From an uncultured Candidatus Saccharibacteria bacterium (GTDB lineage: Bacteria; Patescibacteriota; Minisyncoccia; Phycocordibacterales; Zambryskibacteraceae): a stretch of 64,000 bases of DNA. The stretch lies in assembly GCA_964446535.1 (NCBI GenBank), contig CAYUOR010000001.1, forward strand, positions 71,283 through 135,282, in the 5' to 3' direction. The notes beneath the pieces are model-generated. The model made no database searches and was not told the origin of the DNA. It was given only the letters and a program-made list of their open reading frames with translations. Positions 1-64,000 of the stretch are shown piece after piece. Position 1 is the first letter of the stretch, and each line of letters starts with the position of its first letter. The position numbers and the translations under genes were made by a program.

Positions 1-161
1 TCATTCTGTGGCGCATATGAAAATTACCCGACTCGTCTCGGGAAAGAGCCGGTTTAGAGAGCGCGTGGTGCGAGCGTCGATTTCTCGTATGCGCCCGCGT
101 GTGTCTCATTCGTACTACCATCCCCCCACTATATCAAAAAAGCCCTTAAAAGAAAAGCGTT

Positions 162-755
162 TCAGCGTTTTGAAAGTTTTAATTTTCCGAGAAAGCTTGT
201 CCTATGAATGGCGGTTGGACCGTACTTTTGAATAGCCTTGCGATGAACTAGTGTGCCGTAACCCTTATTAATATCAAAATCATACTCTGGAAATTTTTTT
301 GAGAGTGAAATCATTTTTCTATCGCGGGTTACCTTAGCGACAATTGACGCCAGAGACACTATCGGCACCTTTTCATCTCCTCTTACGATTGTGCGTTGGT
401 GGCCAAACTCATGCGGGGCAAATATTCCTCCGTCAAGAAAAATTTGAGCGCTGGCTGGAATGTTAAGAGACCTAAGAGCACGTTTTATACCGAGCTTTAC
501 GGCGAAACTTATACCGTGGCGATCGATAACCTTTTCCGAAACAAGCGAAACGGCGAAATTAAGAACGCCCTTCTTTTTCGCTTCAAGCGCCAACGCATAC
601 CAGAGTTCTCGTTCGATCTCTGTGAGTTTTTTTGAATCCTTTATGCTTTTAAAAAAATTTTTATTGAAACCGTCCGATATTGAAACAACACCTACCGCAA
701 CTGGACCCGCCAGGGGTCCCCGACCGGCCTCATCTATTCCGACGGTGTAGCTCAT
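162..755 (-). CDS. rnhB: Ribonuclease HII
   Basis: 197 aa; N-terminal 'VGIDEAGRGPLAGPV' RNase HII active-site motif; ends in TGA (standard code). Confidence 0.85.
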   Translation of the reverse strand: MSYTVGIDEAGRGPLAGPVAVGVVSISDGFNKNFFKSIKDSKKLTEIERELWYALALEAKKKGVLNFAVSLVSEKVIDRHGISFAVKLGIKRALRSLNIPASAQIFLDGGIFAPHEFGHQRTIVRGDEKVPIVSLASIVAKVTRDRKMISLSKKFPEYDFDINKGYGTLVHRKAIQKYGPTAIHRTSFLGKLKLSKR

Positions 756-790
756 GCGTCACCGAGAATTATACTATAATTGACAAGACT

Positions 791-3700
791 ATGCGGAAAT
801 TTATTCATCTCCACACACACAGCCACTACTCCCTCCTTGAAGCTCTGCCAAAAATTCCGGATTTGGTGAAAAAGGCAAGTCTCTCCGGGATGGACGCCCT
901 TGCCTTGACCGATTCTGGAAATCTATATGGGGCAATAGAATTTTATAAGGAGTGCAGTAAAGAGAACATAAAACCGATAATCGGAGTTGATTTTTATGTT
1001 GCTGGACGAACAAGGCACGACAAGGAGGCGCGTATTGACAGTGAGCGTAGCCGATTGGTCCTTCTGGCGGAAAATAACCAGGGTTATAAAAATCTTTTAA
1101 AGCTTGTAACGGATTCTTACCTCGAAGGATTCTACTATAAGCCGAGAATTGACCGAGAACTTATAGAAAAATACCGCGAAGGATTAATCGCCATACTGCC
1201 GGCAGCGACAAGAAATGGTGCTGAAGAGTGGGCAAAATATTATTCGGAAGTTTTTGGTAAAGATAAGTTTTTTGTCGAAATTACACATCACCCGGAAGTG
1301 CGGGGACACGAAAATGCCATGAAAGATAGGGTGGCTTTCACCAAAAAACACGGGTTATCGATGGTTGCGGCACATGATGTTTATTACCTTGAACCGGAAG
1401 AGCGCCCCGTGCGGGACACGATTCTTTCGATACAGGGACACCTTGTCGGGAGTGGAGACAACGGAGCATTTGGCGATGAAGAAGAGGACTTTTCTTTTAT
1501 ATCCGAGGACACGGCTCTCAAATACTTTAAGGATTTGCCGGAAGCTCTTGAAAACAGTGTCAAGATAGCCGAGCGGTGCAACGTTACCCTAGAATTAGGC
1601 CGATGGATTTTTCCACACTTTATCGTGGAGAGCGGGCGCTCGTTCGACGAAGAGCTTCGCCATCTGGTTTATGAGGGGTTTAAAAAAAGAGGAATTGAAA
1701 AGAAAAAAGATATAGAGAAAAGGGTGGAATATGAATTAAAAATTATAAAGGATAAAAAGTTTTCACCATATTTTCTGATCGTTAGCGACCTGATTCGTCA
1801 TGCGCGAGAGAACGGCATTCTTGCCAATATTCGTGGTTCGGTTATGGGTTCTATGGTGACGTATCTCTCGGGCATCACAAACGTCAACCCGCTAGAATAC
1901 AATCTGACTTTTGAGCGTTTCCTCAATCCAGACCGTCCGTCAGCTCCCGATATAGACATGGATTTCGCGGATAATCGCCGTGACGAAATGATTGAATATG
2001 TTAAGGGCAAATATGGCGTGAATAGAGTGGCACAAATCGGAACCTTCGGGACGATGATGGCTCGTGGTGCTGTTCGTGATATCGCGCGTGCTTTGGGCTT
2101 CTCCTACACTGCCGGCGACCGCATAGCGAAACTCATACCATTCGGAGCCCAGGGTTTCCCTATGACGCTTGATCGCGCTATGGAAGAAAATCCGGATCTT
2201 AAAAAGCTCTATGAGGAAGACACGGAAGTAAAAACCATTATAGATATGGCGAAAAAAATTGAAGGCAACGCTCGCCACATTTCTGTTCACGCGGCTGGTG
2301 TTGTTATCGCACCGGAAGATCTAACAAATTACACTCCCCTGCAATACGATACCAAGGGAGAGAAGAAAGTTATCACTCAGTACGATATGTACTCTATCAC
2401 CGACGAGTACGGTGGGGTGGGTCTTCTTAAATTCGATTTTCTTGGCTTAAGAAATCTCTCAATTATTGCTGACGCAATAGAGCGCATAAAAAAAATTGAA
2501 AATATTGAGGTAGATATCGAGCGCATACCTCTGGATGATAAAAAGACTTTTGAGATGCTTGCTCGTGGAGAAACGGAAGGCACCTTTCAGCTCAACGGCA
2601 ACGCCATGACCAAGTTTCTGATGGATCTGAAACCGACAACCGTCCACGACATTCACGCCATGGTTGCGCTTTATCGCCCGGGACCAATGCAGTTTATTCC
2701 CCTCTTCATAGAAAGAAAACATGATCCAAAAAAGGTTAGCTACCCCGATCCGGCACTCAAACCTATACTTGAACGAACGTATGGCGTCTTGGTCTATCAG
2801 GATGACCTTCTCTCAATCGCCCACAACATCGCCGGATACTCGTGGGGAGAAGTGGACAAATTCCGTAAGGCCGTCGGCAAAAAAATTCCGGCAGAGATGG
2901 CAGCCCAAAAGGAAAAATTCGTACATGGATGCATTGAGCATTCAAAGTGGCCAGAAAAGAAGGCCCGCGCTCTCTGGGATTGGATTGAGCCCTTCGCGGC
3001 TTACGGCTTCAATAAAGCCCATTCGGTTTCTTACGGTCATGTCGCTTATCAGACCGCCTGGCTTAAAGCGAACTTCCCGGAAATTTATATGTCAGCGGTT
3101 TTAACAGCTGAATCCGGAGATGTCGACAAAATCGGCATCATGATAAACGAATGCAAGCGCATGGGAATCGAGGTGCTCCCGCCATCCGTCAATGAAAGTT
3201 TTTCCCAATTTACTGTGGTTAATGAAAAACCCTATAAAATAAGATTCGGTCTTACCACCATAAAAAATTTTGGCGACGGCATATCAAGTTCGATTACTGC
3301 CGAGAGAAAGCGTGGCGGCAAATTCAAAAACTTGGCTGATTTTCTAGATAGAATCAAAGACAAAAACCTTAATAAAAAATCTCTAGAATCTCTAATCAAA
3401 TGCGGGGCACTAGACGAATTCGACGAACGTGGCAAGCTCTTCGCGAATCTAGAGAGCCTTCTTGAATATCATCGAGAAAGAATGGGTACACCCAAGAACC
3501 AAAGTTCACTTTTCGGGCTTATGTCGGAAAGTGCTTCTCTGCCGGCACTCAGACTGCAAGATTCTCCCCCAGCGTCGCAAAAAGACAGGCTTTTCTGGGA
3601 AAAAGAACTTTTGGGTCTCTATATTTCGGGTCACCCTCTTGAGAGCCACAAGGACAAGCTTTTATCGGTTAAAACGAGTATCAATAAACTCCAAGAATTG

Positions 3701-3952
3701 CGAGAAGGCAGTGAGGCCGTTATCGCCGGTATCGTCGAGAATGCTAGAGATGTATTAACTAAAAGAAATGAGCGTATGGTGTTCATGAAACTTGCCGATC
3801 TCTCTGGTGCTACGGAAGTCGCGATCTTTCCCAAAGTGCTTTCTGATTTTCGTGAATTCGTACAGCAAGACGCCTGCATCGCCATCAAAGGTCGAGTGTC
3901 CAAACGTCGAGGCGAAACCTCATTCATTGCCGAAAAGATTAAGGCCTTGTAG
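791..3952 (+). CDS. dnaE: DNA polymerase III alpha subunit
   Basis: PHP domain 'HLHTHSHYSLL', polymerase core motifs ('FNKAHSVSYG'), OB-fold C-terminus; ATG at 791 chosen (ORF-track start 680 would overlap divergent rnhB). Confidence 0.9.
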   Translation: MRKFIHLHTHSHYSLLEALPKIPDLVKKASLSGMDALALTDSGNLYGAIEFYKECSKENIKPIIGVDFYVAGRTRHDKEARIDSERSRLVLLAENNQGYKNLLKLVTDSYLEGFYYKPRIDRELIEKYREGLIAILPAATRNGAEEWAKYYSEVFGKDKFFVEITHHPEVRGHENAMKDRVAFTKKHGLSMVAAHDVYYLEPEERPVRDTILSIQGHLVGSGDNGAFGDEEEDFSFISEDTALKYFKDLPEALENSVKIAERCNVTLELGRWIFPHFIVESGRSFDEELRHLVYEGFKKRGIEKKKDIEKRVEYELKIIKDKKFSPYFLIVSDLIRHARENGILANIRGSVMGSMVTYLSGITNVNPLEYNLTFERFLNPDRPSAPDIDMDFADNRRDEMIEYVKGKYGVNRVAQIGTFGTMMARGAVRDIARALGFSYTAGDRIAKLIPFGAQGFPMTLDRAMEENPDLKKLYEEDTEVKTIIDMAKKIEGNARHISVHAAGVVIAPEDLTNYTPLQYDTKGEKKVITQYDMYSITDEYGGVGLLKFDFLGLRNLSIIADAIERIKKIENIEVDIERIPLDDKKTFEMLARGETEGTFQLNGNAMTKFLMDLKPTTVHDIHAMVALYRPGPMQFIPLFIERKHDPKKVSYPDPALKPILERTYGVLVYQDDLLSIAHNIAGYSWGEVDKFRKAVGKKIPAEMAAQKEKFVHGCIEHSKWPEKKARALWDWIEPFAAYGFNKAHSVSYGHVAYQTAWLKANFPEIYMSAVLTAESGDVDKIGIMINECKRMGIEVLPPSVNESFSQFTVVNEKPYKIRFGLTTIKNFGDGISSSITAERKRGGKFKNLADFLDRIKDKNLNKKSLESLIKCGALDEFDERGKLFANLESLLEYHRERMGTPKNQSSLFGLMSESASLPALRLQDSPPASQKDRLFWEKELLGLYISGHPLESHKDKLLSVKTSINKLQELREGSEAVIAGIVENARDVLTKRNERMVFMKLADLSGATEVAIFPKVLSDFREFVQQDACIAIKGRVSKRRGETSFIAEKIKAL

Positions 3953-3962
3953 GATTAAGCGC

Positions 3963-5186
3963 ATGGAAAGAGACCACAAAAAACTCGGAAAAGAACTTGG
4001 ACTTTTTTACATAGATGAAACTGTTGGTAAGGGTCTGCCTATGCTTTTGGCAAAAGGGGCGGTTATCCGCCGAGAACTAGAGCGTTTTATCGTCGATGAG
4101 GAGATAAGGAGGGGCTACAACCACGTATATACTCCAGACCTAGCGCGACTTGAGTTATATAAAAAATCAGGACACTTCCCCCACTACCGAGACTCTATGT
4201 ACGCTCCGATAAAGATAGATGATGAAGAATTTATGCTCCGCCCCATGACTTGTCCGCACCATTTTCAACTTTATCTCTCAAAACCGCATAGTTACAGAGA
4301 GCTTCCTATGCGTATAGCCGAGGTGGCAAAACTATACAGATATGAACAATCCGGAGAACTTATGGGATTGCAGAGAGTGCGTACTTTCTGTTTATCAGAT
4401 GCACACATCATTTGTGCTTCGGAGGAGGAGGCTGTCGAAGAAATGGGCGGAGCACTTGATTTAATAGAATACGCGAACGGGAAGCTTGGTCTTAAGTTTG
4501 GTATCGATTATCGCTATCGCCTTTCCCTCGGAGATAAAAAAAATACGGAAAAATACTATAAAGACGATCAAGGTTGGGAAAAAGCGGAAGATCTATTAAG
4601 AAAACTTATGAAAAAGCGTGGGGTTGAATTTGAGGAAGCAAAGAATGAGGCTGCTTTCTATGGTCCGAAAATAGATATTCAGATGAAAAATGCGAATGGT
4701 AAAGAAGACACCGCCTTTACCGTACAATACGACCTTTGCATGCCTGAAAGATTCAACCTTACCTATATTGGAGAAGATGGCAAAGAGCACCGCGCTTTTG
4801 TGGTTCATCGCTCCTCCATAGGTGCCATAGAGCGAATAATGGCTTTTCTTATAGAAAAACATGCTGGTAACTTCCCTCTTTGGCTTTCTCCGGTGCAAGT
4901 AAAAATTTTACCCATAGGAGAAACTCATATTAAGTTTGCCGAAGAAGTCCTAAAAAAGCTTAAACAAAATGACCTTAGAGCCGAGCTGGATAACTCCGGA
5001 GAAAGTCTGGCAAAAAAAGTAAGAGAGGCGAAGGTGGAAAAGGTTCCCTATATAGCTGTTATCGGAGATAAGGAGCTCACAGAAGAAAAAATCACGCTTG
5101 AGAGTAGGGATGGTGGGAAAATAGGAAGTTTGGATATAGAAAATCTAATTACGCGACTAAAGGAGGAGATCAGCAACAGAACCTAA
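3963..5186 (+). CDS. thrS: Threonyl-tRNA synthetase, short form lacking N-terminal TGS/editing domains
   Basis: class II catalytic core ('[18 protein letters not shown]', '[10 protein letters not shown]') plus C-terminal anticodon-binding domain; internal ATG 3963 used instead of track start 3792, which overlaps dnaE. Confidence 0.8.
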
Positions 5187-6541
5187 CTTTTAGGTTTCAG
5201 AGTCGGAAAGAGTATGACTTCTTTTATGTTTTTGGTATCTGTAAGAAGCATTACTAGGCGGTCTATACCGATACCGATACCGCCGTTTGGTGGCATACCG
5301 TATTCCATGGCCTCCAGGTAATCAAGGTCTGAAGGAGAAATTTCTTTTTTGCCTTTCTGACCCTTTTTATCTTCTTCCAAATATCTTTCTTTTTGATCAA
5401 GAGGATTGTTGAGTTCAGAGAAGGCGTTGACCAATTCAAGCCCACCGGCAACCAGCTGAAACCTGTCTATAAGCTCTGGGTTGTCTTTTATACGTTTAGC
5501 AAACGGATTGTGTGAAAGAGGGTAATCAATAAGAAAGGTCGGCTGAATAAGTTTGGGACGGAGTTCTTTCTTATATTCTTCATCCGAAATATTCGGGTAT
5601 TTCATTACTTTGAAACTTTTACCGAAATCAATTTCTTCCCCCTGATATTTGAATTTGGTCTTGCCAAACATCTCCTCGGCTAAAAACTTGAAAAGTTTTT
5701 CTATAAACACGCGCTGGCTTTTGGCGTCGGCGTAAGCCTCGTTTGATTCAAGCATCGTGAACTCGGGGTTGTGCGAAGTATCTATTCCCTCGTTTCGAAA
5801 GCGCTTACCTAACTCAAAGACCTTATTCATGCCACCGACAATAAGTTTTTTAAGATAAAGTTCCTGCGCCACGGGTAAATAAAAATCCATATCCAGAGCA
5901 TTATGATGCGTCTTAAATGGCTCAGCGGTGGCCCCACCGGCTAGGGGCTGAAGGTTCGGCAATTCAACTTCAACAAACCCCGCTTCAAGGTAAAACTGCC
6001 TGATTAGCGCAATAATCTTCGCCCTCGCTATAAATCTCTCTTTAACCTCTGGATTTGAAAGCAGGTCAAGATAGCGTTTTCTAAAACGTTCTTCCACGTC
6101 TTGTAAGCCGTGCCATTTTTCCGGCATGGGTAACAGAGACTTTGCGAGCATTCTTATTTCTTCCACCAGGATTGTTTTTTCGTTCTTTTTGGTAAGAAAG
6201 AGTGTGCCTTTTACTTCTACAAAATCTCCTATATCAAAATTTTTTTCAAAAAATTCATATTGAGGAGTGGGGATGGGTTCACCACTCTTGAGCAGAGCCT
6301 GGAATCTGGCAGTTCCGTCGTCGAAATTAAAAAAAGTGATTTTGCCCTGCGCACGTAAGGAAACTATTCTTCCGACCATAAACAAACTCTTACCTGCCTT
6401 TGAGAGTTTGGTGAATTCTTTTACGGCCTCTGAGCAGGTAAGATCAATAGAACTTTCCGCAGGATACGGGTCGACTCCGCTCTCGATTAGAGCCTTGAGC
6501 TTCGAGAGTCTTGCTTGCTTTATATCTTCTAAAGACGCCAT
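5183..6541 (-). CDS. lysS: Lysyl-tRNA synthetase, class II
   Basis: N-terminal OB anticodon-binding domain and class II motifs ('FRNEGID', '[12 protein letters not shown]'). Confidence 0.9.
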
Positions 6542-7008
6542 TACTTAATGTCTATAATCTTATACGACATCATACCATTCGGCGTATCGAATGAGAAAGA
6601 TTCGCCTTTAGTTTTACCCATAGCCGCTATCCCCAGAGGCGAGCGGATTGATATTTTGCCTTGGCTCGCATCGGCTTCTTCAGAACCAACCATGGTGTAT
6701 GATTTCTTTGTTTTATCTTTGTCCTTTTCTACGGTAATAATAGAGCCAACGGCCACCACATTAACGCCGTGGGTAGAAATAATTTTCGCTGATTTTAGAA
6801 TAGACTCAAGACGGCTGATACGATCCTCGAGAACCGCCTGGCTGTCGCGAGCTTCTTGATATTCCTGGTTCTCGGAGAAGTCGCCCAGAGATTTCGCATA
6901 CTCTAGAGCTTCGGCTACTTCCTTTCTCTTAACAGTTTTTAAATTTTCAAGTTCTTTTTTAAATTCTTCGAATTTTTCTTTGGTCAGGTATTCTTGGTCG
7001 TTCTTCAT
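6541..7008 (-). CDS. greA: Transcription elongation factor GreA
   Basis: 155 aa; coiled-coil N-terminus '[18 protein letters not shown]', FKBP-like C-terminus. Confidence 0.85.
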
Positions 7009-7056
7009 AAGTTTTAAAATTAGCGAGAGATATCATATCTCAAGATCGAAACAAAA

Positions 7057-8793
7057 TCAATTTTCTCGGCTGGCAGTCAAATATTCTGGAGCGTTTGTGG
7101 CCATCCAATCAAACAATTGTCTCATAACAAAAGTGGCGCCAACGGTGTTTGAACTCGGTCCCTTTTCCATAACTGTAGCCCAGGCATATTGAGGATTATC
7201 AAATGGGAAAAACCCGACGGACCAGGAGTTGACATAAAGCTTACTGGATCCGACTTCCGCAGTACCTGTTTTTGCGGCGATTTTTACATACGGAACATTT
7301 AGGCCGACCGAGGTGCCGTAACTTACTGCTTCTCTCATACCCTCGCGTACTATCTGCCAGTCCTCTGCATTAAAGTTAAGTGCACGAACTATAGAATCAG
7401 AAGTGCCGCCAACCGTTAGAGACGGTTTTAAAATTAAGCCCCCGTTCGCGAAGGCGGCTATATAGCGCGCCATGTTAAGCGGTGTCGCCTGGGTGCCGTA
7501 CTGGCCGATTGATGTTATATAGGTGTCGCCCAGACGCCACGGCTCATTATTAAACCTTTCCTTTTTCCACTCTGGAGTTGGTATCACCCCCTCAAGTTCG
7601 CCTCCGAGGTTTATGCCAGTCAATTCCGCAAGGCCGAATAATTTAAAATATTTGTCGAGAGCGGTAATACCTAGACCCTTTTGGTTGCCAAAACCGCCGC
7701 CGATGTAATAAAAATAAGTATCCGAGGAAACTGCCAGAGCTCGCCTCATATCGGTCCAACCATGTGCTTTCCAATCTTTAAAAATTGAGGGTTTTGCCGG
7801 ATCGTAAGGATTCTCGACAACTATGGAGCCTGTGCTCTGTATTTCTTTATCTGGAGAGATAATACCTTCATTCAGGGCGGCAAGGGCCACGATAGGTTTA
7901 ATGATAGAGCCGGGAGTATAAAGCCCGCCGACAGCGCGATTAAGAAACGGCTTACTGGCGCTAGATAGCCAGTTATCGATAGTGGCGCGATCGGAACCAT
8001 CGGTTAAAACATTTGAATCGTATTCCGGATAACTTGTTAGTGCGATAACTTCCCCAGTCTTTATGTCTAAAATGACCCCTGCCCCACCGGTAAAGCCTTT
8101 GTCGAGAGCCAGGGCTTCAATGGATTTATACAGCACTTTAGAAAGACGGGAGTCGATTGAAAGTACAAGTTCGGCCCCATCAATTGGTCTACGTACGATG
8201 GCCTCGGAGGTAATGTTGCCAACTGCGTCTATCTCTCTTAACCTTAGTCCGTTCGTGCCTCTTAGAGACTCGTCGAAACTCCGTTCAACTCCGTCTTGAC
8301 CGCGATAATTCTCTTCATAGTAAAATCCGGATCTGTCGGCTAAAGGATATTTAACATAGCCAACCACATGGGCTATACCAGGAATATCGGCATAAACACG
8401 ACCGGCAAAGTCATCATTTTCCTCACGGAGCTCGTTTGTAGCCAGTTCAACCATGTTCCTGTCGTAAATTAAGCCTCTGTTTGAGAAAATTATTGTCTGC
8501 TCCAGGCGGTTGTTGTCAGAAATTTCGGCGTAAATTTCTCCATTTATTACTCCAAGAGACCAGAGTTTGAAGCCAAGACCGAAAACAAGTATTACCGAAA
8601 CAATCTTAACTACTAAAAAAGTTTTGGCTCCTACCGGCATTTCTATCCTGCCCTCAAAGCGAGTTTCGTCGAATCCAGGGAGATTTGCGGAGTCAAGAAA
8701 GACATCTTCTGGGTTTATGTCCTGATACTTGGCGCCGGAGTGCCAAGTCGGGTTAAGTTTCTTTCTTATTAATCGTATGAATCTTTTAAGCAT
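7057..8793 (-). CDS. mrdA: Penicillin-binding protein 2 (peptidoglycan D,D-transpeptidase)
   Basis: N-terminal TM, dimerisation domain, transpeptidase motifs SIIK (SxxK) and KTGTAEV (KTG); sits downstream of mreBCD. Confidence 0.8.
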   Translation of the reverse strand: MLKRFIRLIRKKLNPTWHSGAKYQDINPEDVFLDSANLPGFDETRFEGRIEMPVGAKTFLVVKIVSVILVFGLGFKLWSLGVINGEIYAEISDNNRLEQTIIFSNRGLIYDRNMVELATNELREENDDFAGRVYADIPGIAHVVGYVKYPLADRSGFYYEENYRGQDGVERSFDESLRGTNGLRLREIDAVGNITSEAIVRRPIDGAELVLSIDSRLSKVLYKSIEALALDKGFTGGAGVILDIKTGEVIALTSYPEYDSNVLTDGSDRATIDNWLSSASKPFLNRAVGGLYTPGSIIKPIVALAALNEGIISPDKEIQSTGSIVVENPYDPAKPSIFKDWKAHGWTDMRRALAVSSDTYFYYIGGGFGNQKGLGITALDKYFKLFGLAELTGINLGGELEGVIPTPEWKKERFNNEPWRLGDTYITSIGQYGTQATPLNMARYIAAFANGGLILKPSLTVGGTSDSIVRALNFNAEDWQIVREGMREAVSYGTSVGLNVPYVKIAAKTGTAEVGSSKLYVNSWSVGFFPFDNPQYAWATVMEKGPSSNTVGATFVMRQLFDWMATNAPEYLTASREN

Positions 8794-9049
8794 GATATCT
8801 TAGTCTTTCTCTAAGTGGTATAAAAACTATGGCTACAATAAGCGCGTAAAAACCAAGTGACGAGAAGATCGCGCCAAGATTTTCAAAAGCCCCACCATAA
8901 AGCGCGTCGGAGAGAAGGGCGAAAATAATACCCTCCCAATAAATTGGAAAAAGGGCTATGGCAATAAAAAGCAGGGGCAAATACACCCAGTACGGCAAAA
9001 ACAAGACTGACAAAAATAAAACCAGAGAAGTGATAATTCTCTTTGTCAT
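8786..9049 (-). CDS. mreD: Rod shape-determining protein MreD-like small membrane protein
   Basis: 87 aa, polytopic hydrophobic; position between mreC and PBP2; overlaps both neighbours by a few nt. Confidence 0.4.
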   Translation of the reverse strand: MTKRIITSLVLFLSVLFLPYWVYLPLLFIAIALFPIYWEGIIFALLSDALYGGAFENLGAIFSSLGFYALIVAIVFIPLRERLRYHA

Positions 9050-9819
9050 GGTAAAACTAGAACAAACCTTATACTAAAAATATTGGCAGGACTTTTTGCC
9101 AAAACCTCTTTGAAGGAACTTGTTGGCTCATTGGCAACATCACCTACAACCGCAAGCAACCTAGAGGAGATGTTAGCAGACAAAATTCTATCGCCGACTT
9201 CAACTGCCGTATCTTGTGGCACGATAATTTTAAAATTCCCCGCACCTGTGCCAATAAGCGTGACGGCGACATTATTCCTTTCAAGAACGGCAGGTGTTTC
9301 TATTTTATCTGCGGAGAAAAGTGTTACTCTTGCTCGATTAGAAAACACTTCCGAAACATAGCCGAGCGCCACCCCTTCAGGTAAAAAGATTCTTGAACCC
9401 ACAGAAAGTGATTCGTCGGTCCCGGCATCTATTATAATCGTGTCGTATGTTGACTGGGGAGGATGGGTCAGAACCGTGGCAATAAGTTCGGTTTCCGACC
9501 CTCTTCTACCAGCAAGCTCGAGAAGTGTCTGCCTGGTTTCTGCTCCAACCGCAGACATAAGCTCCGTCTCAAGCGACAGAACCCTTTCTTTCAGCCGCGT
9601 ATTTTCGTCATGCAGTTTGCGCTGTGATTTAAAAAAAGAACTTAGATTTCCGAAGTTTTTGGTAATGGCGCTCTCCGTTCTCCAAGCAGAAGAAAATAGC
9701 GAAACGAGAGCTTCATTAAAAATGGAAAATACTGTTGCGCCCAGTACAAAAACTGTGATTAGAATAAAAATATTTTTAACGTAACTTGTGGCGTGTCTAT
9801 TTTTTGGGAGGTAGTTCAC
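9046..9819 (-). CDS. mreC: Rod shape-determining protein MreC
   Basis: N-terminal TM, coiled coil 'LHDENTRLKERVLSLETEL', beta-rich C-terminus; synteny with mreB. Confidence 0.7.
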   Translation of the reverse strand: MNYLPKNRHATSYVKNIFILITVFVLGATVFSIFNEALVSLFSSAWRTESAITKNFGNLSSFFKSQRKLHDENTRLKERVLSLETELMSAVGAETRQTLLELAGRRGSETELIATVLTHPPQSTYDTIIIDAGTDESLSVGSRIFLPEGVALGYVSEVFSNRARVTLFSADKIETPAVLERNNVAVTLIGTGAGNFKIIVPQDTAVEVGDRILSANISSRLLAVVGDVANEPTSSFKEVLAKSPANIFSIRFVLVLP

Positions 9820-10861
9820 TTTCGTTTTCTATTAGAACATCCTTAAACTTTTCCAAGTCTTCAAGGATAATACCAGCCCCGCGAGCAACCGTTGTCAGCG
9901 GATCATCAGAGACGTAAACCGGTACATTAATTTCGCTTTCAATAAGCTCCGGTAACCCCTTAACCAAGGCGCCGCCGCCCGCAAGATAAACCCCTCTTTG
10001 CATTATGTCGCTCAAAATTTCGGGTGGAGAGGATTCAAGAACTTCTTTAATTGCTTCAACGAGACTTTCCATAGACTGTGACAGGGCGTCGCGAACATCG
10101 TTGTCGGTAATGACTATTTCCTTCGGCAGACCGGTTACCAAATCACGTCCCTTAACCGCCATCTCGAGGGGGGCGTGCGTGGGCAGGACAGAGCCAATCG
10201 AAATCTTGATTGTCTCGGCTGTTTTTTCGCCTAAAAGAACTTTAAATTGATTTCTTACGTATGCGACTATGTCCGCATTGAACTTATCTCCGGCTATACG
10301 CAAATTTTTTGACCGAACGACACCGCCTAGAGAAATGACGGCAATATCGGAGGTCCCGCCGCCAATATCAATAACCATGTTGCCCGTAGGCTCGTGAATC
10401 GGCAGACGCATACCAATAGCGGCGGCCATCGGCTCTTCTACAATATGCACTTCGCCGGCGCCTGCGTTTCTCGTGGCGTCTCTTACGGCTCGAATCTCAA
10501 CATTAGTAATATTTGAAGGTACGCCGACAACGACTCTGGGACTTAGAATTTTATTAACACCACGCGTGGCTTTACCTAAGAGATAGCTAACCATTTCCTC
10601 GGTAATTTCAAAGTCAGAAATAACACCGTCAACCAGAGGTTTTATAGCAAGAATATGGCTAGGAGTACGACCCAGCATGGCACGAGCCTCACTCCCAACA
10701 GCAACTACCTGGCCGGTTTTCTGGTTAACCGCCACGACGGACGGTTCGTTAATAACTATGCCTCGACCGCGAAGGTAGACAAGGGTGTTGGCGGTGCCCA
10801 GGTCAATACCAATGTCGTGCGAGAAAAGATTCCTCCAACCCTTTTTACCAAAAAATTTCAT
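9797..10861 (-). CDS. mreB: Rod shape-determining protein MreB (actin homolog)
   Basis: 'IGIDLGTANTLVY' phosphate-1 motif, 'DIGGGTSDIAV', 'LAGGGALV' actin/Hsp70-fold signatures. Confidence 0.9.
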   Translation of the reverse strand: MKFFGKKGWRNLFSHDIGIDLGTANTLVYLRGRGIVINEPSVVAVNQKTGQVVAVGSEARAMLGRTPSHILAIKPLVDGVISDFEITEEMVSYLLGKATRGVNKILSPRVVVGVPSNITNVEIRAVRDATRNAGAGEVHIVEEPMAAAIGMRLPIHEPTGNMVIDIGGGTSDIAVISLGGVVRSKNLRIAGDKFNADIVAYVRNQFKVLLGEKTAETIKISIGSVLPTHAPLEMAVKGRDLVTGLPKEIVITDNDVRDALSQSMESLVEAIKEVLESSPPEILSDIMQRGVYLAGGGALVKGLPELIESEINVPVYVSDDPLTTVARGAGIILEDLEKFKDVLIENESELPPKK

Positions 10862-12075
10862 TGCTGTTTCAAATCCTTTATGAGATCAGTTATGGATAAG
10901 TTCTGTGTTTTTCCGCTAGTGCGGTCTTTGACTTCAAGCGTGGTGCCTTTGGTCTTCTCGCCGACTATTACTATGGTCGGAATACCAATGAGTTCGGCGT
11001 CGGCAAACTTTTCACCCGCGCGGAGGTCGCGGTCATCGTAGAGCACCTCTACCCCTTTAGATAGAAGAGTTTCATAAATCTTATCGGCAAGTTTTTTGTT
11101 TTTATCTGAGAGAGAAATAAGATGCACCTGAAAAGGCGCGACAGATTTGGGCCATACGATACCTTTTTCGTCCGAGAGCACCTCTACGATGGTTCCCATA
11201 AGCCGCCCGAGCCCAATACCGTAAGAACCCATGATTACAGGCCTTTTTTCACCTTTTTTATCGGTAAATACAAGCCCCAGCTTTTCCGAAAAGCGAGTGC
11301 CAAGGGAAAAAATATTGCCCACTTCCACAGCTCTTTTTTCTTCTAAACCCTTGGGTGCCTCAACCTCTTTGTTTACTGCTTCTTTTTTATCCTTATTGGT
11401 TATATAAATTGTATCCTCACCTACTTCCGTCACCGTCTGAAACTCGTGAGAAAATTCCGAAAAACTCCCGCCCAGAGCTTTAGTTAGGTAAGTAAATTCA
11501 CCGATACCAACACGATCAAAAATTTTCCTGTACGCTCCTTTAATTTCCTCATAGAACTTGTTATGTTCATCTTCCGAACTTGAGAATGAATACAGATCTT
11601 TCATTACAAACTCAAGGGTGCGCATGACACCGCTTTGAGAACGGAGCTCGTTTCTGAATTTTGTCTGAAACTGATAAATATATAGAGGTAAATCTTTGTA
11701 AGAACTTACGTGTGAAGTTAGTATTTTGGTTAAAGGTTCCTCGTGGGTAAATGCCAACCCCAAGAATTGCTCACCTCTTCTTTTTGTCTTAAACCAAATG
11801 TCGTCTTCACCAAGGTCCCACCTTTCCGTTTCTCTCCAATTTTTTTCACCTTGAAGAGCGGTAAGCGAGAGCTCCTGACCACCTATCACATTCATCTCCT
11901 CTCTAATCAAATTCTCGAGCTTCTTGATGACTCTCAGACCCAGAGGCAGAAAATCGTAAACCCCCGCCATTTCTTTATTGATAAAACCTGCCCTGATAAG
12001 AAGCTTGGCGTTTTTGGCTTCTTCGTCCTTGGGTGCCTCCCTACGCGTCTTGGTGAATAGCTCGGTCTGTCGCAT
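10858..12075 (-). CDS. proS: Prolyl-tRNA synthetase, short bacterial form without INS editing domain
   Basis: 405 aa; class II motifs, 'FRNELRSQSGVMRTLEF' motif 2-like, anticodon-binding C-terminus. Confidence 0.8.
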   Translation of the reverse strand: MRQTELFTKTRREAPKDEEAKNAKLLIRAGFINKEMAGVYDFLPLGLRVIKKLENLIREEMNVIGGQELSLTALQGEKNWRETERWDLGEDDIWFKTKRRGEQFLGLAFTHEEPLTKILTSHVSSYKDLPLYIYQFQTKFRNELRSQSGVMRTLEFVMKDLYSFSSSEDEHNKFYEEIKGAYRKIFDRVGIGEFTYLTKALGGSFSEFSHEFQTVTEVGEDTIYITNKDKKEAVNKEVEAPKGLEEKRAVEVGNIFSLGTRFSEKLGLVFTDKKGEKRPVIMGSYGIGLGRLMGTIVEVLSDEKGIVWPKSVAPFQVHLISLSDKNKKLADKIYETLLSKGVEVLYDDRDLRAGEKFADAELIGIPTIVIVGEKTKGTTLEVKDRTSGKTQNLSITDLIKDLKQQ

Positions 12076-12113
12076 CGCACCATTCTACAAAAATCCGCCC
12101 CAAAAACAAAGTT

Positions 12114-13187
12114 CTAGAAAATATTTCTGACGTCCTGAATTGTGATAAGAACCATAAGAAAAATCAGAAGAGCGAACCCTATGCCGTTAGCGACATTGGC
12201 AACTCTTGCCGGAATGGTGCGACGAGTTAGAGCCTCAATACCGACGAAGAGCAGTCGTCCGCCGTCGAGCGCCGGAAAAGGTAAGAGGTTAATAATCGCA
12301 AGATTTATTGAAATAAGTGCCGTGAATGTCAGCACGTAACCGAGACCAAGCTCCTTGACATCGCCCACCATACCGACAATGCCAACGGGACCGGTAACAC
12401 CGGAAAGATCAGCTTTACCGCTCACGGCCTGAAAGAGAAAATTTCCGATGGCTTTTGCTGTTGCAACTGTAAGTTCGGAAGTGGTTTTCAATCCATGCCA
12501 TAAGGCGAGGTGTAGCGGTAATTTAGCGATACCAACGACCTCCATAGAAATACCGATGGCGGGTCTATCACCGATGATTCCCCCCTCGGGGGTAACCATT
12601 TTTTCCGACACTTCACCGCCACGGTCTATGCCGAAGACTAGTGGCTCATACGACTGGGCGATAAAAAGAGAAAGTTCCTCCGGTGTAAGCCCGGAAGAGT
12701 TAATTCCCCTGGTAAGAGAAATGATAGTATCACCAGATTTTATACCGGCCTCTGCCGCCGGAGAGCCTGGCAGGACTGTTGTTATGGTCGTTTTTGGATT
12801 CTCCACGGGTAGGGTTGAGTTGGCGGGAGCCGGAATGCCAACGATAAACCCCAGAGAAAAAAGAACCCAGGCGAAAAGGAAATTGCCGACTACTCCGGCT
12901 ACTAAAACCGACGATTGAATTGCACGATTTTTCGACACAAAGCTTTCTTTGTTTGTCGTATCGCCTTCTTCGGGATTTTCACCGAAAATTTTGACAAACC
13001 CGCCGAATGGCAGCCAGTTTAAAGTAAAAGGGGTATTCTTCCAGGAAAAAAGTGTCTTAGCCCTTGGCGGAAAACCGAGGCCGAATTCATCAACCCGAAT
13101 ACCGAAATATCGCGCCACAAGAAAGTGCCCAAGCTCGTGGACTATGATGAGGGTGCTGAGAATGATTAGGAAAATAAGTATTGACAC
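12114..13187 (-). CDS. rseP: Site-2 protease (RseP family zinc metalloprotease, M50)
   Basis: 'HELGHFLVA' HExxH in TM1, PDZ-like central region, 'LNLLPFPALDGG' LDG motif. Confidence 0.75.
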   Translation of the reverse strand: MSILIFLIILSTLIIVHELGHFLVARYFGIRVDEFGLGFPPRAKTLFSWKNTPFTLNWLPFGGFVKIFGENPEEGDTTNKESFVSKNRAIQSSVLVAGVVGNFLFAWVLFSLGFIVGIPAPANSTLPVENPKTTITTVLPGSPAAEAGIKSGDTIISLTRGINSSGLTPEELSLFIAQSYEPLVFGIDRGGEVSEKMVTPEGGIIGDRPAIGISMEVVGIAKLPLHLALWHGLKTTSELTVATAKAIGNFLFQAVSGKADLSGVTGPVGIVGMVGDVKELGLGYVLTFTALISINLAIINLLPFPALDGGRLLFVGIEALTRRTIPARVANVANGIGFALLIFLMVLITIQDVRNIF

Positions 13188-13193
13188 GACTGG

Positions 13194-13745
13194 TTATGCT
13201 AAAATTTCTTTCTCTTTTTTGGTTGAGAGCTCCTCTAGCTTCTTGTTTGCATCATCAACGAGTTTTTGTAATTCGTTTCTCAATCTAAACTTATCGTCTT
13301 TGTTTAGAGTTCCATCTTTTTCTTTCTTATCAAGTCCCGAAAGAATTTTTTCGCGTTCCACACGAATCTTTATTCGCGCTTCTTCTAACTTCTCCTTTAG
13401 CGTCTTCGTGAGAATATTGCGACGCTCCGCGGTCAAATCAGGAAACGAAACTCTAATACCCTGCGAGTCCGTAGCGACCGAGAGACCAAGATTAGCTTCA
13501 CGGATACTCTTATCAATCTCGGCGGCAACGGCCTTATCCCAAGGTGCGATAAGAAGCGACTTTGGGCCAGAGGTGGTAATAGATGCCACTTGTTTTACCG
13601 GAACTTTTGAACCATAGGATTCAACCATAACAGAGTCAAGAATGGTGGGGGTGGCTTGTCCGGTCCGTAAACCAAGATACTCACGTCTAAGCCAGTCAAG
13701 AGTGGCTTCGCTAGTCTTTTTAAATCCACCGAAATCGTAAGACAT
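13194..13745 (-). CDS. frr: Ribosome recycling factor
   Basis: 183 aa; full-length match to RRF ('LRTGQATPTILDSVMVESYG', 'RRNILTKTLKE'). Confidence 0.85.
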   Translation of the reverse strand: MSYDFGGFKKTSEATLDWLRREYLGLRTGQATPTILDSVMVESYGSKVPVKQVASITTSGPKSLLIAPWDKAVAAEIDKSIREANLGLSVATDSQGIRVSFPDLTAERRNILTKTLKEKLEEARIKIRVEREKILSGLDKKEKDGTLNKDDKFRLRNELQKLVDDANKKLEELSTKKEKEILA

Positions 13746-13752
13746 GGCGAGA

Positions 13753-14358
13753 TTATATCACTAAGGCGAGATGTTCTATAACAATTCTCGCTCCTATATT
13801 TTGGTCCCTTAAAAGTCTGCGGATACCGTATGCTTTTGCCAGAATCTCGGTTTGCTTTTCTTTTTTCATAAGAAATATTAAGTCGTCTAAAAACGCCGAT
13901 AAATCGCCATTATCTTCTGCAAATTTTGATGCGAAGGCGAGCCTTTTCTTCAGGGGCAGCGTGTAGAAGTCCTTGACCCGGTTTAGATCTTCTGTTTTTT
14001 CCAGGAATACTATATTCATTCTCGAAAGGAGGGTTGGAACGATAAGACTTTTCTCCCGAGTGGCAAGGAAGAAATATGTGCCGGGAGCCGGGTCTTCAAA
14101 AAGTTTTAAGAGTGCATTTTGTGCCTCAAGAGTAATCTTGTCTGGCAAGATAAGAAAAAATTTTTCTGCCCCAAGGGCCTTCCTTGAAGCAAGCTTCTTT
14201 AGCTCTCTTACTTCATCTATGCCAAGAGTATTGGGTTTTATCACGAGGAAATCGGGATTGTTTACCAATTTAACACCGACCTCCTCAAGGTGCCTACGTA
14301 AAAAGCGCTCCGCTTCAAACGGCGCACCCACAAGAAGATTGGCGTGGTGATTTTTCAA
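13753..14358 (-). CDS. holB: DNA polymerase III delta-prime subunit-like (clamp-loader, no P-loop)
   Basis: 'EAQNALLKLFEDPAPGTYFFLATREKSLIVPTLLSRMNIVFL' matches clamp-loader sensor-1/SRC region; no Walker A. Confidence 0.55.
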   Translation of the reverse strand: MKNHHANLLVGAPFEAERFLRRHLEEVGVKLVNNPDFLVIKPNTLGIDEVRELKKLASRKALGAEKFFLILPDKITLEAQNALLKLFEDPAPGTYFFLATREKSLIVPTLLSRMNIVFLEKTEDLNRVKDFYTLPLKKRLAFASKFAEDNGDLSAFLDDLIFLMKKEKQTEILAKAYGIRRLLRDQNIGARIVIEHLALVI

Positions 14359-14378
14359 TATTTTTTAACTATTTACCC

Positions 14379-14837
14379 CTAATTTTTCTTTACGTCGAGA
14401 AGTTCAACCTCAAAGATTAGTGTGGAGTTCGGTGGTATGGGACCAGCACCGCTTACACCATAGGCATAGTCGGGAGCAATAATAAGTACTCGCCTGCCTC
14501 CAGTCTTCATACCAAGAAGTCCTTCGTCCCAACCTCTAATAACACCCCCAGCACCCAAGGTAAACTCGAATGGCACATTTCTATCGAGAGAGCTGTCAAA
14601 AACTCTACCGTCAAGAAAACTGCCAACATAGTGAACGGTGACAACATCACCCCTACCTGCCTCCGAGCCGGTGCCAAGAACTAAATCTTCTGCAACAAAC
14701 CCAGTTTCTGGCACTTCGGTATTCGAACGCGGTGAACCGCTGAAAAGATTCATGATTGGATTAGAAAATAAAAGATAACCAAGGAGACCTACGCTTGTAA
14801 AAACGGCAATCCACTGGTTTCTCGATAAATGTTTCAT
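14379..14837 (-). CDS. FKBP-type peptidyl-prolyl cis-trans isomerase, membrane-anchored
   Basis: N-terminal TM; '[16 protein letters not shown]...[26 protein letters not shown]' FKBP fold. Confidence 0.75.
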
Positions 14838-14881
14838 AATTATTTTGCTTTAAGAGCTTCGTTATATGATATGATAGCCCT

Positions 14882-15568
14882 ATGAAAGAATCAAACGGAA
14901 GTCCCCTGACCCTGAGCCGAAGGGAAATGCATGCCCTGACGAAGAAAAGGATTGAGGAAATTACCAAAGAGTTTACGGAGGGTTTCAAGTTCCTAGAGGA
15001 CTACCCAAGATCGGTCACTTTTTTCGGTGGAAACCAGCTTAGGGAGGACAATAAATACTATAAAAGCGCGCAAACCTTGGCGTCGCGACTGGTAAAAGAG
15101 CTTGGTCTGTCAGTTATCTCTGGAGGGGGGCCAGGGATTATGGAGGCGGCAAATCGCGGCGCCTTTGAAGCTGGTGGAAAATCCTTAGGTCTTCTTATAA
15201 GACTCCCGGATGGCCAAATTACCAATAAATACATCACGGCTGAGTTTTTGGCCCATTATTTTTTCGTAAGAAAGGTTTGTCTAACTTTTTCGGCTGAGGC
15301 GTTTATCTTTTTCCCTGGCGGTTTCGGAACCCTTGACGAATTTTTCGAAATAGCAACGCTAGTTCAAACAAAAAAAGTAAAAGGGGTGCCGATAATCTGT
15401 GTCGGGTCAGATTACTGGAACTCACTCAAGGAGTTTATGAAAAAAGAATTACAAACGCGTGGCACCGTAAATGAAGAGGACCTGGGACTTTTCCACATTA
15501 CGGATGATCATGACGAAGTTGTGGAAATATTGAACAAATTACCTTTTAATAACGGAAATAACATCTAG
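14882..15568 (+). CDS. LOG family protein (TIGR00730; cytokinin riboside 5'-monophosphate phosphoribohydrolase-like)
   Basis: 'GGGPGIMEAANRGAFEAGG' and 'PGGFGTLDEFFE' LOG signatures. Confidence 0.75.
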   Translation: MKESNGSPLTLSRREMHALTKKRIEEITKEFTEGFKFLEDYPRSVTFFGGNQLREDNKYYKSAQTLASRLVKELGLSVISGGGPGIMEAANRGAFEAGGKSLGLLIRLPDGQITNKYITAEFLAHYFFVRKVCLTFSAEAFIFFPGGFGTLDEFFEIATLVQTKKVKGVPIICVGSDYWNSLKEFMKKELQTRGTVNEEDLGLFHITDDHDEVVEILNKLPFNNGNNI

Positions 15569-15891
15569 TGGATTTAAAGAATAAACACTGCAGACCCTGC
15601 GAAGATGGTGCCGAGCCAATGTCGGCGAAGGATGTTGAGAAATTTAATAAAGAGATCGGTCTGTGGAACATTATTGATAGCGCAAGACTTGAAAAAACTT
15701 TTACATTCAAAGACTTCGGAGAAGCGCTTACTTTCGTAAACAAGGTCGGAGAAATTGCTGAGAGCGAAGGGCACCACCCGAATATTTATCTCTTTGATTA
15801 CAAAAAAGTAAAGATTGAGCTTTATACACACTCTGTAAACGGACTCTCCGAGAACGATTTTATCCTCGCCTCGCGAATTAATGAACTCTAA
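15568..15891 (+). CDS. Pterin-4a-carbinolamine dehydratase (PCD/DCoH)
   Basis: 107 aa; 'EGHHPNIYLFDYKKVKIELYTHS' PCD signature; GTG start. Confidence 0.75.
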   Translation: MDLKNKHCRPCEDGAEPMSAKDVEKFNKEIGLWNIIDSARLEKTFTFKDFGEALTFVNKVGEIAESEGHHPNIYLFDYKKVKIELYTHSVNGLSENDFILASRINEL

Positions 15892-15922
15892 ATTATAAAA
15901 GACCAGCACCGAGGTGCTGGTC
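15891..15922 (-). terminator. Rho-independent terminator hairpin for the minus-strand gene 15932..16459 (may also stop plus-strand PCD transcript)
   Basis: 9-bp stem gaccagcac/gtgctggtc with 4-nt loop; U-tract on minus strand (plus aattataaaa). Confidence 0.55.
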
Positions 15923-15931
15923 TGTGGATAG

Positions 15932-16459
15932 TCAGTACTGGCTGACTTTGCGTCGCGGCTCGCGAGCGGGCATGAAATGCCCTTGCGGCCGAGTGATACG
16001 CTGCGCCCTTTGGGCTGGTATGGAACGCCGGTAGCGCTCCTTGTGGTCGCGGTAACTGTGATAGTCACCGTCGTGGTCGAGAGTGAATCCGAGAGCGAGC
16101 TCTCGTGCGACCCTCTCGAGAATCACCTGACGGGCCACTGCTTCCCTGCAGATGGCAACACACGATTCCGTCGAGAACTCGAAAGCCCACGAAGGAACCA
16201 GGCCGTCTTCTTTTTGTAACTGAACAAATGCTGACCCGCTGACACAATCCGTGTCGAAGAGGGCCACCATCCCCGCAACAGGCTCCATCAGCCGTGCATC
16301 CTCGATGGACTTCAGCACACAAGCACGATGGCTCATGCTCTTCAGTGCCAGAATCACTTCGCGGCTTCTGGGATTTTGAATCCCGTTGCCACCGTGAAGT
16401 GTGAGGAAGACGAGCTGTTCACGGACTTTTCCGTCCGCTGGATAGGTTTTTGTATCCAC
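15932..16459 (-). CDS. Hypothetical protein (first gene of high-GC island)
   Basis: 175-aa ORF in the ~55% GC segment; own terminator; no motif recognised with confidence (a 'DCVSGS' Cys motif weakly recalls NlpC/P60-type hydrolases). Confidence 0.35.
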   Translation of the reverse strand: MDTKTYPADGKVREQLVFLTLHGGNGIQNPRSREVILALKSMSHRACVLKSIEDARLMEPVAGMVALFDTDCVSGSAFVQLQKEDGLVPSWAFEFSTESCVAICREAVARQVILERVARELALGFTLDHDGDYHSYRDHKERYRRSIPAQRAQRITRPQGHFMPAREPRRKVSQY

Positions 16460-16556
16460 CTGTTACCCCTTAAGGACGTTGAGAAAGGACAACATAGTCC
16501 CACAAAATAGTCTACCGAAAACCTCTGAAATGTCAAGGTGGGTTTAGGGGTACCCC

Positions 16557-16585
16557 TTGCATTTTTAAAAGCTTTATTGTATAAT
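16557..16585 (+). promoter_or_regulatory. Sigma70-type promoter, near-consensus, with extended -10
   Basis: TTGCAT, 17-nt spacer, TGnTATAAT; GAGGAG Shine-Dalgarno 8 nt before ATG 16653. Confidence 0.6.
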
Positions 16586-16652
16586 CCCGCCTAGACTTTG
16601 GTACTTAGTACCTTTCAATTACTTCAAAGCGCTCAAGCGCGAGGAGATTCAA

Positions 16653-17732
16653 ATGTTTTTCGTGATTGGGTTAATTCTTGCGACAGCAATCGCCCTCGGT
16701 CTCGTGGTTGCCCTGCGGCGCTTTGCCGCAAGGGAGAACCCGACCATCATAACCTTCCCACCAGCCCAAAGACACGCTCTGGTGACAACCAAGAGTGTCT
16801 CGCCGGAGAAGGTCAAGAGCAATGACAAGACGGAGGAGCAGGGTAACGTCGTTGACGTCGTTCATGCGATTCCGGGCAAGTGGCTCGACAAGTCAGGAGA
16901 CGATCCGTGGAACTGGTGCTACAAAGACGAGGACGAAGAACATAAGGAACCGCGAGGTCTCCTCTATGTTCTCTTCGGCATTGCCTTTATCGGCTTCTTC
17001 CGATACCTGCGCCTCAATGAGGTGAGAACCTTCCGTTGGGGCAGGAAGGAAGAAGAGACGGAGTATCACATGCTCTCCAAGAGTTCGCTGACGCGCTTCC
17101 CGTTCTTTTCGGGACAGCACGACATCAGACTCAAGGGCATTGAGACCAAGCAAATCCTCAAGGTTGATCTTCTCTTGAACATCATCTTTGAGGAAACGTA
17201 CCCTGTCAGGGTGCGTCTCCGTACGGCCGATCCTTACGCCGTCTTGACTATGATGGTCTCCAAGCTCACCATCAGTCTCATCGGCGGACACGATGCCAAG
17301 GATATTGTTCAGAAGAAAGAGCTCCAGGATGACCTCGCGCGTGACATTGAGAATGCTGTCAAGAAGAGCGTCGTCGAAGAGCTTGGCATCACCATCAAAA
17401 AGGTGACGCTCGCCGAAATCGATTTCGAAGAGGAAACCAAAAAACTCCTCGAACTCGAAGCCAAAACCGACCTTGAGAACAGGGCGCGGCTCGCCCTGGC
17501 GGATAACTATAAAGAAACAGAGATCAGAAAGGCCGAAGGCGACAGGCAGGCGCGTATCCTTCGCAATGAAGGAGATGCGCACCGAGTGGAACACGTCATC
17601 AAGCCAGTTGTTGGCCTTGGTGAACTTGGCGTTCAGGTGCGCCAGGCCGAAGCGTATGAGACCAACAAGACCATGACGACTCTCGTCGTCGGTCAGGGTG
17701 CGACCCCGGTCGTTCCCGTTGGAGCGAAGTAA
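16653..17732 (+). CDS. SPFH/band-7 (stomatin/prohibitin/flotillin-like) domain membrane protein with N-terminal extension
   Basis: two N-terminal TM segments; 'VRVRLRTADPYAVL', 'VEELGITIKKVTLAEIDFEEET' and 'AEGDRQARILRNEGDA' match the SPFH core and its C-terminal charged helix. Confidence 0.55.
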   Translation: MFFVIGLILATAIALGLVVALRRFAARENPTIITFPPAQRHALVTTKSVSPEKVKSNDKTEEQGNVVDVVHAIPGKWLDKSGDDPWNWCYKDEDEEHKEPRGLLYVLFGIAFIGFFRYLRLNEVRTFRWGRKEEETEYHMLSKSSLTRFPFFSGQHDIRLKGIETKQILKVDLLLNIIFEETYPVRVRLRTADPYAVLTMMVSKLTISLIGGHDAKDIVQKKELQDDLARDIENAVKKSVVEELGITIKKVTLAEIDFEEETKKLLELEAKTDLENRARLALADNYKETEIRKAEGDRQARILRNEGDAHRVEHVIKPVVGLGELGVQVRQAEAYETNKTMTTLVVGQGATPVVPVGAK

Positions 17733-17738
17733 TCATTG

Positions 17739-17772
17739 AGAGCCGAGTAGCAATACTCGGCTCTTTTTTATT
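17739..17772 (+). terminator. Rho-independent terminator after SPFH gene
   Basis: stem gagccgagta / tactcggctc, loop gcaa, followed by tttttt. Confidence 0.65.
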
Positions 17773-17775
17773 AAG

Positions 17776-17805
17776 TTGACAAATGCTAAGTTATTGTGAT
17801 ATAAT
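17776..17805 (+). promoter_or_regulatory. Sigma70-type consensus promoter
   Basis: TTGACA, 18-nt spacer, TGaTATAAT; GAGGTGA Shine-Dalgarno before ATG 17841. Confidence 0.6.
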
Positions 17806-17840
17806 TAGAGCAGATTGAACTTTAACACGTGAGGTGATTT

Positions 17841-18878
17841 ATGAGTGGGTTCTGGACTAAATTTGGTGGTGTTGCAGACCAGCTGGATGCACTCGCTGGT
17901 CGAGTCATCCTCAAGGTCTGGAATCGGATCAGGCCGAGAATCTGGGCAATCACAGGGATGAAGGTGCTTTTTTCACTTTTCATCCTCTTTGCCTGGTGGC
18001 TCGGAAAGATGGCTGAGAAGGCGGCATCATCCGTCGGCTCAATCCCCTCTTACGCATGGTGGTGGATCGTCGGTATTCCTACTGCGATTGTCGTTATCGT
18101 TCTTCTCTGGAAGAACAGGTCCACAGTGCTCACACCGCTCGGACAAGTGAGGGCGAAATTTAGTTTCGCGCGGGTTCTCGGGGTTCTGGCGATTGTCGGT
18201 GTCGTCACACTCATCGTCTTCAATGACGAGATCAAGGGTGCGGCTAGAGGATACCTCCAAGACAAGGAAATCGGCGGTCTGCCGATTCTTGCTAGGGGTA
18301 AGCCCGCTTCACCCGAGGCGACTCTCGCGATCATCGCCGAGTGCGAGTCGGGGGGTAGACACTGGAACGACGACGGCTCTGTCGTTACGAATAAAAACAA
18401 AGACGGCAGTATCGACATCGGTCGCTGGCAGATTAACTCTCAGCACTGGGAGAGAGCGAAGTCCATGGGTCATGATGTATCAACCGAGGAGGGCAATGAG
18501 GCATTCGCCAAGGTGCTCTTCAACAAGTACGGTACAGATCCGTGGAACTCGTCTCGAGAGTGCTGGGGAGACAAGATCTACGCACACTACGCAAAGAGCT
18601 TCTCGGGCGAGACCGTCGCGACTGGCACTATTCGTGTCGGACGAGACTGGTCTAGTTGGGTCTCTGTTCCTCCAGGGCAGGAACTCTTCTTTCAACGAAT
18701 GGATGATACCGTTTCGTTCGAAATTGAGATTCAGGACGGAGATCGTTTCGAGTTCAAGCCGAATTTCCCTGGACACAAGAGGTTCGCGCTGATCCAGAGG
18801 GCCAGGTTCCGAGTCACGGATGAGAAGGCTGAAGAACTTTCTATCTGGCTTAGATTCTCGCCGTATGAAATCACTTAA
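17841..18878 (+). CDS. Multi-pass membrane protein with Rpf/transglycosylase-like (lysozyme-fold) domain
   Basis: four predicted N-terminal TM helices, then 'ATLAIIAECESGGRHWNDDG...DIGRWQINSQHW...YGTDPWNSSRECW'. This matches the 'IAQCESGGNW...G.LQF' core of resuscitation-promoting factor / transglycosylase-like domains. Confidence 0.55.
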   Translation: MSGFWTKFGGVADQLDALAGRVILKVWNRIRPRIWAITGMKVLFSLFILFAWWLGKMAEKAASSVGSIPSYAWWWIVGIPTAIVVIVLLWKNRSTVLTPLGQVRAKFSFARVLGVLAIVGVVTLIVFNDEIKGAARGYLQDKEIGGLPILARGKPASPEATLAIIAECESGGRHWNDDGSVVTNKNKDGSIDIGRWQINSQHWERAKSMGHDVSTEEGNEAFAKVLFNKYGTDPWNSSRECWGDKIYAHYAKSFSGETVATGTIRVGRDWSSWVSVPPGQELFFQRMDDTVSFEIEIQDGDRFEFKPNFPGHKRFALIQRARFRVTDEKAEELSIWLRFSPYEIT

Positions 18879-18885
18879 CGCAAAA

Positions 18886-18914
18886 GCCCCGACAATGATG
18901 TCGGGGCTTTTTTT
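18886..18914 (+). terminator. Rho-independent terminator, possibly bidirectional
   Basis: stem gccccgaca / tgtcggggc, loop atga, then 7 T; lies between convergent genes. Confidence 0.65.
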
Positions 18915-18930
18915 CTGTGCGGATTCTTTT

Positions 18931-19194
18931 TTAGTTGAAGGGATACCCGGGAGTTACTCCAAGGGTTCCAAGAATCAGACGAATCAGACCATAGGCGGAA
19001 ATCATGATGAACATCCCGAAGAGTCCCCAGAAAATCTTCCTCTTCCCCGTCGCTCGTTCGTCATCTGCGGTTTGACTACCGATAAACTGTATTATCCCTG
19101 CAAGAAAGATAACGAAAGCTATGGCGAAGATAAGAATTATCAGGGGGTTCAGTATGTATTGACTGATAGCCCCGAGAAATCCAGAGATATCCAC
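18931..19194 (-). CDS. Small two-TM membrane protein, VirB2/TrbC-like (T4SS pilin-like) paralog 1
   Basis: 87 aa; TM1, charged loop 'SQTADDERATGKRK', TM2 'IFWGLFGMFIMISAYGL'; same architecture as downstream paralogs; no signal peptide. Confidence 0.35.
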   Translation of the reverse strand: MDISGFLGAISQYILNPLIILIFAIAFVIFLAGIIQFIGSQTADDERATGKRKIFWGLFGMFIMISAYGLIRLILGTLGVTPGYPFN

Positions 19195-19210
19195 TTTGGT
19201 CTAATTTAAC

Positions 19211-19561
19211 TTAGTTCAAAGGTACACCAGGAACGGCTTGAAGATCTTCACCCTGGTTGATGCCAAGAGCATTGCCGATAAACTCGACCAAGCCCCAAAC
19301 AGAAACCATAACGAAGAGGGCGATGAGACCCCAGAGCATGATCTTCTTCGCATCGGCCTTAGCTTCTTCATTGCCTTGGGCAAAGATGAATTTGACCAAG
19401 CCCCAGAAGAAGACCAGGAGGGCGATCGCAACGACGATCGGTAACAGGGTGTTTACCAGGTCACCAATGTTCGTGACGAAGGTGTCGATGTTACCCAGAG
19501 TCTGAGCTCCGACAAAAGCCGGAAGAGCAAGAAGCGATCCCAGAATTAATGCTTTTTTCAT
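19211..19561 (-). CDS. VirB2/TrbC-like small membrane protein paralog 2
   Basis: 116 aa; signal peptide 'MKKALILGSLLALPAFVGAQ'; 'LLVFFWGLVKFIFAQGNEEAKADAKKIMLWGLIALFVMVSVWGLV' two-helix core. Confidence 0.45.
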   Translation of the reverse strand: MKKALILGSLLALPAFVGAQTLGNIDTFVTNIGDLVNTLLPIVVAIALLVFFWGLVKFIFAQGNEEAKADAKKIMLWGLIALFVMVSVWGLVEFIGNALGINQGEDLQAVPGVPLN

Positions 19562-19697
19562 TTATTTAACTTATAGGCTTTGGCTAGTAATCTAGCCGTT
19601 ATTTCTAATATACCTAAGCGGTACTACCCCATAATATCCTTTGTCTGTAACTACCGCAATCAAGTTATCCACGCCTCTTTTTCAAGGGTTTTTGGGA

Positions 19698-20093
19698 TTA
19701 CGGTATTGGACTCCAGGGTGGCTGTGGTCCTGGGCCTCCAGGCGGTAGAGCTCCGCCACTACCAGGAGGAGTGGCTCCGGGAGTCGGCGAGGGTCCTGGA
19801 AGAAACGCGTCTTCAAGAAAGGCGACGATACCCCAGACCGAGACCATAACGAAAAGAGCTATAAGACCCCAGATCATAAGCTTTTTGCCGGCCTCAACTG
19901 CCTTCTCGTCGCCCCCGACTCGAAAGATAAACTTAGCGAGTCCCCAGAAAAAAACTAGAAGCCCTATAGCCACGAGTACTCCTATTGTCGGATTTATAAG
20001 ATCGCCAAAACTCTGAAGAAGACCGCTAATCCCCGCTTGGGCGAAGGCGGTAGACGGCGCGAGTATTAAAAAAAGTAATAAGTAATTATTCAT
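19698..20093 (-). CDS. VirB2/TrbC-like small membrane protein paralog 3 with Pro/Gly-rich tail
   Basis: start taken at the internal ATG giving 'MNNYLLLFLILAPSTAFAQ' signal peptide; core 'LLVFFWGLAKFIFRVGGDEKAVEAGKKLMIWGLIALFVMVSVWGIV' nearly identical to paralog 2; C-terminal 'PGPSPTPGATPPGSGG'. Confidence 0.45.
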   Translation of the reverse strand: MNNYLLLFLILAPSTAFAQAGISGLLQSFGDLINPTIGVLVAIGLLVFFWGLAKFIFRVGGDEKAVEAGKKLMIWGLIALFVMVSVWGIVAFLEDAFLPGPSPTPGATPPGSGGALPPGGPGPQPPWSPIP

Positions 20094-20104
20094 TCCTAGA
20101 AACA

Positions 20105-20398
20105 TCACTCCGGTAAAAGTGGTAAGCCAAAAGAATTGGAAAACCCTAAATCGTCGTGGAAGAGAGCAAGGATACCCCAGACCGAGACCATTATAAAAAG
20201 AGCTACGAGACCCCATTTCATAAGGTTCTTGCCATCGGCTATGGCCTTATCGCTATCTCCCCCTATACGAAAGATAAACTTAACGAGCCCCCAGATAAAA
20301 ACAAGAAGCGCTAAGGCATAAAGAATAGGCACAAGAATCTGGATAATGTCCAGAAAAACTTCCGTCAGCTCTTGAAAGGTTGTTGGAGCAGGCTGCAT
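20105..20398 (-). CDS. VirB2/TrbC-like small membrane protein paralog 4
   Basis: 97 aa; 'LLVFIWGLVKFIFRIGGDSDKAIADGKNLMKWGLVALFIMVSVWGIL'. Confidence 0.4.
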   Translation of the reverse strand: MQPAPTTFQELTEVFLDIIQILVPILYALALLVFIWGLVKFIFRIGGDSDKAIADGKNLMKWGLVALFIMVSVWGILALFHDDLGFSNSFGLPLLPE

Positions 20399-20401
20399 TT
20401 T

Positions 20402-20794
20402 TTATATAGGGCAAGCGGGGCCACCAAGGGCGGCAATCGTTCTGCAGACAACATTTGCTATGACCCAGGCGCCGAGGAGTACAGCCGTACCGATTGATGT
20501 ATAGAGAAGTGCTCTGTGGGCTTCTTTGAGCTTAGTTTCATTACCCTGCGCCGTGACATAGAGAAACCCAGAGAATATAAAAGCAAGGACGGCAATTACT
20601 CCACCTATCGGCAAGACCACGTCGTTAATAATAGTTCTGATAAGACCAAAGAGAGAATCCTGCGTGCCGAATGGATTGTTTAGAGTAACACTTATGGACG
20701 GGTTACCTCCGCTCCCTTGAGCGAGGACTAGGTCAAAAGATATGACGAAAAAAAGAAGTAGGGGTGTAAGTATTATAAGTAATTTTTTCATCAT
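20402..20794 (-). CDS. VirB2/TrbC-like small membrane protein paralog 5
   Basis: 130 aa; signal peptide, 'VIAVLAFIFSGFLYVTAQGNETKLKEAHRALLYTSIGTAVLLGAWVI'. The hydrophobic-GG(N/K)E-basic loop-hydrophobic pattern is typical of T4SS pilin-like families. Confidence 0.5.
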   Translation of the reverse strand: MMKKLLIILTPLLLFFVISFDLVLAQGSGGNPSISVTLNNPFGTQDSLFGLIRTIINDVVLPIGGVIAVLAFIFSGFLYVTAQGNETKLKEAHRALLYTSIGTAVLLGAWVIANVVCRTIAALGGPACPI

Positions 20795-21159
20795 TATTGT
20801 GACAGAAGAGAAAATCCTGGCGCCAGAAGACTAGTAATAGTGTAAACGATAAGCCAGGCCGCGAGTATCCACAGGTAGCCGATGAAGACCTTTCTGAAAA
20901 TTTCTTTGGCCCTGGTTTTCTGTGCCTCCTTACCGCCAGAAGTCATAAGAAGAAAGCCGGCGTAGATAAAGGCGATGACCGCGAGAAATGAGGAGAGAAG
21001 GACCAGGGTTCTTATAACATTTTGAGCAAGTTCTATCAGGTGGCCAAAGGTACACGGGTCGGCGGCACTACCGTCACAAACAATCAAATCGAAACCTTGA
21101 GCCGAAGCTGAATTAGCAAACATAAGAACTAGAGCGACGACGAAAGAAAAATACTTCAT
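20794..21159 (-). CDS. VirB2/TrbC-like small membrane protein paralog 6
   Basis: 121 aa; signal peptide 'MKYFSFVVALVLMFANSASAQ', 'LAVIAFIYAGFLLMTSGGKEAQKTRAKEIFRKVFIGYLWILAAWLIV'. Confidence 0.5.
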   Translation of the reverse strand: MKYFSFVVALVLMFANSASAQGFDLIVCDGSAADPCTFGHLIELAQNVIRTLVLLSSFLAVIAFIYAGFLLMTSGGKEAQKTRAKEIFRKVFIGYLWILAAWLIVYTITSLLAPGFSLLSQ

Positions 21160-22442
21160 CTCTGTTTGATTATTGCATCAAGGTCCCGGTTCATCTTCCC
21201 TACCGCCTCTTGAACTCTCGCCCTGCCGCTCGTGACCGATTCTATAGCCTCGCGAAAGACTGTCTCAGTTTGCTTATCCGACGGATCAAGCCAACCCCGA
21301 GACTGTAGAGCAGAGTCGTAGAAAACGGAAAGTACGGCGTCGGTCGGTTTTCTCGCCAAGAGATCACGCCTGGTCGGCGGCAGAAACAGTGCGTCGGAGA
21401 GTTGCTTTTCGGAGCTTGCCGAAGTTAGCTTCCTGGCAACCTCAAGTGCAATAGCTGGATTCCTGGTACCGCGCGCCACGGCAATGCCGCGTAGATTGCC
21501 GAAGGTGGTCACTCTTGTTGAAACTCTGGATTGCGGCACAGGGGCAACGCCGAAGTTTAAATTTGGACTTTTATTTTTTAGAATTCGGTACTCGGAAGCA
21601 AAGCCAAGGTAGTAAGCAGAATCACCGCTCGTGAAGTGTGTTTGTGCGTCTATTAGAGAGCGGTTCCAGCTGTAGAAAATCTTGGTTGGATTTGAAAACT
21701 GGGTGTAGAACTCAAGGGCCGCCTCACCAGGCACAACCGGCAAGTTGAAGCTTTCTGATATCTGGGCCCTAAGATCGTTCTCGATAATTCTGGTTATCGG
21801 AGTGCCAGCCTGAAGCATGAGAAGGGAAAGGATATCTTTGGCGTGCGGAATGTTTCTAGACTCGCCGAGCGCCATAACGGAAGATATTAGATTTCCTGCA
21901 ATATCTTTTTTCGACATATCGGCGGCAGAGGCATAAATTTCGTCCCAATATCCGATCGGATTGGCCCGACCCGCGGCAGAGAGCATATCTCTGTTGTAGT
22001 AGAGAACCATGGGGTCGATTAGGAGCGGTATGGCGTAGATACCGTTCCTATCCAGAAAGAGTTCCCCTTCTTCAATAAAAGTATTTTTAAAGTCGCGCTC
22101 ACTGTAGGCCTCATAGGGAATGACTAGAAGCTTCGGTTTATTTTCAAGAAACCTATCTTGGGTAAGGATAATAAGGTCTGGCCCAGCGTCTCGAGCAAGG
22201 GCCTCGGTAAATTCAGTATCAATCGAAGAGGCAGAAATTTCCCTATAAATCACACTAAAAGCCTTATTGCTTGAAAACTCTGGAGTGCTTAGAAGCTGGT
22301 TGAAATCGAAAGACGGGATGTCGCCCCAGATGGTAACCCTAGTATCACCGCCGGAGGCGCCGCGGTATGAGGAGAAAACTATTACCGCAACGACGATAAA
22401 GGCGCCGAAGACCACCATGAGTATTATTTGAAACTTCGACAT
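21156..22442 (-). CDS. Membrane-anchored extracellular solute-binding protein, family 1 (MalE-like), orphan
   Basis: N-terminal TM; 'DAGPDLIILTQDRFLEN' and 'YAIPLLIDPMVLYYNRDML' align to MalE 'DGPDIIFWAHDRFGGY' and 'IAYPIAVEALSLIYNKDLL'; no permease or ATPase nearby; stop overlaps start of pilin-like paralog 6. Confidence 0.55.
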   Translation of the reverse strand: MSKFQIILMVVFGAFIVVAVIVFSSYRGASGGDTRVTIWGDIPSFDFNQLLSTPEFSSNKAFSVIYREISASSIDTEFTEALARDAGPDLIILTQDRFLENKPKLLVIPYEAYSERDFKNTFIEEGELFLDRNGIYAIPLLIDPMVLYYNRDMLSAAGRANPIGYWDEIYASAADMSKKDIAGNLISSVMALGESRNIPHAKDILSLLMLQAGTPITRIIENDLRAQISESFNLPVVPGEAALEFYTQFSNPTKIFYSWNRSLIDAQTHFTSGDSAYYLGFASEYRILKNKSPNLNFGVAPVPQSRVSTRVTTFGNLRGIAVARGTRNPAIALEVARKLTSASSEKQLSDALFLPPTRRDLLARKPTDAVLSVFYDSALQSRGWLDPSDKQTETVFREAIESVTSGRARVQEAVGKMNRDLDAIIKQR

Positions 22443-22489
22443 AGCTATCTAGATTCTACCGAGAGTAGAGAGGCCGCGCAACGAATAAC

Positions 22490-24934
22490 TTAAAGGCAGA
22501 TTAGAGATGCTATGGAATCGCCTTCTCTAAGCTTCATGATGCGTACACCCTGGGTCTGGCGACCGAGCACCGGAATCTCTTTGAGATCAACACGAACGAC
22601 CTGACTCTTTTTAGAAATAGCCATGACCTCGGTTTCTTCCTCGGTAACAACTTGAGAAGTAATAACTAGTCCGGTTTTAGACGTCACCTTTGACGTTAGA
22701 ACACCGGAACCTCCTCTACCCTGAACCTTGTATTCCTTAAGTGTGGTTCGTTTGCCGTAACCATTTGCCGAAATAACCAAAAGGTGTCCCGCCCTTGATT
22801 TATCGTCAATAGCATGCGCGCCGACAACGGCATCGGATTTGTCTAGTTTGATGGCCCTGACGCCACCGGCCGCTCTACCCATCTCACGAATTGCCGATTC
22901 TTTAAATCTGATTGATTGACCATGTTTTGTGACTATGGAAATATCGTCGCCCTTCTTTACAAGCTCAACCGAAACCAGTTTATCTTTCGGTGCAAGCTTT
23001 ACCGCGATGATGCCGGAAGCTCTGACGTCTTGAAAACTTTTAGCGGCAACCTTCTTTGCAACGCCATTTTCCGTCACCATGAAAAGCGAGTTGCCGGCGT
23101 TCTCCGATGTTTTCGGCATAGCTAGGATGGAAGTTACCCTTTCCCCTTCCACCAGAGATATGAAATTCATAATAGATTTACCGCGAGTGGCGCGCTTGCC
23201 TTCCGGTATTTCAAACATTTTTATCTGATAGACCTTACCGCGATCTGTGAAGAAAAGCAGGTTTGCATGAGTGCTTGCTGTGAGAAAATTTGTGACAAAA
23301 TCCTCTTCTTTTGTATCCAGATCCACAACACCGACACCGCCGCGCTTCTGGCGCCTGTATTCGTCTGGATTGGTGCGCTTGATATAGCCGCCGGAAGTAA
23401 GAACCAGGGCATTTTCTTCTTCGGGCACAAGATCTTCAACAGAGAGAATCTTTACCCCACCTTTCATAACCTTTGTTCTCCTGTCATCACCATACTTCTT
23501 TTTAAGGTCTTCGAGCTCTGTCTTTATTACCCGAAGAATCTTGGTGTTAGAGCCGAGGAGCTCTTTCATTTCTTTGATAAATGCCTGGACCTCCTTAAGT
23601 TCGTCCTCAACTTTCTTGCGTTCTAGCCCGGCAAGCTTTTGAAGTTTCATCTCGAGAATGGCATTCGCCTGAAGTTCCGAGAGCTTGAAGGTCTTCATTA
23701 AATCACGGCGAGCATCTTCAACGGTTTTCGAAGCGCGAATAAGTTTTATAACCTTATCTATATTGTCGAGCGCCTTAACAAGACCCAAAAGAATGTGTTC
23801 GCGCTCCTCCGCTCTTGCAATCTCGTATGCCGTGCGGCGCTTAACTACTGTTTCGCGGTGTTTAAGGAACTCCGTAAGCATGCTCTTGAGCGACAGGGTC
23901 TGCGGCACGCCGTCGACGAGGGCTACTAGGTTTAGGTGGAAGGTATCTTCAAGCTGGGTGTGTTTATAGAGAGAATTTAAAATCTTTTGTGGCTGACTGC
24001 CGTTTTTAAGATCAATTGCGATTCTTATATCTTTGGTAGACTCGTCACGAAGACCCTTTATGCCTTCTATTTTTTTCTCGCGGACTAGGTCAGCTATTTT
24101 TTCTATCAAGTCCGCTTTGTTGACGCGATAAGGAATGGCGCTTACGACAATCTGGAACTGTCCCGACTTCGTCTCGGTGATGTCCGCTACACCGCGGGTG
24201 ACTATAGGTCCTCGGCCAGTGGCATAGGCGTGATGTATGTCTTTTTCATTAAAAATAATACCGCCGGTCGGAAAATCTGGACCCTTGATAAAGCCAAGCA
24301 GGTCTTCGGTTGTAGCGTCGCGCTTATCCGCAAGGTGGATCGTGGCGTCTATCACTTCGGAGAGATTGTGCGGCGGGATATTCGTTGCCATACCGACAGC
24401 AATTCCCAGAGTGCCGTTTAAAAGGAGGTTCGGAGCGGCCGACGGTAAAACTGTTGGCTCCGTCTTGGTTCCGTCGTAGTTTGGTCTAAAGTCAACCGTT
24501 TCCTTTTCTATATCTTTAAGCATCTCTGCCGAAAGGCGGCTCATCTTTGCTTCTGTGTATCGGTAAGCCGCAGCGCCGTCACCGTCGATTGAACCAAAGT
24601 TGCCTTGCCCGATTACTAATGGGTAGCGCATGGAAAAGTCTTGCGCCATTTTTACCATGGCCTCGTAGACTGACGTATCGCCATGCGGGTGATATTTACC
24701 TAAAACATCTCCGACAATGGTGGCTGATTTCTTGGTTTTGGCCGAAGACGAGAGGCCGATCTCGTTCATGGCGTAAAGAATTCTTCTGTGAACCGGTTTC
24801 AGGCCGTCGCGGACATCCGGCAGAGCTCGGTCGGTGATAACCGACATCGCGTAGTCGATAAACGACTCTTTCATCTCAGCCGTGATGGCTCGATTTACTA
24901 CTCTTTGTTCTTCCTTGTTACTCATAACTTTCAA
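22490..24934 (-). CDS. gyrA: DNA gyrase subunit A
   Basis: '[21 protein letters not shown]' with active-site Tyr region, C-terminal beta-pinwheel repeats. Confidence 0.9.
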
Positions 24935-25244
24935 GGGCGTTATCCCTCATCTCACGATACTCAAGCTCCAGATTTATATCATTAACACCTTGTTTTATTC
25001 CGTTTAGACTATTTTTAACCGCTTCCAAACTTGAGCCAAGATTCGAGCGCATAGAATTTAAGGGGCTAACCTCGTTTACCGGCTGATTGTTTTCTACCTT
25101 TTTTGCAAGCTCCGCATTTCCGCCGAAATTTACCATAGACCAAACGGAGAAAATAATTATTGTTACCACCCCTGATACAAAAAGTGCAAAATTTTTCTTA
25201 TGGCGATCTGATCTTCTGTGCAGTTGGGATAAATATTTTCTCAT
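24918..25244 (-). CDS. Hypothetical small membrane protein
   Basis: 108 aa, one TM '[20 protein letters not shown]'; overlaps gyrA start by 8-17 nt. Confidence 0.3.
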
Positions 25245-25250
25245 AAAATT

Positions 25251-25865
25251 TTATTCTTCCTTTAGTACGACAATTTCGCCCTCTTTCCCCTCTATATCCT
25301 TTTTCTTTACTACGAGTTTTTCTAGTGGCTCAACTTTGGTTTCGCTTCCCTCTTTTATAAACTTATCCAAGTTTTGTTTCAAATAATACATGGGAATAAT
25401 GATGCCGGGTTCAAGAGAGACGGCGAGTTTATAGGCAGCAGAAGGGTCAATGGTACCCCCCTCGCCTATCGGTGCAAATAAAATATCGACATCTTCTATT
25501 GCCTCAAGGATTTCTTCCGAAAGGGTCGGGTTCGCAAGAGCTCCGAGGAAGCAAAGATTCATACCTTCAAAAGAGATGAGGTAGATGGTATTTATTTTCT
25601 TACCTGGACCTTCCGATGGAAATCCTTTGATAAAAATATTTTTGATTTCATACTCTCCTGGACCGTCTATAACGAAAGAGGCGGAGTCGCCACGAGAAGT
25701 TTGGTCTCGACCGTTAAAGTCAGGAAGGTTTGTGGTGATGAGAGTGACGTCGGCACCGAACCTCGTGGCCTTAAATTTTGAGTCTTTTGATATGGGGTTA
25801 AGGGCGAGGGTTATGTTTCCCTGCGAGATTTTGAAGCACTCGGCGCCGTGGTAACTCACTATCAT
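25251..25865 (-). CDS. MBL-fold hydrolase-like protein (UPF0173-like), His motif degenerate
   Basis: 'MIVSYHGAECFKISQGNITLALNPI' resembles 'ITYLGHSAFLIE..ILIDP'; HxHxDH position reads 'TLITTNLPDFNG'. Confidence 0.5.
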   Translation of the reverse strand: MIVSYHGAECFKISQGNITLALNPISKDSKFKATRFGADVTLITTNLPDFNGRDQTSRGDSASFVIDGPGEYEIKNIFIKGFPSEGPGKKINTIYLISFEGMNLCFLGALANPTLSEEILEAIEDVDILFAPIGEGGTIDPSAAYKLAVSLEPGIIIPMYYLKQNLDKFIKEGSETKVEPLEKLVVKKKDIEGKEGEIVVLKEE

Positions 25866-26013
25866 TTACGCTCATTTTATCATAATTTGCTTGCTTTCGC
25901 ACGCGCTTTTTGCTAATCTTTTTCTCGTTCCTTACTAGTACCCGCTAACGTAATCCCGTCCGAGTTCGGCACACAAGGAAAGAAACTCGACGGACCGAAA
26001 GCGGCCCACTCAT

Positions 26014-27084
26014 TTGACTGAAAAAATTGACGAACGAGAGTTATTTCTCTCTGAACTTCCCAAACCGCCTGCCATAGACGAGCTCGTGGAAGGCCCTGTA
26101 ATAAGTATCGACAAGGGAGCGGTCTTCATAGACTTGCCGCCTTTCGGCACCGGTATTATTTACGGCCGGGAATTTATCAACGCTCGAGACATTATTAAAA
26201 AGATTAACGTAGGCGACATCGTTGCCGGCAAGGTTGTCGGCATGGGTGGTAAAGACGGCTACATAGAAATCTCACTCAAGGAGGCAAGGCAGGCTTTAAT
26301 CTGGGGTGAGGCGGAAGAAGCTATTAGTGAAAAAAGGGTGTTTGAGCTCGCCGTAGTTGATGCCAACAAAGGTGGTCTTATTATCAACTGGCAAGGTATT
26401 TCTGGCTTCTTACCTGCATCACAGTTAAAGCCAGAACACTATCCTCGTGTCTCGGACGGAGACAAGGACAAAATTCTTGATGAGCTTAGAAAGCTTGTAG
26501 GAGAAAAACTGCCGGTTACCATCATTGGTGCAAACCCTAAAGAAGGAAAACTTATCTTCTCCGAGAAAAGTCCTGAAACCAAGGACAAGGAAAATATTGT
26601 CGCAAGATACGCTCTTGGAGACGAACTTACGGGAGAAGTTACCGGTCTCGTTGATTTCGGAGTCTTTGTTAAGCTTGAAGAGGGGCTTGAGGGTCTGGTT
26701 CATATTTCGGAAATTGACTGGGGCTTAGTGGAGAATCCAAAAACGATGTTTAAAATTGGAGAGAAAGTGAGAGTCAAAGTTATTGAAATCAAGGATGATA
26801 AAATCTCGCTCTCCATCAAGGCTCTAAAAGAGAATCCGTGGCGCGAAGCAGAGAAAAAGTATAAAAAAGACGACACTGTCGAGGGCATTATCATCAAATT
26901 CAATAAATATGGCGCCCTAGCTTCCATAGAAGAGGGTGTAGCCGGTCTTGTTCATCTCTCCGAATTCGGCTCCGAAGAGAAGCTCCGTGAGAAACTCGAG
27001 ATGGGTAAGGTCTACAACTTCAAAATAACTCTCTTTGACCCCAAAGAGCAGAAGATGGCCCTCTCGTTCGTCGATAAAAAATAA
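26014..27084 (+). CDS. rpsA: S1 RNA-binding domain protein (short ribosomal protein S1-like)
   Basis: four S1-type repeats ('GEVTGLVDFGVFVKLEEGLEGLVHISEI'); TTG start. Confidence 0.65.
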   Translation: MTEKIDERELFLSELPKPPAIDELVEGPVISIDKGAVFIDLPPFGTGIIYGREFINARDIIKKINVGDIVAGKVVGMGGKDGYIEISLKEARQALIWGEAEEAISEKRVFELAVVDANKGGLIINWQGISGFLPASQLKPEHYPRVSDGDKDKILDELRKLVGEKLPVTIIGANPKEGKLIFSEKSPETKDKENIVARYALGDELTGEVTGLVDFGVFVKLEEGLEGLVHISEIDWGLVENPKTMFKIGEKVRVKVIEIKDDKISLSIKALKENPWREAEKKYKKDDTVEGIIIKFNKYGALASIEEGVAGLVHLSEFGSEEKLREKLEMGKVYNFKITLFDPKEQKMALSFVDKK

Positions 27085-27092
27085 TCCAAGAT

Positions 27093-27626
27093 TTAGTTCG
27101 ACTGATTGAAGCGGCTCATGGCAACTTCCTTGCCGTCTGTAACTATTGTTTCGAGCGCCTCTGATGTTTTCTTAAATATTTTTTTGAGTACCGCTTCTTC
27201 AGCTGGTTTAAACTTGCCGAGAATAAAATCAAGAACCGCTTTTTCACCCTTCGGTTTTCGAACTTTGCCTGATGGGGTGCTAGGTGCGATGCCGATACGA
27301 ATGCGGATAAAATCTTCGGTCTTAAGAGCGCGAATGATCGACTCCACTCCCCTGTGACCGCCCGAGGATCTGCCGAAAGAAATCTTGAAGCGCCCTAAAG
27401 GTAAGTCGAGGTCATCATAAAGAACGATTAGTTTCTCCGCTGCTTTCTTACTTTTCACATACTTAGAGACGAAGGTGCCCGACTTATTCATAAAAACATC
27501 CGAGAAGATAAAATTTGCTTTTATCTTTTTATTTTCTGAAACAAACTCTTCGGCTAGGCGCCCGGCGTTGTGTCGGGTGTTCTCGTACATTTCTCCCGGA
27601 TTACCCAAACCTACGACGATATACAT
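27093..27626 (-). CDS. pth: Peptidyl-tRNA hydrolase
   Basis: 'MYIVVGLGNPGEMYENTRHNAG' Pth signature. Confidence 0.85.
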   Translation of the reverse strand: MYIVVGLGNPGEMYENTRHNAGRLAEEFVSENKKIKANFIFSDVFMNKSGTFVSKYVKSKKAAEKLIVLYDDLDLPLGRFKISFGRSSGGHRGVESIIRALKTEDFIRIRIGIAPSTPSGKVRKPKGEKAVLDFILGKFKPAEEAVLKKIFKKTSEALETIVTDGKEVAMSRFNQSN

Positions 27627-27673
27627 GTCGCTATTGTGTCAAATAAGATTAAATAATACAATTCTTAAAAATT

Positions 27674-28225
27674 ATGGATTCTAATTTTTGGAAAGAGCTC
27701 ATTAAACTTCTTGTCATCTCGGTCGTAGTCGTTGTCCCTTTCCGACTTTATGTGGCTCAACCCTTCATCGTCGAGGGGGCCTCGATGGATCCAACTTTCG
27801 AGTCTGGAGACTACCTCATAGTCGACGAATTTACCTATCATTTCAAGGCGCCGCTTCGCGGTTCTGTTCTTATCTTCAAATATCCCAAAGATACTAAAAA
27901 ATCTTTTATTAAAAGGGTTATTGGCCTACCCAACGAGACGGTCATAATCTCAAACGGAGTCATAGCTATAGTCAATTCTGAGAATCCAGAAGGCTTTATT
28001 CTAGATGAGCCATATATAAAACTTACGAAGAAAGAAAACTCGCTATACAAGCTCGGCCCGAATGAATACTTTGTTCTGGGAGACAACCGTCCGGCAAGTT
28101 CGGACTCGCGCGTCTGGGGGCCGGTGCCTGAAGATAATATTATCGGGCGACCGATTATCAGATTTTTCCCGCCAGGCTATCTTCCGGGAGATAAGACGGG
28201 GAGCTACGGTTCTATAAATAATTAA
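27674..28225 (+). CDS. lepB: Signal peptidase I
   Basis: 'GASMDPTF' (Ser box), 'IKRVIGLPNETV', 'YFVLGDNRPASSDSRVWG'. Confidence 0.8.
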   Translation: MDSNFWKELIKLLVISVVVVVPFRLYVAQPFIVEGASMDPTFESGDYLIVDEFTYHFKAPLRGSVLIFKYPKDTKKSFIKRVIGLPNETVIISNGVIAIVNSENPEGFILDEPYIKLTKKENSLYKLGPNEYFVLGDNRPASSDSRVWGPVPEDNIIGRPIIRFFPPGYLPGDKTGSYGSINN

Positions 28226-29376
28226 TGGCAAAAAACGGCACATATTTAAAAAAGAGTTTGAGCGAGTTTGACAGAGCTTTGGTTGTTGCCAACTACTTTG
28301 GATTCTCTCCAACTTTTGCGCCAAAGGTCACTAGGCAGGACCTAGAGCTTGTCCGCGACTGCCCGGACCACCCACACTACGACGCGAGTGAAAAGATGGC
28401 GGTGTTAAGAAATTATATAGAGGCAAGCTCGAATTCTCTCCCCCATCCAAGCGCTTTCATTTACGAAAAGCCGCCATCCAGAAAAAAATTCGGTAGTCAT
28501 GCCTTGCACTTTATCGGCACCGTTTCGGCCGTGGCGGAAGCTAGTTTAATCAGGGCCGCTCTCTCTATCCTAGCGGAAGAAGGTTATAAGAATCTGCGAG
28601 TAGAAATGAATTGTATCGGTGACAAAGAATCTATCGGTACATATGAAAAAGAACTTCTGAACCACGTTAGAAAGTCTGGTATAAATCTCGACGACGAACT
28701 AAGACAAATTATCAGGAAAGATGTTTTTAGTATTTTCAGATTAGAGCGTTCAGAAATAGCGCCACTTCTCGAAAACGCGCCGTCCTCAATTACCTTCCTC
28801 TCGGCACAAAGTCGAGCCCACTTTAAAGAAATCCTGGAGTATATTGAGGCTCTCGGTATTGAGTTCAGATTGACACCAAAGCTTGTAGGAGAAAGAAACC
28901 ACGCCTCACACACCATCTTTGCCATAAAAAATACTGTAGAGGAGAAAGATCATACTTTAGCCCTTGGTTATCGTTATTCAAGACTTGGAAAATTCCTCGG
29001 ACTTCGTAGAGAAATACCGGTAGCCGGAGTAAATGTTTTCTCAGAACCGAAAGAAGAGAAAGAAAAAAGAATTTACAAAAAACTCCCAAAACCAAAGTTT
29101 TATCTAATCCAGCTCGGACGTGAAGCTAAAATCAAAACTCTCTCCATTATAGAGCTCCTACGAACTCACCGAATTCCGCTCTATCACCTCCTTGGAAAAG
29201 ACAAGCTTGGAGTCCAGCTTTCTCACGCAGAAAGTCTGAAGGTACCCTACCTCATCATCATTGGGCAGAAAGAAGCCCTTGAAAATACTGCCACGATAAG
29301 GAATGTTGTAACTCGTGCCCAGGATACGGTCGGTATCGCTCAATTACCCCAATATTTAAAGAGTATCGCCCTCTAG
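28225..29376 (+). CDS. Histidyl-tRNA synthetase-like protein with degenerate catalytic motifs, retaining anticodon-binding domain
   Basis: 'LLENAPSSITFLSAQSRAHFKEILEYIEALGIEFRLTPKLV' aligns to HisRS '[41 protein letters not shown]'; 'FRHERP' reads 'IYEKPP'; 'GGRYD' reads 'GYRYS'; 'RGLDYY' absent; C-terminal 'VPYLIIIGQKEALENTATIRN' HGTP anticodon domain; ATG overlaps lepB stop (taATGg). Confidence 0.5.
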   Translation: MAKNGTYLKKSLSEFDRALVVANYFGFSPTFAPKVTRQDLELVRDCPDHPHYDASEKMAVLRNYIEASSNSLPHPSAFIYEKPPSRKKFGSHALHFIGTVSAVAEASLIRAALSILAEEGYKNLRVEMNCIGDKESIGTYEKELLNHVRKSGINLDDELRQIIRKDVFSIFRLERSEIAPLLENAPSSITFLSAQSRAHFKEILEYIEALGIEFRLTPKLVGERNHASHTIFAIKNTVEEKDHTLALGYRYSRLGKFLGLRREIPVAGVNVFSEPKEEKEKRIYKKLPKPKFYLIQLGREAKIKTLSIIELLRTHRIPLYHLLGKDKLGVQLSHAESLKVPYLIIIGQKEALENTATIRNVVTRAQDTVGIAQLPQYLKSIAL

Positions 29377-29426
29377 AACATAATTTGCGAGGTCGAGACA
29401 AATGTGTTAGAGTGCCGGGATACAAA

Positions 29427-29684
29427 ATGGCGAATAACGTCAACATAGAGGTGGTTAAAGGCTCAACGGAAAATAATTTGAGCGTTTTGAGACGTTTTAC
29501 TAAACGGGTACAGTCGGCTGGGGTTCTGCCGAAGGTTAGGACTAAGCGCTATACCCAGCGTCCGCCTTCGCGCAACACCAGGCGCGCAAAAACTCTTGCC
29601 TATTTGAAAAAGAAGGAGCTTTACAATGAGCTTCTAAGACTCGGTAAGGTAACCGAGGTAAGCAGGACAACCAGGCGCCGATAA
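29427..29684 (+). CDS. rpsU: 30S ribosomal protein S21
   Basis: 'LRRFTKRVQSAGVLPKVRTKRYTQRPPSRNTRRAK' matches S21 '[34 protein letters not shown]'; internal ATG 29427. Confidence 0.6.
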   Translation: MANNVNIEVVKGSTENNLSVLRRFTKRVQSAGVLPKVRTKRYTQRPPSRNTRRAKTLAYLKKKELYNELLRLGKVTEVSRTTRRR

Positions 29685-29685
29685 G

Positions 29686-30075
29686 TTGAGGACAAATAAA
29701 AAATTTTCTATTCCGTTTGATCGTCTAAAGGAAAGGGTCCTGGGCAAGGATTATGAGCTTTCGCTGGTTTTCGCTGACGATAAGTTGTCTCGACGCTTAA
29801 ACAGGATTTATCGTGGTAAGAATAAATCGGCCAATGTCTTGAGCTTTCCCTTGTCAAAAAAGAGCGGAGAGATTTTTTTAGACCTTGTTACTGCAGAAAA
29901 AGAGGCGCCAAGTTACAATCTTTCGTACAAAAACTTTGTCACCTTTTTGTTTATCCACGGACTGCTTCATTTGAAAGGAATGGGACACGGGCGTAAAATG
30001 ACAGAGACAGAAAAAAAATTACTATATGGCACGTCAAGTCTCAGTCGGCATAGACATAGGAACATCAGAAGTTAG
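29686..30075 (+). CDS. ybeY: Endoribonuclease YbeY (rRNA maturation factor)
   Basis: 'HGLLHLKGMGH' H-x3-H-x5-H zinc motif; 3' end overlaps ftsA by ~50 nt. Confidence 0.7.
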   Translation: MRTNKKFSIPFDRLKERVLGKDYELSLVFADDKLSRRLNRIYRGKNKSANVLSFPLSKKSGEIFLDLVTAEKEAPSYNLSYKNFVTFLFIHGLLHLKGMGHGRKMTETEKKLLYGTSSLSRHRHRNIRS

Positions 30076-31228
30076 GGTTGTTATAGCTGAGGCATTTCAA
30101 GATAACGGCAAACATGTGCCGAGAATCATCGGTACCGGCTCGGCGGAATCGCGCGGAGTCTATCGGGGTTATATAACTAACATAAACGAAGCGTCAAAGA
30201 GTCTAGAGGTCGCTCTTCGCCAGGCGGAGAAGACCGCCGGACTAAAAGTAAGAAACGCCTATGTTTCCTTCGGTGGAATAGGGCTTGGTAGTCTTACCTC
30301 TACCGGCTCTACTACAGTCTCCAGGGCAGATATGGAAATAACCGAAAAAGATCTTGAATCCGTAGCAGAAGCGGCTGGAGCACTCATCCCGCCGGCGGCC
30401 TCCATAAACAGGAAAATTTTAAACACGGTACCGATAGAATATAAAATTGATGGGAAACCAGTCTGGGGGCAGGCTCTTGGGCTTAAGGCGCAGAAACTTG
30501 AGGTCAGGGCGCTCTTTATTACCTGTCTGGAACACCATTTGGCAGACTTATTTAGCGTTGTTGAAGGGGTTGGTGTGGAGGTAAACGATGTCGTGGCGGC
30601 ACCCCTTGCAGCAAGCATGGTCACTCTGACGAAAAAGCAGAAGCGTGCCGGTGCCCTACTTGCCGACTTTGGCGCAGAAACTCTTTCTATTATGGTTTTT
30701 GAGAATAACAACATCTTGTCGCTTGAAGTTTTTCCAGTCGGTGGGAACGATATCACCAACGACATTGCTCTCGGTCTAAAGATTTCTCCAGAAAACGCCG
30801 AAGAGCTCAAGATCGGCCACGACCGCGGGCTTTCTTATCCGAAAAAGAAATTGGAAGAGATAATCGCCTCACGCTTACGCGCCGCCTTTGATTCGGTTGA
30901 CTCCCATCTAAAATCCATAGGCAGAAATGGCCTCTTACCGGCCGGCATCATCATCGCTGGTGGTAGTGCCTCGCTAACAGGGATAAAAACCGTTGCGGAA
31001 AGTTCTCTAAAACTCCCTTCCCAATTGGCGGAGGTGTATTTCGGTGATGCCAGTGAGGGTCGGATAAAAAATCGCACCTGGGCGGTCGCCTGCGGTCTGG
31101 CTCTTTTCGGCTTGAGCGCGGATGATGATGCCAGTATGGCAAGTATCGGAGGTAATACTCAAATTACTAAGCATGGAAAGAACCTTTGGGCATCGGTTAA
31201 GCGTTCGGTTCGTCAATTTTTACCATAA
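30026..31228 (+). CDS. ftsA: Cell division protein FtsA
   Basis: 'VGIDIGTSEVRVVIAE' actin-like phosphate-1 motif, SHS2 insert, synteny with ftsZ. Confidence 0.85.
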   Translation: MARQVSVGIDIGTSEVRVVIAEAFQDNGKHVPRIIGTGSAESRGVYRGYITNINEASKSLEVALRQAEKTAGLKVRNAYVSFGGIGLGSLTSTGSTTVSRADMEITEKDLESVAEAAGALIPPAASINRKILNTVPIEYKIDGKPVWGQALGLKAQKLEVRALFITCLEHHLADLFSVVEGVGVEVNDVVAAPLAASMVTLTKKQKRAGALLADFGAETLSIMVFENNNILSLEVFPVGGNDITNDIALGLKISPENAEELKIGHDRGLSYPKKKLEEIIASRLRAAFDSVDSHLKSIGRNGLLPAGIIIAGGSASLTGIKTVAESSLKLPSQLAEVYFGDASEGRIKNRTWAVACGLALFGLSADDDASMASIGGNTQITKHGKNLWASVKRSVRQFLP

Positions 31229-31275
31229 CACTTTAAAATAGTTGTCAACTACTTTTATCGAAATCCTTTGGTAAT

Positions 31276-32496
31276 ATGGGCGCATCTAAACGAGAATTTA
31301 GCATGCCACAAATAAAACCAGAGGTAGAATCATTTGCAAGAATTAAGGTTATAGGTATCGGCGGTTCCGGTAAAAACACGGTTAACCATATGATTAATTC
31401 CAAGGTTAAGGGTGTTGATTTTATCGCTGCCAACACTGACGTTCAGGATCTTCACCACTCTCTAGCTAAGAAAAAAGTTCATATCGGAAAGAATTTAACG
31501 AGGGGGCTTGGCACCGGTATGAACCCGGAGCTTGGCAAACGAGCTGTTGAAGAAACGAAAGAAGAGCTACAAGAAGCCATTAAGGGTGCGGACATGGTCT
31601 TTATCGCGGGAGGTATGGGTGGAGGCACTGGTTCTGGCGCGGCTCCAGTGGTGGCCAGAGTAGCGAAGGAAAATGGCTGCTTGACCGTCGCTGTCGTTAC
31701 GAAACCATTTTTCTTTGAAGGTCAGCAGAGAATGAGAATTGCCGAACAGGCAATAGAAGAACTGAAGCAGGCGGTCGACGCACTCATCATCATCCCAAAT
31801 GACAGACTGCTTCAAACGATAGATAAAGAAGTTACGGCTAAAAATGCCTTCGCCATCTGCGACAACATTCTAAAAGAAGCCGTAGAAGGAATTTCTGATA
31901 TTATCACCACACCCGGAATTATTAATATAGATTTCGCCGATATTCGTTCCGTTATGGAGAACGCTGGTGCGGCTCTTATGGGCATCGGCTCCGCATCGGG
32001 AGAAAGTCGAGCGGTCGAAGCGGCTAAAGCAGCTATCAGCTCCCCTCTTCTTGAAATCTCTATCAACGGTGCCAAGGGCGTTCTCTTCTCCATTGCTGGC
32101 GGCGATGATGTCACTATGTTTGAAATACAGGATGCCGCGAAAATTATTACCGAGTCGGTAGATCCAAACGCTAAAATTATCTTCGGTACAACCCGAAACG
32201 ATAAGCTCAAAAAAGGTGAGGTAAAAATTACCGTTATTGCTTCTAATTTCCCGGAAAACTATCCAAGAAAATCAAACTCGCTTTTCCAAACGTTTGCCGG
32301 AGAGGAAGAAAGGGCCAAGAGCAAACTTTTCCAGGCTCCTCACGCCAAGGAACCGATGAAGCAGCCGGTGGCCGCATCAGAGGTTCGAGATAAGAGGGTC
32401 GAAATGAAGCAAACTCCCCCTCCCCCGCCTGTAGAAGACAATGATGATGACTGGAGCGCTGTTCCCGCATTTCTCCGACGTTCGAAATTAAAGTAA
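31276..32496 (+). CDS. ftsZ: Cell division protein FtsZ
   Basis: 'IKVIGIGGSGKNTVNHM', 'GGMGGGTGSGAAPVVA' tubulin signature, acidic and basic C-terminal tail. Confidence 0.9.
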   Translation: MGASKREFSMPQIKPEVESFARIKVIGIGGSGKNTVNHMINSKVKGVDFIAANTDVQDLHHSLAKKKVHIGKNLTRGLGTGMNPELGKRAVEETKEELQEAIKGADMVFIAGGMGGGTGSGAAPVVARVAKENGCLTVAVVTKPFFFEGQQRMRIAEQAIEELKQAVDALIIIPNDRLLQTIDKEVTAKNAFAICDNILKEAVEGISDIITTPGIINIDFADIRSVMENAGAALMGIGSASGESRAVEAAKAAISSPLLEISINGAKGVLFSIAGGDDVTMFEIQDAAKIITESVDPNAKIIFGTTRNDKLKKGEVKITVIASNFPENYPRKSNSLFQTFAGEEERAKSKLFQAPHAKEPMKQPVAASEVRDKRVEMKQTPPPPPVEDNDDDWSAVPAFLRRSKLK

Positions 32497-32576
32497 GACC
32501 TATAGCTCTGCTACAGATTCGCTCGGTATCTTAAAACGAGCTTTTATTAAGTCGCTCTCTGAAGTAAAATAGTCAG

Positions 32577-33491
32577 ATGTTTGAATTATGTATTGTCGGT
32601 GGTGGACCCGCTGGAGTCTCTGCTGGTGTTTATGCGGCACGAAAACAGCTAAAAACTCTTTTTATAACGGAGTCATTCGGCGGACAAAGCACTGAGTCAA
32701 TGGGAATTGAAAACTGGATTGGTACTAAGAAAATCTCCGGTGCGGATTTCGGCAAGATTCTTGAAGAACACTTGCGTTCCTACGAGTCAGAGACGTTAGA
32801 GATAAAAAGTGGAGAGAGGGTTAATAATATTTCAAAAGATGCTGGCGGTTTTAAGATTACGACTAGCAAAGGCTCCTACACGGCAAAAACTGTTCTCATA
32901 ACGACTGGCAGTACTAGAAGGAAGTTAGGGGTTCCGGGAGCCGTAGAATTTGAGAATAAGGGTATTACCTATTGCGCTTCCTGTGACGGGCCGCTCTTTG
33001 CAGGGCAGGATGTTGCTGTCATCGGGGGCGGCAACGCTGCGTTTGAAACCGCGGCCCAACTACTTTCCTATGCAAAGTCCGTAACTCTGTTTAATAGGGG
33101 TGATAAATTCAAAGCCGACGAAATAACGGTTAAAAAAGTGCTTGCCCATCCGAATATGAAAGCTCTGACGAATGTGGCGCTCAAGGAGATTAAAGGGGAT
33201 AAATTTGTGACATCTCTAGTTTATGAACTAGGAGGCAAGACGGGAGAGCTTCCGGTTTCAGGTATTTTTGTGGAAATAGGTCTTGTGCCAACAACCAATT
33301 TTGTAAAAGATTTGGTAGAACTTAATCAATACGGACAGATTATCGTTGATCCTAAAAATCAGAGGACAAAAATAGAGGGTATATGGGCAGCCGGAGATTC
33401 AACTGACGGACTCTTCCACCAGAACAACATTGCCTCGGGTGACGCTGTTAAAGCGCTTGAAGACATATATCTTCATCTTCGAGCCAGATAA
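32577..33491 (+). CDS. trxB: Thioredoxin-disulfide reductase family flavoprotein
   Basis: 'CIVGGGPAGVSAGVYA' FAD site, 'CASCDGPLF' redox-active disulfide, 'AVIGGGNAAFE' NADPH site. Confidence 0.65.
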   Translation: MFELCIVGGGPAGVSAGVYAARKQLKTLFITESFGGQSTESMGIENWIGTKKISGADFGKILEEHLRSYESETLEIKSGERVNNISKDAGGFKITTSKGSYTAKTVLITTGSTRRKLGVPGAVEFENKGITYCASCDGPLFAGQDVAVIGGGNAAFETAAQLLSYAKSVTLFNRGDKFKADEITVKKVLAHPNMKALTNVALKEIKGDKFVTSLVYELGGKTGELPVSGIFVEIGLVPTTNFVKDLVELNQYGQIIVDPKNQRTKIEGIWAAGDSTDGLFHQNNIASGDAVKALEDIYLHLRAR

Positions 33492-33497
33492 ATTTTG

Positions 33498-33570
33498 TGC
33501 GCGATAGAGGACTTGAACCTCTGACCCTCCCCACGTCAAGGGGATGCTCTACCAACTGAGCTAACCGCGC
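33498..33570 (-). tRNA. tRNA-Val (anticodon GAC)
   Basis: hand-folded cloverleaf: acceptor GCGCGGT/ATCGCGC, anticodon loop TTGACGT, T-loop GGTTCAAGTCC; CCA not encoded. Confidence 0.75.
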
Positions 33571-33627
33571 GACGACGGAAATATTAACATTTTTCTTTAA
33601 ATTTGCTAGTATAGGCAAGCTCAAGCG

Positions 33628-33714
33628 GGAGGCGTGGCTGAGTGGTTGAAGGCACCGGTTTCGAAAACCGGCAGGTCCGCAAGGGTCTCAGAGGTTCGAA
33701 TCCTCTCGCCTCCG
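33628..33714 (+). tRNA. tRNA-Ser (anticodon CGA)
   Basis: acceptor GGAGGCG/CGCCTCC, anticodon loop TTCGAAA, long variable arm, T-loop GGTTCGAATCC; CCA not encoded. Confidence 0.75.
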
Positions 33715-33728
33715 CCCCCAAAATAAAA

Positions 33729-33800
33729 GGCCCTATCGTCTATCGGTTAGGACACGAGCTTTTCAAGCTCGGAAGCCGGGTTCGATTCCCGGTAGGGTCA
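33729..33800 (+). tRNA. tRNA-Glu (anticodon TTC)
   Basis: acceptor GGCCCTA/TAGGGTC, anticodon loop TTTTCAA, T-loop GGTTCGATTCC; ends 5 nt before tsaD ATG. Confidence 0.75.
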
Positions 33801-33805
33801 CAAAA

Positions 33806-34879
33806 ATGAAAATTTTAGCAATAGAGACAAGTTGTGACGAAACCGCAGTCACGCTCTTGGATATAGACGGCCCTCTTGAAAAACCCAATATAAAAGTACT
33901 CGGCGACTCTTACCTTTCTCAAGCTAAGTTGCATGAAAAATATGGTGGCGTCTATCCAAACCTCGCCAAACGAGAACACGAAAAAAACCTACCAATTCTT
34001 CTTGAGAAAACGCTCAAAGAGTCTGGAGAAAGTTCAGAAAATCCAAATATAGATTATATTGCCGTAACGGAAGGGCCGGGCCTAGAGCCGGCACTCTGGA
34101 CTGGTATTACTTTCGCACTGGATCTCGCTAAGAGGTGGCAGAAGCCGATAATTCCCGTAAATCACATGGAGGGTCATGTTTTTTCTGTTCTTTTTAATGC
34201 TCGTGCTTCCTTAGAGCTTCCGGCATTGGCACTTCTCGTCTCCGGCGGCCATACGGAACTTGTCCTGGTGAAAGATTTCAGGAATTACGAAATTATAGGA
34301 AAAACCAGAGATGATGCTGTCGGTGAATCGTTCGACAAGGTGGCACGCATGCTCGGACTTCCCTATCCCGGCGGACCCGAGATCTCCAGACTTGCCGAGG
34401 AATCACGAATTGAAAAAGAAAGGGTCGAAATAGAGTTTCCGAGACCGATGATTCATTCCGACAATCTCGATTTTTCATTCTCAGGATTAAAAACTGCAGT
34501 GCTTTATAAATTGAAAACGAAAAAGAGTATTAGTGAAGAGTTTAAAAAAGAAGTAGCTCGCGCCTTTGAGGATGCGGCAGTAGCAGTTTTAATAGAGAAA
34601 ACGAATAAGGCGCTTTTGGAGCTTGGAGATATAAAAACTTTAATTGTCGCTGGAGGAGTGTCGGCCAATATTCATCTAAACCGCGAACTTGCCGGTTTGG
34701 TCTCTAAGTTTAAACATGTCAAACTCTACGCCCCCACAAGGTATCTATCAACCGACAACGCGGTAATGATCGGAATAGCGGCTTTTATCCGTGCCAGGAA
34801 GGAATCAGAGATTTTGAAGAAACAAGTATCAATAAGGGCGCGCGGTAATCTTTCTATTTCTTCGGCCCCATTACTATAA
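33806..34879 (+). CDS. tsaD: tRNA N6-adenosine threonylcarbamoyltransferase TsaD
   Basis: 'MKILAIETSCDETAV', 'VSGGHTELV', 'VAGGVSAN' Kae1/TsaD signatures. Confidence 0.85.
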   Translation: MKILAIETSCDETAVTLLDIDGPLEKPNIKVLGDSYLSQAKLHEKYGGVYPNLAKREHEKNLPILLEKTLKESGESSENPNIDYIAVTEGPGLEPALWTGITFALDLAKRWQKPIIPVNHMEGHVFSVLFNARASLELPALALLVSGGHTELVLVKDFRNYEIIGKTRDDAVGESFDKVARMLGLPYPGGPEISRLAEESRIEKERVEIEFPRPMIHSDNLDFSFSGLKTAVLYKLKTKKSISEEFKKEVARAFEDAAVAVLIEKTNKALLELGDIKTLIVAGGVSANIHLNRELAGLVSKFKHVKLYAPTRYLSTDNAVMIGIAAFIRARKESEILKKQVSIRARGNLSISSAPLL

Positions 34880-37800
34880 CTTTGTCGATAGGTGGTTTGG
34901 TGTCTGCATCTTTCTTTGCGGTAAGTATTTCTTTAACTGGCTCTTTGGTAATCTCGGTTGGTTTGGTTATATTCTTACCAATTGATTTAGCGCGAGCGAG
35001 CACTACCAGATACCAAGATTTTACAGAAGCTCTAATCGAGTTATGTTCCGGGTAAAGCGAGGTCCAAGTAAGAGATAAAGCTAAGAGGATAAATAGCGGT
35101 AAGACAAACCACCACTTGAAAACAAGTGAGGCGACTATACCGAGAACCAAACCCAGATCAACCACGACCCACTTGGTGATAAACCTTTTTCTAAGATTTC
35201 CCGGTGTATTTTTATAAAAGACATCTTTAAGGACATTTCCCAGAACGTAAAGGGCAATTACAAAAACCAATAGGCCATAAATTGATTTAGCGATATCACC
35301 CATACTTTCTGGATTAGCAACTATCGCCGTGGCTAATCCCCTAACAACCCCCAGACTTCCATTAGTGGTGTCGGAAGATTGAACTCCGACAACTGGAATT
35401 ATAGGAGTGGTTGTTGAGCCCGACGAATCAGCATCATTTTCAGTTTGTATATAAGAAGGAATTGGTTCAATACCCTGGGCTCTTAGGTTGTCTAAAAGAG
35501 CTTTAAAGGCCGCAATTTCATAAATCTGTGCTTCGTTCAGAGGAAATAGGCGCTGGCAGTATATTTCGTTTATTTTCTTCAGAGTAAGAATATAGACATA
35601 GCCTGTCGGGTCGGTGTGTCCCCATGGCTCCAGAATATCCTCGGCGTACTTGAGCTGGAAGAGCGAGACCGCCTCAAGGGTTGCGTCGTCAAAGACCCCG
35701 GTAAGCGAGACACCTTCGCGCATATCAAAATTTATCAGAAATGCCTGGAGCTTCAATACTTCCTGCGGATTATTGTTTAAATCTCTCCTCATATAATCTC
35801 TAAGGTAGAAACAGACATTAGGATCAGCTGGAACGGTTGTGGCACCAAGAACTTGTCCATCGTCTTCCGTATTGTCGGACGGCACGTAAGAATTCGGATT
35901 TGAGGCGTCTCCGTCAGAGTGACAACCCGGGTCAAGCGCATCTATTAGACCATCACCGTCATCATCTCTAGAATTTGAGCAGGGTGCATTTCCGCCGCCA
36001 CCTCCGCCGCCGCCGTTTGTCGTATCGTATTTGCATGGTAGAGCTTCGCCCCAGTTGCTCGCCTTATTATCTTCGCAAAGATTTGAACCACCCGGAACGT
36101 TGGTTTCGTCGTTATCGTTCGGATCGTATGAGTCGGGATTGTCGGCATTACCATCGCTGTGGCATCCTGGATCATCGGCATCGACAAAACCATCCTCATC
36201 GTTATCTATCGCATCTGAACAGATTGGAGACGGTGAGACACAGTCACCGTTCTGAGAAACAAGTCCCTGCGGCACCATTATCTGAATGCCGTCTAGGTTA
36301 GCACAAACATCTGTCGGATTTGTTTCATCACTGTCATTCGGGTCGTATGAATCGGGATTATTAGAATCCGCATCGGTATGACAACCAGGATCCGCGCTAT
36401 CTGCGACACCGTCATTATCATTATCAAACGTGTCAGAACATACGGCCCTAACCTGAACCGTGAGCGTCTGCTGGGTAGCTTTTGCACCGTGGCTATCTGT
36501 TGCGTCATAAGTAACAACATAATCTCCAACCGTATTGGTAAGGACAGTGTCTCCGCCGACAACAAGATTCGGCTCCGGATCGTCCTCGTCATCGTTTACC
36601 GTGGCATGACCGAGCGGATCAAAACTTCCACCCAAAGTAACGATTACCAGAGTATCTGCGGTAATAACCGGAGGCGTATTTTCATCGTCATCTTCTTCGT
36701 TAGTACATCCTGGATCATCCGGGAAGTCGATAAGGTTGTCGCCGTCATTGTCCATCCCGTCTGAGCATTCTGACGGTGGCGCGCTTACTTTTACCGTTCG
36801 GGTCTTTTCTGTTGCGGAGAGTCCGTCCGAATCAACTACGTTGTAGGTTATGACATAAGTACCGGTATTTGAAGTGTCAACCGTGTCGCCGGAAATCACG
36901 ACATCCCCCGTCAGATCGCCATCTTCCAGGTCTGTGGCGACAAACCCTGGATCAGCGTAAGGTTCAGAGCTTACAAGAATATTATGAGGATTCGGCCCGT
37001 CGATAGTTATGACTGGCGCCTGGTTTTCATGATTAATAAAGGTGCAAGAAACAATGTCATTTGAATCAATGGAAAGATCCGTGACACTAAGACCCTCTCG
37101 AGTACCCGAAGGAGAACCGTTTACGAGACACTTCGCGTCCAAAAGTTTGAAATTATTTTGCAAAACTTCTGTGACACTATAGACACCCTGATCAACCTCA
37201 AGAGAGGGCGTGAAACCGTCTGCCCCAGTGGTTTTTGAAACTGTCTGGGAGTTTTTTATCTCAAAGGTCCAACCTGCGGCAGGAAGTTGGTCGTCTGTTG
37301 TCGTTAGATCGTTATCGGAATCTAGAATCTTCTTTACAGTGATCGTACCACCGCAAAGTTCCTGTGCCAAATCAGCCAAATCATCAGCTAAAGTATCAAA
37401 GCCGGAAGTATAAACCGCATCAGAACTTGATATCGCTTTAAGGTTATTTACTTTAAGGTTGTCTCCGATACCTAGCGCGATGATGCGAGTACCTGAACCC
37501 TTAATTTCATTTGCCTTCGTTATAGCAAGCTTTAACGCCTCCGTTGAATCAGTCGGTCTGTTTGGATTTCCGTCAGAAGCAAATACAATGAGATTCGGAT
37601 GTTCGTCTCCTGTTCGAGGATCAAATGTGCCGAAAGCCTTACCAAGGCCGTCTGCCCAGTTCGTATTTCCGCCTGAGACTGGGGTATTTATCGCTATATG
37701 GATAAGTCCGAGGTTATTGGTAAAACTTTGAAGAACCTGACCATTAGTATCAAAATCAGTTACTGAAAAGAGCGTATCTGTGCCGGGTAAAAATGAGTCA

Positions 37801-38072
37801 ACAAAGCCGTTGAAGGCGCTTTTCATCTGATTTAGCTCACTTGTACTTATGCTTCCGGAGCTATCTAAAACAAGAGCTATATCAAAGCCACACGATGCCT
37901 TTAATTCTGGGTTCGGAGCTGGGGTTGGATTACTGCTTCCCGTAGCCAGAGTCATGGCGGGAGTAAATATAAATAGCAGAGAGATTATAAAGGCGCTGGC
38001 CGTGGCAGGATTTAGATTAGGTTGTTCTCGTTTAGCTTTATTGTTCATAGTCCATAAATTACGTTTCCACAC
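34854..38072 (-). CDS. Large surface protein: signal/TM, VWA domain, Ig-like domain, tandem acidic Cys-containing Ca-binding-type repeats, PG_binding_1 domain, C-terminal multi-TM anchor
   Basis: 1072 aa; VWA MIDAS 'DIALVLDSSGSIS ... IVFASDGNPN' (aa ~62-235); Ig-like 'ITIDGPNPHNILVSSEPYADPGFVATDLEDGDLTGDV' (aa ~352-432); four 'CSDxxDNDxDGxxDxxDPGCHxDxDxxNPDSYDPND' repeats plus poly-Gly (aa ~435-740); 'RDYMRRDLNNNPQEVLKLQAFLINFDMREGVSLTGVFDDATLEAVSLFQ' PG_binding_1; several TM helices aa ~930-1005. Confidence 0.6.
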   Translation of the reverse strand: MWKRNLWTMNNKAKREQPNLNPATASAFIISLLFIFTPAMTLATGSSNPTPAPNPELKASCGFDIALVLDSSGSISTSELNQMKSAFNGFVDSFLPGTDTLFSVTDFDTNGQVLQSFTNNLGLIHIAINTPVSGGNTNWADGLGKAFGTFDPRTGDEHPNLIVFASDGNPNRPTDSTEALKLAITKANEIKGSGTRIIALGIGDNLKVNNLKAISSSDAVYTSGFDTLADDLADLAQELCGGTITVKKILDSDNDLTTTDDQLPAAGWTFEIKNSQTVSKTTGADGFTPSLEVDQGVYSVTEVLQNNFKLLDAKCLVNGSPSGTREGLSVTDLSIDSNDIVSCTFINHENQAPVITIDGPNPHNILVSSEPYADPGFVATDLEDGDLTGDVVISGDTVDTSNTGTYVITYNVVDSDGLSATEKTRTVKVSAPPSECSDGMDNDGDNLIDFPDDPGCTNEEDDDENTPPVITADTLVIVTLGGSFDPLGHATVNDDEDDPEPNLVVGGDTVLTNTVGDYVVTYDATDSHGAKATQQTLTVQVRAVCSDTFDNDNDGVADSADPGCHTDADSNNPDSYDPNDSDETNPTDVCANLDGIQIMVPQGLVSQNGDCVSPSPICSDAIDNDEDGFVDADDPGCHSDGNADNPDSYDPNDNDETNVPGGSNLCEDNKASNWGEALPCKYDTTNGGGGGGGGNAPCSNSRDDDGDGLIDALDPGCHSDGDASNPNSYVPSDNTEDDGQVLGATTVPADPNVCFYLRDYMRRDLNNNPQEVLKLQAFLINFDMREGVSLTGVFDDATLEAVSLFQLKYAEDILEPWGHTDPTGYVYILTLKKINEIYCQRLFPLNEAQIYEIAAFKALLDNLRAQGIEPIPSYIQTENDADSSGSTTTPIIPVVGVQSSDTTNGSLGVVRGLATAIVANPESMGDIAKSIYGLLVFVIALYVLGNVLKDVFYKNTPGNLRKRFITKWVVVDLGLVLGIVASLVFKWWFVLPLFILLALSLTWTSLYPEHNSIRASVKSWYLVVLARAKSIGKNITKPTEITKEPVKEILTAKKDADTKPPIDKVIVMGPKK
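35852..36770. repeat. Intragenic tandem repeats encoding 4 copies of a ~40-75 aa acidic Cys-containing module
   Basis: recurring gaYccgaaYgaYaaYgaYga-type DNA segments; near-identical copies at about 36305-36440 and 36090-36220. Confidence 0.55.
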
Positions 38073-38333
38073 AACAAAGTCAAGTTTTTTGGCTTATATC
38101 GGATTTAATAAAATGTCCTTGTTTATCAACATATTATATGTCTTTGTCCTTTATATATTTATTGTCTCTTACAAAAGGTCATGATGCGTCAATATCTTTC
38201 TAATAAATATGGATAAATAGAGGATAAGCTTTATTCTCTATATATTATTATGTGATGTCTGTTTAATTTGTCCTTTATAAACTACGGTAAGTAATTTAGC
38301 TTAAATCTTGGGCGTGCTATCATTAAAACACTT

Positions 38334-40403
38334 ATGAATGATAAGTTTCTTAAGCCCTATAATCCCAACGAAATAGAGCCAGAAATATATAAAATTTGGG
38401 AGAAAAGTGGATTTTTTAACCCAGATAACCTGCCCGGTAAAAGGGGTCCTGCCTTTACTATTATTATGCCTCCGCCTAACGCCAACGGGAGTCTTCACTC
38501 TGGACACGTACTCTTCATCACTCTGGAGGATATTATGGTGAGGTTCAAGAGAATGTGTGGCTTTAGAGCTCTTTGGCTCCCAGGAGCAGATCATGCTGGT
38601 TTTGAAACACAGGTCGTTTTTGAAAAAAAACTTGAAAAAGAGGGCAGCTCCAGGTTCGGTATGGACCCGACCGAGCTTTATCAAAGGATTCTTACCTTTA
38701 CACTCGAGAATAAGAAGCATATGGAAAGCCAGGTTAAATCCCTCGGCGCCTCTTGTGACTGGTCACGAGAAAAGTTCACTCTAGACCCAGATATCATAGA
38801 AAAAACTCAAGAAACATTTATAAAAATGTTTGAGGACGGATTAATTTATCGCGGAGAGAGAACAATCAACTGGTGCTCAAAACATGCTACCTCTCTTTCT
38901 GAAGTGGAAACTGAGTCTGTTGAAGAGGTTTCACCTTTTTATTATTTTCGATACGGCCCATTCGAGATAGGTACCGTTAGACCCGAAACTAAATTCGGTG
39001 ATAAGTATGTTGTTATGAATCCTAATGATAAGCGTTATTTAAAATACAAACATGGAGAGACTCTTGAGGTTGAGTGGATAAACGGACCGATAAAAGCAAC
39101 TGTTATAAAAGACGATGCGGTCGACATGGAGTTTGGCACCGGTGTTATGACTATTACACCCTGGCACTCACAAATAGATCTCGAGATTGCGGAGCGCCAC
39201 GGACTTGATGTAGAGCAGATTATAGACTGGCGAGGAAAACTTTTGCCGATAGCTGGAGAATTTAGTGGTATGAATATAAAAGAAGCTCGTCCAAAAATCG
39301 TTGAAAAGCTAAGAGCTAAGGGTCTTCTCACCAGGATTGATGAAAATTATAAAAATGTAATTAAGAAATGTTACAAGTGTAATACCGTTATAGAACCGCA
39401 AGTGAAAAAGCAGTGGTTCGTCAAAATGGAGCCTTTAGCGAAAATGGCGCTAAAGGCTGTAAGTGACGGGAAAATTAAATTTATTCCTGATAATTATGAA
39501 AAAATTTTCCGATATTGGATGGAGAATACAACTGACTGGAACATTTCTCGTCAGATAGTTTGGGGTATTTCTATCCCAGCTTGGTTTCGTGGAGAAGATG
39601 TCGCGGTTAGCCTTGATAAGCCCTCTGGCGAAGGCTGGGCGAGAGATCCTGATACGTTTGATACATGGTTTTCAAGCGGTCAATGGCCTCTTTTCATGAC
39701 TGGCTATCCGGACGGCAAAGATTTTAAAAAATTTTACCCTACGGACGTGATGGAGACTGGGCACGACCTTATATTCAAATGGGTGCCGCGCATGGTTATC
39801 TTTGGCCTATATTTAACCAAAAAAGTGCCTTTTCACACCGTTTACCTCCACGGCCTGGTTAACGATGCCCAGGGTAAAAAGATGAGCAAGTCGAAAGGTA
39901 ATGTTGTTGATCCGCTTGTATTAACCGGAAAATACGGTACTGATGCCCTGCGTATGACTCTTGTTGTCGGTAATACTCCTGGCACCGATCTCTCGCTTAG
40001 AGAGGAGAAAATAAAGGGTTATAAAAATTTTGCCAACAAGCTCTGGAATATAACTCGTTTTGTACTCTCTCGAGAAGATAGGGGTGCCTTGGATAAAAAA
40101 CTTGTTAAAGAGTTCAATTCTCTCGCAAAGGATGTGACGAATGACATGGAAAACTTCAGATTCTATTTGGCGGCTGAAAAGCTTTATGCCTATATCTGGC
40201 ACACCTTTGCTGATAAAATTATTGAAGAGAGTAAAAATTCTGAGGAAGCGGGAAAAACTCTTTATTACATTCTAGAGAATTCACTAAAACTTCTTCACCC
40301 ATTTATGCCGTTTATTACAGAAGAAATCTGGCAAGAACTGCGTGCTAAGAATAAAAAGATAGGTAAGGAAGACCTTCTGATGATTGAACCCTGGCCAGTA
40401 TGA
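38334..40403 (+). CDS. valS: Valyl-tRNA synthetase, short form without C-terminal coiled-coil
   Basis: 'PPPNANGSLHSGHVL' HIGH region of ValRS type, CP1 editing region, 'KMSKSKGNVVDP' KMSKS; 689 aa. Confidence 0.8.
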   Translation: MNDKFLKPYNPNEIEPEIYKIWEKSGFFNPDNLPGKRGPAFTIIMPPPNANGSLHSGHVLFITLEDIMVRFKRMCGFRALWLPGADHAGFETQVVFEKKLEKEGSSRFGMDPTELYQRILTFTLENKKHMESQVKSLGASCDWSREKFTLDPDIIEKTQETFIKMFEDGLIYRGERTINWCSKHATSLSEVETESVEEVSPFYYFRYGPFEIGTVRPETKFGDKYVVMNPNDKRYLKYKHGETLEVEWINGPIKATVIKDDAVDMEFGTGVMTITPWHSQIDLEIAERHGLDVEQIIDWRGKLLPIAGEFSGMNIKEARPKIVEKLRAKGLLTRIDENYKNVIKKCYKCNTVIEPQVKKQWFVKMEPLAKMALKAVSDGKIKFIPDNYEKIFRYWMENTTDWNISRQIVWGISIPAWFRGEDVAVSLDKPSGEGWARDPDTFDTWFSSGQWPLFMTGYPDGKDFKKFYPTDVMETGHDLIFKWVPRMVIFGLYLTKKVPFHTVYLHGLVNDAQGKKMSKSKGNVVDPLVLTGKYGTDALRMTLVVGNTPGTDLSLREEKIKGYKNFANKLWNITRFVLSREDRGALDKKLVKEFNSLAKDVTNDMENFRFYLAAEKLYAYIWHTFADKIIEESKNSEEAGKTLYYILENSLKLLHPFMPFITEEIWQELRAKNKKIGKEDLLMIEPWPV

Positions 40404-41107
40404 TAGATCCTGATATCATCTTTTACGCGCTTCTGGGTGGAATTATGCCGTCTCTTATCTGGCTTGCTTTCTGGTTGCGTGAGGATTACAGACACCCGGA
40501 GCCTAAAGCCTTGATTTTAAAAACATTTCTTTTAGGGATGGCTTCAGTCGGCCTTGTTCTACCTTTTCAAGATGCGATTGATAACTGGCTGCCGGGCATG
40601 GCTTTTGCGGCGATACTTCTTTGGGTTGTGTTTGAGGAGACTTTTAAGCTCGGGGCTGCTTATGTCGGTGGTATAAACACTACGGCCGACAATGAGCCGA
40701 TAGATCCGATGATCTATATGATTACTGCGGCACTCGGCTTTGCGGCTATGGAAAATACACTTTTTATTATAGAACCTTTGATTGGCGAGAAGATCTTAGA
40801 CGGCGTTATAACGGGGAATCTTCGCTTTATAGGAGCAAGCCTTCTCCATGTTGTATCTTCCGGAATCGTGGGGGCCTTTCTCGCCTTTTCATTTTATAAA
40901 TCTAGGCATGAGCGTATTAAAATGGTTGCCCTCGGCTTGCTGCTCGCAATTATTACTCATACGGCATTCAACTTGCTACTTATCAAGTGGAATACTTCCG
41001 GAGCAATTTTGGGCTTCGGATTAGTCTGGATAGGAGTAATCCTTCTTCTTCTTGCATTTGAGCGAGCAAAAGCAATTGCGCGCCAAAGAAAGTGGGACTA
41101 TAATTAG
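40400..41107 (+). CDS. PrsW-family intramembrane protease-like protein
   Basis: polytopic; 'VVFEETFKLGAAY' (EExxK) and 'FAAMENTLF' motifs of PrsW/YpdC glutamic-type proteases. Confidence 0.55.
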   Translation: MIDPDIIFYALLGGIMPSLIWLAFWLREDYRHPEPKALILKTFLLGMASVGLVLPFQDAIDNWLPGMAFAAILLWVVFEETFKLGAAYVGGINTTADNEPIDPMIYMITAALGFAAMENTLFIIEPLIGEKILDGVITGNLRFIGASLLHVVSSGIVGAFLAFSFYKSRHERIKMVALGLLLAIITHTAFNLLLIKWNTSGAILGFGLVWIGVILLLLAFERAKAIARQRKWDYN

Positions 41108-41113
41108 AGAACA

Positions 41114-41572
41114 ATGCAAAACAAAAGATCTTTTTTCGAAAGACTTACGGGTGCGGTTAGATTAGATGAGGGACCCTTGGAAGAGACGGTAGAGCTAAAC
41201 AAACCCGCTCCGAAACCCAGCATCTTTGAAGAAGCTGAAGAAGAGGCGCAACTTACTGTCGATGTATACAACACCCCATCAGAAATTGTCATAAAAACTA
41301 TGGTGGCGGGAGTCCGCCCAGACGACCTCGATGTCTCCATCACGAGAGACTCGGTTACTATCCGTGGCAAACGAAGCGAGGATAGAACGGTAACTGGTGA
41401 AGATTATCTCCATAGAGAACTTTACTGGGGCTCATTCGCCCGTACCATCACCCTGCCGGAGGAGGTTGACGTTGATAATGCCGAAGCTGTTGAAAAATAC
41501 GGTATGTTGGTCCTCCACCTACCGAAGATAGACAAAAACCGACAGACAAAACTGCGGGTTAAAGGAAACTAG
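41114..41572 (+). CDS. Hsp20/alpha-crystallin family small heat-shock protein
   Basis: alpha-crystallin domain 'VDVYNTPSEIVIKTMVAGVRPDDLDVSITRDSVTIRGKR ... GSFARTITLPEEVD'. Confidence 0.8.
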   Translation: MQNKRSFFERLTGAVRLDEGPLEETVELNKPAPKPSIFEEAEEEAQLTVDVYNTPSEIVIKTMVAGVRPDDLDVSITRDSVTIRGKRSEDRTVTGEDYLHRELYWGSFARTITLPEEVDVDNAEAVEKYGMLVLHLPKIDKNRQTKLRVKGN

Positions 41573-41574
41573 GG

Positions 41575-41647
41575 TGTCGAGAGGCGGGCTCGAACCGCCG
41601 ACCCTTCGCTCTTCAGGCGAATGCTCTACCAACTGAGCTATCTCGAC
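41575..41647 (-). tRNA. tRNA-Phe (anticodon GAA)
   Basis: acceptor GTCGAGA/TCTCGAC, anticodon loop CTGAAGA, T-loop GGTTCGAGCCC; CCA not encoded. Confidence 0.75.
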
Positions 41648-41871
41648 GTATTAAGAAGTTCCATTGCGTTGTTGAAATTGTCCATTGCCGGTTTAAGAAA
41701 CGGTTGAATGAAGAGATAACCAGCAATAATTGGTACAACAATAATGGCCACTTTTATTAATCCCCAGAGCACAGCCCAACGAGCCTTTTTATCTATTTTG
41801 CGCAATATCTCGTTGTTCTCTTCAGAAAGCTTTAGGGTGCGCTCCAAAAGCACTTTGTCCTCGGGATTCAT
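41638..41871 (-). CDS. Hypothetical small membrane protein
   Basis: 77 aa; N-terminal 'KVLLERTLKLSEENNEILRKIDKK' then TM 'WAVLWGLIKVAIIVVPIIAGYLFI'; 3' end overlaps tRNA-Phe by ~10 nt. Confidence 0.25.
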   Translation of the reverse strand: MNPEDKVLLERTLKLSEENNEILRKIDKKARWAVLWGLIKVAIIVVPIIAGYLFIQPFLKPAMDNFNNAMELLNTSR

Positions 41872-41951
41872 GGGAAGAAATTATAGCAGAATACTCGCCT
41901 CGCGTCGAAGCGGGTCGGTTTTTCTCAAATTCCGTGATATATTCAAAATTC

Positions 41952-42023
41952 GCCCCCATAGCTCAACGGATAGAGCATTCCCGTCCTAAGGGAGAGATGT
42001 TGGTTCAATTCCTGCTGGGGGCA
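41952..42023 (+). tRNA. tRNA-Arg (anticodon CCT)
   Basis: acceptor GCCCCCA/TGGGGGC perfect, anticodon loop GTCCTAA, T-loop TTCAATT with one T-T mismatch in T-stem; CCA not encoded. Confidence 0.65.
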
Positions 42024-42269
42024 CTACTTAGCCGGAACAGAAAGGAGTTGCGAGAGGCGCTCACGGTCGAAGCCGATGACGACATCTTTGCCGTCTATAA
42101 CGATAACAGGCACACCGAGCTGTCCGCTTTTATCAACCATCTCTTTTCTCTTTTCTAAATCTGTTCCCACATTGTAATCGGTAAAGGGAATGTTATTCAC
42201 GGCGAAAAATTCTTTGGCGGCGTGGCAGAAGTGGCAGGTAGCTGTTGAATATATTTCTACTTTCTTCAT
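42024..42269 (-). CDS. Glutaredoxin-like protein with atypical CHFC active site
   Basis: 81 aa; 'VEIYSTATCHFCHAAKEFF ... GQLGVPVIVIDGKDVVIGF' thioredoxin-fold glutaredoxin/NrdH layout. Confidence 0.6.
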   Translation of the reverse strand: MKKVEIYSTATCHFCHAAKEFFAVNNIPFTDYNVGTDLEKRKEMVDKSGQLGVPVIVIDGKDVVIGFDRERLSQLLSVPAK

Positions 42270-42649
42270 TTACTTCCAATTATAGCAACCCAGAAGCGTT
42301 TGTACCATGGGGATTTCTCCGTCTCTTCCGTACTTGTGCCCCTTCTTTCGTCAACAATAACCGCCACAAACTCTCCTTCCTCCGTCACGCTGAATTTATC
42401 CTTTATTTCCTCTCTTATACCTTCTTCTGTTTCAAGGCGGGCGATATCTTCTTTTAGCTCCATCTCCCGCATGGCAAGCGCGGTCGCTTTTTCTTCAAGA
42501 TTTCTTGTTATCTTAGAGCTTTCTTTCCCTTTTTCCAAGACGCCGATAGCTCCCTTAGCTAAAACGAAGGTTACTACGGCGAGGACAATAAGAGATGGTA
42601 AAGAATAGAAAATGTGTCGGGTTTTTCGTCTTTTCTGGAGCTCTTTCAT
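42266..42649 (-). CDS. FtsB/DivIC-like septum formation initiator family protein (tentative)
   Basis: 127 aa: N-terminal TM, coiled coil 'LAMREMELKEDIARLETEEGIREEIKDKF', short beta C-terminus. Confidence 0.3.
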   Translation of the reverse strand: MKELQKRRKTRHIFYSLPSLIVLAVVTFVLAKGAIGVLEKGKESSKITRNLEEKATALAMREMELKEDIARLETEEGIREEIKDKFSVTEEGEFVAVIVDERRGTSTEETEKSPWYKRFWVAIIGSK

Positions 42650-42794
42650 GGATGAATTTATCTCTCCTTTATGTTAGCATAGCGCATATGCTTTTCGATA
42701 AAAGGAACAAAAAGAAATTTAGGGCCATCTGGATAGTGCTCTCAATCTTGATTATTTTAAGTATGGTTCTGCTCTACGCCCCTATCCTGCCGTC

Positions 42795-44570
42795 TTAGCT
42801 ATCTCTTCTTATCATTTTCAGAAAAACGTCTTGGGGAATGTTAACCCTACCTAGAGCTTTCATCTTTTTTTTGCCTTTCTTCTGCTTTTCTCGCAGTTTC
42901 ATCTTACGAGTAATGTCGCCACCGTACATATGCTGAGTCACGTTTTTCTTCATACCACTTAGGGTGCGCGAGGCGATAATTCGGCCACCAGCCGAAGCTT
43001 GGATTTTTGTCGTGAACATTTGTCTAGGCAAAATCTTGTGAAGTCTCTCAACGGCATCTTCGGCCTCATTCTGAAACTGCCTTTTAGACACAACTTTGGC
43101 AAAGGCGGGGATCGGTTCGTCGGCAATTAAAATATCAAGCCGTCCGACATCAGCCAGGCGCTCACCAATAATTGAATAAGAAATAGAGCCGAAGCCAGAA
43201 GTGACACTTTTAAGTCTGTCGAAAAATCCACGCATAAGTTCGCGTAGAGGCATATCAAATTTAAGTGTGGTACGCAGGGTCCCGATGTTTTCCGTTTCTT
43301 TAAGTTCGGCTTCAAAGTCGTAGAGCATTTTTACCACCGGACTAGTGTAAGAAGGTGGGATAATAACCGTAACGGAAACCCATGGTTCCAGAACCTCTTT
43401 TATCAAATGTTCGTCTGGAAAAAACGATGGAGTATATATTGTCTTTTCTTTACCATCTTTGAAAACCACCTTATAAGTGATACTGGGAAGTGTAATAACC
43501 AAATTTAATTTGAACTCGCGGCGAAGTCTTTCGGTAATAATTTCCAGGTGAAGCATGCCCAGGAAACCGACTCTAAATCCCCTACCGAGTATTCCCGACG
43601 ACTCCTCCTCAAAGCTAAATGCCGAGTCGGACAAACTTAGCTTCATCAGGGCCTGGCGTAGGAGAGTAAAGTCGTCCTGACTTTCCGGATAGATTGAAGC
43701 CCAGACAACCGGTCGCGCCCTCTGATAACCGTGTAACGCCGGAGTCATATCTGTAAAGAGAGATATGGTGTCTCCCACGGAGGCAATATTCGGCTCTTTT
43801 ATGCCAGTGACGATATAACCGATTTCACCGGAAGATAACCTTGCCGTTGGCTTTTCTTCGGGGGTAAAGACGCCAACCTCCAGCGCTTGGAAACTTTTGT
43901 CGGCGACTTTAAATTTAAGTTTAGCTCCCTTCTCCGCTTCGCCGGAAAACACACGAACGAACACTATTACCCCGCGGTGATTTGAGTATTTAAAATCAAA
44001 GACTAGGGCTTCTAGAGACGCCTTCCCTTTTATTTTAGGCGGAGGAATCCTTGCTATTACAGCATCAAGGAGCGCCTCTACGCCCTCGCCCGTCTTGCCC
44101 GACACAAGTAAAATTTCTTCTCTTTTAACAGCAAGAAGTTTAGTCAGCTCCTCGACAACCTCCTCTATTCTGGCAAGACTAGAATCAATTTTTGAGACAA
44201 CCGGAATAATGGTGAGCCCGGATTCAAGTGCCTGTTCAAGGGTGGTTAGAGTCTGAGCCTGAACACCCTGTGTGGCGTCAACTAGAAGAATAGAGCCCTC
44301 CACGGCACCCAGGGCGCGCGAAACTTCATAGGAGAAATCGATGTGCCCCGGCGTGTCTATTAGATTTAAAACGTGCTCGCGCCAGAGCATTCTCACCGGC
44401 TGCATCTTTATGGTTATACCGCGCTCTCGCTCAAGTTCCATAGAATCGAGAACCTGTTCGCGCATGTCTCTTTTCTCTATAGTGCCCGTAAGCTCAAGCA
44501 TCCTGTCGGCTAGAGTGGACTTGCCGTGATCAATATGCGCAATAATAGAAAAATTTCTTTTACGATCCAT
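42795..44570 (-). CDS. lepA: Elongation factor 4 (LepA)
   Basis: 'FSIIAHIDHGKSTLADR' G1, 'DTPGHIDF' G3, LepA C-terminal domain. Confidence 0.9.
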   Translation of the reverse strand: MDRKRNFSIIAHIDHGKSTLADRMLELTGTIEKRDMREQVLDSMELERERGITIKMQPVRMLWREHVLNLIDTPGHIDFSYEVSRALGAVEGSILLVDATQGVQAQTLTTLEQALESGLTIIPVVSKIDSSLARIEEVVEELTKLLAVKREEILLVSGKTGEGVEALLDAVIARIPPPKIKGKASLEALVFDFKYSNHRGVIVFVRVFSGEAEKGAKLKFKVADKSFQALEVGVFTPEEKPTARLSSGEIGYIVTGIKEPNIASVGDTISLFTDMTPALHGYQRARPVVWASIYPESQDDFTLLRQALMKLSLSDSAFSFEEESSGILGRGFRVGFLGMLHLEIITERLRREFKLNLVITLPSITYKVVFKDGKEKTIYTPSFFPDEHLIKEVLEPWVSVTVIIPPSYTSPVVKMLYDFEAELKETENIGTLRTTLKFDMPLRELMRGFFDRLKSVTSGFGSISYSIIGERLADVGRLDILIADEPIPAFAKVVSKRQFQNEAEDAVERLHKILPRQMFTTKIQASAGGRIIASRTLSGMKKNVTQHMYGGDITRKMKLREKQKKGKKKMKALGRVNIPQDVFLKMIRRDS

Positions 44571-44581
44571 GGCTAGAGACT

Positions 44582-46255
44582 TTATATCATCTCAGAGTCG
44601 GCGGCAATAACCTTATTTCTCCAGAACCTGTTTTTTATAACCCTAAATACTTCCGCTAATTCGCCGCTCTTCAGGACTACCAAGGTGCCAATGCCGGCTA
44701 GAAGACCCAAGGCGCCGGCGAATAGACCTTGAAGGAAAATACCGGCAAGAGTCGTGGTATCTATCATTGAGGCCAAAATATTGAGACCAAAGTATGAGAC
44801 AACGCCGACAACTAGGGCGGCGACAAAGTTTTGAAAAAAGGCGCCGATAACCAGAGTGGAGAAACCTTTAAACTTTTTCTCGAAAACAATCCAGTGTAAG
44901 ACTCCATTTATTATCGTGGCAAGAGAAAACCCGAGGGGAAGCATCAAAACCTCCGTACCAGCCAAATCTTCTACTCTAAAGAGAGTTGTAATAAAAGTGC
45001 TGAAGGCGGCCGAAAGATCAAATAATTTAATCAAAAACCAGGTGCCGACTAGCATAACAGCGGTCGATATGCTGTTTATGATCAAAGGAATCTTGGTAAG
45101 ACCAGCCGAATAAAAGCCCCTGATAAAAAGAAGGCAGAGACACTGAAACATCGATGAGAGGGCAAAAAGCGCCAGGAGAGCCGCCGTTAGACGAGTGTCG
45201 TTCCAATCAAATTGTCCTGAACCTAGAATCACTCTTACAATTTGAGCCCGAACAATAACCAGTATCGCCGTTAAAGGTAGTGCCCAAAAGATTATGAATC
45301 TTGCCGCGACCGCCATCTGGCTCAGAAAGGCACTGAAATTATTTTCCCTAAAACTCCTGGATAAATTAGGGAAAGCCGCCAGTGAATACGAAACACCAAT
45401 TATTGAAATAAGAACCGCTTGAATATTGAAGGAAAATGACAATACAGAAACAGAACCCTCCGGCATAAGAGATGCCATCGAGACGAGAAAAATCAATCCG
45501 ACGGAGCTCATAGATAAAGTCAGGGTCCTTGGTAGTGAAAGCTTCACTACATCGCGCACAATTCCGAAATTCACTGCAGAATATTTTGGAAAAAGTTTAT
45601 TTTTCAGAATTGGTGGAACTTGTATCAGGGCGTGCATTAGCGCGCCCAGTATCACACCCAGAGCAACACCCCTAACGCCAAAGCGCTCTCCGAGAAAAAG
45701 AACTCCGACAACGATACCCGCATTATAGAGAATCGGGGCAAGGGCGGCCGTTGTAAACCTGTTATAAGCCTGATTCAGTGAGCCGAAAAGGCTTGAAAAG
45801 CCAAGTATTATCGGAGAGAGAAGCATGAGACGCGAAATAAAAATCGTTTCTTTTAAGGCTGCGTCTGAAAAACCTTTGAATAGAAACTTGGAAATTTCCG
45901 GCATTAAAACGAAAGCAATGGCAGACGTGGTAATGATCAAAAGGCAGAAAAAAGAAAAAATATTATTTATAAAAGTGCGAAGAGCCTCAGGTCCTGAATT
46001 GTCTTTTTCAACGAGGAAAGGTATGAGTACGGATAAAGATACGGTCGAGGCGGCAATAACGAAGATGAAGTCTGGCACCCTAAACGCTGCATAATATATG
46101 TCAAGTTCGCTTGAGGCGCCGAAGATGTGGGCGAGCAGCCTGTCACGTATAAACGCCAAGAGGTGCGATAGGAATGCGAAAAGCCCCAAAAGAAGTGCGG
46201 CCTGGTTTAGGGTTCCCGTCTCCCTATAAAGAAAGTTGAGAATCTTTTGAACCAT
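44582..46255 (-). CDS. murJ: Lipid II flippase MurJ
   Basis: 557 aa, 14 TM; 'AFIRDRLLAHIFGAS' and MOP-family MviN/MurJ conserved N-terminus. Confidence 0.85.
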   Translation of the reverse strand: MVQKILNFLYRETGTLNQAALLLGLFAFLSHLLAFIRDRLLAHIFGASSELDIYYAAFRVPDFIFVIAASTVSLSVLIPFLVEKDNSGPEALRTFINNIFSFFCLLIITTSAIAFVLMPEISKFLFKGFSDAALKETIFISRLMLLSPIILGFSSLFGSLNQAYNRFTTAALAPILYNAGIVVGVLFLGERFGVRGVALGVILGALMHALIQVPPILKNKLFPKYSAVNFGIVRDVVKLSLPRTLTLSMSSVGLIFLVSMASLMPEGSVSVLSFSFNIQAVLISIIGVSYSLAAFPNLSRSFRENNFSAFLSQMAVAARFIIFWALPLTAILVIVRAQIVRVILGSGQFDWNDTRLTAALLALFALSSMFQCLCLLFIRGFYSAGLTKIPLIINSISTAVMLVGTWFLIKLFDLSAAFSTFITTLFRVEDLAGTEVLMLPLGFSLATIINGVLHWIVFEKKFKGFSTLVIGAFFQNFVAALVVGVVSYFGLNILASMIDTTTLAGIFLQGLFAGALGLLAGIGTLVVLKSGELAEVFRVIKNRFWRNKVIAADSEMI

Positions 46256-46258
46256 TCT

Positions 46259-48577
46259 CTAACCTCCTATCTCGTCTAGAAATGAAGTGTCCCCTTCTCT
46301 TAGTGATTCAATAATGTTTTCTACGTCAGCGTTACCCGGATTAGTGCGTGTCAGAGATTCAAACTGCTCAAGTGCTTCTTCTAGACGTCCGAGTTGTGCC
46401 AAGGTAAGTCCTAGATAGTATTGCGCATTGGCATAGTCTGGAGTGATGCTGAGCGCCTGTCTAAAGGTCCTTTCGGCGCCGGCATAGTCACCCACGGAAT
46501 ATTTCAAAACTCCGAGTTCGAAATAGACACCGGGGTTATCTGGTGTAAGAAGCGAAAGCTGCTCTGCCGACTCTATCGCCCCCTTAGTATTACCAGCCTG
46601 TATTTCAAGTTGAGCAAGGAGAAGGTGGGCATCGGCATAGTCCTGCTTAAGAGCTATAGCACTTTTAACTTCCGAAATAGCCGAGTCCCTGTCGTCATTA
46701 TTAAGCTCAAGCTGAGCTCTAAAGAGGTGTATTTCTGGATTCAGGGGATTAAGTTTTTCCGCTTCATCATAAGCGAAGGAAGCGTTCTCATAGGCGCCGG
46801 AAACAGAGAGTGGGGGCGGCACAAGGGCGCTGTAAATTAAGCCGAGAGAAATCCAGTTTTGGTAGCCAGACGGATTGACTATGGTTGCCTGTCTTGCCGC
46901 TTCAATACTTTTACGCAGTGATTCTTCAAAAATCGCCTGGTTTTCCTCAGGAGTACCTTCGGTCGCATTTACCGCATTCTGAGCTTTGACGAAATTAATT
47001 CTTGATAGAGCTATATAGTAGGCATCGGTCGGTATTGAAGAAATTGATTTGTTTACCAGGCTCTCCACCTCCTCAAGTTGCGTCCCGGAAACATTGGCAA
47101 GATCAACCGCCTTTTTAAAGTGGAATGCGGCGGTGGTCCTTGTATAACTTGACCAGCCAAGATAGATAGTGCCAGCGAATACTGCAGCCATAAGTACAAG
47201 AGAGACCGCCTTGTTTCTCGGCATATCTTTAAGATTCAGTAGGCGAGAATTCAAAACATGAGAAACTTGGTTTGCGGCAAGAAGAAGGCCAGAGAAGATA
47301 AACGCGAAGACCAACACCGTGGCGGACGGAGCGTAAACAAAACTTGCTGTCCAAAGGAAAAGAACAATAAAGGCGATAGATATCGTGCTAAACCGTTCTG
47401 CCCTAGATTCCGTAAGACGCATTAGAGACTTTATGACCAAAACAAGCAGAGCAACAAAGAAAGCCAGCCACGCGACTGTGCCTAGGGCTCCCGTGGTAGG
47501 AATCTGAGTCGGCAAGAAGCCGACACCGAATGGGAAGCTAATCGCCCAGAATGGGGTGGTATTAATTTCGGCTGTCTTATAAATAAGCCAATCACGATCG
47601 AAGGTATTAGGCCCAGATCCAAGGAAACTTTTCTCAAGAAGAACCGCCTTCGAAACACCGAGGGTAGCTGAGAAAGAGGGTCTGACATCGACATTTTGAA
47701 CATTGAAGGTGTTGGCGACAACATCACCCAGGGCGCCACGTGAGTCGGAAATCGTCGGGTTTATAAGGAAAATAATGGAAACAATACCAAGAACAATGGG
47801 CAGAAATAGAGGTCTGGTAAAGAAGTTGCCGCCTTGTGGTTCGTTGTTTGCAAAGCGTTTTTCAAGTCTTGAGAAGTAGAGAATAAGCAGAGCGGAGGCG
47901 GCGAGCGTTAGAGCAAATGCGACCGAGAAATTGATCACAACCATAAGGAATAGCCCCAGGAGAAAGGCAACATAAACAAGAAGACGTGCCGAGAGCTTCA
48001 TGGGTAAGAGTCCGATAGTGAGAGCGGAAAACGAGACAAGCAGACCGAAGACGACAGCTAGATCGGTCCAGCTACCTATAGGATTTCCCATATTGCCGAA
48101 GAAGTTGCCGAAGACAAGAGCCTCGCCCCCAGAGATAATTTTTACGAAAACGAAGAGCGCTAGTACCGATATGGAGAGAAAGAAAGCCACAAGTGCTTGA
48201 AGAATCCTTGAGGTATCAGCGTAAATAATGCTGAAAAGAACTACCAGAAGAGCTCCGATAAGAATGTAACCGAAAGTGCCGACTTCAAAATTGTATCCTA
48301 GAAGTGATAATGAAGACGGGGTGGAAATAAAAGCAGAAACAAAATATACAATCGGAAGAAATAGAACCAGAGCCACAATAGGATGCCAGGGAAAATTTAT
48401 TCTACCTTCGCGCCAGGTGCCAAAGAGAAACAAAATAAGCGCTACAACCGTGCCGAGGACAAGTAGTGCTGATTTGGCGGCACCGAGACCCAGAGCCGAA
48501 CCGGGAACAAAAAATAATGGTAAGAGAAAAATAAAACCAAGAGTTACAAAGAGAGCTGACTTATTTGTCTGAAGCAT
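46259..48577 (-). CDS. O-antigen ligase (Wzy_C)-like polytopic membrane protein with C-terminal TPR repeats
   Basis: ~12 TM N-terminal half, large loop, C-terminal ~5 TPR units ('YFELGVLKYSVGDYAGAERTFRQALSITPDYANAQYYLGLTLAQLGRLEEALEQF'). Confidence 0.55.
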   Translation of the reverse strand: MLQTNKSALFVTLGFIFLLPLFFVPGSALGLGAAKSALLVLGTVVALILFLFGTWREGRINFPWHPIVALVLFLPIVYFVSAFISTPSSLSLLGYNFEVGTFGYILIGALLVVLFSIIYADTSRILQALVAFFLSISVLALFVFVKIISGGEALVFGNFFGNMGNPIGSWTDLAVVFGLLVSFSALTIGLLPMKLSARLLVYVAFLLGLFLMVVINFSVAFALTLAASALLILYFSRLEKRFANNEPQGGNFFTRPLFLPIVLGIVSIIFLINPTISDSRGALGDVVANTFNVQNVDVRPSFSATLGVSKAVLLEKSFLGSGPNTFDRDWLIYKTAEINTTPFWAISFPFGVGFLPTQIPTTGALGTVAWLAFFVALLVLVIKSLMRLTESRAERFSTISIAFIVLFLWTASFVYAPSATVLVFAFIFSGLLLAANQVSHVLNSRLLNLKDMPRNKAVSLVLMAAVFAGTIYLGWSSYTRTTAAFHFKKAVDLANVSGTQLEEVESLVNKSISSIPTDAYYIALSRINFVKAQNAVNATEGTPEENQAIFEESLRKSIEAARQATIVNPSGYQNWISLGLIYSALVPPPLSVSGAYENASFAYDEAEKLNPLNPEIHLFRAQLELNNDDRDSAISEVKSAIALKQDYADAHLLLAQLEIQAGNTKGAIESAEQLSLLTPDNPGVYFELGVLKYSVGDYAGAERTFRQALSITPDYANAQYYLGLTLAQLGRLEEALEQFESLTRTNPGNADVENIIESLREGDTSFLDEIGG

Positions 48578-48631
48578 GGAACTTATAAATTAAAACTTGT
48601 TAATGATTATATTTTAGCATATAATATTCGC

Positions 48632-49046
48632 GGTGTCGGATAGTTGCTCCGAGGAAACTTGGGGAGGAAAGTCCGAACATTCACTCTGAGGTGTCGCACA
48701 TGTGCAATCTCAGAGAAAGGTAGCAGGTAACGCCTGTCGGGAGCGATCCCAGAGGTGCGAACAGAAACGACCCGGTTTAGTCCGGCTGAAACGGCAAAAT
48801 CCTTACCCGAATGCAAGGCCGTGTCCCGATGCAAAACTCGGGAAGTGCCGCTAGAGCTTGACGGTGACGTCTAGCCCAGATAAATAACTATCGCCAATTT
48901 TGTTCACCGCAGGTGATTACAAAATTGAGCGTCTCGCCGTAGTCTTGACGTAGGCGGACCCGCTTCCGCTAAAGCTTCAGCGAGGTACTCAGTTTTGCGA
49001 CACCTTCGGTGGGCAAAACTGGTACAGAATTCGGCTTATAGACACC
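48632..49046 (+). ncRNA. rnpB: RNase P RNA, bacterial type A
   Basis: conserved blocks 'GGAGGAAAGTCCGaac' (P4 5' strand), 'GCAGGTAACGCCTGTCGGGaGCGATCCC', 'ACAGAAacGAcCCGG', 'ACAGAATTCGGCTTATAGACACC' (P4 3' strand / 3' end); P1 GGTGTC...GACACC pairs the ends; no ORF support. Confidence 0.7.
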
Positions 49047-49049
49047 AAG

Positions 49050-49083
49050 CTACCCCGACGCAAGTCGGGGTAGCTTTATTTTT
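49050..49083 (+). terminator. Rho-independent terminator of rnpB
   Basis: stem ctaccccgac / gtcggggtag, loop gcaa, followed by ctttatttttc. Confidence 0.7.
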
Positions 49084-49101
49084 CAAAAATATTTGGAAAT
49101 A

Positions 49102-52100
49102 CTACTGACCTGTTGAGTAAGCCGATCTCGACTTCGGTCCGAAGTAACCGCTTGAAGGCAAGATTGCCTTAGCTCTCTGCCACCTGATTACGGCGGACTG
49201 AGTTGCGGGACCGAAATAAGTACTCTCATTCCCTACCGAGCCAAGACCGGAGGACGAAACGGTAAAGCCCTGGGAGTTAAGATACTTCTGGAGACAGCGC
49301 ACATCCTCACCGGATGAACCGAGAGTTAGGTCTCTAGTAAAGGAACACGTTCCTGAAGGCAGGCCGGCCCCCTGAGAGATGAGAAAATTTATGAGGGTCT
49401 GAAGCTCTAAGATTTTGGCTGTGAGGATTGAGATCTGCTGGGCTTCAGGGAGCGAGTTGAAGTTTGAAGGTAAAACACCAATAGATGACGGGATAGAAAC
49501 TGGGCTACCGCCTCCACCACCGCCACGTCCTCCACCGCCCGAAGAGACTGGCGGATCTTGAGGCGTTGGAATCGGCGTTGGCGGGTTAATAGATTCTGGG
49601 GCGGTGAAGCTTACCGTGGCCGGATCAGAATAGTTTTCCTGATCGTCGTAGACAAAGAGTGAGTAGTAATAGACTGTTCCGGGAGTAACAGAAGTATCGG
49701 TAAAGCTAGAGCCAGTGACTCGAGCTACTTCAAAATTCGCATCGTATTGATTGAGGTAGCCGGTGGTGGAGCGCAAGATTGCCACACCAGAGTAGCCTGT
49801 GAAAGATATTGGACTCCAGTTTAGGATGATAGAGCCAGGTGAGGCTGTGACTAGGTTGATTCTTGGTGGCCGACTTCTTACGGTGAAGGTGGTGTTATTG
49901 GAAAGCCCAGTAAGGTTGTTGGCGACTGATCTTGCTCTGGCATTGTAGCTACCAGAATTAAAGCCAGAAACAACAACCTCATGAGAAGTTCTTAAGATGG
50001 TGCTCACAGCCGACTGGGTCCCATAAGCAGTGGTTGCGCCGTATTCAACTTGAGATGTTGCCGGTCTATCCGTGTTCCACCTGAATCTTGCTTCTCCTTG
50101 TCTAACTTGAACCGAGAAATTTGAAACAGTCGGCGCTGCAGTAATCGGCGGTGCGGACGCCACCGTGACAGAGGTACTTGTATTAGAATTTCCCCCACTT
50201 CCCGTGCAGGTAAGGGTGTATGTGGTGTTTGCGGTTGGTGTTACCGACTGCGTTCCGCTTGTGCTCTTCGTACCACTCCAGCCGTTTGATGCTGTGCAAC
50301 TCGTGGCATTTGTTGAACTCCAGGTGAGAGTGCTTGAATTGCCAGAAGTGACTGACGTCGGGTTAGCCGAAAGAGAAACGGTTGGGGCGGGGGTTGGTGA
50401 TGGTGGCGGAGGCGAGGTCTGACCGCCAGAATTGTTGTATGTTGGTAAGGCTGATTCAGAGGTCGCCATGGCGAAATCATCCATATACATCCATGTGTCC
50501 CTATTACGATAGAGACGGCTGTCCACGAACTCGCCCCAGGTTGTGGGCATTCTAAGAATTCTGTGTCCTCTAGACACCTGCTCAGGTGGTAGTATCCAAT
50601 TAAAGTTCGGTGTAACACCGTGGATCCATTCGGCAACCTTAACCCAATCCTGTCCGAGTGGTCGTATCCACGCCTCATACTTCCCTGTGCCGTCAGAGGT
50701 GTCCATATGGAGCTTAACAAGTTGCCAGCGGTTCGGGGTAATAAATTCATTTCTATTTTGCTGATACAGTTTCCATTGATCCCAATCGGGTTCGGTCAAT
50801 ATATCCGCGCCAGTACCAAGATTTTTCATAAAGGCGCTACCAGTATCGTAACTTTCAGGAGCAGGATTATCTAAGACAAAGAGCCAGTTGTGGTATTGGC
50901 CGGTACCCGGGCACGGATAAGACCTATTGCACGGATAGATAAATTTGCCACCAGTAAAACCGCTATTCTGAAATTGATTCTTGTTAATGTATACCCAGAA
51001 CTGGAACCAAACGTTGCTAGGAATATAGTTTTCAAATTCCGTACCATCTCCTCCCATCTGAAGATAGAAATCAGTTTGGCCATTCAGGGTTGCTGATAAG
51101 CCTTCTATTGCGAGAGCGCGCGAACCGCCACTTGGAAATGGGCTAGTTGTTCCGGGAATATTTGTAACGGTGTATAGGTAACCACCAGCACCTCCAGGCC
51201 TTGTTGTTTCGTCTTTAAGTCCGGTCCAACCAGCTGATGTAAAAGCGGAAGCTTTCGTCGCTCCAGAATCAAATTTTCCTACTGGATACTCAAAGTTATC
51301 AAATAAGAGGAGACCTGATGGTGTTGGTGCGGGCGGTGTTGGTGCGGGCGGTGTTGGTGCGGGCGGTGTTGGTGTCGGCACGGTCGTCACCGTAATAGAA
51401 GTATTAGCGCTGGCACTCCCTCCACTTCCCGTGCAGGTAAGGATGTATGTGGTGTTGGTGGTGGGCGTTACCGACTGCGTTCCGCTTGTGCTCTTCGTGC
51501 CGCTCCAGCCGTTTGATGCTGTGCAACTCGTGGCGTTCGTTGAACTCCAGGTGAGGGTGCTTGAACCGCCTTGAGTAATTGAAGTTGGATTGGCCGAAAG
51601 AGAGACGGTTGGGGCTGGTGTCGGCGATGGAGGTGGTGGCGGTGCTGGGTCGGTATAGGGGTTGAGGAAGTCATCTGCAACCCAGCCGTCAAAAGAGGTA
51701 TCAAAGTTAATTCCCCACCACCAGTAATTTGTGCCAGAGAGAGATGCGTAAGTGGGTCCGCCGGTAACAGTACCAGTCGCACCAGAGGGTTGTGTACCGA
51801 GCGAGGTACCGGCTGCTGTTGAGCGGACATTCACCGTTGCGTTCGTCTGAATACGACTACCAGTAGTAAAGCGCGTTGGCGGCACAATTTGTGTTGGCGG
51901 AGGAGGTGGAGGTAGTGGCGTAGAGCCGTATGTCGGCAGGGCTGATTCTGAAGTCGCCATGGCGAAATCGTCCATGTAGAGCCAAGCATCGTAGTTCGTA
52001 TTATCAGAGAAGTTGGCTGTGCCCCAAGTGGATGGCATTCTCAAAACTCTATGCCCGCCCTCAGAACCACTGGGAATGTCCCAGACGAAGCCGGGTGTAA

Positions 52101-55100
52101 CTCCGCCAATCCATTCGGCAACCTTTGTCCAAGAACCTCCCATAGGTCGAAGCCACATTTCCCAAGAGTTACCAGAGGTTCTCGTGGTGTTGAAATGCAT
52201 TTTCACCAAGGTCCAGCGGTTTTCCCTCGGCCACTCGGAAAGAGTTTGTTGTCCGATGTTGCCGGTAGAATACGGATCGTAATTTGGTCCAGTGTATTCA
52301 ATGTTACTTAACCCTGCCGATTCAGTGAGACCAAAAAGCACATCACCTTGTGAAGGGTTGCCAAACGGCCACGGATCCATAAGCGGACGGTCAGCACGTG
52401 CCGCTGAGTGGGCAATCCAGAGATGGCTGTGACAGCCGTAGCTTCCGTTGCATGGATAAAGGAATTTGTTGCGTGCAGCAAATCTTGAAAGTTGGCTTCC
52501 ATAATATTGTGGATATACCCAGAATTGGAACCAAACGTCACCTGGGATGTAGTCGTCGTAAGCCGCAGAGGCACCACCACCGAGTTGTAGATAGAAATCA
52601 GTCTGATTCCTGTAAGTACCAGGACCTCCGGAGAAGTCGCCCATGGTCGTTGGCAGACCTTCCATAAGTAGTGCCCGTGAGCCAGTCCCAGGAAATGCGC
52701 CCGTGTATCCAGGGATGCTTGTAACTGTCGAAAGGTAACCCGATGCACCGCCGGGTCTGGTTGTCTCGTCTTTAAGATCTGTCCAGCCAGCCGATGTAAA
52801 CGCAGAAGCTTTGGTAGCGGCGGAATCAAACTTACTAACTGGATACTCAAAGTTATCAAAGAAGATAAGTCCGGAAGGTGTTGGTGTCGTAGTATTAGAA
52901 ACCGTTACGGAAACTATAGGAGAGGTGGCCAAGTTCCCTGCTGCATCTCTCGCCACTGCCGTAAGATTGTGCGTACCATTTGTGGCGGAGGTGGTGTTCC
53001 ACACAATAGAGTATGGTGCCGTGGTGTCCTCTGCTCCGAGATTTGCTCCGTCTAGTCTAAACTGGACGCCTACTACTCCCGTGTTATCCGAAGCGTTGGC
53101 AGAGACTGTGACGGAAGAACCAGAAACCGTTGAGCCACTAGAAGGCGTACTAATAGAGACCGTTGGAGGAGTTGTGTCCGAGGGGGAAGGCGGTGCTGAC
53201 GATGCGGGTGGTATATCTGTCGGCCAACCAGGAGTAATACGAAGTCTGTCGAGTGCGACATACATCTGGCTAAGAGACGAGCCGAGAGCCGAGCCGCCGA
53301 CCATATCATCCCAGTAACCAAACAGGGGTGAGAATAGACCGTAGAAACCGTAACCAGGATAAGGATTCAATCCCTGACTTTCACAACCACGGGCAGCCCT
53401 TGATACATTCGTAGCACCCTCGGGTCTGTAATAAATAGAGATGCATCTGTCAGCTGGGTTTGAAGACCTCATATCAACAACAAATGCCATCCAAACCCAC
53501 TGATCCGCATACGGTCTCCAGTCCTGACTATCTACGACATCTGGTCCAGCCCCACCAGCAAGAATCGTCCAGCGTGGTGGATTTTCTCCGAAGTGTATTC
53601 CATTTCTGTTTCCTTCTGCTCCTGTGCTAGTTCGATATTTAAAGTCTAAGGTTTTATTTCTGTGAGCCCAGAAACCGCCACTTGTATTGTCTATCGCGTT
53701 AAGAAGAGTGGCGGGCATTTTTAGCATAAAGGAGAAGACGGTAAAGTTATGATTGCCACCGGCAAACGGCGCTGTCTCAACGGGTGCCCAACCAGCGCTG
53801 TCTTCGTTGTCGGTGCACGTCGCACAGGGTTCTGGAATTGCGCGCCAACCGCCGGACGGACCGTAACCGTAATTTGCGCCCCACTCCATCCTTACAAGTC
53901 CGGGTTGAGACAAAACGTCTGACGCAACCTGCGTTTCATAATCTCTTGAATATAGAACGGTGCTCGTCTCTGGCAGACCGTCAGGGTTATTGGCGGTACC
54001 GACACTTGGCGGTGGGGGTGGCGGTGGAGGAGGTGCGGATGAATTGGAGACATTTACCACGATATTGGCCGAGGTTACAGTGTTACCTGAAGTGTCTCTA
54101 GCAATAGCGGTGATGGTGTGGAAGCCATTAGAAACGCTTGTGGTATTCCAGCTTATAGAATACGGTGATGTGGTATCTTCTGGACCTATGGATACCGTAT
54201 CAACCCTAAACTCAACACCAGCAACGCCAACATTGTCTGAAGCGTTGGCTGTAATACTCGTTGTACCAGAAACGGTAGCGCTACTTGCTGGTGAGGTGAT
54301 AGAGACACTCGGTGGTGTTGTATCAGATGGTGGAGGAGGCGAAGAAGGTGGTGGTGTAGAGCCGCCACGCGCAGAGATGGCTCTTAGTTTGAAATAGTCA
54401 TGCTGTCCATCAAAAGTTGAAATAGAGGCACGACCGGCGATAGCGCCGTTGTCGTTAGTTAAGCCGGCGATCCTTGTCGCACTTGAGTCGGTGAAAGTTA
54501 TCTGCGGACTCGAGTCGTTTCCAATCCAGCCGGGGTCGCCGGGTTTCGTCGGACCGTGGTCAACTACCCAGATGTTAAGTGTGACATTCCCGCCGACCCC
54601 ACCCGATGCTGCCAAACGCATTGTATAAAAATTTCCGCCAGTAAAGGTAACTGGTATAGCGAAGGATTGAACGTTGGTGCGCGCTCCGTTGTTATATCGT
54701 TGAATGATTACTCCCCCGTTTTCAATAGTCATACCGTAACCGTTATCGACGCCAGCGTTGTCCCACCTGACACCGGGACCAACGAGACGTGTCGAGGTAT
54801 TTGCGCGCGCCGTCACCTGTGCCTCATGATCAATGCTTCCCGGAGAACTCGTGTAGCGGATTGCTACATCGTTGTCGTCAACAATATCGAGATCAAAGTT
54901 TACCGAGTCCCAGGTCGCACCCTTTATTTCGTTAACCCAGCGACCGGCGTATGGATTGGTATTAAAGTTGTCAGAATATTCGGCAACTTGCGCGAAGCTT
55001 GTGTCAGCATCAAAGCGCGCCAGACTGACAGAGAGCCACATCAAAGTAAAGGAAGCGAAAAGGAAAAGAGCCCAGTGGTAGTGAGAGTGGTACTCGTGCT

Positions 55101-55161
55101 TATGCCAGTCGGCATAAGCTGGTGAGGATTCCAAGAGCTGTTGATGCAATTTCGTCGTCAA
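49102..55161 (-). CDS. Giant cell-surface protein (2019 aa): N-terminal TM anchor, Ig-like domains, two ~380-aa duplicated modules, PT-rich linkers, two FN3-like domains, Gly-rich spacer, C-terminal PG_binding_1 domain
   Basis: N-terminal 'HYHWALFLFASFTLMWLSVSLA'; 'DTTPPSVSITSPASSATVSGTTSITANASDNVGVAGVEFRVD' Ig-like, twice; duplicated modules beginning 'TPSGLIFFDNFEYPVSKFDSAATKASAFTSAGW' and 'TPSGLLLFDNFEYPVGKFDSGATKASAFTSAGW'; '(PAPTP)n'; 'SSGGGGRGGGGGGSP'; C-terminal 'VRCLQKYLNSQGFTVSSSGLGSVGNESTYFGPATQSAVIRWQ'. Confidence 0.6.
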   Translation of the reverse strand: MTTKLHQQLLESSPAYADWHKHEYHSHYHWALFLFASFTLMWLSVSLARFDADTSFAQVAEYSDNFNTNPYAGRWVNEIKGATWDSVNFDLDIVDDNDVAIRYTSSPGSIDHEAQVTARANTSTRLVGPGVRWDNAGVDNGYGMTIENGGVIIQRYNNGARTNVQSFAIPVTFTGGNFYTMRLAASGGVGGNVTLNIWVVDHGPTKPGDPGWIGNDSSPQITFTDSSATRIAGLTNDNGAIAGRASISTFDGQHDYFKLRAISARGGSTPPPSSPPPPSDTTPPSVSITSPASSATVSGTTSITANASDNVGVAGVEFRVDTVSIGPEDTTSPYSISWNTTSVSNGFHTITAIARDTSGNTVTSANIVVNVSNSSAPPPPPPPPPSVGTANNPDGLPETSTVLYSRDYETQVASDVLSQPGLVRMEWGANYGYGPSGGWRAIPEPCATCTDNEDSAGWAPVETAPFAGGNHNFTVFSFMLKMPATLLNAIDNTSGGFWAHRNKTLDFKYRTSTGAEGNRNGIHFGENPPRWTILAGGAGPDVVDSQDWRPYADQWVWMAFVVDMRSSNPADRCISIYYRPEGATNVSRAARGCESQGLNPYPGYGFYGLFSPLFGYWDDMVGGSALGSSLSQMYVALDRLRITPGWPTDIPPASSAPPSPSDTTPPTVSISTPSSGSTVSGSSVTVSANASDNTGVVGVQFRLDGANLGAEDTTAPYSIVWNTTSATNGTHNLTAVARDAAGNLATSPIVSVTVSNTTTPTPSGLIFFDNFEYPVSKFDSAATKASAFTSAGWTDLKDETTRPGGASGYLSTVTSIPGYTGAFPGTGSRALLMEGLPTTMGDFSGGPGTYRNQTDFYLQLGGGASAAYDDYIPGDVWFQFWVYPQYYGSQLSRFAARNKFLYPCNGSYGCHSHLWIAHSAARADRPLMDPWPFGNPSQGDVLFGLTESAGLSNIEYTGPNYDPYSTGNIGQQTLSEWPRENRWTLVKMHFNTTRTSGNSWEMWLRPMGGSWTKVAEWIGGVTPGFVWDIPSGSEGGHRVLRMPSTWGTANFSDNTNYDAWLYMDDFAMATSESALPTYGSTPLPPPPPPTQIVPPTRFTTGSRIQTNATVNVRSTAAGTSLGTQPSGATGTVTGGPTYASLSGTNYWWWGINFDTSFDGWVADDFLNPYTDPAPPPPPSPTPAPTVSLSANPTSITQGGSSTLTWSSTNATSCTASNGWSGTKSTSGTQSVTPTTNTTYILTCTGSGGSASANTSITVTTVPTPTPPAPTPPAPTPPAPTPSGLLLFDNFEYPVGKFDSGATKASAFTSAGWTGLKDETTRPGGAGGYLYTVTNIPGTTSPFPSGGSRALAIEGLSATLNGQTDFYLQMGGDGTEFENYIPSNVWFQFWVYINKNQFQNSGFTGGKFIYPCNRSYPCPGTGQYHNWLFVLDNPAPESYDTGSAFMKNLGTGADILTEPDWDQWKLYQQNRNEFITPNRWQLVKLHMDTSDGTGKYEAWIRPLGQDWVKVAEWIHGVTPNFNWILPPEQVSRGHRILRMPTTWGEFVDSRLYRNRDTWMYMDDFAMATSESALPTYNNSGGQTSPPPPSPTPAPTVSLSANPTSVTSGNSSTLTWSSTNATSCTASNGWSGTKSTSGTQSVTPTANTTYTLTCTGSGGNSNTSTSVTVASAPPITAAPTVSNFSVQVRQGEARFRWNTDRPATSQVEYGATTAYGTQSAVSTILRTSHEVVVSGFNSGSYNARARSVANNLTGLSNNTTFTVRSRPPRINLVTASPGSIILNWSPISFTGYSGVAILRSTTGYLNQYDANFEVARVTGSSFTDTSVTPGTVYYYSLFVYDDQENYSDPATVSFTAPESINPPTPIPTPQDPPVSSGGGGRGGGGGGSPVSIPSSIGVLPSNFNSLPEAQQISILTAKILELQTLINFLISQGAGLPSGTCSFTRDLTLGSSGEDVRCLQKYLNSQGFTVSSSGLGSVGNESTYFGPATQSAVIRWQRAKAILPSSGYFGPKSRSAYSTGQ

Positions 55162-55465
55162 GGTTTGTACTTAGATTTTAGCAAGAAATTTATAAAACCT
55201 TAGGTAAAATCATGAGATTTTTACCCGATTCTCTTATTTAATTCCGGTTAGATTTTGACGAAAGAGTATTCCAACCAAATTTTGTTCCAAGTTTTAGTGA
55301 TTTGAAATTAGTTAGTATGTTGCGTTTCTCCTTATTAATGTTTATAAAGGTTCATTAAGAACAAAATTTAGAAAAATAACTGGGTATATGGGGTGAAAAA
55401 TGTTTAAAATAGCTAAAAATTAAGTCACTTTTTCACTAAAAAAGATATCCACAGTTATCTAGAAT

Positions 55466-56320
55466 TTACCTAAAATTCACTCCCCCTCTAACACTTGTAC
55501 CGCCTCTTATTTTTACTGGCGGGATAGAGGCGCCTCCCTCATATTCCGTCCAGCTCGTGATATTCATTTTGTTCTCTAGGGGCTCACTGTAGTCAGAAGC
55601 AATAAATATATTGTCCAAGTGGTGGTCAAATGTACCGCCAGCACCTAAAGAATCTCCAATTCGCAACACATCCAAACCCTGCGGTTGGTCAAAGTTCGTG
55701 GTTAGGTTCTCAAAGGCATGTCGCAGTGAACCGTTGTCATTATAAACTTCTATACGCATATCGCTATTCGGCTCGTCCCACCTAGCGACGAGAAAATACC
55801 AGGTATTCGTCTGTAGATCAGCATCCGTTGTAGTTATAGAAACATTACTGACACCCGCTCGACGCACTCTAAGCGTAATTTCTCTCCCAGTTGCATCGTC
55901 AGTTCCGGCGGAAAAAATAGCAATATTGTTTGCTGCCTGACCAGTTTGTTGCGCCAAAAAGTGAAAATGGCTGACGTTCCAAGTTACATATCTAAACCAG
56001 AAACCTATGGCGCCCTCAACGTTGCTTATAATGTCATTACTGCTTACCGCAAACTCGGCATAGGAGTCATTGCTGGCTGAGTCAAGACCGTTGGTACCAA
56101 TTTTAACCGCATCGGTATTCAGGGCGGCACTAGCATTAAGTGTTGCCGTGGTATCTCCGGCGGAGAAGTCGTGTGTGCCGTCAAGTGTCGTCCCCTCTGC
56201 CCGCCAGAAAAATGTAACACTATTTACCGCCTCTACTCTGTTGAAATACGCGACGCCGAGAAGGAGTAGGGCTAGAGCAATGCCAGAAAATAAAAGCCAG
56301 TTTGTTTTATAAGTCTTCAT
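55466..56320 (-). CDS. Secreted ConA-like lectin/glucanase (LamG-like) domain protein
   Basis: signal/TM 'WLLFSGIALALLLLGVAYF'; beta-rich 'GAIGFWFRYVTW ... WYFLVARWDEPNSDMRIEVYNDNG' as in LamG jelly-roll. Confidence 0.45.
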   Translation of the reverse strand: MKTYKTNWLLFSGIALALLLLGVAYFNRVEAVNSVTFFWRAEGTTLDGTHDFSAGDTTATLNASAALNTDAVKIGTNGLDSASNDSYAEFAVSSNDIISNVEGAIGFWFRYVTWNVSHFHFLAQQTGQAANNIAIFSAGTDDATGREITLRVRRAGVSNVSITTTDADLQTNTWYFLVARWDEPNSDMRIEVYNDNGSLRHAFENLTTNFDQPQGLDVLRIGDSLGAGGTFDHHLDNIFIASDYSEPLENKMNITSWTEYEGGASIPPVKIRGGTSVRGGVNFR

Positions 56321-56323
56321 TTT

Positions 56324-56881
56324 TTACAGGAATCGCCATGTCTCTATTATATCCGATAGCCAGTTTTCAAGGCTTTTGGTTGTACTAACTTCGTAAAGTA
56401 GCCCTCGGTGGATAAACCAAATTTCCCAGGTCTCGCCCAGTCTCTCACTCTGGCCGTAGAAGGATGTGGCCGGCGCGCTGTCGATTTCAAGATCTTTTGG
56501 GCTATTCATCACACCTAGCGGAGAATCTTTCAGGAATCTTTCCTCCGTAATTTTTTCCTCGCCATACGGGACAACAAATATCTGGAAACCGGCTCCCGCC
56601 TCTTTATCTTCAAAGGTTATGGTGCTCGCTCCCCCGCCCTCGTCATACTGGGTAATCGTTAATCCTTCCTTGTGTAGCAGAGAGAATCCATGAAGCTCGT
56701 TTCTATACTCTTTCCAGCCTGCCGGAATTATTCGGACACCTGTTTTTTTAAATTCAAGCTCCTGGAGAAGGCCTGCTTTACTTTCACTTCTCTCGTGCGA
56801 AAGAAGAAAAAAAGCGGCAAGAGCTAGTGCCGAAAGTCCAATAACAACAGCGATAATTTTTAATTTCCCTTTTAAATTCAT
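56324..56881 (-). CDS. Hypothetical membrane-anchored protein
   Basis: 185 aa; N-terminal TM 'IIAVVIGLSALALAAFFLL'; no recognised motif. Confidence 0.3.
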   Translation of the reverse strand: MNLKGKLKIIAVVIGLSALALAAFFLLSHERSESKAGLLQELEFKKTGVRIIPAGWKEYRNELHGFSLLHKEGLTITQYDEGGGASTITFEDKEAGAGFQIFVVPYGEEKITEERFLKDSPLGVMNSPKDLEIDSAPATSFYGQSERLGETWEIWFIHRGLLYEVSTTKSLENWLSDIIETWRFL

Positions 56882-56882
56882 C

Positions 56883-59486
56883 TCATTGTTGATTCAGAAT
56901 TGCACGACCATTTAGAAAAAGAAGATTCCCGAACAAGCGAGTGTTACGCTGGCTTGTTGAATTCCCTGTGGTAAAGCTTTTTATAGTACCGACACCTGTA
57001 CCAGCGCCGTTTGTAACATAAGCGCGGTAGAAATAAGTTTGGTCTGAAGAAAGTCCAGTTATGTAGCTTGTAAAGGCGTGATTGCCTAGAAGGGCACCTA
57101 GGGTCGTAGTTGAAACCCCTGTTACTAGCGCCGAGTCGGTAGAGTAAGCGAAGCCGTGCTCCGTGCCGTCTGAACCGCCAGTTTTTACCCCGTGAAGCGT
57201 CGCGGAGTTAAAGCCAGGTGTGGCAAAGTTTGTAGTGACAGTAGGAAGAACAGTTGACTCCTCCTGCGCACTGATAGTGTAGAAGGTGGATGTTGAGTTT
57301 TGGTTGTTGTAGCCGGTTAGTATCCAGTCGGCGCTACGAGCGCTATTTGAAATCCTTACTTCATCAATAATGCCGTCAAAAAATATTGAAGAGCCATTGG
57401 AGCGAAAACCTTGTCCAAACAACAGGTTGTTGCCATTGGTTGCGAAAGACTTAAGCGTTGATGTAGCAACAGAGGAAGACGCCATCATCTGTCCATTGAC
57501 GAAAAATGTCATCCAAGTGCCGTCGTGAGTTACCACCACGTGCTCAAAGGTTCCGGCGCTCGTCGTTGTAGAAAAGGTCGCCGGCTTACCCGTCCAGTCG
57601 AAGACATAGCCGTTGGCCAATTGAATTAGTTCATACGCTTGGAGTTTTGAGACAAAAGGATGGGCGGGAAGCGAAGATGAGCTCGTGTAAAAGGCGGTTC
57701 TCGTCGTATCGTGAGCAAAAGCTGAATAATAGAGCGTTTTGCCATCAGACTCTATTGATGGGTCAGCCGTGTCGGCGGAAGCGCCGGTACCATTAGGGTA
57801 GTGCTGTGTAGAAGTAGCGTTAATCCAACCCCCGGTTGGTACGGAACCTTCAGCGGTGGAAGAAGCCAAGCGATAAACCATATTCGCAGCAATACCGCTA
57901 TTGCCATAAAATACGCGGTAGCGCATTCCACCCACTAAGGCTGCGTCAACGTTTGACCAATTCGTAGCGCCTCCGCCGTCAGGATCGCCCGCACCTGCCC
58001 AGGTTGTTACAGTCTGGCCTTGAAGGGGATAAATTTTTGCCGATTCGGCAATTTCGGTAGTGCCGTTAACACAGACTGACGTGTAGTATAGCGCAAACCC
58101 GCTCGTATCCACGGAGAGACTGCATCCTTCAGACGCACCCGAGCCGTTTGGTTGGTCGCCAGGATCAATCCAGCCGGTCCAACCACTGCCGTCAGTCTTA
58201 ATTCTTGCGATAAAAAAGTTTTCTGTTGTGCCGTTGGCCATAGTGGTACCAAGGTATACATGATCACCGGTTATCGTGATGTCTATTGGAGAATTTTCGG
58301 CAGAACCGGCACCAGCGGGCGCGGCACCCGGCTGAATCCAGGCGCTGAAATTTGTTAAAGATAGCGTAGAGGTGGCGTAGGAAAATTGTTCCACGGCGTC
58401 CGTTGCATTGCCGTTGTGAGCCATTACCGCATACCAAATGTAGGAATCATCAGAGTCAACTCCTATTGAAAATCCGCCGTTGTTGCCACAAGTGGCCATA
58501 CCCGTGACGGAGCGACTGGTCCAGACGGAGAATTGTAAGCCATCAAGTGTTGATGTGGCAGTATAGAATCTCGCAGTTCCATCAGAACACAAGGCGGCTC
58601 CATAATAGATCAGTTCTCCAACAATGACTGAATCTATTTCGCTATAGTCTGCTGTTCCTGCTGTTCCAAGGGTGGACGTGGCGATACGGTTCCAAGTTGG
58701 GTTTGGGATGGTTGCCGCCGAAGTATCGTCTGTCTGAATCCAGGCTTCTATTGTTCCTGCGGTTGTTAAATCCAAATCATTATGGTCAGTCACGGTTGAA
58801 ACATCATTCGTGCCGTCAAAGTCGTAGGCGGTGGCAATTTTGCCAACGGCACCAGCGGTTGCTCCTGAAACAGTGCCATTTTGAGCGGTACCGGCCGAAT
58901 CGCTGTTCGATGAGCCCGAGTCGTCCATATGCCAGACGCCAACATAATTTGAATCCCAAGTTCCGGATACGTTTTCTTGAGAACTTGTCACGGATGAGTT
59001 GCCATAGAACATATAAACGACTGTGTTGTCGTCAAAGTCTAGAGTCGGGATCTCAACCCAAGCAGTAATCTCGCCTGTCGTCGGAGTATATCTTTCTCGT
59101 TCGTAATCAAGCGGTGTTGAGCCCGCTGCATCGGAGGTAAAAATTATATCGTCGCCCTGAGCGTCGGTTACATTTCCACCATTAGCCGTTGTACGAAATT
59201 CGGGTTCAGTAAAAGACATTAATACGGGAAAATTAGTTAAGTTAGAGGTGCCTGTCACTTGCGACTCTTGAATAGTAATAGTTCTCCGATACGAATAACC
59301 ATTTGCGAACTGGGCTTCGGCTTTGTTAACTTCTACTCCTAAACTCATTTTCGACCCAGTGCCTTCGTTAGAAATATTTATAATCGGAACTAGGGGTGTA
59401 AAAAACCACGCTAAAATTAAAAAGGCGGTAAAAAATTTTATTGGAAATCTAATCCGTCTATCTTTTGTTAATTTTAAAAAATTCAT
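56883..59486 (-). CDS. DUF2341 + LamG-domain large surface protein (paralog A, 867 aa)
   Basis: N-terminal TM; DUF2341-like 'YSYRRTITIQESQVTGTSNLTNFPVLMSF ... DIIFTSDAAGSTPLDYERERYTPTTGEITAWVEIPTLDFDDNTVVYMFYGN'; LamG-like 'GVWHMDDSGSSNSDSAGTAQNGTVSGATAGAVGKIATAYDFDGTNDV'; second LamG-like and FN3-like C-terminus. Confidence 0.6.
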   Translation of the reverse strand: MNFLKLTKDRRIRFPIKFFTAFLILAWFFTPLVPIINISNEGTGSKMSLGVEVNKAEAQFANGYSYRRTITIQESQVTGTSNLTNFPVLMSFTEPEFRTTANGGNVTDAQGDDIIFTSDAAGSTPLDYERERYTPTTGEITAWVEIPTLDFDDNTVVYMFYGNSSVTSSQENVSGTWDSNYVGVWHMDDSGSSNSDSAGTAQNGTVSGATAGAVGKIATAYDFDGTNDVSTVTDHNDLDLTTAGTIEAWIQTDDTSAATIPNPTWNRIATSTLGTAGTADYSEIDSVIVGELIYYGAALCSDGTARFYTATSTLDGLQFSVWTSRSVTGMATCGNNGGFSIGVDSDDSYIWYAVMAHNGNATDAVEQFSYATSTLSLTNFSAWIQPGAAPAGAGSAENSPIDITITGDHVYLGTTMANGTTENFFIARIKTDGSGWTGWIDPGDQPNGSGASEGCSLSVDTSGFALYYTSVCVNGTTEIAESAKIYPLQGQTVTTWAGAGDPDGGGATNWSNVDAALVGGMRYRVFYGNSGIAANMVYRLASSTAEGSVPTGGWINATSTQHYPNGTGASADTADPSIESDGKTLYYSAFAHDTTRTAFYTSSSSLPAHPFVSKLQAYELIQLANGYVFDWTGKPATFSTTTSAGTFEHVVVTHDGTWMTFFVNGQMMASSSVATSTLKSFATNGNNLLFGQGFRSNGSSIFFDGIIDEVRISNSARSADWILTGYNNQNSTSTFYTISAQEESTVLPTVTTNFATPGFNSATLHGVKTGGSDGTEHGFAYSTDSALVTGVSTTTLGALLGNHAFTSYITGLSSDQTYFYRAYVTNGAGTGVGTIKSFTTGNSTSQRNTRLFGNLLFLNGRAILNQQ

Positions 59487-59498
59487 TCTGTGTGAAAA

Positions 59499-62042
59499 TC
59501 ATTGTTGATGGACTATCGCCCTCCCGTTCAAAAATTTCATCGTACCGAAGAGCCGGATATTGCGTGAGACATTAGAATTCCCTGTGGTAAAACTATTTAT
59601 AGTACCGAAGCCCGTGCCGGCGCCGTTTGTAACATATGCTCTATAGTAATAAACCTGGCTGGGTGAAAGACCAGTAATGTAGTTAGAAAAAGCATGATTG
59701 CCCAAGAGAGCACCCAGAGTGGTTGTCGAAACACCGCTTGAGAGGGTGGCGTTGGTTGAATAGGCGAAACCGTGTTCCGTGCCGTCAGTGCCACCGGTTT
59801 TTACGCCATGAAGATTAGCAGAATCAAACCCGGGGGTCGCGAAGTTTGTGGTTACTGTTGGCAAAACATCGTTCTCTTCTTGGGCGCTGATGGTGTAAAA
59901 TGTGGATGTTGAGTTCTGGTTGTTATAGCCAGTTTGTATCCAGGGTATACTTTGTGTACTACTTGAAACACGGATCTCGTCTAGAATTCCATTAAAAAAT
60001 ATCGTTGAACCATTAGCTCGGTGGCCTTGGCCAAACAGAAGATCATTGGCATTTGTGGCAAAATCAGTTGTAACCGTTGTGCTTGAATATTCCTGACCAT
60101 TGATAAAGTAGCGCATAACTGAACCACTGTGTGTAACCGCTACGTGATAGAACGTACTGGCGGCTGTTGTTGAGCCAAACGTCGTTGGTTTCCCAGCCCA
60201 GTCAAACACATATCCTGGACCAGTCTGAATCAGTTCATAAGCATTGCGTTTAGAAACAAATGGGTGGGCTGGGAGTGTAGTAGATGAGACCTGAAATAAT
60301 TCAGTTGCAGTGTTGTGTGCATATGCGCCGTAGTAAATATTTTTACCGTCAGATTCTACCGAAGGAACAGACGACTCCACCGCACCGGCACCATCGGGAA
60401 GACTCGGAGCAGAACTTGAGGACACAATCCATGAACTGACTGACCCACCTTGGGGTGACGAAGAAGCAATGACCCAGTTTTCGTCAACTGATTCGTGTCC
60501 ATAAAATGCGTGGTAACTAAAACCTCCGACAATAGTAGAATCCACTTGATTAAATTCAGTATCACCAGCAACTCCTGCCGCTGGGTCAGTATCATTTTGC
60601 CAACCGCTAAACCCAGTCCCGTCAAAGTTTGACCACGCCCTACCGTATGTAGAGGTTGTACCGCTGTGACAGTGGCCAGAATAATAAAGCTTTGCTCCAT
60701 CAGTATCTATGCCCACTGAACAACTTTCACCGGTTCCACCTGTCATGTTTGTAGTGGATTGGGATGTCCAACCAGTCCAGCCGCTTCCGTCTAATTGAAC
60801 GCTTCCGGTTCGAAATGCTTCAGTTGTTCCATTCAAAAGCAATACTGCAAAATAGGCTCTTTCACCAGAGACAACAATATCTATACTTGATCCTTCGGCC
60901 GCGCCAGCAAGAGTTGTAAGGTTGTTTAGAGATTTCCATGAAGCAAGTGCCCAGCCTGTGTAATCTAATGTGGAAGTTGCATAAGCTATACGAGTATTCG
61001 TTCCAGCGTCGGAAGACATTACAACGTGCCATATGTAAACTCCGTCAGAATCTACGCCGATATCACAGCCACCGGTATTGGCTGGAGTTCCAGTGGCCGT
61101 TCTTGAAGTCCATGCTGATAAGTCGCCGGTACCTAATGGTCTAGTGGCGGTTCGAAAGGTTGCCACAGTATCCGCGCACAGTAAGCCCGCAAAATATTCT
61201 GTCTCACCGATTATGACACTATCCACTCCACTCCAATCGGACGCACCAGCTCCGTCGGGTGCATTTTGGCTGACCCAAAGAGTACTAAAAGATGGAGCTG
61301 TTGAGACATCGTCTGTTCTCACCCACGCCTCAAATGTTGCTGTATTAGTGTAGTCGAGAATAGCCGCATCTGTTACAGTTGAAACATCGTTTATGCCATC
61401 AAAATCGTAAGCGGGTCCAATTTTTCCAACCGCGCCAGCAGTTGCCCCTGAAACCGTTCCGTTGTTGGCAGTACCGGCTGAATCAACGTTTGTTGAACCA
61501 GAATCATCCATATGCCAAACTCCGTCATAAGTGGTGTCCCAAGTTCCCGCTACGTTTTCTTGCGAACTCGTCACTGAGGAGTTGCCATAGAACATATAGA
61601 CAACAGTGTTGTCGTCAAAGTCTAGAGTCGGTATTTCCACCCAAGCAATAATCTCACCGGTAGTTGGCGTATACCTTTCACGCTCGAAGTCCAGCAAAGT
61701 TGTGCCTTGTGAGTTTAGCGAAAAGATTATGTCATCCCCTTGGGCATCTGTAACATTGCCGCCGTTTCCAGTTGTTCGGAGCTCCGGTTCTGTAAATGAC
61801 ATTAGAACCGGAAAGTTTGTTAAGTTTGAACCGCCAGTAACTTGTGATTCCTGGATCGTGATGGTTCTTCTGTAGGAATAACCGCTTGAAAATTGAGCTT
61901 CGGCTTTACTGACCTCTATACCCAGTTTTATTTTCTCTCCTTCTTCTGTTTGGGTAACCCGTAGAACTGGCACAACAGGAGAAAGCACCCAGATAAATAT
62001 CAAGGTTATCGCTAATATTTTTTTAAAAATCTTTACATTCAC
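59499..62042 (-). CDS. DUF2341 + LamG-domain large surface protein (paralog B, 847 aa)
   Basis: same architecture as paralog A, near-identical N- and C-terminal ~200 aa, divergent central region. Confidence 0.6.
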   Translation of the reverse strand: MNVKIFKKILAITLIFIWVLSPVVPVLRVTQTEEGEKIKLGIEVSKAEAQFSSGYSYRRTITIQESQVTGGSNLTNFPVLMSFTEPELRTTGNGGNVTDAQGDDIIFSLNSQGTTLLDFERERYTPTTGEIIAWVEIPTLDFDDNTVVYMFYGNSSVTSSQENVAGTWDTTYDGVWHMDDSGSTNVDSAGTANNGTVSGATAGAVGKIGPAYDFDGINDVSTVTDAAILDYTNTATFEAWVRTDDVSTAPSFSTLWVSQNAPDGAGASDWSGVDSVIIGETEYFAGLLCADTVATFRTATRPLGTGDLSAWTSRTATGTPANTGGCDIGVDSDGVYIWHVVMSSDAGTNTRIAYATSTLDYTGWALASWKSLNNLTTLAGAAEGSSIDIVVSGERAYFAVLLLNGTTEAFRTGSVQLDGSGWTGWTSQSTTNMTGGTGESCSVGIDTDGAKLYYSGHCHSGTTSTYGRAWSNFDGTGFSGWQNDTDPAAGVAGDTEFNQVDSTIVGGFSYHAFYGHESVDENWVIASSSPQGGSVSSWIVSSSSAPSLPDGAGAVESSVPSVESDGKNIYYGAYAHNTATELFQVSSTTLPAHPFVSKRNAYELIQTGPGYVFDWAGKPTTFGSTTAASTFYHVAVTHSGSVMRYFINGQEYSSTTVTTDFATNANDLLFGQGHRANGSTIFFNGILDEIRVSSSTQSIPWIQTGYNNQNSTSTFYTISAQEENDVLPTVTTNFATPGFDSANLHGVKTGGTDGTEHGFAYSTNATLSSGVSTTTLGALLGNHAFSNYITGLSPSQVYYYRAYVTNGAGTGFGTINSFTTGNSNVSRNIRLFGTMKFLNGRAIVHQQ

Positions 62043-63016
62043 GAATTATTTGCAGTTGAGAAAAATTGGTAACTCATATTAGATATCGCACGCATAATAC
62101 TCGCTGCTTTTTCGAAAGCAGTTTTTTCTTCTACCTCACCTTTTATTTCAACCATAACGGTTATGAGATACGGTCTGTTTGGAATATAGACCACCCCGGA
62201 GTCGCTGTATGTGTTATTGCTAGAACCAGCACCGAACTTATGCGGAAACGAGACATCGCTTGGTACAACTCCTCGCATAAAATCTTTAAATTCTGCCCCA
62301 TCAAGTAACTCCAGAAGATATTGCGAATTTTCCCTATTAAGATAGTTGGCCGTGTAGAGAGAGCGGAAAAGGCGCGAATATTCTTTGGTTGTAACTGTTC
62401 CATTTTCGTCAAAAAGTTTTTCCAGACCTATCGCCTCAACTACGTTATCAATTTCAGAAGTGGGTATGTTGCGTAGCAATATTCTGTAGGCAGTGTTATC
62501 AGAGCGAACCAATAGTTCTTCCAAAAGTTTCTTTATTGTAAATTTTGTGCCTATAGGTTGAGTATGCAGTGTTGATGACACCGGATAAATATCTTCTTCT
62601 TCAAGAGTGAGTACTTGATCTGGTGACCAAATATCATGTTCTATCGCGCCCATAGTAGCCATGGCTATTGGAATTTTCGATAAACTAGAAGGTATAAATC
62701 GATCTTCGGGCAACAGATTTATATTCGCACCAGTATTTAAGTACTCTATATAAATTGAAATACGCGCATTTGGCTCGGTTGCTACAAGCTCTCGAAGTTT
62801 AGTGCGTAACGGCTGGAGAGTCGGGAGAAAATGCTCTTTGTCTATTAAATGTCGTGATATGTCTATAAGCGGATACTTCTCTCGCGCCTCACGTATTGAC
62901 ATGCCTTCGCCTTCATAAATATATGAGTGATACGAAACACCAAGTAGCGCTATAAGCAATGCTAGACTTGCATATTTCCACTTTTTGTTTTCGGTTTGTA
63001 TTTCTTTCTCTCTCAT
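62039..63016 (-). CDS. Class A beta-lactamase-like serine hydrolase, membrane-anchored
   Basis: N-terminal TM; 'SSLSK' (SxxK), 'RSDNTAYRILL' (SDN loop), 'HKFGAGSS' (K[TS]G-like) in class-A order. Confidence 0.45.
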   Translation of the reverse strand: MREKEIQTENKKWKYASLALLIALLGVSYHSYIYEGEGMSIREAREKYPLIDISRHLIDKEHFLPTLQPLRTKLRELVATEPNARISIYIEYLNTGANINLLPEDRFIPSSLSKIPIAMATMGAIEHDIWSPDQVLTLEEEDIYPVSSTLHTQPIGTKFTIKKLLEELLVRSDNTAYRILLRNIPTSEIDNVVEAIGLEKLFDENGTVTTKEYSRLFRSLYTANYLNRENSQYLLELLDGAEFKDFMRGVVPSDVSFPHKFGAGSSNNTYSDSGVVYIPNRPYLITVMVEIKGEVEEKTAFEKAASIMRAISNMSYQFFSTANNS

Positions 63017-63018
63017 AA

Positions 63019-64000
63019 TTATGTGGTCGGCTCACCTGAACCAGATGCTGTTTCGCCTCCCCCATTTTCGGCTGGGGGTTCAGGAGCTGGAGCTGGTTCG
63101 GGTTCAGGGACTGGTTCGGGTGCCGGCTCTTCAGCGGGTGGTTCTTCGGCTGGCGGCTCTTCAGCGGGTGGTTCTTCGGCTGGTGGCTCTTCACTTGGCG
63201 GTTCTTCTGCAGGGGGTTCCTCAACGGGTGGTTCTTCAGCCGGTGGTTCTTCTGTTGGTGGAGTTTGACCGCCGACAAGTTGGAGAAGTGCCGAGAGCTG
63301 GTCTCTGTTTATACAGACGTCTTCTATACATACTTGTTTGGTGTAGACAATCTCCGAGCTGATAGCTTTGGCAAAGAAGTTTTCTATACCATTGGTGGCA
63401 TCAGCAAACCAGGTCTTTAATCGACCAAAGAGTCCCGTGAAGAAACTGTCGGCAAAGGCGCGCGAAGCATCAGTTGAGCTCGCGGTTGTGGAGGCGATGG
63501 TGGCGAGGTTAAGGTCAAGCTCTTGAAGCCCCTTAACTGTAAGCGAGAGAATCGCCGTTGAGTTTATGGTTTGTACCGAACCATCTTTATTAAAGTAAGA
63601 GAGGTGCGGACTGGTAGAAGCTGTTTCTTCTGCAATGAAGCCCCAATGGTCAAGCGTAGTGGTGCTTAGATCATCGTTATATCTGAAGGAGACGGGGCGG
63701 AGAGTTCTAACAAGGTCTAGTCCAGTATCAGGTAGCGACTCAATAGAGTTCTTGAATCTCGCAGAAGAGGCGTTGCAGGTATCTCCCGACTGCGTTGTAA
63801 TTTCTAAAGTGGTGCCGTCTATACAGATAGAATTATCTGCGCCAGTCACAGAGGAGAGGCCGTTTATCGCCATCGTGCCGTTTATGGAAAGCGTTCGCCA
63901 CGGCGTGGTTGAACTAATACCTGTCAGGAGCGAGGAGCCCTTTGTTATTGTGAGAGCAACTTGTGAGGAGAAGTTGGTTGAAGAAGCGATGTTGAAGGAC
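63019..64000 (-). CDS. Tail-fibre-like surface protein, N-terminus beyond window; S74-type intramolecular chaperone domain followed by (PPAEE)n tail
   Basis: frame stays open upstream of Met at 63873 to the window edge; 'SSARFKNSIESLPDTGLDLVRTLRPVSFRYNDD ... HWGFIAEE' matches the chaperone domain 'SDRRLKENI...LRPVSF.W...GFIAQE'; C-terminal 'PPTEEPPAEEPPVEEPPAEEPP...'. Confidence 0.45.
   Translation of the reverse strand, partial: SFNIASSTNFSSQVALTITKGSSLLTGISSTTPWRTLSINGTMAINGLSSVTGADNSICIDGTTLEITTQSGDTCNASSARFKNSIESLPDTGLDLVRTLRPVSFRYNDDLSTTTLDHWGFIAEETASTSPHLSYFNKDGSVQTINSTAILSLTVKGLQELDLNLATIASTTASSTDASRAFADSFFTGLFGRLKTWFADATNGIENFFAKAISSEIVYTKQVCIEDVCINRDQLSALLQLVGGQTPPTEEPPAEEPPVEEPPAEEPPSEEPPAEEPPAEEPPAEEPPAEEPAPEPVPEPEPAPAPEPPAENGGGETASGSGEPTT
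63050..63260. repeat. Tandem 15/30-nt repeats encoding the (PPAEE)n tail
   Basis: ggtggttcttcggctggcggctcttcagcg unit repeated ~7 times; produces spurious ORFs in other frames. Confidence 0.7.

What the first reader, a model, noticed from the sequence alone, without database searches (positions are those of the whole stretch)
17841..18878. Multi-TM protein with an Rpf/transglycosylase-like lysozyme domain next to the pilin-like array
'AECESGG(R)HW...DGSIDIGRWQINSQHW...W..C' reproduces the catalytic-Glu core of the actinobacterial resuscitation-promoting-factor / transglycosylase-like fold. Here it is fused to four N-terminal TM helices and a ~120-aa C-terminal extension. The gene has a perfect-consensus promoter and a strong terminator. 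A membrane-tethered muralytic enzyme beside a pilus-like gene set is the VirB1 logic of T4SS and T4P loci. In an episymbiotic CPR it could equally act on host peptidoglycan.
Basis: partly seen in the sequence, partly recalled or inferred. Interest (0 to 1): 0.7.

Follow-up and report, generated by a model that had tools for sequence, protein, structure and literature searches.

The report
Membrane-anchored lysozyme beside VirB2-like pilin array
This gene encodes a membrane-tethered cell-wall-cutting enzyme of the lysozyme superfamily that, in one clade of ultra-small Patescibacteria, always sits next to an array of secretion-pilus subunit genes; it is a plausible but unproven "wall opener" for that pilus and otherwise a fairly ordinary kind of enzyme.

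Summary
The ORF (17841-18878, +, 345 aa), its motif, its consensus promoter and its terminator are all real. There are three N-terminal TM helices, not four, and the C-terminal extension is about 100 aa, not 120.

The nearest relatives are small single-domain proteins, more than 5,000 clusters, mostly unannotated. Many lie on phage contigs and some in Patescibacteria chromosomes.

The long form (TM helices + domain + β-sandwich) is a single clade. In all 22 distinct loci with sequence downstream, it faces a convergent array of TrbC/VirB2-type T4SS_pilin genes. An SPFH gene lies upstream wherever a homologue could be detected.

That adjacency sits inside a vertically inherited housekeeping block, and the window holds no VirB4, VirB6 or T4CP. 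The VirB1-like role is therefore plausible (~0.4) but not shown.

Verdict: new member of a known kind, moderate interest.

The parts
16653..17732 (+). Upstream SPFH/Band-7 (stomatin/prohibitin/QmcA-like) membrane-scaffold gene, a conserved left-hand neighbour
   Evidence: Pfam Band_7 E=1.4e-4. A six-sequence profile hits QmcA at E=4.4e-6 and also prohibitin and stomatin. Homologues lie directly upstream of the lysozyme gene in L001, L002, L029, L030, L037, L051 and L054, weakly in L013, and about 1.9 kb upstream in L042.
17738..17765 (+). Intrinsic-terminator hairpin ending the SPFH transcription unit
   Evidence: 12-bp stem followed by a T-run. A hairpin with a different sequence occupies the same position in L001, L009 and L030.
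17776..17805 (+). Consensus sigma-70 promoter TTGACA-18-TG-TATAAT
   Evidence: 12/12 match. It is unique in the window, with 0.03 expected by chance. Both hexamers are invariant in L001, L009 and L030.
17831..17836 (+). Shine-Dalgarno GAGGTG, 4 nt before the ATG
   Evidence: Read directly from the sequence. 'GAGGTGATTTATG' is invariant in four genomes.
17841..18878 (+). CDS, 345 aa: three TM helices, lysozyme-like domain, C-terminal beta-sandwich
17940..17996 (+). TM helix 1 (residues 34-52), preceded by a basic stretch KVWNRIRPR on the predicted cytoplasmic side
   Evidence: Kyte-Doolittle peak 1.86; AF2 helix 9-65.
18054..18110 (+). TM helix 2 (residues 72-90), opening with the conserved IPxx(F/Y)WWW motif
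   Evidence: Kyte-Doolittle peak 2.09; motif conserved in alignment A1.
18165..18221 (+). TM helix 3 (residues 109-127); an odd helix count with N-terminus inside places the catalytic domain outside the cytoplasm
   Evidence: Kyte-Doolittle peak 2.57. The topology is inferred from the positive-inside rule.
18309..18575 (+). Minimal lysozyme-like catalytic domain (residues ~157-245)
18345..18347 (+). Codon of Glu169, the predicted general-acid catalyst in the 'CES' motif
   Evidence: Invariant in 76/76 family members. It aligns with EtgA E42, HEWL E35 and RpfB E292.
18414..18416 (+). Codon of Asp192 on the beta-hairpin, equivalent to HEWL D52 and EtgA D60
   Evidence: Asp in 72/76 members. Alignments. 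The functional importance of EtgA D60 is reported in PMC10880428.
18615..18875 (+). C-terminal beta-rich domain (residues ~259-345), a small jelly-roll/cupin-like sandwich that varies between lineages
   Evidence: Mean pLDDT per 10-residue block mostly 75-92, with dips to 68 and 54, and six strands. Foldseek gives weak cupin, GOLD and double-stranded beta-helix matches at E about 1e-3. At least four sequence types of 85-100 aa occur among homologues.
18882..18911 (+). Strong intrinsic terminator between the convergent lysozyme gene and the last pilin gene
   Evidence: 13-bp stem, 7 G-C pairs, T7 tail.
18931..21159 (-). Six tandem TrbC/VirB2-type T4SS_pilin paralogues, convergent with the lysozyme gene
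   Evidence: PF18895 E=1.2e-5 to 8e-13; two also hit TrbC PF04956. All 22 distinct long-form loci with downstream sequence carry such an array; the complete arrays hold 6-8 copies.
21156..22442 (-). TM-anchored solute-binding-protein gene whose stop overlaps the start of the first pilin gene (same operon)
   Evidence: SBP_bac_8 E=1.2e-14. It is conserved upstream of the array in relatives.

Best explanation
The gene encodes an integral-membrane peptidoglycan glycosidase.

Architecture: three N-terminal TM helices (N-terminus in, C-terminus out) hold a ~90-residue minimal lysozyme-like domain and a ~90-residue beta-sandwich on the outer face of the cytoplasmic membrane.

Active site: Glu169, at the end of the first domain helix, is the general acid. 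The beta-hairpin supplies Asn186, Asp192, Gln197 and Asn199, the same constellation as HEWL N46/D52/Q57/N59 and EtgA N54/D60/Q65/N67. A Cys168-Cys241 disulfide probably staples the domain, as in Rpf and EtgA. The enzyme should therefore cleave the MurNAc-GlcNAc backbone of peptidoglycan. Whether it does so hydrolytically or as a lytic transglycosylase is open, as it is for EtgA.

Expression and reach: it is transcribed on its own from a conserved consensus promoter. Because it is tethered by three helices, it can only reach the cell's own wall close to the membrane.

Most likely role (inferred, about 0.4): a VirB1/EtgA-type 'specialised' wall opener. It would make local gaps for the envelope structure built from the adjacent TrbC/VirB2-like pilin array, possibly organised by the upstream SPFH scaffold.

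Shown: the fold, conservation and equivalence of the catalytic residues, the promoter, and the invariant gene neighbourhood. Inferred: topology, disulfide, substrate, and the link to the pilins.

For: Sequence. The 76-sequence profile hits EtgA at E=3.3e-7 with CES aligned to NES(E42) and D192 to D60. hhalign to HEWL gives 93.5% probability, E=2.4e-7. E169 and S170 are invariant; D192 72/76, Q197 70/76, N199 70/76. The roles of the EtgA residues are described in PMC10880428. In NCBIfam, 24/76 relatives hit IagB and 3 hit TrbN. The Cys pair co-varies: 61/76 have both, and all 4 sequences lacking C168 also lack C241.

Topology. Three hydrophobic helices, with basic residues before TM1 and between TM2 and TM3.

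Expression. The promoter and ribosome-binding site are unique in the window and conserved.

Context. The neighbours are T4SS_pilin genes. Twenty-five distinct long-form loci (window included) were found. All 22 that have downstream sequence carry the convergent pilin array, starting 48-123 nt beyond the stop in 21 and overlapping the gene end in L040. Among about 60 short-form loci, only one (L066) has a pilin-like neighbour. The long forms are essentially one clade. A survey of Patescibacteria T4SS found 441 VirB2 arrays, noted that most VirB2-bearing genomes lack a detectable VirB1, and suggested that other glycosidases may fill that role (PMC12102498).
Against: The lysozyme gene and the pilin array are convergent and separately transcribed, so they are not co-regulated by operon structure.

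The adjacency is embedded in a long block of conserved housekeeping synteny (holB, FKBP, LOG, orf175, SPFH, LYS, pilins, SBP, gyrA) shared by all long-form loci. Conserved neighbourhood may therefore reflect vertical inheritance rather than functional coupling.

No VirB4, VirB6, T4CP or other T4SS machinery was found among the large ORFs of the 64 kb window.

No biochemical data exist for any family member. Single-sequence matches to every curated family are below threshold.

The 'upper' active-site motif of EtgA and SLT enzymes (Y116, N117, G119) has no counterpart, because the domain ends earlier.
Confidence: 0.5

Rival explanations
1. It is a general housekeeping autolysin. In this reading a membrane-bound glycosidase remodels the cell's own sacculus for growth or division, as Mlt-type enzymes do, and its position next to the pilin array is only inherited gene order.
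For: The gene has its own strong, conserved, constitutive-looking promoter. It lies in a block of housekeeping genes whose order is conserved across the whole clade. The window holds no T4SS machinery. Short-form relatives also sit in ordinary chromosomal contexts in Adlerbacteria, Giovannonibacteria and genomes labelled Saccharibacteria.
Against: The long-form architecture is rare: 12 clusters among 5.8 billion proteins, essentially one clade. That is unusual for a core wall-growth enzyme. It was never found without the pilin array where sequence was available. Its nearest named relatives are secretion-system-specialised enzymes, IagB/EtgA and TrbN.
Confidence: 0.3
2. It is an offensive enzyme that digests the peptidoglycan of the host bacterium at the episymbiotic contact site. 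The fast-evolving C-terminal beta-sandwich would recognise the host wall.
For: The C-terminal domain varies strongly between lineages, as do the adjacent pilins. Cultivated Patescibacteria are episymbionts, and lysozyme homologues near virB4 are essential for epibiotic growth in one of them (PMC12102498).
Against: Three TM helices and only a ~30-residue linker tether the domain to the producer's own membrane, beneath its own wall. No conserved signal-peptidase site after TM3 is evident in homologues. The C-terminal domain has no significant match to any known wall-binding module.
Confidence: 0.1
3. It is an Rpf-type resuscitation or growth-stimulating muralytic factor acquired from Actinobacteria.
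Against: PF06737 scores 13-18 bits against a cut-off of 27, and only 10/76 relatives touch it. The NCBIfam Rpf model is hit by 1/76. hhalign probability is only 31%. The hairpin carries the HEWL/EtgA Asp and QIN motif instead of Rpf's GG(V/L)QF. All close relatives come from Patescibacteria or phage contigs, none from Actinobacteria.
Confidence: 0.03
4. It is a prophage-borne or phage-remnant endolysin whose function is host-cell lysis.
For: Most short-form relatives examined on long contigs lie among terminase, ERF, Rad52 and HNH genes. Fourteen lie on IMG/VR viral contigs. The long-form clade is nested among such sequences in a neighbour-joining tree.
Against: The window gene has no phage genes around it. 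It lies in a housekeeping block that is syntenic in more than 20 loci. It has extra TM helices and a C-terminal domain that the phage forms lack, and a conserved sigma-70 promoter. At most, a phage-related origin is possible.
Confidence: 0.03

Closest known systems
EtgA / IagB / IpgF: T3SS-specialised peptidoglycan glycosidases (PDB 4XP8, 8URN; NCBIfam NF011856)
   Different: EtgA is a soluble periplasmic protein of diderms that is activated by the T3SS rod protein. This protein is anchored by three TM helices in a monoderm-type Patescibacterium and carries a C-terminal beta-sandwich. [quoted passage not shown] It scores 20-23 bits against the NF011856 cut-off of 208. Its neighbours are T4SS-type pilins, not a T3SS.
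VirB1 / TrbN / monoderm VirB1-like hydrolases (TraG of pIP501, PrgK of pCF10)
   Same: The functional logic matches: a muralytic enzyme of the lysozyme/SLT superfamily encoded beside VirB2-type pilin genes. PrgK and TraG are also membrane-anchored at the N-terminus. Three of 76 relatives hit TrbN weakly.
   Different: The SLT domain PF01464 is not reached (11.6-14.7 bits against 21.3). There is no CHAP or second hydrolase domain. The gene is not inside a virB4-containing operon, and no T4SS ATPase or channel genes lie in the window. It is convergent with the pilins, not co-transcribed.
C-type (GH22) lysozyme, e.g. hen egg-white lysozyme
   Different: The domain is about 90 residues against about 129. 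It has one Cys pair instead of four disulfides. The Pfam Lys model is hit by only 7/76 relatives. Its origin is bacterial or phage, and it is membrane-anchored.
Rpf (resuscitation-promoting factor) domain, Pfam PF06737
   Different: The match is below the Pfam threshold. The hairpin is of C-type lysozyme style with a catalytic Asp, which RpfB lacks. Taxonomic distribution differs. hhalign probability is 31%.
Pfam PF18896 SLT_3 'lysozyme-like domain'
   Same: It is the Pfam model hit most often by family members: 36/76, best E=8.8e-9, and 10/12 of the long forms. The three most distant homologues are pre-annotated with it.
   Different: The window protein scores 15-19 bits against a cut-off of 27, and most relatives carry no Pfam annotation at all. 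The family is at best an uncovered outlier of SLT_3.

Membership tests
Lysozyme-like superfamily (fold level) | Alpha+beta lysozyme fold: a helix ending in the catalytic Glu, then a beta-hairpin, then a helical lobe | tested here: met
Lysozyme-like superfamily (fold level) | Catalytic Glu positionally equivalent to HEWL E35, Slt70 E478 and EtgA E42 | tested here: met
   E169 is invariant in 76/76 members. It aligns with EtgA E42, HEWL E35 and RpfB E292. The equivalence is by alignment only; no coordinate superposition could be inspected.
Rpf / Transglycosylas (PF06737) | Score at or above the Pfam gathering threshold (27 bits) | tested here: not met
   13.4 bits for the full-length protein and 17.8 bits for the domain alone.
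Rpf / Transglycosylas (PF06737) | CE(S/A)GG motif with the catalytic Glu, plus a conserved Cys pair | tested here: met
   CESGG is present. C168 and C241 co-vary.
Rpf / Transglycosylas (PF06737) | Rpf-type hairpin (GNGxYGGxQF, without a second acidic catalytic residue) | tested here: not met
   The hairpin reads NKDGSIDIGRWQINS, with D192 aligned to HEWL D52 and EtgA D60. The RpfB sequence has no Asp at that position.
EtgA/IagB-type specialised glycosidases (NF011856) | Active-site residues E42, N54, D60, Q65 and N67 | tested here: met
   E169, N186, D192, Q197 and N199 align with them. The residue list comes from PMC10880428.
EtgA/IagB-type specialised glycosidases (NF011856) | [quoted passage not shown] | tested here: not met
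   The domain ends at about residue 245 after three helices. The profile alignment to EtgA covers only the first part (profile positions 49-107), and no AYNxG-like motif is visible in the sequence.
EtgA/IagB-type specialised glycosidases (NF011856) | NCBIfam equivalog cut-off (208 bits) | tested here: not met
   20-23 bits.
VirB1-like T4SS hydrolase | SLT (PF01464) or CHAP hydrolase domain recognised above threshold | tested here: not met
   SLT scores 11.6-14.7 bits against 21.3; there is no CHAP domain.
VirB1-like T4SS hydrolase | Encoded within or next to a T4SS gene cluster (virB4, virB6, T4CP) | tested here: inconclusive
   The gene is adjacent to six VirB2-type pilin genes. No VirB4-, VirB6- or T4CP-like ORF is present in the 64 kb window. 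The rest of the genome could not be fetched.
VirB1-like T4SS hydrolase | Required for pilus or T4SS assembly | not testable with these tools
   This needs genetics, imaging or biochemistry.
Pfam SLT_3 (PF18896) | Score at or above the gathering threshold (27 bits) | tested here: not met
   15.3 and 19.3 bits. However, 36/76 relatives match at E<0.1, with a best E of 8.8e-9.
Phage (SAR-type) endolysin | Located in a phage or prophage lysis module | tested here: not met
   The window gene is flanked by SPFH, LOG, pterin-4a dehydratase, an SBP and gyrA, and this block is syntenic in more than 20 loci. Short-form relatives, by contrast, are on phage contigs.

The most novel reading that the evidence does not exclude
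In one Patescibacteria clade, three neighbouring elements form a self-contained envelope module that works away from any virB4 cluster: the SPFH scaffold, this triple-TM lysozyme and the variable VirB2-like pilin array. In this reading the lysozyme is the long-sought 'missing VirB1' that opens the wall for pilin export. Its fast-evolving C-terminal beta-sandwich would dock either on the equally fast-evolving pilins or on the host surface. The catalytic domain would have been recruited from a large, unannotated phage endolysin family.
Probability: 0.15. Interest if true: 0.7.

Novelty: new member of a known kind. Interest (0 to 1): 0.4.

Why it matters
Patescibacteria carry hundreds of VirB2-like pilin arrays, some of them essential for epibiotic growth. 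Most of these genomes show no recognisable VirB1-type wall-opening enzyme (PMC12102498).

This protein is invisible to curated HMM thresholds, yet it has a confident lysozyme fold with a complete EtgA/HEWL-type catalytic set. In its clade it is always the immediate neighbour of the array. That makes it a concrete, testable candidate for the missing wall opener.

The work also exposes a large lysozyme-like family that current domain databases leave almost unannotated: more than 5,000 clusters at 50% identity, mostly small, many of them on phage contigs.

If the pilin link is only inherited gene order, what remains is an ordinary membrane-bound autolysin.

Tried and rejected
1. Foldseek of the full-length model against the PDB was dominated by the TM helices and the C-terminal beta-domain (GGCX, cupins, GOLD). 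It said nothing about the lysozyme domain. I re-modelled the domain alone.

2. A weak galectin-2 match to residues 232-328 (E about 0.08) was not reproduced by Foldseek, which gave generic cupin and jelly-roll folds. I treat the domain as an unspecified beta-sandwich.

3. I considered that the TM region plus the C-terminal beta-domain might be an NfeD-like partner of the upstream SPFH protein. No NfeD hit appeared in 12 homologues even at E up to 1, and no NfeD structure appeared among the fold hits. Rejected for lack of support.

4. Weak N-terminal hits (the CD3337/EF1877 mobilome membrane protein at E=0.18; DUF4131 at E=0.024) are regarded as noise from TM composition.

5. The search for related loci with the 76-sequence alignment failed because no stretch was conserved enough. 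I repeated it with the 11-sequence alignment.

6. The exact window protein is not on record in the look-up of encoding contigs, so the source genome could not be examined beyond the window.

7. PHROGs gave nothing for the window protein and only weak endolysin or transglycosylase hits for two relatives.

8. A literature search for PF18896/SLT_3 returned nothing relevant.

9. I looked for loci where the lysozyme-pilin pair persists in a different genomic context. None was found. Only L013 differs, and only on the upstream side.
Full report
**1. The observation**

An ORF of 345 codons runs from 17841 to 18878 on the + strand. Its translation contains the quoted strings: IIAECESGGRHW, KDGSIDIGRWQINSQHW and PWNSSRECW.

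The promoter is TTGACA, 18 nt, TATAAT with a TG extension, at 17776-17805. It is the only perfect match in the 64 kb window, with 0.03 expected from shuffles. Both hexamers and the GAGGTGATTTATG ribosome-binding region are invariant in three other genomes (L001, L009, L030). The L001 protein is only about 30% identical to the window protein.

A 13-bp G+C-rich hairpin with a T7 tail follows the stop codon. A second hairpin at 17738-17765 ends the upstream gene.

Hydropathy shows three TM segments, not four, at residues 34-52, 72-90 and 109-127. Basic residues lie before TM1 and between TM2 and TM3. This predicts an N-in, C-out topology with the catalytic part outside the cytoplasm (inference).

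The region after the lysozyme-like domain is about 100 residues, not about 120.

**2. What the domain is**

As a single sequence, the protein reaches no curated threshold. Pfam gives SLT_3 E=0.029, Transglycosylas (Rpf) E=0.13 and SLT E=0.2. NCBIfam gives IagB E=3e-4. PDB sequence matches are to C-type lysozymes at E about 0.08.

Only 12 full-length homologues exist among 5.8 billion clustered proteins. All are unannotated, and the few that carry a source name are labelled Patescibacteria, Minisyncoccia or just 'bacterium'.

A profile of the domain finds 66 further proteins, nearly all 110-190 aa. An exhaustive HMM search finds 5,356 clusters at E up to 1e-3, and 560 at E up to 1e-30.

The 76-sequence profile hits EtgA, the T3SS-associated peptidoglycan glycosidase, at E=3.3e-7. 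By hhalign it matches hen lysozyme at 93.5% probability (E=2.4e-7).

Member-by-member scans point the same way. In Pfam, SLT_3 is hit by 36/76, SLT by 17, Rpf by 10 and C-type lysozyme by 7. In NCBIfam, IagB is hit by 24/76, TrbN by 3 and Rpf by 1.

AlphaFold2 models the domain at pLDDT 93.8. In the full-length model the same region scores 95-98.

**3. Catalytic residues**

E169 and S170 are invariant in all 76 sequences. D192 is kept in 72, Q197 in 70, N199 in 70, C168 in 72 and W235 in 72.

| Window residue | EtgA | HEWL | RpfB |
|---|---|---|---|
| E169 | E42 | E35 | E292 |
| N186 | N54 | N46 | - |
| D192 | D60 | D52 | no Asp |
| Q197 | Q65 | Q57 | - |
| N199 | N67 | N59 | - |

The equivalences come from the alignments. 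The EtgA literature describes exactly these residues as a muramidase/lytic-transglycosylase 'hybrid' site, with D60 functionally important (PMC10880428). RpfB has no Asp at the hairpin position.

The upper-site Y116/N117/G119 motif of EtgA and SLT enzymes is absent here, because the domain is truncated to about 90 residues, the size of an Rpf domain.

C168 and C241 co-vary: 61/76 sequences have both, and all four that lack C168 also lack C241. This suggests a disulfide and is consistent with an extracytoplasmic location.

In summary, this is a minimal domain of Rpf size with an EtgA/C-type-lysozyme active site. It is not a member of PF06737.

**4. The other two parts of the protein**

The TM region is conserved among the closer homologues, with an IPxx(F/Y)WWW motif at the start of TM2.

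The C-terminal ~90 residues form a six-stranded beta-domain with mean pLDDT per 10-residue block mostly 75-92, dipping to 68 and 54. It has only generic cupin, jelly-roll and GOLD resemblances at E about 1e-3. Across homologues it comes in at least four sequence types of similar length, so it evolves fast. Its function is unknown. A binding module is the obvious guess, but that is inference.

**5. Genomic context**

The six small genes on the minus strand (18931-21159) are TrbC/VirB2-type T4SS pilins, Pfam PF18895. They are not type IV pilus pilins. They form one operon with a TM-anchored solute-binding protein gene (21156-22442) downstream of gyrA.

The upstream gene (16653-17732) encodes an SPFH/stomatin-type scaffold. 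Its profile hits QmcA at E=4.4e-6.

I built local HMMs for the lysozyme domain and for the pilins and ran them over 105 fetched loci from genomes, IMG/VR and metagenomes. The long form (TM helices + domain + C-terminal extension) occurs in 25 distinct loci, counting the window. All 22 that have sequence downstream carry the convergent pilin array. The array starts 48-123 nt beyond the stop in 21 of them and overlaps the gene end in L040; complete arrays hold 6-8 copies. Among about 60 short-form loci, only one (L066) has a pilin-like neighbour.

In a neighbour-joining tree the long forms make up essentially one clade, nested among short forms from Patescibacteria chromosomes and phage contigs (resolution is low).

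All long-form loci also share a wider housekeeping synteny: holB, FKBP, LOG, orf175, SPFH, LYS, then the convergent pilins, SBP and gyrA. Only L013 differs, and only upstream. The invariant adjacency therefore cannot be separated from vertical inheritance.

No VirB4-, VirB6- or T4CP-like gene is in the window. The large ORFs are VWA/Ig, Big_7+PG_binding_1, LamG/DUF2341, TPR and MurJ proteins.

**6. The short-form relatives**

Four of the five short-form genes examined on long contigs lie among terminase, GpA_ATPase, ERF, Rad52, HNH or Peptidase_M23 genes. Fourteen more are on IMG/VR viral contigs. Others are chromosomal in Adlerbacteria, Giovannonibacteria and genomes labelled Saccharibacteria.

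Many carry a single N-terminal hydrophobic segment, which is reminiscent of signal-anchor endolysins. PHROGs barely recognises them.

An actinobacterial origin is not indicated. A phage-related origin of the catalytic domain is possible.

**7. Mechanism and rival explanations**

The best-supported explanation is a membrane-tethered, outward-facing peptidoglycan glycosidase that is constitutively and independently expressed and acts on the producer's own wall near the membrane.

For its biological role I rank the possibilities as follows.

- A VirB1/EtgA-like specialised wall opener for the neighbouring VirB2-like pilin system: about 0.4.
- A general autolysin: about 0.3.
- An enzyme attacking host peptidoglycan: about 0.1.
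- An Rpf-like factor: about 0.03.
- A phage lysis enzyme: about 0.03.

The first ranking rests on two things: the enzyme's nearest named relatives are secretion-system enzymes, and the neighbourhood is invariant. A published survey found that most VirB2-bearing Patescibacteria lack a detectable VirB1 and suggested that other glycosidases may substitute (PMC12102498). That gives the hypothesis a place in the literature, but it is not evidence for this gene.

**8. Novelty and score**

The enzyme class, the fold and the idea of apparatus-associated muralytic enzymes are all well known. Three things are new:

- a lineage-specific architecture (three TM helices, a minimal EtgA/HEWL-like domain, a variable beta-sandwich);
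- its fixed pairing with a pilin array and an SPFH gene;
- the recognition of a large family that is essentially unannotated.

I classify it as a new member of a known kind, with interest 0.4.

Noticed in passing
L004, L005, L006, L008 and L014-L027 (short-form genes, e.g. L005:8001-8501): Small (100-200 aa) proteins carry the same lysozyme-like domain, often behind a single N-terminal hydrophobic anchor. They lie on phage-like contigs with terminase, ERF, Rad52, HNH or Peptidase_M23 genes. This looks like a large SAR-endolysin-like family (over 5,000 clusters at 50% identity) that Pfam and PHROGs barely annotate.
   Followed up: partly
window 18931-22442 (- strand): The six T4SS_pilin paralogues form one operon with a TM-anchored SBP_bac_8 solute-binding protein; the SBP stop overlaps the start of the first pilin gene. 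The operon lies directly downstream of gyrA. Complete arrays in related genomes hold 6-8 copies. The functional meaning of the SBP-pilin pairing is unknown.
   Followed up: partly
window 19698-20216 (-): The third pilin paralogue has a Pro/Gly-rich C-terminal tail (PGPSPTPGATPPGSGGALPPGGPGPQPPWSPIP). Its longest ORF overlaps the next pilin gene, so its true start is probably an internal Met before a signal-peptide-like segment.
   Followed up: no
window 15900-18900: A ~3 kb block holding orf175, the SPFH gene and the lysozyme gene has 50-56% G+C, against 46% for the window as a whole. That explains the many spurious long ORFs on both strands here. The three genes are conserved across the clade, so any transfer would be ancient.
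   Followed up: partly
window 15932-16459 (-): A 175-aa ORF with no Pfam hit on record for its homologues (not scanned here) has homologues at the same position in L001, L002, L009, L030, L037 and L054. It is a clade-specific gene of unknown function between the pterin-4a dehydratase and SPFH genes.
   Followed up: partly
L013:7932-10498: In the most divergent long-form locus, the stop of the SPFH-like gene overlaps the start of the lysozyme gene, which looks like an operon. In the window, L001, L009 and L030, a terminator hairpin and the conserved consensus promoter separate the two genes. This hints at a functional link between the SPFH scaffold and the lysozyme.
   Followed up: partly
window 63019-63873 (-), 49102-55161 (-), 56883-62042 (-), 34854-38072 (-): The window holds a cluster of large surface proteins. 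One is a 284-aa protein with a Peptidase_S74 domain (endosialidase-chaperone, phage tail-spike type). One is a 2019-aa Big_7 protein ending in PG_binding_1. Two are paralogous ~850-aa LamG/DUF2341 proteins. One is a 1072-aa VWA + Ig-like protein.
   Followed up: no
L066:6815-7707: This is the only short-form locus with a pilin-like neighbour. The short lysozyme-like gene is followed 84 nt later by a T4SS_pilin-like gene on the same strand, outside the long-form clade's synteny. It may be an independent instance of the pairing.
   Followed up: no
window 18882-18911: The terminator hairpin between the convergent lysozyme and pilin genes is flanked by an A-tract on one side and a T-tract on the other. 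It may terminate both transcription units, although the minus-strand U-tract is only 4 nt long.
   Followed up: no

What the first reader, a model, noticed from the sequence alone, without database searches (positions are those of the whole stretch)
28225..29376. Catalytically degenerate HisRS paralog retaining the anticodon-binding domain, start/stop-coupled to signal peptidase I
The central region aligns convincingly with HisRS ('LLENAPSS...HFKEILEYIEALGIEFRL'). The class II motif 2 and HisRS-specific motifs are replaced (IYEKPP for FRHERP, GYRYS for GGRYD, no RGLDYY). The N-terminal 'GxxDxxP' region is missing. HisZ-type paralogs normally lack the anticodon-binding domain and pair with HisG, which a CPR is not expected to have. 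A pseudo-HisRS that still has an anticodon-binding domain could be a tRNA-binding regulator or chaperone. Alternatively it may be an extremely divergent genuine HisRS.
Basis: partly seen in the sequence, partly recalled or inferred. Interest (0 to 1): 0.55.

Follow-up and report, generated by a model that had tools for sequence, protein, structure and literature searches.

The report
Inactive HisRS relic retaining anticodon reader
This gene descends from the bacterium's own histidyl-tRNA synthetase but has lost every part needed for catalysis, yet it keeps the three residues that read the tRNA-His anticodon almost unchanged; relatives that carry it also have a separate archaeal-type enzyme that most likely does the charging.

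Summary
ORF 28225-29376 (383 aa) has a HisRS fold, and its start overlaps the signal peptidase I stop (TAATG). It lacks motif 2 and its loop, the HisA arginine, the motif 3 arginine, RPExT and the N-terminal GxxD motif. It keeps dimer motif 1, the insertion domain and the anticodon-binding domain.

It belongs to a large monophyletic Parcubacteria/Paceibacteria family in which 0 of 342 sequences retain these catalytic motifs. It is not a stray paralog: canonical, intermediate and degenerate forms all sit directly downstream of lepB, so it is the positional ortholog of the native bacterial-type hisS.

Two member genomes (one on the same contig, one in the same MAG) also encode an archaeal-type HisRS that passes the hisS cutoff and keeps its catalytic motifs.

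The three side chains that read the GUG anticodon in the T. thermophilus complex (E388, K397, Q404) map to E350, R359 and Q366. These are invariant in 80 of 80 genome-derived members.

Best reading: a non-catalytic relic that still binds the tRNA-His anticodon, left over after an archaeal-type enzyme took over. Its cellular role is unknown, and the window's own genome could not be checked for the second enzyme.

The parts
27093..27626 (-). pth (peptidyl-tRNA hydrolase), part of the conserved upstream synteny
   Evidence: Translation. The ortholog lies next to lepB in L001, L025, L028 and L098 (Pfam Pept_tRNA_hydro).
27674..28225 (+). lepB (signal peptidase I). Its stop codon overlaps the start of the HisRS-like gene.
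   Evidence: Peptidase_S26 in the orthologous loci. TAATG junction. lepB lies directly upstream of the degenerate gene in 71 of 76 genomes by the strict criterion, and within 205-305 nt in the other 5.
28225..29376 (+). Degenerate, non-catalytic HisRS-like gene, 383 aa
   Evidence: 100% identical to P0001, which PGAP-style names describe as a 'His/Gly/Thr/Pro-type tRNA ligase C-terminal domain-containing protein' family.
28273..28323 (+). Retained class II motif 1 / dimer-interface segment (residues 17-33, '...YFGFSPTFAP')
   Evidence: G26 and F27 are invariant or nearly so in the family and in canonical CPR HisRS.
28450..28518 (+). Degenerate motif 2 region (residues 76-98, 'SAFIYEKPPSRKKFGSHALHFIG'). 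The motif 2 Arg is replaced by Ile, the loop is deleted, and the E131 equivalent is His95.
   Evidence: Alignments. The R113 equivalent is Arg in 0 of 80 genomes.
28615..28869 (+). HisRS insertion domain, retained (residues 131-215, including 'APSSITFLSAQSRAHFKEILEYIE')
   Evidence: Helical in the AF2 model. Second most conserved domain, top-residue frequency 0.53. P186, L192, H199, E202, E205 and E208 are conserved and identical in the canonical enzyme.
28870..29040 (+). Remnants of HisA (GERNHA), HisB (LGYRYS) and motif 3 (VAGVNVFSE). The catalytic arginines are lost, and G248/R250/Y251 are kept.
29095..29373 (+). Class IIa anticodon-binding domain (residues 291-383), the most conserved part
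   Evidence: Pfam PF03129 at 1.3e-11. Top-residue frequency 0.59. Consensus is 81% identical to the canonical CPR HisRS consensus over 37 comparable columns.
29263..29322 (+). Anticodon-reading segment G347-Q366, containing E350, R359 and Q366. These equal T. thermophilus E388 (reads G34), K397 (reads G36) and Q404 (reads U35).
   Evidence: Contacts from PMC4357726. Mapping from the alignment to 1adj_A. 100/99/99% conserved in the ~136 aligned family sequences (135 representatives plus the window protein) and 80/80 each in genome-derived members.
29427..29684 (+). S21-like small ORF, conserved immediately downstream of the degenerate gene
   Evidence: TIGR00030 S21p scores 21.3 bits, below the 28.95 cutoff. 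An ORF of 78-85 aa sits at the same position in L001, L028, L052, L065 and L098.
29686..32496 (+). ybeY - ftsA - ftsZ, the downstream synteny specific to degenerate-bearing genomes
   Evidence: Pfam YbeY and translations. ftsA lies downstream in 65 of 70 genomes and ybeY in 61 of 70. Canonical-bearing genomes have def-fmt-S30AE there instead.

Best explanation
The gene is the in-place descendant of the lineage's native, lepB-linked, bacterial-type histidyl-tRNA synthetase. It has become a pseudoenzyme.

Shown: it has lost every element that binds ATP, histidine, G-1 and the acceptor end. It keeps the HisRS fold, dimer motif 1, the insertion domain and the anticodon-binding domain. The three side chains that read the GUG anticodon in a solved HisRS:tRNA-His complex are invariant across the family. 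The family is one old clade under purifying selection. At least two member genomes also encode an archaeal/eukaryal-type HisRS with all catalytic motifs intact.

Inferred: an ancestor of this Paceibacteria clade acquired, or came to rely on, the archaeal-type HisRS. That released the native enzyme from catalytic constraint. The relic was retained because, as a HisRS-like dimer, it still binds tRNA-His through the anticodon. It therefore acts as a non-catalytic tRNA-His-binding factor, for example a buffer, chaperone, sensor or regulator.

Not known: its cellular role, and whether the window's own genome carries the archaeal-type enzyme.
For: Loss of catalysis:
- hisS equivalog score is 102.7 against a cutoff of 286.75. 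Canonical CPR HisRS scores 400.1 and the archaeal-type enzyme 374.5.
- Motif losses and deletions are seen.
- 0/120, 0/142 and 0/80 family sequences have motif 2, HisA, motif 3 or RPExT.
- The R113 and R259 equivalents are Arg in 0 of 80.

Real protein under selection:
- AF2 pLDDT 85.5 with a HisRS fold.
- 68% identity between the window and L001, similar to lepB (70%), ftsA (67%) and TsaD (69%).
- The clade is monophyletic in 200/200 bootstraps and nested in canonical CPR HisRS.

Positional orthology: canonical (L025, L026/27), intermediate (L030-33) and degenerate (window, L001, L028, 76 of 76 genomes with room) genes all lie directly downstream of lepB.

A second, competent HisRS in member genomes:
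- L098/L114: both genes on contig JBAYKL010000001.1, 8.3 kb apart.
- MAG CAZWGR01: degenerate gene on contig 47 (L065) and archaeal-type HisRS on contig 12 (L199).
- Probable third case by identical 75,000-bp contig length.
- The second enzyme's best PDB match is Thermoplasma HisRS at 289 bits, against 125-167 bits for bacterial enzymes. PGAP names it histidine--tRNA ligase. Its motifs are intact in all orthologs.

Retained tRNA reading:
- The ABD is the most conserved domain and is 81% identical in consensus to the canonical enzyme.
- E350/R359/Q366 equal TtHisRS E388/K397/Q404, invariant in 80/80.
- No new family-specific conserved site has appeared.
Against: - The window's own genome was not shown to hold another HisRS. 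There is none in the 64 kb, and the rest of the genome could not be read.
- Co-occurrence is shown in only two genomes, and one of those rests on MAG binning.
- Whether canonical-bearing relatives lack the archaeal-type enzyme is untested, so the order of events (displacement followed by decay) is inferred.
- tRNA binding is inferred from residue conservation only. In E. coli and T. thermophilus the anticodon contributes weakly to HisRS recognition (PMC4357726), and the acceptor-end and G-1 contacts are gone, so affinity could be low.
- No partner, operon or context clue points to a specific cellular role.
Confidence: 0.72

Rival explanations
1. It is the organism's only HisRS, extremely divergent but still charging tRNA-His with a remodelled active site.
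For: It occupies the housekeeping hisS slot downstream of lepB. It is conserved and under purifying selection. No other HisRS is present in the 64-kb window. JGI annotation calls some members histidyl-tRNA synthetase.
Against: All three ATP-contacting arginines, the motif 2 loop including the adenine-stacking Phe, RPExT and the G-1 pocket are deleted or replaced. No alternative conserved polar site has emerged. The His pocket glycine G286 is replaced by bulky residues. Two member genomes carry a competent archaeal-type HisRS.
Confidence: 0.03
2. It is a HisZ-like allosteric subunit that regulates ATP phosphoribosyltransferase (HisG) or another enzyme.
For: It is a HisRS homolog without catalytic residues, as HisZ is. 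PGAP names the intermediate P0262 'ATP phosphoribosyltransferase regulatory subunit'.
Against: HisZ lacks the anticodon-binding domain (established knowledge: Sissler et al. 1999), and this protein keeps it with invariant anticodon readers. HisZ models barely match it: NF008951 at E 0.12, 11 bits against a cutoff of 364. Histidine-pocket positions are not conserved. No hisG is present in the window or in any flank examined, and CPR bacteria generally lack histidine biosynthesis (established knowledge, not tested here).
Confidence: 0.03
3. It is a non-catalytic subunit that pairs with a catalytic partner, either the archaeal-type HisRS or another protein, and supplies tRNA-His binding in trans. 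This would resemble PheRS beta or SLIMP/SerRS2.
For: Dimer motif 1 is retained. It co-occurs with a catalytic HisRS. Heterodimers of active and degenerate class II cores are known (established knowledge).
Against: The archaeal-type HisRS has its own anticodon-binding domain (Pfam PF03129). It is only about 29% identical to the bacterial-type lineage, so a mixed dimer interface is unlikely. The two genes are not linked in most genomes: they are within 10 kb in 1 of 80 loci. My earlier idea that the canonical enzyme lacks an ABD was disproved.
Confidence: 0.08
4. The fold is retained for a job unrelated to tRNA-His, such as a scaffold or a binder of another RNA or protein. This would resemble the Pol gamma accessory subunit, which reuses a GlyRS-like fold.
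For: No direct evidence of tRNA binding exists. The gene sits among envelope and division genes (lepB, ftsA, ftsZ).
Against: The lepB linkage is ancestral for canonical hisS as well. The positions under the strongest constraint are exactly the three GUG-reading side chains, and they keep the ancestral residues, which is hard to explain without the anticodon as ligand.
Confidence: 0.1
5. It is a decaying pseudogene or an annotation or assembly artefact.
For: Catalytic motifs are destroyed. Some canonical hisS genes in related MAGs are truly disrupted.
Against: The reading frame is intact in all 342 sequences examined and in 80 species-representative genomes. Mean column identity among close members is 71%. 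The structure model is confident. The divergence rate equals that of neighbouring housekeeping genes.
Confidence: 0.01

Closest known systems
Bacterial-type HisRS of Patescibacteria (lepB-linked hisS, e.g. P0392, P0395, P0397)
   Same: Same genomic slot, same fold, and same three-part architecture of core, insertion domain and ABD. 33-37% identity. The ABD consensus is 81% identical, and the anticodon readers E, R and Q are the same.
   Different: The canonical enzymes keep GxRD, the KEMYT hairpin, RPE(H/G)T, FRH(D/E)xPQxGR, RGL(S/D)YY, GGGRYD and GxxxGxDR, and score 400 bits on TIGR00442. This protein has none of these motifs and scores 103 bits.
HisZ (ATP phosphoribosyltransferase regulatory subunit)
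   Same: A HisRS-derived bacterial pseudoenzyme without aminoacylation residues. PGAP even gives this name to the intermediate P0262.
   Different: HisZ has no anticodon-binding domain, retains a histidine-binding pocket and works with short-form HisG (established knowledge). This protein has an ABD, has a non-conserved His pocket and has no HisG context.
GCN2 HisRS-like domain (eukaryotes)
   Same: A non-catalytic HisRS mimic repurposed around tRNA and translation status (PMC11363354, PMC11606652). It is the nearest functional analogy for a pseudo-HisRS that still engages tRNA.
   Different: It is a domain of a eukaryotic protein kinase, is not specific for tRNA-His, and arose independently. 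This is a stand-alone bacterial protein with HisRS-specific anticodon readers.
Other degenerate class II synthetase relatives (PheRS beta catalytic-like domain, SLIMP, Pol gamma accessory subunit)
   Same: A class II core that has lost motif 2/3 function while the fold and an RNA- or partner-binding role persist (established knowledge).
   Different: Those proteins work as obligate subunits of defined complexes. No partner is known here, and the origin is different: here the native housekeeping gene itself decayed after a xenolog took over.
Archaeal-type aaRS in CPR bacteria (TyrRS, TrpRS)
   Same: A precedent for archaeal-type synthetases in CPR genomes (PMC5370408). The archaeal-type HisRS found here fits that pattern.
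   Different: In that report, as far as I read it, no retained native pseudo-synthetase is described. Here the displaced native gene persists across a whole clade.

Membership tests
Histidine--tRNA ligase (class IIa HisRS, NCBIfam TIGR00442 equivalog) | Whole-protein score above the curated equivalog cutoff | tested here: not met
   102.7 bits against a cutoff of 286.75. Canonical CPR HisRS scores 400.1 and the archaeal-type HisRS 374.5.
Histidine--tRNA ligase (class IIa HisRS, NCBIfam TIGR00442 equivalog) | Class II motif 2 with its invariant Arg (E. coli R113) and the motif 2 loop | tested here: not met
   R113 is replaced by Ile79 and the loop carries a 10-aa deletion. Arg at this position in 0 of 80 genomes.
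Histidine--tRNA ligase (class IIa HisRS, NCBIfam TIGR00442 equivalog) | HisA motif RGLDYY with the catalytic Arg (R259), and HisB motif GGRYD | tested here: not met
   HisA reads GERNHA, with the R259 equivalent being Gly; Arg in 0 of 80. HisB reads LGYRYS, keeping only G, R and Y.
Histidine--tRNA ligase (class IIa HisRS, NCBIfam TIGR00442 equivalog) | Class II motif 3 (GxxxGxER) with its invariant Arg (R311) | tested here: not met
   The segment is shortened to VAGVNVFSEP and followed by a variable Lys-rich linker. 0 of 342 sequences match the motif.
Histidine--tRNA ligase (class IIa HisRS, NCBIfam TIGR00442 equivalog) | HisRS fold with helical insertion domain and C-terminal HGTP anticodon-binding domain | tested here: met
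   AF2 model. The Foldseek top 50 are all HisRS. PF03129 at 1.3e-11.
Histidine--tRNA ligase (class IIa HisRS, NCBIfam TIGR00442 equivalog) | Histidine activation and tRNA-His aminoacylation activity | not testable with these tools
   Needs ATP-PPi exchange and charging assays.
HisZ (ATP phosphoribosyltransferase regulatory subunit) | Match to HisZ family models | tested here: not met
   The only hit is NF008951 at E 0.12 and 11.2 bits, against a cutoff of 364.
HisZ (ATP phosphoribosyltransferase regulatory subunit) | HisRS-like core without an anticodon-binding domain | tested here: not met
   An ABD is present and is the most conserved domain.
HisZ (ATP phosphoribosyltransferase regulatory subunit) | Co-occurrence with short-form hisG and the histidine biosynthesis genes | tested here: inconclusive
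   No hisG was seen among the window ORFs annotated or in the genes called in the flanks of L001, L025-L033 and L194-L202. The flanks of the 160 scan loci were not annotated, and whole genomes could not be read.
Degenerate lepB-linked HisRS-like family of Parcubacteria/Paceibacteria (PGAP: 'His/Gly/Thr/Pro-type tRNA ligase C-terminal domain-containing protein') | Full-length homology to family members with the same motif losses | tested here: met
   The top 120 listed hits are 57-100% identical. 142 representatives at 33-60% identity. All lack motif 2, HisA, motif 3 and RPExT. Monophyletic in 200/200 bootstraps.
Degenerate lepB-linked HisRS-like family of Parcubacteria/Paceibacteria (PGAP: 'His/Gly/Thr/Pro-type tRNA ligase C-terminal domain-containing protein') | Synteny pth - lepB - gene - S21-like - ybeY - ftsA - ftsZ | tested here: met
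   Window. L001, L028, L052, L065 and L098. Statistics across 80 genomes.
Degenerate lepB-linked HisRS-like family of Parcubacteria/Paceibacteria (PGAP: 'His/Gly/Thr/Pro-type tRNA ligase C-terminal domain-containing protein') | Co-occurrence with an archaeal-type, competent HisRS in the same genome | tested here: inconclusive
   Met for JBAYKL01 (same contig) and CAZWGR01 (same MAG), and probable for CAZGUZ01. It could not be tested for the window's genome or for the other members.

The most novel reading that the evidence does not exclude
The relic is a dedicated tRNA-His sensor or regulator, which would make it a bacterial, stand-alone counterpart of the GCN2 HisRS-like domain. It would grip the GUG anticodon and became indispensable to a whole Paceibacteria clade once an archaeal-type HisRS took over charging. 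It might gate access of tRNA-His to the foreign enzyme, buffer or protect tRNA-His, or report its charging state. If so, a housekeeping synthetase was converted in place into an RNA-binding regulator across hundreds of species.
Probability: 0.3. Interest if true: 0.8.

Novelty: new variant of a known kind. Interest (0 to 1): 0.6.

Why it matters
Synthetase genes are often replaced by horizontally acquired ones, and the displaced native gene is normally lost. Here the displaced native HisRS appears to have been kept for a very long time across a large CPR clade. It has lost its chemistry, but its anticodon-reading residues are unchanged.

This gives a clean natural example of an essential enzyme turning into a pseudoenzyme in place. 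It also identifies a candidate tRNA-His-specific binding protein in organisms with minimal regulatory repertoires.

There is a practical annotation problem too. Pipelines variously call these proteins histidyl-tRNA synthetase, HisZ, or a generic C-terminal-domain protein. That affects single-copy marker counts and metabolic reconstructions for Patescibacteria.

The hypothesis is directly testable with recombinant protein and tRNA-His anticodon variants.

Tried and rejected
1. Split-enzyme idea. A profile search for canonical CPR HisRS returned only proteins of 375 aa or less without an ABD. That suggested a catalytic-only subunit complemented by this protein. I rejected it: complete cluster members are 433-479 aa and do have an ABD. 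The short hits come from a search bias toward fragments and frameshifted genes.

2. General decay of lepB-linked canonical hisS. L025 and L029 carry internal deletions, but both were picked from that biased list, so I draw no general conclusion.

3. A second bacterial-type copy left next to def-fmt after a duplication. There is no def/fmt in the window, and I could not test this elsewhere.

4. The search with the N-terminus of the intermediate P0265 gave only 3 hits. That search was largely wasted, although it did reveal the canonical CPR type.

5. Attempts to link the archaeal-type HisRS to the window genome. Flank orthology gave only a shared BipA-containing block between L139 and L052/L041. 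Near-identical proteins gave nothing beyond L098=L114.

6. tRNA-His genes, to check G-1/C73 identity. None is present in the window or in about 2.3 Mb of loci.

7. Literature. I found no paper on a bacterial pseudo-HisRS with an ABD, or on HisRS in CPR/Patescibacteria.
Full report

Yes. ORF 28225-29376 (+) encodes 383 aa. The lepB stop and the ORF's ATG share one base, TAATG.

The protein is clearly a HisRS homolog, but it does not pass as one:
- NCBIfam hisS TIGR00442 gives E 2.1e-29 but only 102.7 bits, against a curated cutoff of 286.75.
- Pfam finds only the HGTP anticodon-binding domain (1.3e-11, residues 294-380). tRNA-synt_His scores E 0.12.
- The best PDB sequence match is S. aureus HisRS at 5.9e-17.
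- An AlphaFold2 model built on a 27-sequence family alignment is confident, with pLDDT 85.5 and pTM 0.88.
- All top-50 Foldseek hits in the PDB are HisRS. The best is the T. thermophilus HisRS:tRNA-His complex 4rdx_A at 1.5e-24.

I used E. coli HisRS as a ruler. I also aligned the protein with canonical CPR HisRS sequences.
- There is no N-terminal G(M/T)RD motif.
- A deletion of about 20-30 aa removes the KEMYTxKxKGG hairpin.
- RPExT is replaced by ASEK.
- The motif 2 Arg is replaced by Ile79, and the loop carries a 10-aa deletion.
- The E131 equivalent is His95.
- HisA reads GERNHA, with R259 replaced by Gly.
- HisB reads LGYRYS.
- Motif 3 is shortened and has no Arg.

**2. What family is it?**

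The protein is 100% identical to P0001. It has 366 hits in the 5.8-billion-protein set. The top 120 are all 370-400 aa and 57-100% identical, and they come from Zambryskibacteria, Minisyncoccia or Parcubacteria MAGs. PGAP usually names them 'His/Gly/Thr/Pro-type tRNA ligase C-terminal domain-containing protein'.

An exhaustive HMMER scan of 1.84 billion cluster representatives finds 309 clusters at E<=1e-30. The top 150 are 33-61% identical.

None of the 120 close hits, and none of the 142 representatives of 300 aa or more, has motif 2, HisA, motif 3 or RPExT. Twenty-three keep only the HisB motif GGRY[DN].

Close members share 71% mean column identity. Between the window and its relative L001 the protein is 68% identical, similar to lepB (70%), ftsA (67%) and TsaD (69%). 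It is therefore a functional protein under ordinary purifying selection, not a decaying gene.

**3. Where did it come from?**

Canonical HisRS does exist in the same radiation. Full-length examples are P0392 (444 aa), P0395 (435 aa), P0396 and P0397 (433 aa) and P0393 (479 aa). They have every catalytic motif and an ABD, and P0392 scores 400 bits on TIGR00442. They share the family's distinctive sequences: YYGFxPIETP, INSIGDKE, HFKEVLEYLE, and a very similar ABD.

Two 'intermediate' proteins, P0265 (440 aa) and P0262 (450 aa), keep the full N-terminal architecture but already have mutated catalytic residues. PGAP calls P0262 a HisZ.

A bootstrapped NJ tree puts all fully degenerate sequences in one clade (200/200). 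The clade is nested inside canonical CPR HisRS, near P0393, P0262 and P0265 (146/200).

Synteny settles the relationship. All three forms lie immediately downstream of lepB:
- canonical: L025, with SBP-gyrA-MBL-S1-pth-lepB-hisS-def-fmt, and L026/27;
- intermediate: L030-33;
- degenerate: the window, L001 and L028.

The upstream block is shared between the window and L025, with gyrA 67% and S1 66% identical. Across 80 species-representative genomes, lepB is directly upstream wherever there is room: 71 of 76 by the strict criterion, and within 205-305 nt in the other 5. ftsA follows in 65 of 70 and ybeY in 61 of 70.

The gene is therefore the positional ortholog of the native housekeeping hisS, not an added paralog. 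Its coupling to signal peptidase I is ancestral.

**4. Who charges tRNA-His?**

The window has no other HisRS. It does hold ThrRS, LysRS, ProRS and ValRS.

I scanned one genome per GTDB species with a family alignment. The pattern was H[FL]xE[VI]LE[YFH][LIV]E. At least 599 stretches matched and 538 were confirmed as relatives; this pattern also fits canonical CPR HisRS, so that total covers both types. I kept the best 80 loci, and all 80 are degenerate.

Screening their 1.26 Mb of sequence for any HisRS found one second gene, in L098. This is contig JBAYKL010000001.1, 207,849 bp, from a Candidatus Paceibacterota MAG. It lies 8.3 kb upstream of pth-lepB-degenerate.

That protein (442 aa, P0410) has these properties:
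- It carries GVRDFYP, LRPEMTPT, FRYEKPQRGRTREHWQF, RGFDYY, GGGRYDD, PAVGFGMGD and an ABD.
- It scores 374.5 bits on TIGR00442, above the cutoff.
- Its closest solved relative is the archaeal Thermoplasma acidophilum HisRS (289 bits), followed by trypanosomal HisRS (256 and 248 bits). Bacterial HisRS structures score 125-167 bits.
- It is only about 29% identical to the CPR bacterial-type enzyme.
- PGAP names it 'histidine--tRNA ligase' in Paceibacterota, and names a relative (P0417) the same way in a Campbellbacteria MAG.

A metagenome scan found 144 relatives. All orthologs examined at 53% identity or more keep FRYExPQxGRxRE (two have variant motif 2 sequences), RGFDYYT and GGGRYD. They share a typical neighbourhood: BipA ... 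TruB - HisRS - RNase-H-like exonuclease.

There is a second, independent co-occurrence. The archaeal-type HisRS P0434 is on CAZWGR010000012.1 (GCA_964633555.1), and the degenerate locus L065 is CAZWGR010000047.1. These have the same WGS prefix, so they belong to the same MAG. P0434 clusters at 90% or more with P0432, which is about 56% identical to the L098 enzyme, so this is a different lineage.

A third case is probable but not verifiable. P0432 is recorded on an NCBI contig of exactly 75,000 bp, and the degenerate-bearing contig CAZGUZ010000004.1 (L074) is also 75,000 bp. From the accession names, both appear to come from the same study.

One sighting in 1.26 Mb of flanks is about what random placement of one gene per genome of roughly 0.8 Mb predicts (my estimate is about 1.5).

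**5. What is still constrained?**

| Domain (window residues) | Top-residue frequency within the degenerate family | Consensus identity to canonical CPR HisRS |
|---|---|---|
| Core 1 (1-130) | 0.42 | 48% |
| Insertion domain (131-215) | 0.53 | 52% |
| Core 2 (216-290) | 0.43 | 45% |
| ABD (291-383) | 0.59 | 81% (37 comparable columns) |

Nearly every position that is 85% or more conserved in the family has the same residue in the canonical enzyme, where the canonical sequences can be compared. The only exception is R197, which is Lys in the canonical set. So no new site has evolved. The family keeps a subset of the ancestral constraints.

The T. thermophilus HisRS:tRNA-His structure paper (PMC4357726) reports base-specific anticodon contacts: G34 with E386-E388 (E388A lowers activity 5-fold), G36 with K397 (K397Q lowers it 9-fold), and U35 with Q404. 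The ungapped C-terminal alignment to 1adj_A maps E388, K397 and Q404 to E350, R359 and Q366. These are 100%, 99% and 99% conserved in the ~136 aligned family sequences (135 representatives plus the window protein). They are 80/80 each in the genome-derived set, whose members are only 32-40% identical to the window protein. Canonical CPR enzymes have E, R and Q at the same positions.

By contrast, the paper's G-1 and acceptor-end contacts lie in the deleted or scrambled segments. These are R7, E64, G72'/G73', E114, R115, Q117, K118, R120 and R122. The R113 and R259 equivalents are Arg in 0 of 80. The histidine-pocket glycine G286 is replaced by Val, Ile or Phe, and by Tyr in the window protein.

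**6. Interpretation**

Shown:
- The protein is a non-catalytic, conserved, in-place descendant of the native HisRS.
- It has intact anticodon readers.
- A competent archaeal-type HisRS is present in at least two member genomes.

Inferred:
- The archaeal-type enzyme took over charging at the base of the clade.
- The relic persists because it still binds tRNA-His through the GUG anticodon, probably as a dimer.

Unknown:
- what that binding is for;
- whether the window's genome follows the rule.

The rivals are all disfavoured by specific tests. They are: sole divergent HisRS, HisZ-like regulator, trans-acting subunit, tRNA-unrelated scaffold, and pseudogene. Details are in the rival list.

**7. 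Comparison and novelty**

The closest relatives by descent are the lepB-linked bacterial-type HisRS of Patescibacteria. The protein fails the defining catalytic features and the curated cutoff, so it should not be filed as a histidine--tRNA ligase.

It resembles HisZ only in being a HisRS-derived pseudoenzyme. It fails the HisZ models and has the ABD that HisZ lacks.

The nearest functional analogy is the eukaryotic GCN2 HisRS-like domain (PMC11363354, PMC11606652), which arose independently.

Archaeal-type TyrRS and TrpRS in CPR are a precedent for the xenolog (PMC5370408).

I found no paper describing this family. I rate it a new variant of a known kind, an aaRS-derived pseudoenzyme, with moderate-to-good interest.

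Noticed in passing
L025:10001-11267 (GCA_044220935.1) and L029:71-1224 (GCA_016196605.1): Canonical lepB-linked hisS genes in two MAGs are broken by internal deletions plus a frame change. L025 lacks the 16 aa spanning the HisA motif, and L029 lacks about 50 aa at the motif 3/ABD junction. Other canonical hits have out-of-frame tails or are split (P0311, P0345+P0394, P0350, P0369, P0379). This could be MAG error or real decay. The sample was biased toward fragments.
   Followed up: partly
P0262 (L030-L033; GCA_018828745.1, GCA_018819755.1) and P0265: Full-length (440-450 aa) 'intermediate' lepB-linked HisRS proteins keep the canonical N-terminal architecture, but motif 2, HisA and (in P0265) motif 3 residues are already mutated. 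PGAP annotates P0262 as 'ATP phosphoribosyltransferase regulatory subunit' (HisZ), which is probably a misannotation.
   Followed up: partly
window 10858-12075 (-), 3792-5186 (+), 38334-40403 (+): Three other synthetases in the window are trimmed versions. ProRS is 405 aa and matches the proS model in two pieces, so it appears to have no INS editing domain. ThrRS is 464 aa and aligns only from model position 167, so it has no N-terminal TGS or editing domains. ValRS is 689 aa and covers model positions 2-696 of 860, so it has no C-terminal coiled coil.
   Followed up: partly
window 29427-29684 (+): A small basic ORF lies immediately downstream of the HisRS-like gene. It looks like ribosomal protein S21 but scores below the curated cutoff (TIGR00030 21.3 against 28.95 bits; no Pfam hit). 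An ORF of 78-85 aa sits at the same position in other degenerate-bearing genomes.
   Followed up: partly
L194:5361-11883, L199:3536-9076, L139, L098:262-2260: The archaeal-type HisRS has its own conserved neighbourhood: BipA GTPase, then a bPH_2/AlbA_2 protein, then TruB (-), then HisRS (+), then an RNase_H_2-like exonuclease (+). The BipA-containing block is shared with the degenerate loci L052 and L041, where pth-lepB-degenerate follows instead. This points to a rearrangement breakpoint.
   Followed up: partly
window 49102-55161 (-) and 56883-62042 (-): There is a giant 2019-aa ORF, which I did not examine, followed by two tandem proteins of about 850 aa with DUF2341 and Laminin_G_3 domains and two ORFs with no Pfam hit (55466-56881). 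They are probably surface or adhesion proteins.
   Followed up: no
L038-L113 record titles: Many genome records that carry this Paceibacteria-type locus are titled 'uncultured Candidatus Saccharibacteria bacterium', and one (L108) is titled 'Draconibacterium orientale'. These are probably taxonomic mislabels or bin contamination in the public records.
   Followed up: no
window 33497-33801 and many loci L034-L113: The tRNA-Val / tRNA-Ser / tRNA-Glu cluster downstream of ftsZ-trxB recurs in the degenerate-bearing loci (29 Glu, 27 Ser and 22 Val genes found). No tRNA-His gene is present in any of the roughly 2.3 Mb examined.
   Followed up: partly
(method): A profile search with an N-terminal 214-aa query returned only cluster representatives of 375 aa or less, although full-length members exist in the same clusters. 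The word-index candidate step seems to favour short fragments, and this briefly suggested a false 'split enzyme'.
   Followed up: yes

What the first reader, a model, noticed from the sequence alone, without database searches (positions are those of the whole stretch)
34854..38072. 1072-aa surface protein combining VWA, Ig-like, acidic Cys repeats, peptidoglycan-binding domain and a C-terminal polytopic anchor
The domain order is VWA with intact MIDAS, then a DUF5011-type Ig-like domain, four thrombospondin-type-3/dockerin-like 'DxDxDGxxD...DPGCH...NPDSYDPND' repeats plus a Gly10 run, then a PG_binding_1 domain, then ~4 C-terminal TM helices. This is an unusual host-matrix-adhesin-like architecture. 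A PG-binding module on the surface of a monoderm CPR cell may bind the peptidoglycan of another, host, bacterium. The gene is convergent with tsaD and overlaps it by 26 nt, and is transcribed divergently from valS across a 260-nt AT-rich region.
Basis: partly seen in the sequence, partly recalled or inferred. Interest (0 to 1): 0.55.

Follow-up and report, generated by a model that had tools for sequence, protein, structure and literature searches.

The report
Wall-and-membrane-anchored VWA surface protein, Patescibacteria
This is a real 1064–1072-residue cell-surface protein of an ultrasmall Patescibacteria (Parcubacteria-type) bacterium, with an adhesin-like metal-binding head on a calcium-binding stalk; its peptidoglycan-binding-like domain sits next to the membrane anchor and most likely holds the protein in the cell's own wall rather than gripping a host's wall.

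Summary
It has a signal peptide and a VWA domain with an invariant MIDAS. There are two DUF5011 Ig domains, not one, and four acidic Cys repeats. NCBIfam already models these repeats as NF033662, and their closest solved relative is the Ca2+-binding C-rich domain of teneurin-4. The glycine run is Gly8, not Gly10. Then come a divergent PG_binding_1-like domain, three TM helices plus one amphipathic helix (not four TMs), and a Lys-rich tail.

The PG-binding assignment falls below Pfam's cutoff for this protein alone. It holds at family level: 39 of 42 relatives hit PF01471, the profile matches PG_binding_1 structures, and the top fold hit is SleC.

The PG-binding-like domain is always the last extracellular domain. 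It either ends the protein or precedes 1–3 TM helices. The 3-TM cassette that includes it carries many unrelated ectodomains across Paceibacteria. The window also encodes a PBP transpeptidase and MreB. Self-wall anchoring is therefore more likely than host-peptidoglycan binding.

This is an ordinary adhesin-like architecture on an undescribed, lineage-restricted anchor cassette. Interest is moderate to low.

The parts
34854..38072 (-). Whole ORF (1072 aa from GTG; stop codon included). The likely true start is the ATG at 38048, giving 1064 aa.
   Evidence: ORF; P0001, 100% identical, 1064 aa; orthologs start at the equivalent Met; sequence around the starts
37944..38048 (-). Signal peptide (residues 9-43): a basic n-region, a hydrophobic h-region, and a conserved small-x-Ala|Thr-Gly cleavage-like site. 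It has no lipobox.
   Evidence: Hydropathy peak at residues 25-43; orthologs end the h-region with ALA|TG, VFA|TG or AFA|TG; no lipobox or LPXTG. Cleavage itself is inferred.
37353..37892 (-). VWA domain (residues 61-240) with MIDAS D70-x-S72-x-S74...T137...D167. The Cys pair C61/C240 closes the domain.
   Evidence: PF00092 E 4e-15, above cutoff; MIDAS residues and both Cys invariant in 14 sequences; Foldseek matches to ANTXR2/CMG2 (TMt 0.77-0.79, rmsd about 3 Å), TRAP, LapA vWFA and Mfa5
37026..37349 (-). CnaB/SpaA-type (prealbumin-like) β-sandwich stalk domain (residues 242-349) with the conserved Cys pair C315/C343.
   Evidence: SpaA_4 PF24514 E 0.0045, below cutoff; homologs carry PF24514/PF17802/PF19403; AF2 models it as all-β with pLDDT about 78-87; Cys invariant
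36780..37016 (-). First DUF5011-type bacterial surface Ig-like domain (residues 353-431).
   Evidence: PF16403 best stretch 355-429, profile 1-71 of 71; AF2 pLDDT 83-90
36675..36770 (-). Acidic Cys repeat 1 (residues 435-466; C436...C456), a short form without the NPDSYDPND tail.
   Evidence: NF033662, 4 stretches; motif scan; Cys invariant
36444..36674 (-). Second DUF5011-type Ig-like domain (residues 467-543).
   Evidence: Second PF16403 stretch and InlK_D3 510-541; phmmer hit to the Ig domain 2kpn, E 3e-6; AF2 pLDDT 78-85
36309..36443 (-). Acidic Cys repeat 2 (residues 544-588; C545...C564, then the DPGCH...NPDSYDPND tail).
36237..36308 (-). Short Cys-bracketed segment VCANLDGIQ...GDC (residues 589-612; C590/C611), conserved in close orthologs.
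   Evidence: Sequence; Cys conserved in 9 of 14 sequences; the same motif is visible in P0002-P0010 and P0028. Structure unknown (AF2 pLDDT <50).
36093..36224 (-). Acidic Cys repeat 3 (residues 617-660; C618...C637).
   Evidence: Best NF033662 stretch, 617-642; Cys invariant
35988..36092 (-). Linker with Cys pair C666/C680 and the Gly8 run (residues 686-693).
   Evidence: Sequence. A poly-Gly run just upstream of the PG-binding-like module is a family feature (consensus of A4).
35853..35984 (-). Acidic Cys repeat 4 (residues 697-740; C698...C717). This is the copy that aligns to the teneurin-4 C-rich Ca2+-binding domain.
   Evidence: phmmer hit to 7plp, E 0.005, query 264-288 of the fragment; Ca ligands described in PMC9058538
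35538..35819 (-). Divergent PG_binding_1-like helical domain (residues 752-845), bracketed by the invariant Cys pair C754/C839.
   Evidence: PF01471 at 16.6-18.4 bits, below the cutoff of 23; 39 of 42 family members hit PF01471, best 2.6e-10; profile A1 against PDB hits only PG_binding_1 domains among its top 10 (5tv7, 7rum, 1lbu, SleB, gp144); AF2 pLDDT 86-97; Foldseek top hit SleC 9h68, prob 0.94; Cys invariant
35352..35537 (-). Conserved helix FPLNEAQ..EI.AF..LL..LRAQG (residues 847-865) followed by a disordered Ser/Thr/Pro-rich linker (to about residue 907).
   Evidence: A1 alignment; AF2 helix at fragment 108-126 with high pLDDT, and fragment 130-168 at pLDDT <50
34974..35351 (-). Conserved membrane anchor (residues 908-1033): an interfacial helix (908-917), three TM helices (924-952, 957-985, 990-1006), and an amphipathic helix (1008-1033).
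   Evidence: Hydropathy; AF2 pLDDT 84-95; no Pfam or NCBIfam model matches it; the family has only 173 representatives out of 1.84 billion, always C-terminal
34857..34973 (-). Lys-rich predicted cytoplasmic tail (residues 1034-1072) ending in the conserved ...VIVMGPKK.
   Evidence: 9 K/R, net charge +3; the terminal motif recurs in 32 of 201 anchor-bearing proteins, concentrated among the best matches to the anchor profile

Best explanation
The gene encodes a Sec-exported, type-I-like surface protein of a Patescibacteria (Minisyncoccia/Paceibacteria-type) cell. Its membrane-distal end is a VWA domain with a complete MIDAS, which acts as a metal-dependent ligand-binding head. The presumed ligand is a surface protein or polymer of the partner or host cell.

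The head sits on a stalk made of one CnaB/SpaA-like β-sandwich, two DUF5011 Ig domains and four disulfide-stapled acidic repeats. The repeats probably bind Ca2+ and stiffen the stalk. A poly-Gly hinge is also part of the stalk.

The base is a lineage-specific anchor cassette. It consists of a divergent PG_binding_1-like domain that docks non-covalently into the cell's OWN peptidoglycan, a flexible linker, a three-helix membrane anchor, and a basic cytoplasmic tail with a conserved terminal motif. The protein is thus held by both membrane and wall.

Shown: the domain identities, their order, the conservation, and the modular reuse of the cassette. Inferred: topology, Ca2+ binding, peptidoglycan binding and which peptidoglycan, and the adhesive function and its ligand.
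For: Domains:
- VWA, two PF16403 domains and four NF033662 repeats all score above curated cutoffs.
- MIDAS and six of the nine ectodomain Cys pairs are invariant in the 14-sequence alignment.
- The VWA fold is nearest to receptor and adhesin I-domains: ANTXR2, TRAP, LapA, the Aeromonas adhesin, Mfa5. The best PDB sequence hit is the MIC2 I-domain.
- The repeat matches the teneurin-4 C-rich domain, which binds three Ca2+ ions and stabilises the ectodomain (PMC9058538).

PG-binding-like domain:
- 39 of 42 relatives hit PF01471.
- The profile matches PG_binding_1 domains of solved wall enzymes.
- A confident AF2 helical bundle has SleC as its top fold hit.

Anchor role:
- Among 157 proteins with the module it is always the last globular domain. 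29 end within 25 aa after it, and 105 continue into 1-3 TM helices.
- One relative has two tandem copies at its C-terminus (P0028).
- The 3-TM anchor occurs in only 173 representative clusters, always C-terminal. It is coupled to the module in 106 of 142 proteins. Of the 36 without it, 28 are 279 aa or shorter, mostly truncated sequences, and 8 are 369-517 aa.
- 45 other cassette-bearing proteins carry He_PIG, DUF5011, fn3, PKD, DUF11, PA14 and other ectodomains, and VWA is not among the 25 families listed for them. The base is constant and the tip varies.

Own wall: the window encodes a PBP transpeptidase, MreB, FtsA and FtsZ. A second, 2019-aa surface protein in the same window ends in a canonical PG_binding_1 domain.

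Topology: N-terminal signal-like region, basic TM1-TM2 loop and tail, and no Cys beyond residue 839.
Against: - No experiment exists for any member of this family.
- This protein's own PG_binding_1 score is below Pfam's cutoff, and the Foldseek E-value for the module is only 0.6.
- Peptidoglycan binding by PG_binding_1 domains is itself documented for only a few proteins.
- Topology was inferred from hydropathy, charge and AF2, not from a dedicated predictor.
- The acidic repeats lack one teneurin Ca ligand (DPGC in place of DPDC) and were modelled at low confidence.
- The ligand of the VWA head is unknown.
- A published study of related Paceibacteria proposes that proteins with peptidoglycan-binding domains act in host attachment (PMC10936435).
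- Eight proteins of 369-517 aa that carry the TM anchor lack the module, so the coupling is not absolute.
Confidence: 0.6

Rival explanations
1. The PG_binding_1-like domain is an offensive or attachment module that binds the peptidoglycan of a host bacterium, and the protein bridges the episymbiont membrane and the host wall.
For: The domain is a genuine relative of PG_binding_1. Patescibacteria are epibionts (general knowledge). A metatranscriptomic study found highly expressed extracellular proteins with peptidoglycan-binding domains in Minisyncoccaceae and Yanofskyibacteriaceae and proposed a role in host attachment (PMC10936435). TM-less relatives ending in the module could in principle be released.
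Against: In this protein the module is the most membrane-proximal extracellular domain, about 85 residues from TM1. More than 700 residues of stalk and head lie distal to it. It is the constant element of a cassette attached to many unrelated ectodomains, which is the pattern of an anchor rather than a specificity determinant. The cell has its own peptidoglycan machinery. In the cited study the hosts were methanogenic archaea, which from general knowledge of Methanothrix-type envelopes have no murein.
Confidence: 0.15
2. The protein is not an adhesin. It is a structural or envelope-organising protein, such as a strut or spacer tying membrane, wall and surface layer together, or a Ca2+/Mg2+-buffering acidic surface polymer. 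The VWA domain would mediate self-assembly with other envelope proteins of the same cell.
For: The ectodomain is extremely acidic. Each acidic repeat has a net charge of -11 to -15, and every ectodomain segment is net negative. The gene sits in a conserved housekeeping neighbourhood (valS, tsaD, trxB, ftsZ) and keeps this position in a 74%-identical ortholog, which suggests a core, vertically inherited function. VWA domains also mediate intra-complex contacts, as in mussel PTMP1 and collagen VI among the fold hits.
Against: The closest VWA structures are mostly ligand-binding heads of receptors and adhesins with an intact MIDAS. The head-on-stalk order with a distal VWA is typical of adhesins. 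No partner gene is conserved next to it.
Confidence: 0.15
3. The three-helix membrane domain and the conserved cytoplasmic tail are more than an anchor. The protein would be an outside-in sensor or mechanical coupler that reports engagement of the VWA head to a cytoplasmic partner, by analogy with apicomplexan TRAP/MIC2 tails.
For: The TM region is more conserved than a simple anchor needs. A13, P20, D25, Y41, L90 and P91 of alignment A2 are invariant, and mean column identity is 46%. The extreme C-terminal motif ...VI[VI]MGPKK recurs in close and intermediate relatives. The best PDB sequence hit for the head is the MIC2 I-domain.
Against: No recognisable signalling domain is present. The tail is short and predicted disordered. 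No conserved neighbouring gene points to a partner. The motif appears in only 32 of 201 anchor-bearing proteins.
Confidence: 0.08

Closest known systems
Large modular bacterial adhesins with a vWFA/MIDAS head (P. fluorescens LapA vWFA 9no5, the Aeromonas hydrophila large adhesion protein vWFA 9das, the P. gingivalis Mfa5 pilus tip protein 6to1) and the Gram-positive pilus tip adhesins RrgA, GBS104 and SpaC (the last three from general knowledge)
   Same: An extracellular VWA domain with a complete MIDAS sits on a stalk of Ig-like or CnaB-like β-sandwich domains with Ca2+-binding acidic repeats. Fold matches have probability 1.0.
   Different: There is no LPXTG or sortase signal and no lipobox. 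There is no RTX or T1SS C-terminal signal. The VWA is N-terminal rather than inserted into a CnaB domain. Anchoring is by a PG_binding_1-like domain plus three TM helices. Sequence identity to the solved VWA domains is only about 15-25%.
Apicomplexan TRAP/MIC2 adhesins
   Same: The overall logic is the same: signal peptide, N-terminal VWA/I-domain head, thrombospondin-related stalk element, C-terminal membrane anchor and a short conserved cytoplasmic tail. The MIC2 I-domain is the best PDB sequence hit (E 0.002), and TRAP structures are among the fold hits.
   Different: This is analogy only beyond the VWA domain. The stalk elements differ (TSR versus acidic Cys repeats and Ig domains). TRAP/MIC2 have one TM and this protein has three. 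TRAP/MIC2 have no peptidoglycan-binding domain. No link to motility is known for this protein.
Teneurin C-rich Ca2+-binding domain (PDB 7PLP), thrombospondin type 3 repeats and NCBIfam NF033662 'acidic double-disulfide repeat'
   Same: The C-x-D-x2-D-N/D-D-x-D-x3-D-x2-D-P-x-C core aligns to teneurin-4 residues 838-857. Most of the acidic Ca ligands and the C838-C857-equivalent disulfide are retained. In teneurin-4, two of the Ca sites are TSP-T3-like (PMC9058538). The NF033662 hit is above cutoff with 4 copies.
   Different: Each unit has two Cys instead of teneurin's six. The third ligand cluster is altered (DPGC instead of DPDC). The Pfam scan at E<=1 listed neither TSP_3 (PF02412) nor Dockerin (PF00404) for this protein. 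Ca2+ binding was not tested.
PG_binding_1 (PF01471) domains of cell-wall enzymes (SleB/SleC, phiKZ gp144 endolysin, Streptomyces Zn DD-carboxypeptidase 1lbu, 5tv7)
   Same: It has the same helical-bundle fold and the core motif (L..FL ... G.F[GD]..T..AV..FQ).
   Different: No catalytic domain is attached. The domain is enlarged to about 95-105 aa, has an extra C-terminal segment (PWG..TGYVY..T..KIN..C) and an invariant disulfide bracket. The canonical DGxFG is replaced by TGvFD in this subfamily. This protein scores below the Pfam cutoff.
Extracellular proteins with peptidoglycan-binding domains of Paceibacteria reported from methanogen-parasitising enrichments (Kuroda et al. 2024, PMC10936435) and from Ca. 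Nealsonbacteria (bioRxiv 10.1101/2022.04.20.488981)
   Same: They come from the same bacterial group and are the same type of protein: secreted or surface proteins combining Ig-like domains with a peptidoglycan-binding domain. They have already been flagged as candidate host-interaction factors.
   Different: Those reports do not describe a VWA head, the acidic repeats or the 3-TM cassette. Whether their proteins belong to the same module family was not tested here.

Membership tests
VWA domain (PF00092), MIDAS-containing subclass | HMM score above the Pfam gathering cutoff | tested here: met
   56.9 bits against 23.8, residues 64-220; VWA_2 at 33 bits against 27
VWA domain (PF00092), MIDAS-containing subclass | Complete MIDAS motif DxSxS...T...D | tested here: met
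   D70, S72, S74, T137 and D167 are present and invariant in 14 aligned homologs
VWA domain (PF00092), MIDAS-containing subclass | Rossmann-like α/β fold superposable on solved I-domains | tested here: met
   Foldseek prob 1.0; ANTXR2/CMG2 TMt 0.77-0.79 and rmsd 2.8-3.1 Å over 177-183 columns. AF2 confidence for this region is only moderate.
VWA domain (PF00092), MIDAS-containing subclass | Metal-dependent ligand binding | not testable with these tools
   Needs biochemistry
Bacterial surface Ig-like domain (PF16403, DUF5011) | HMM score above cutoff | tested here: met
   89.7 bits against 27, two stretches; the best is 355-429 covering profile 1-71 of 71
NCBIfam NF033662 acidic double-disulfide repeat | HMM score above cutoff, in repeated copies | tested here: met
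   87.9 bits against 41, 4 stretches; four motif matches at ORF positions corresponding to C436, C545, C618 and C698
NCBIfam NF033662 acidic double-disulfide repeat | Two disulfides per unit, as the name implies | tested here: inconclusive
   Each core here contains only two Cys, giving one putative disulfide. The additional Cys pairs (590/611, 666/680) lie between units.
PG_binding_1 (PF01471) | HMM score above the Pfam gathering cutoff for this protein | tested here: not met
   16.6 bits for the full protein and 18.4 bits for the fragment, against a cutoff of 23; only profile positions 3-40 of 57 align
PG_binding_1 (PF01471) | Homology demonstrable through the family (transitive or profile evidence) | tested here: met
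   39 of 42 module homologs hit PF01471, best E 2.6e-10. 34 of 45 further cassette proteins hit it. The top 10 PDB hits of profile A1 are all PG_binding_1-type domains, best 5tv7 at E 2e-4.
PG_binding_1 (PF01471) | Helical-bundle fold matching solved PG_binding_1 domains | tested here: inconclusive
PG_binding_1 (PF01471) | Actual binding to peptidoglycan | not testable with these tools
   Needs a sacculus-binding assay
Thrombospondin type 3 repeat (PF02412) / Dockerin (PF00404) | HMM match to the family model | tested here: not met
   Neither family appears among the Pfam hits at E<=1 for this protein. The resemblance is limited to the DxDxDG-type Ca-binding motif, shared through the teneurin C-rich domain.
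Sortase-anchored Gram-positive pilus or surface adhesin | C-terminal LPXTG-type sorting signal | tested here: not met
   No LPxT[GAS] anywhere in the protein. The C-terminus is a 3-TM domain with a 39-aa tail.
SpaA/CnaB-type prealbumin-like stalk domain (PF24514 and relatives) | HMM score above cutoff | tested here: not met
   18.2 bits against 27.3. Homologs carry PF24514/PF17802/PF19403 at the same position, and AF2 gives a confident β-sandwich.

The most novel reading that the evidence does not exclude
The C-terminal 330 residues would be an undescribed, Paceibacteria-restricted surface-protein anchoring and sorting cassette. It consists of a disulfide-bracketed PG_binding_1-like domain, a conserved helix, a linker, a conserved three-helix membrane domain, and a cytoplasmic tail ending in ...VIxMGPKK. 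In this reading it couples wall, membrane and a cytoplasmic partner. It would be used by these ultrasmall episymbionts to display a repertoire of interchangeable ectodomains (VWA, He_PIG, fn3, PKD, PA14 and others) in place of sortase/LPXTG. The membrane domain and tail would have an active role in targeting, clustering at the host contact site, or outside-in signalling, rather than being a passive anchor.
Probability: 0.2. Interest if true: 0.6.

Novelty: new variant of a known kind. Interest (0 to 1): 0.35.

Why it matters
How Patescibacteria/CPR cells attach to their hosts is largely unknown outside a few Saccharibacteria models. This protein is a concrete candidate. It has an intact MIDAS head, which is mutable and testable, on a Ca2+-dependent stalk.

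Its base defines a conserved, lineage-specific anchor cassette that marks a whole set of surface-displayed proteins in Paceibacteria genomes. The cassette HMM could serve as a bioinformatic handle to enumerate the surfaceome of uncultured Parcubacteria.

The analysis also tempers a reading already present in the literature, that peptidoglycan-binding domains in these proteins bind the host. Their position and modularity fit self-wall anchoring better.

Every individual domain is of a known type, and no function has been demonstrated. The finding is useful but not surprising.

Tried and rejected
- An exact-sequence lookup of the NCBI protein P0001 for its source contig found nothing, so the organism was inferred from relatives only. 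The best is 74% identity to a Minisyncoccia MAG.
- The full-length AF2 model from a 14-sequence alignment was poor overall (pLDDT 54.8). It was uninformative for the acidic repeats and linkers and was used only for the β-sandwich and VWA parts.
- Foldseek on the C-terminal model found no meaningful match for the 3-TM domain. All its hits had E >3 and were unrelated membrane proteins.
- A scan of the window for paralogs of the module with the subfamily HMM found only this gene. The 2019-aa neighbour's PG_binding_1 domain belongs to a different, canonical subfamily.
- PADLOC gave no hit, and PHROGs gave one marginal VWA-region hit of unknown function. A defence or phage origin was rejected.
- A literature search for 'acidic double-disulfide repeat' returned nothing. 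A search for CPR with von Willebrand and adhesion terms returned nothing relevant.
- A sortase, lipoprotein or T1SS-type adhesin was considered and rejected: there is no LPXTG and no lipobox.
- I considered whether the fourth C-terminal helix is a TM. I rejected this because of its R/K/S content, its sub-threshold hydropathy, and because it would place the basic tail outside.

Full report

A 1072-codon ORF with a GTG start occupies 34854..38072 on the minus strand. An identical protein is in NCBI as a 1064-aa call starting at the ATG of residue 9 (P0001). Orthologs begin at the equivalent Met, so 38048 is the likelier start.

The gene converges on tsaD (33806..34879) with a 26-nt overlap. It diverges from valS (38334..) across 261 nt of 26.8% GC, against 46% for the window. 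A 74%-identical ortholog in a Minisyncoccia MAG keeps the same valS-gene-tsaD arrangement and the same overlap (L001). It is therefore a stable chromosomal gene and not an insertion.

Relatives all come from Patescibacteria of the Parcubacteria/Paceibacteria/Minisyncoccia type: Zambryskibacteria, Lloydbacteria, Kaiserbacteria, and MAGs labelled 'Saccharibacteria'.

**2. Domain anatomy**

Pfam finds VWA at residues 64-220 (56.9 bits against a cutoff of 23.8). It finds PF16403 (the DUF5011-type surface Ig domain) at 89.7 bits in two copies, 355-429 and about 468-541. It gives a weak SpaA_4 prealbumin-like hit at 277-348 and a sub-threshold PG_binding_1 hit at 770-808 (16.6 bits against 23).

NCBIfam already models the acidic Cys repeats as NF033662, 'acidic double-disulfide repeat', at 87.9 bits against 41 with four copies. 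A motif scan finds these four copies only in this ORF of the window.

The MIDAS residues D70, S72, S74, T137 and D167 are invariant across 14 homologs.

The 18 cysteines form nine sequential pairs: 61/240, 315/343, 436/456, 545/564, 590/611, 618/637, 666/680, 698/717 and 754/839. All lie N-terminal to the membrane domain. Six pairs are invariant in the 14-sequence alignment, and the other three are conserved among the closest orthologs.

- A β-sandwich (242-349) precedes the Ig domains. AF2 models it confidently.
- There are two DUF5011 domains.
- The Gly run is eight residues, 686-693.
- The C-terminus has three hydrophobic helices (924-952, 957-985, 990-1006) followed by an amphipathic helix (1008-1033), not four TMs.

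**3. Topology**

Topology was inferred from several features:
- The N-terminus has a basic n-region, a 17-19-residue h-region and a small-x-Ala|Thr-Gly site. This site is conserved in orthologs as ALA|TG, VFA|TG or AFA|TG.
- There is no lipobox or LPXTG.
- Every ectodomain segment is net acidic, and the repeats carry -11 to -15 each.
- The membrane region (residues 909-1033), which includes the TM1-TM2 loop NLRKRFITK, is net +9, and the 39-residue tail is net +3.

With three TM helices this gives N-out/C-in, which fits the positive-inside rule and the restriction of Cys pairs to the outside. I could not run a dedicated topology predictor.

**4. The head and stalk**

The full-length AF2 model is poor overall (pLDDT 54.8) but usable for the VWA and β-sandwich domains. 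Foldseek places the VWA closest to extracellular ligand-binding I-domains:
- ANTXR2/CMG2 (TMt 0.77-0.79, rmsd about 3 Å)
- mussel PTMP1 and complement factor B
- Plasmodium TRAP
- the vWFA domains of the LapA and Aeromonas giant adhesins
- the Mfa5 pilus tip protein

The Ig domains match internalin K. The best PDB sequence hit of the head is the Toxoplasma MIC2 I-domain (E 0.002).

The acidic repeat aligns to the teneurin-4 C-rich domain (7PLP, E 0.005). The paper on that structure shows three Ca2+ ions, two of them coordinated as in thrombospondin type 3 repeats, and a calcium-dependent stabilisation of the ectodomain (PMC9058538). In the alignment the first and third teneurin Cys and most acidic ligands are retained, but DPDC is DPGC here.

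The Pfam scan at E<=1 listed neither TSP_3 nor Dockerin, and the repeat already has its own curated family.

**5. Is the PG-binding assignment right?**

For this protein alone it fails the Pfam cutoff. At family level it holds:
- I built a module alignment (A1, 42 sequences). It shows an invariant Cys bracket (C754/C839) and the core L..FL...G.F[DG]..T..AV..FQ motif.
- 39 of 42 members hit PF01471, best E 2.6e-10.
- The profile's top ten PDB hits are all PG_binding_1-type domains of wall enzymes: 5tv7 (E 2e-4), an endolysin, the Zn DD-carboxypeptidase 1lbu, SleB and phiKZ gp144.
- AF2 gives a confident helical bundle (pLDDT 86-97).
- The only meaningful fold match is the PG_binding_1-bearing SleC (prob 0.94, rmsd 3.1 Å over 83 columns, E 0.6).

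I conclude that it is a divergent, enlarged, disulfide-bracketed relative of PG_binding_1. Binding to peptidoglycan remains untested.

**6. Whose peptidoglycan?**

Four observations favour the cell's own wall.

(a) Position. In 157 proteins carrying the module it is always the last globular domain. 29 proteins end within 25 residues after it with no other anchor. 105 continue through a linker into 1-3 TM helices. 23 have a tail without a detected TM. One relative ends in two tandem copies (P0028). This is the pattern of non-covalent wall-anchoring domains.

(b) Proximity. In this protein the module lies about 85 residues from TM1, followed by a helix and a disordered linker. More than 700 residues of stalk and head lie distal to it.

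(c) Modularity. I profiled the 3-TM domain (A2) and searched it against 1.84 billion representatives. It found only 173 proteins at E<=1e-3, always C-terminal. 106 of 142 also carry the module. Of the 36 without it, 28 are 279 aa or shorter, mostly truncated sequences, and 8 are 369-517 aa. 45 other cassette-bearing proteins carry He_PIG, DUF5011, fn3, PKD, DUF11, RGI-lyase, PA14 or F5/8-C ectodomains, and VWA is not among the 25 families listed for them. The base is constant and the tip varies.

(d) The cell has a wall. The window encodes a PBP2-type transpeptidase, MreB, FtsA and FtsZ. A second giant surface protein in the window (49102..55161, 2019 aa) ends in a canonical PG_binding_1 domain preceded by a poly-Gly run.

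The host-binding idea is not new. Kuroda et al. proposed it for highly expressed proteins with peptidoglycan-binding domains in Minisyncoccaceae and Yanofskyibacteriaceae (PMC10936435). Their hosts were methanogenic archaea, which fits self-anchoring at least as well. A Nealsonbacteria study instead linked such proteins to the symbiont's own envelope. Host binding is not excluded. I give it about 0.15.

**7. Best mechanism**

The protein is a Sec-exported, adhesin-like surface protein. A MIDAS-dependent VWA head sits on a CnaB/Ig stalk stiffened by Ca2+-binding disulfide repeats, with a poly-Gly hinge. It is held at its base by a PG_binding_1-like domain docked in the cell's own wall and by a three-helix membrane anchor with a basic cytoplasmic tail.

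Domain identity, order, conservation and cassette modularity are shown. Topology, Ca2+ binding, peptidoglycan binding, adhesion and the ligand are inferred.

Rivals are host-peptidoglycan binding, a structural envelope role, and a signalling or coupling role for the conserved TM domain and the ...VIVMGPKK tail.

**8. Comparison and novelty**

Functionally the protein resembles vWFA-headed modular adhesins (LapA-type, Mfa5, Gram-positive pilus tip adhesins) and, by analogy, TRAP/MIC2. It is not a member of the sortase or T1SS adhesin classes, because it has no LPXTG and a different C-terminus.

All ectodomain modules belong to known families. The VWA head with its SpaA-like domain is shared at about 45-55% identity by well over a hundred Patescibacteria and other proteins.

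The undescribed part is the composite C-terminal cassette. No Pfam or NCBIfam model covers its membrane domain. The family is small and lineage-restricted. I found no paper describing it.

I rate the finding a new variant of a known kind and moderately interesting (0.35). It is a sound candidate host-interaction protein and a useful marker cassette for the Paceibacteria surfaceome, but it is not surprising to a specialist and has no experimental support.

Noticed in passing
window 49102..55161 (-): A 2019-aa Thr/Ser/Gly/Pro-rich ORF has Big_7 Ig domains and a canonical PG_binding_1 domain, above the Pfam cutoff, at its extreme C-terminus (residues 1950-2009). A poly-Gly run precedes that domain and no TM follows it. 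It is a second large surface protein in the same window with a C-terminal peptidoglycan-binding domain. It coincides with a region of higher GC (about 0.51).
   Followed up: partly
window 34857..34880 (-); also P0002-P0008, L001, L004 and others: The extreme C-terminus ...VIVMGPKK (variants VIIIGPKK, VIILGPEK, xEPKK) is conserved in 32 of 201 proteins carrying the 3-TM anchor, although it sits at the end of a disordered, otherwise variable Lys-rich tail. It could be a cytoplasmic recognition or sorting motif. It remains unexplained.
   Followed up: partly
window 35994..36017 (-) (residues 686-693); consensus of alignment A4: A poly-glycine run of 8-13 residues recurs just upstream of the PG_binding_1-like module in most cassette-bearing proteins, and also in the 2019-aa neighbour. 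It looks like a conserved hinge between stalk and anchor.
   Followed up: partly
P0080: A protein labelled 'VWA domain-containing protein, partial [Nanoarchaeota archaeon]' shares 48% identity with the VWA/SpaA-like head. This is either mis-binning or transfer of the head module between CPR bacteria and DPANN archaea. A Phycisphaerae hit (P0093) also carries the head.
   Followed up: no
window 38334..40403 (+): The ValRS gene is only 689 aa and has the same length in the ortholog locus L001. From general knowledge this is shorter than typical bacterial ValRS, suggesting a compact CPR form that lacks part of the usual C-terminal region.
   Followed up: no
window 33498..33800 and 41575..42023: A cluster of three tRNA genes lies between the thioredoxin reductase gene and tsaD, just upstream of the tsaD/adhesin pair. 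Two more tRNAs lie downstream of the Hsp20-like gene.
   Followed up: no
window 16001..20000: GC content rises to 0.505-0.52 against about 0.45 for the window, over ORFs 16653..17732 and 17841..18878. No rRNA was detected by Rfam. The cause was not examined.
   Followed up: no
window 40400..41107 (+) and 41114..41572 (+): Judged by eye from the translations, a polytopic membrane protein that looks like a CPBP/Rce1-type protease and an Hsp20-like small heat-shock protein follow valS. The same pair follows valS in L001, so the whole block is syntenic.
   Followed up: no
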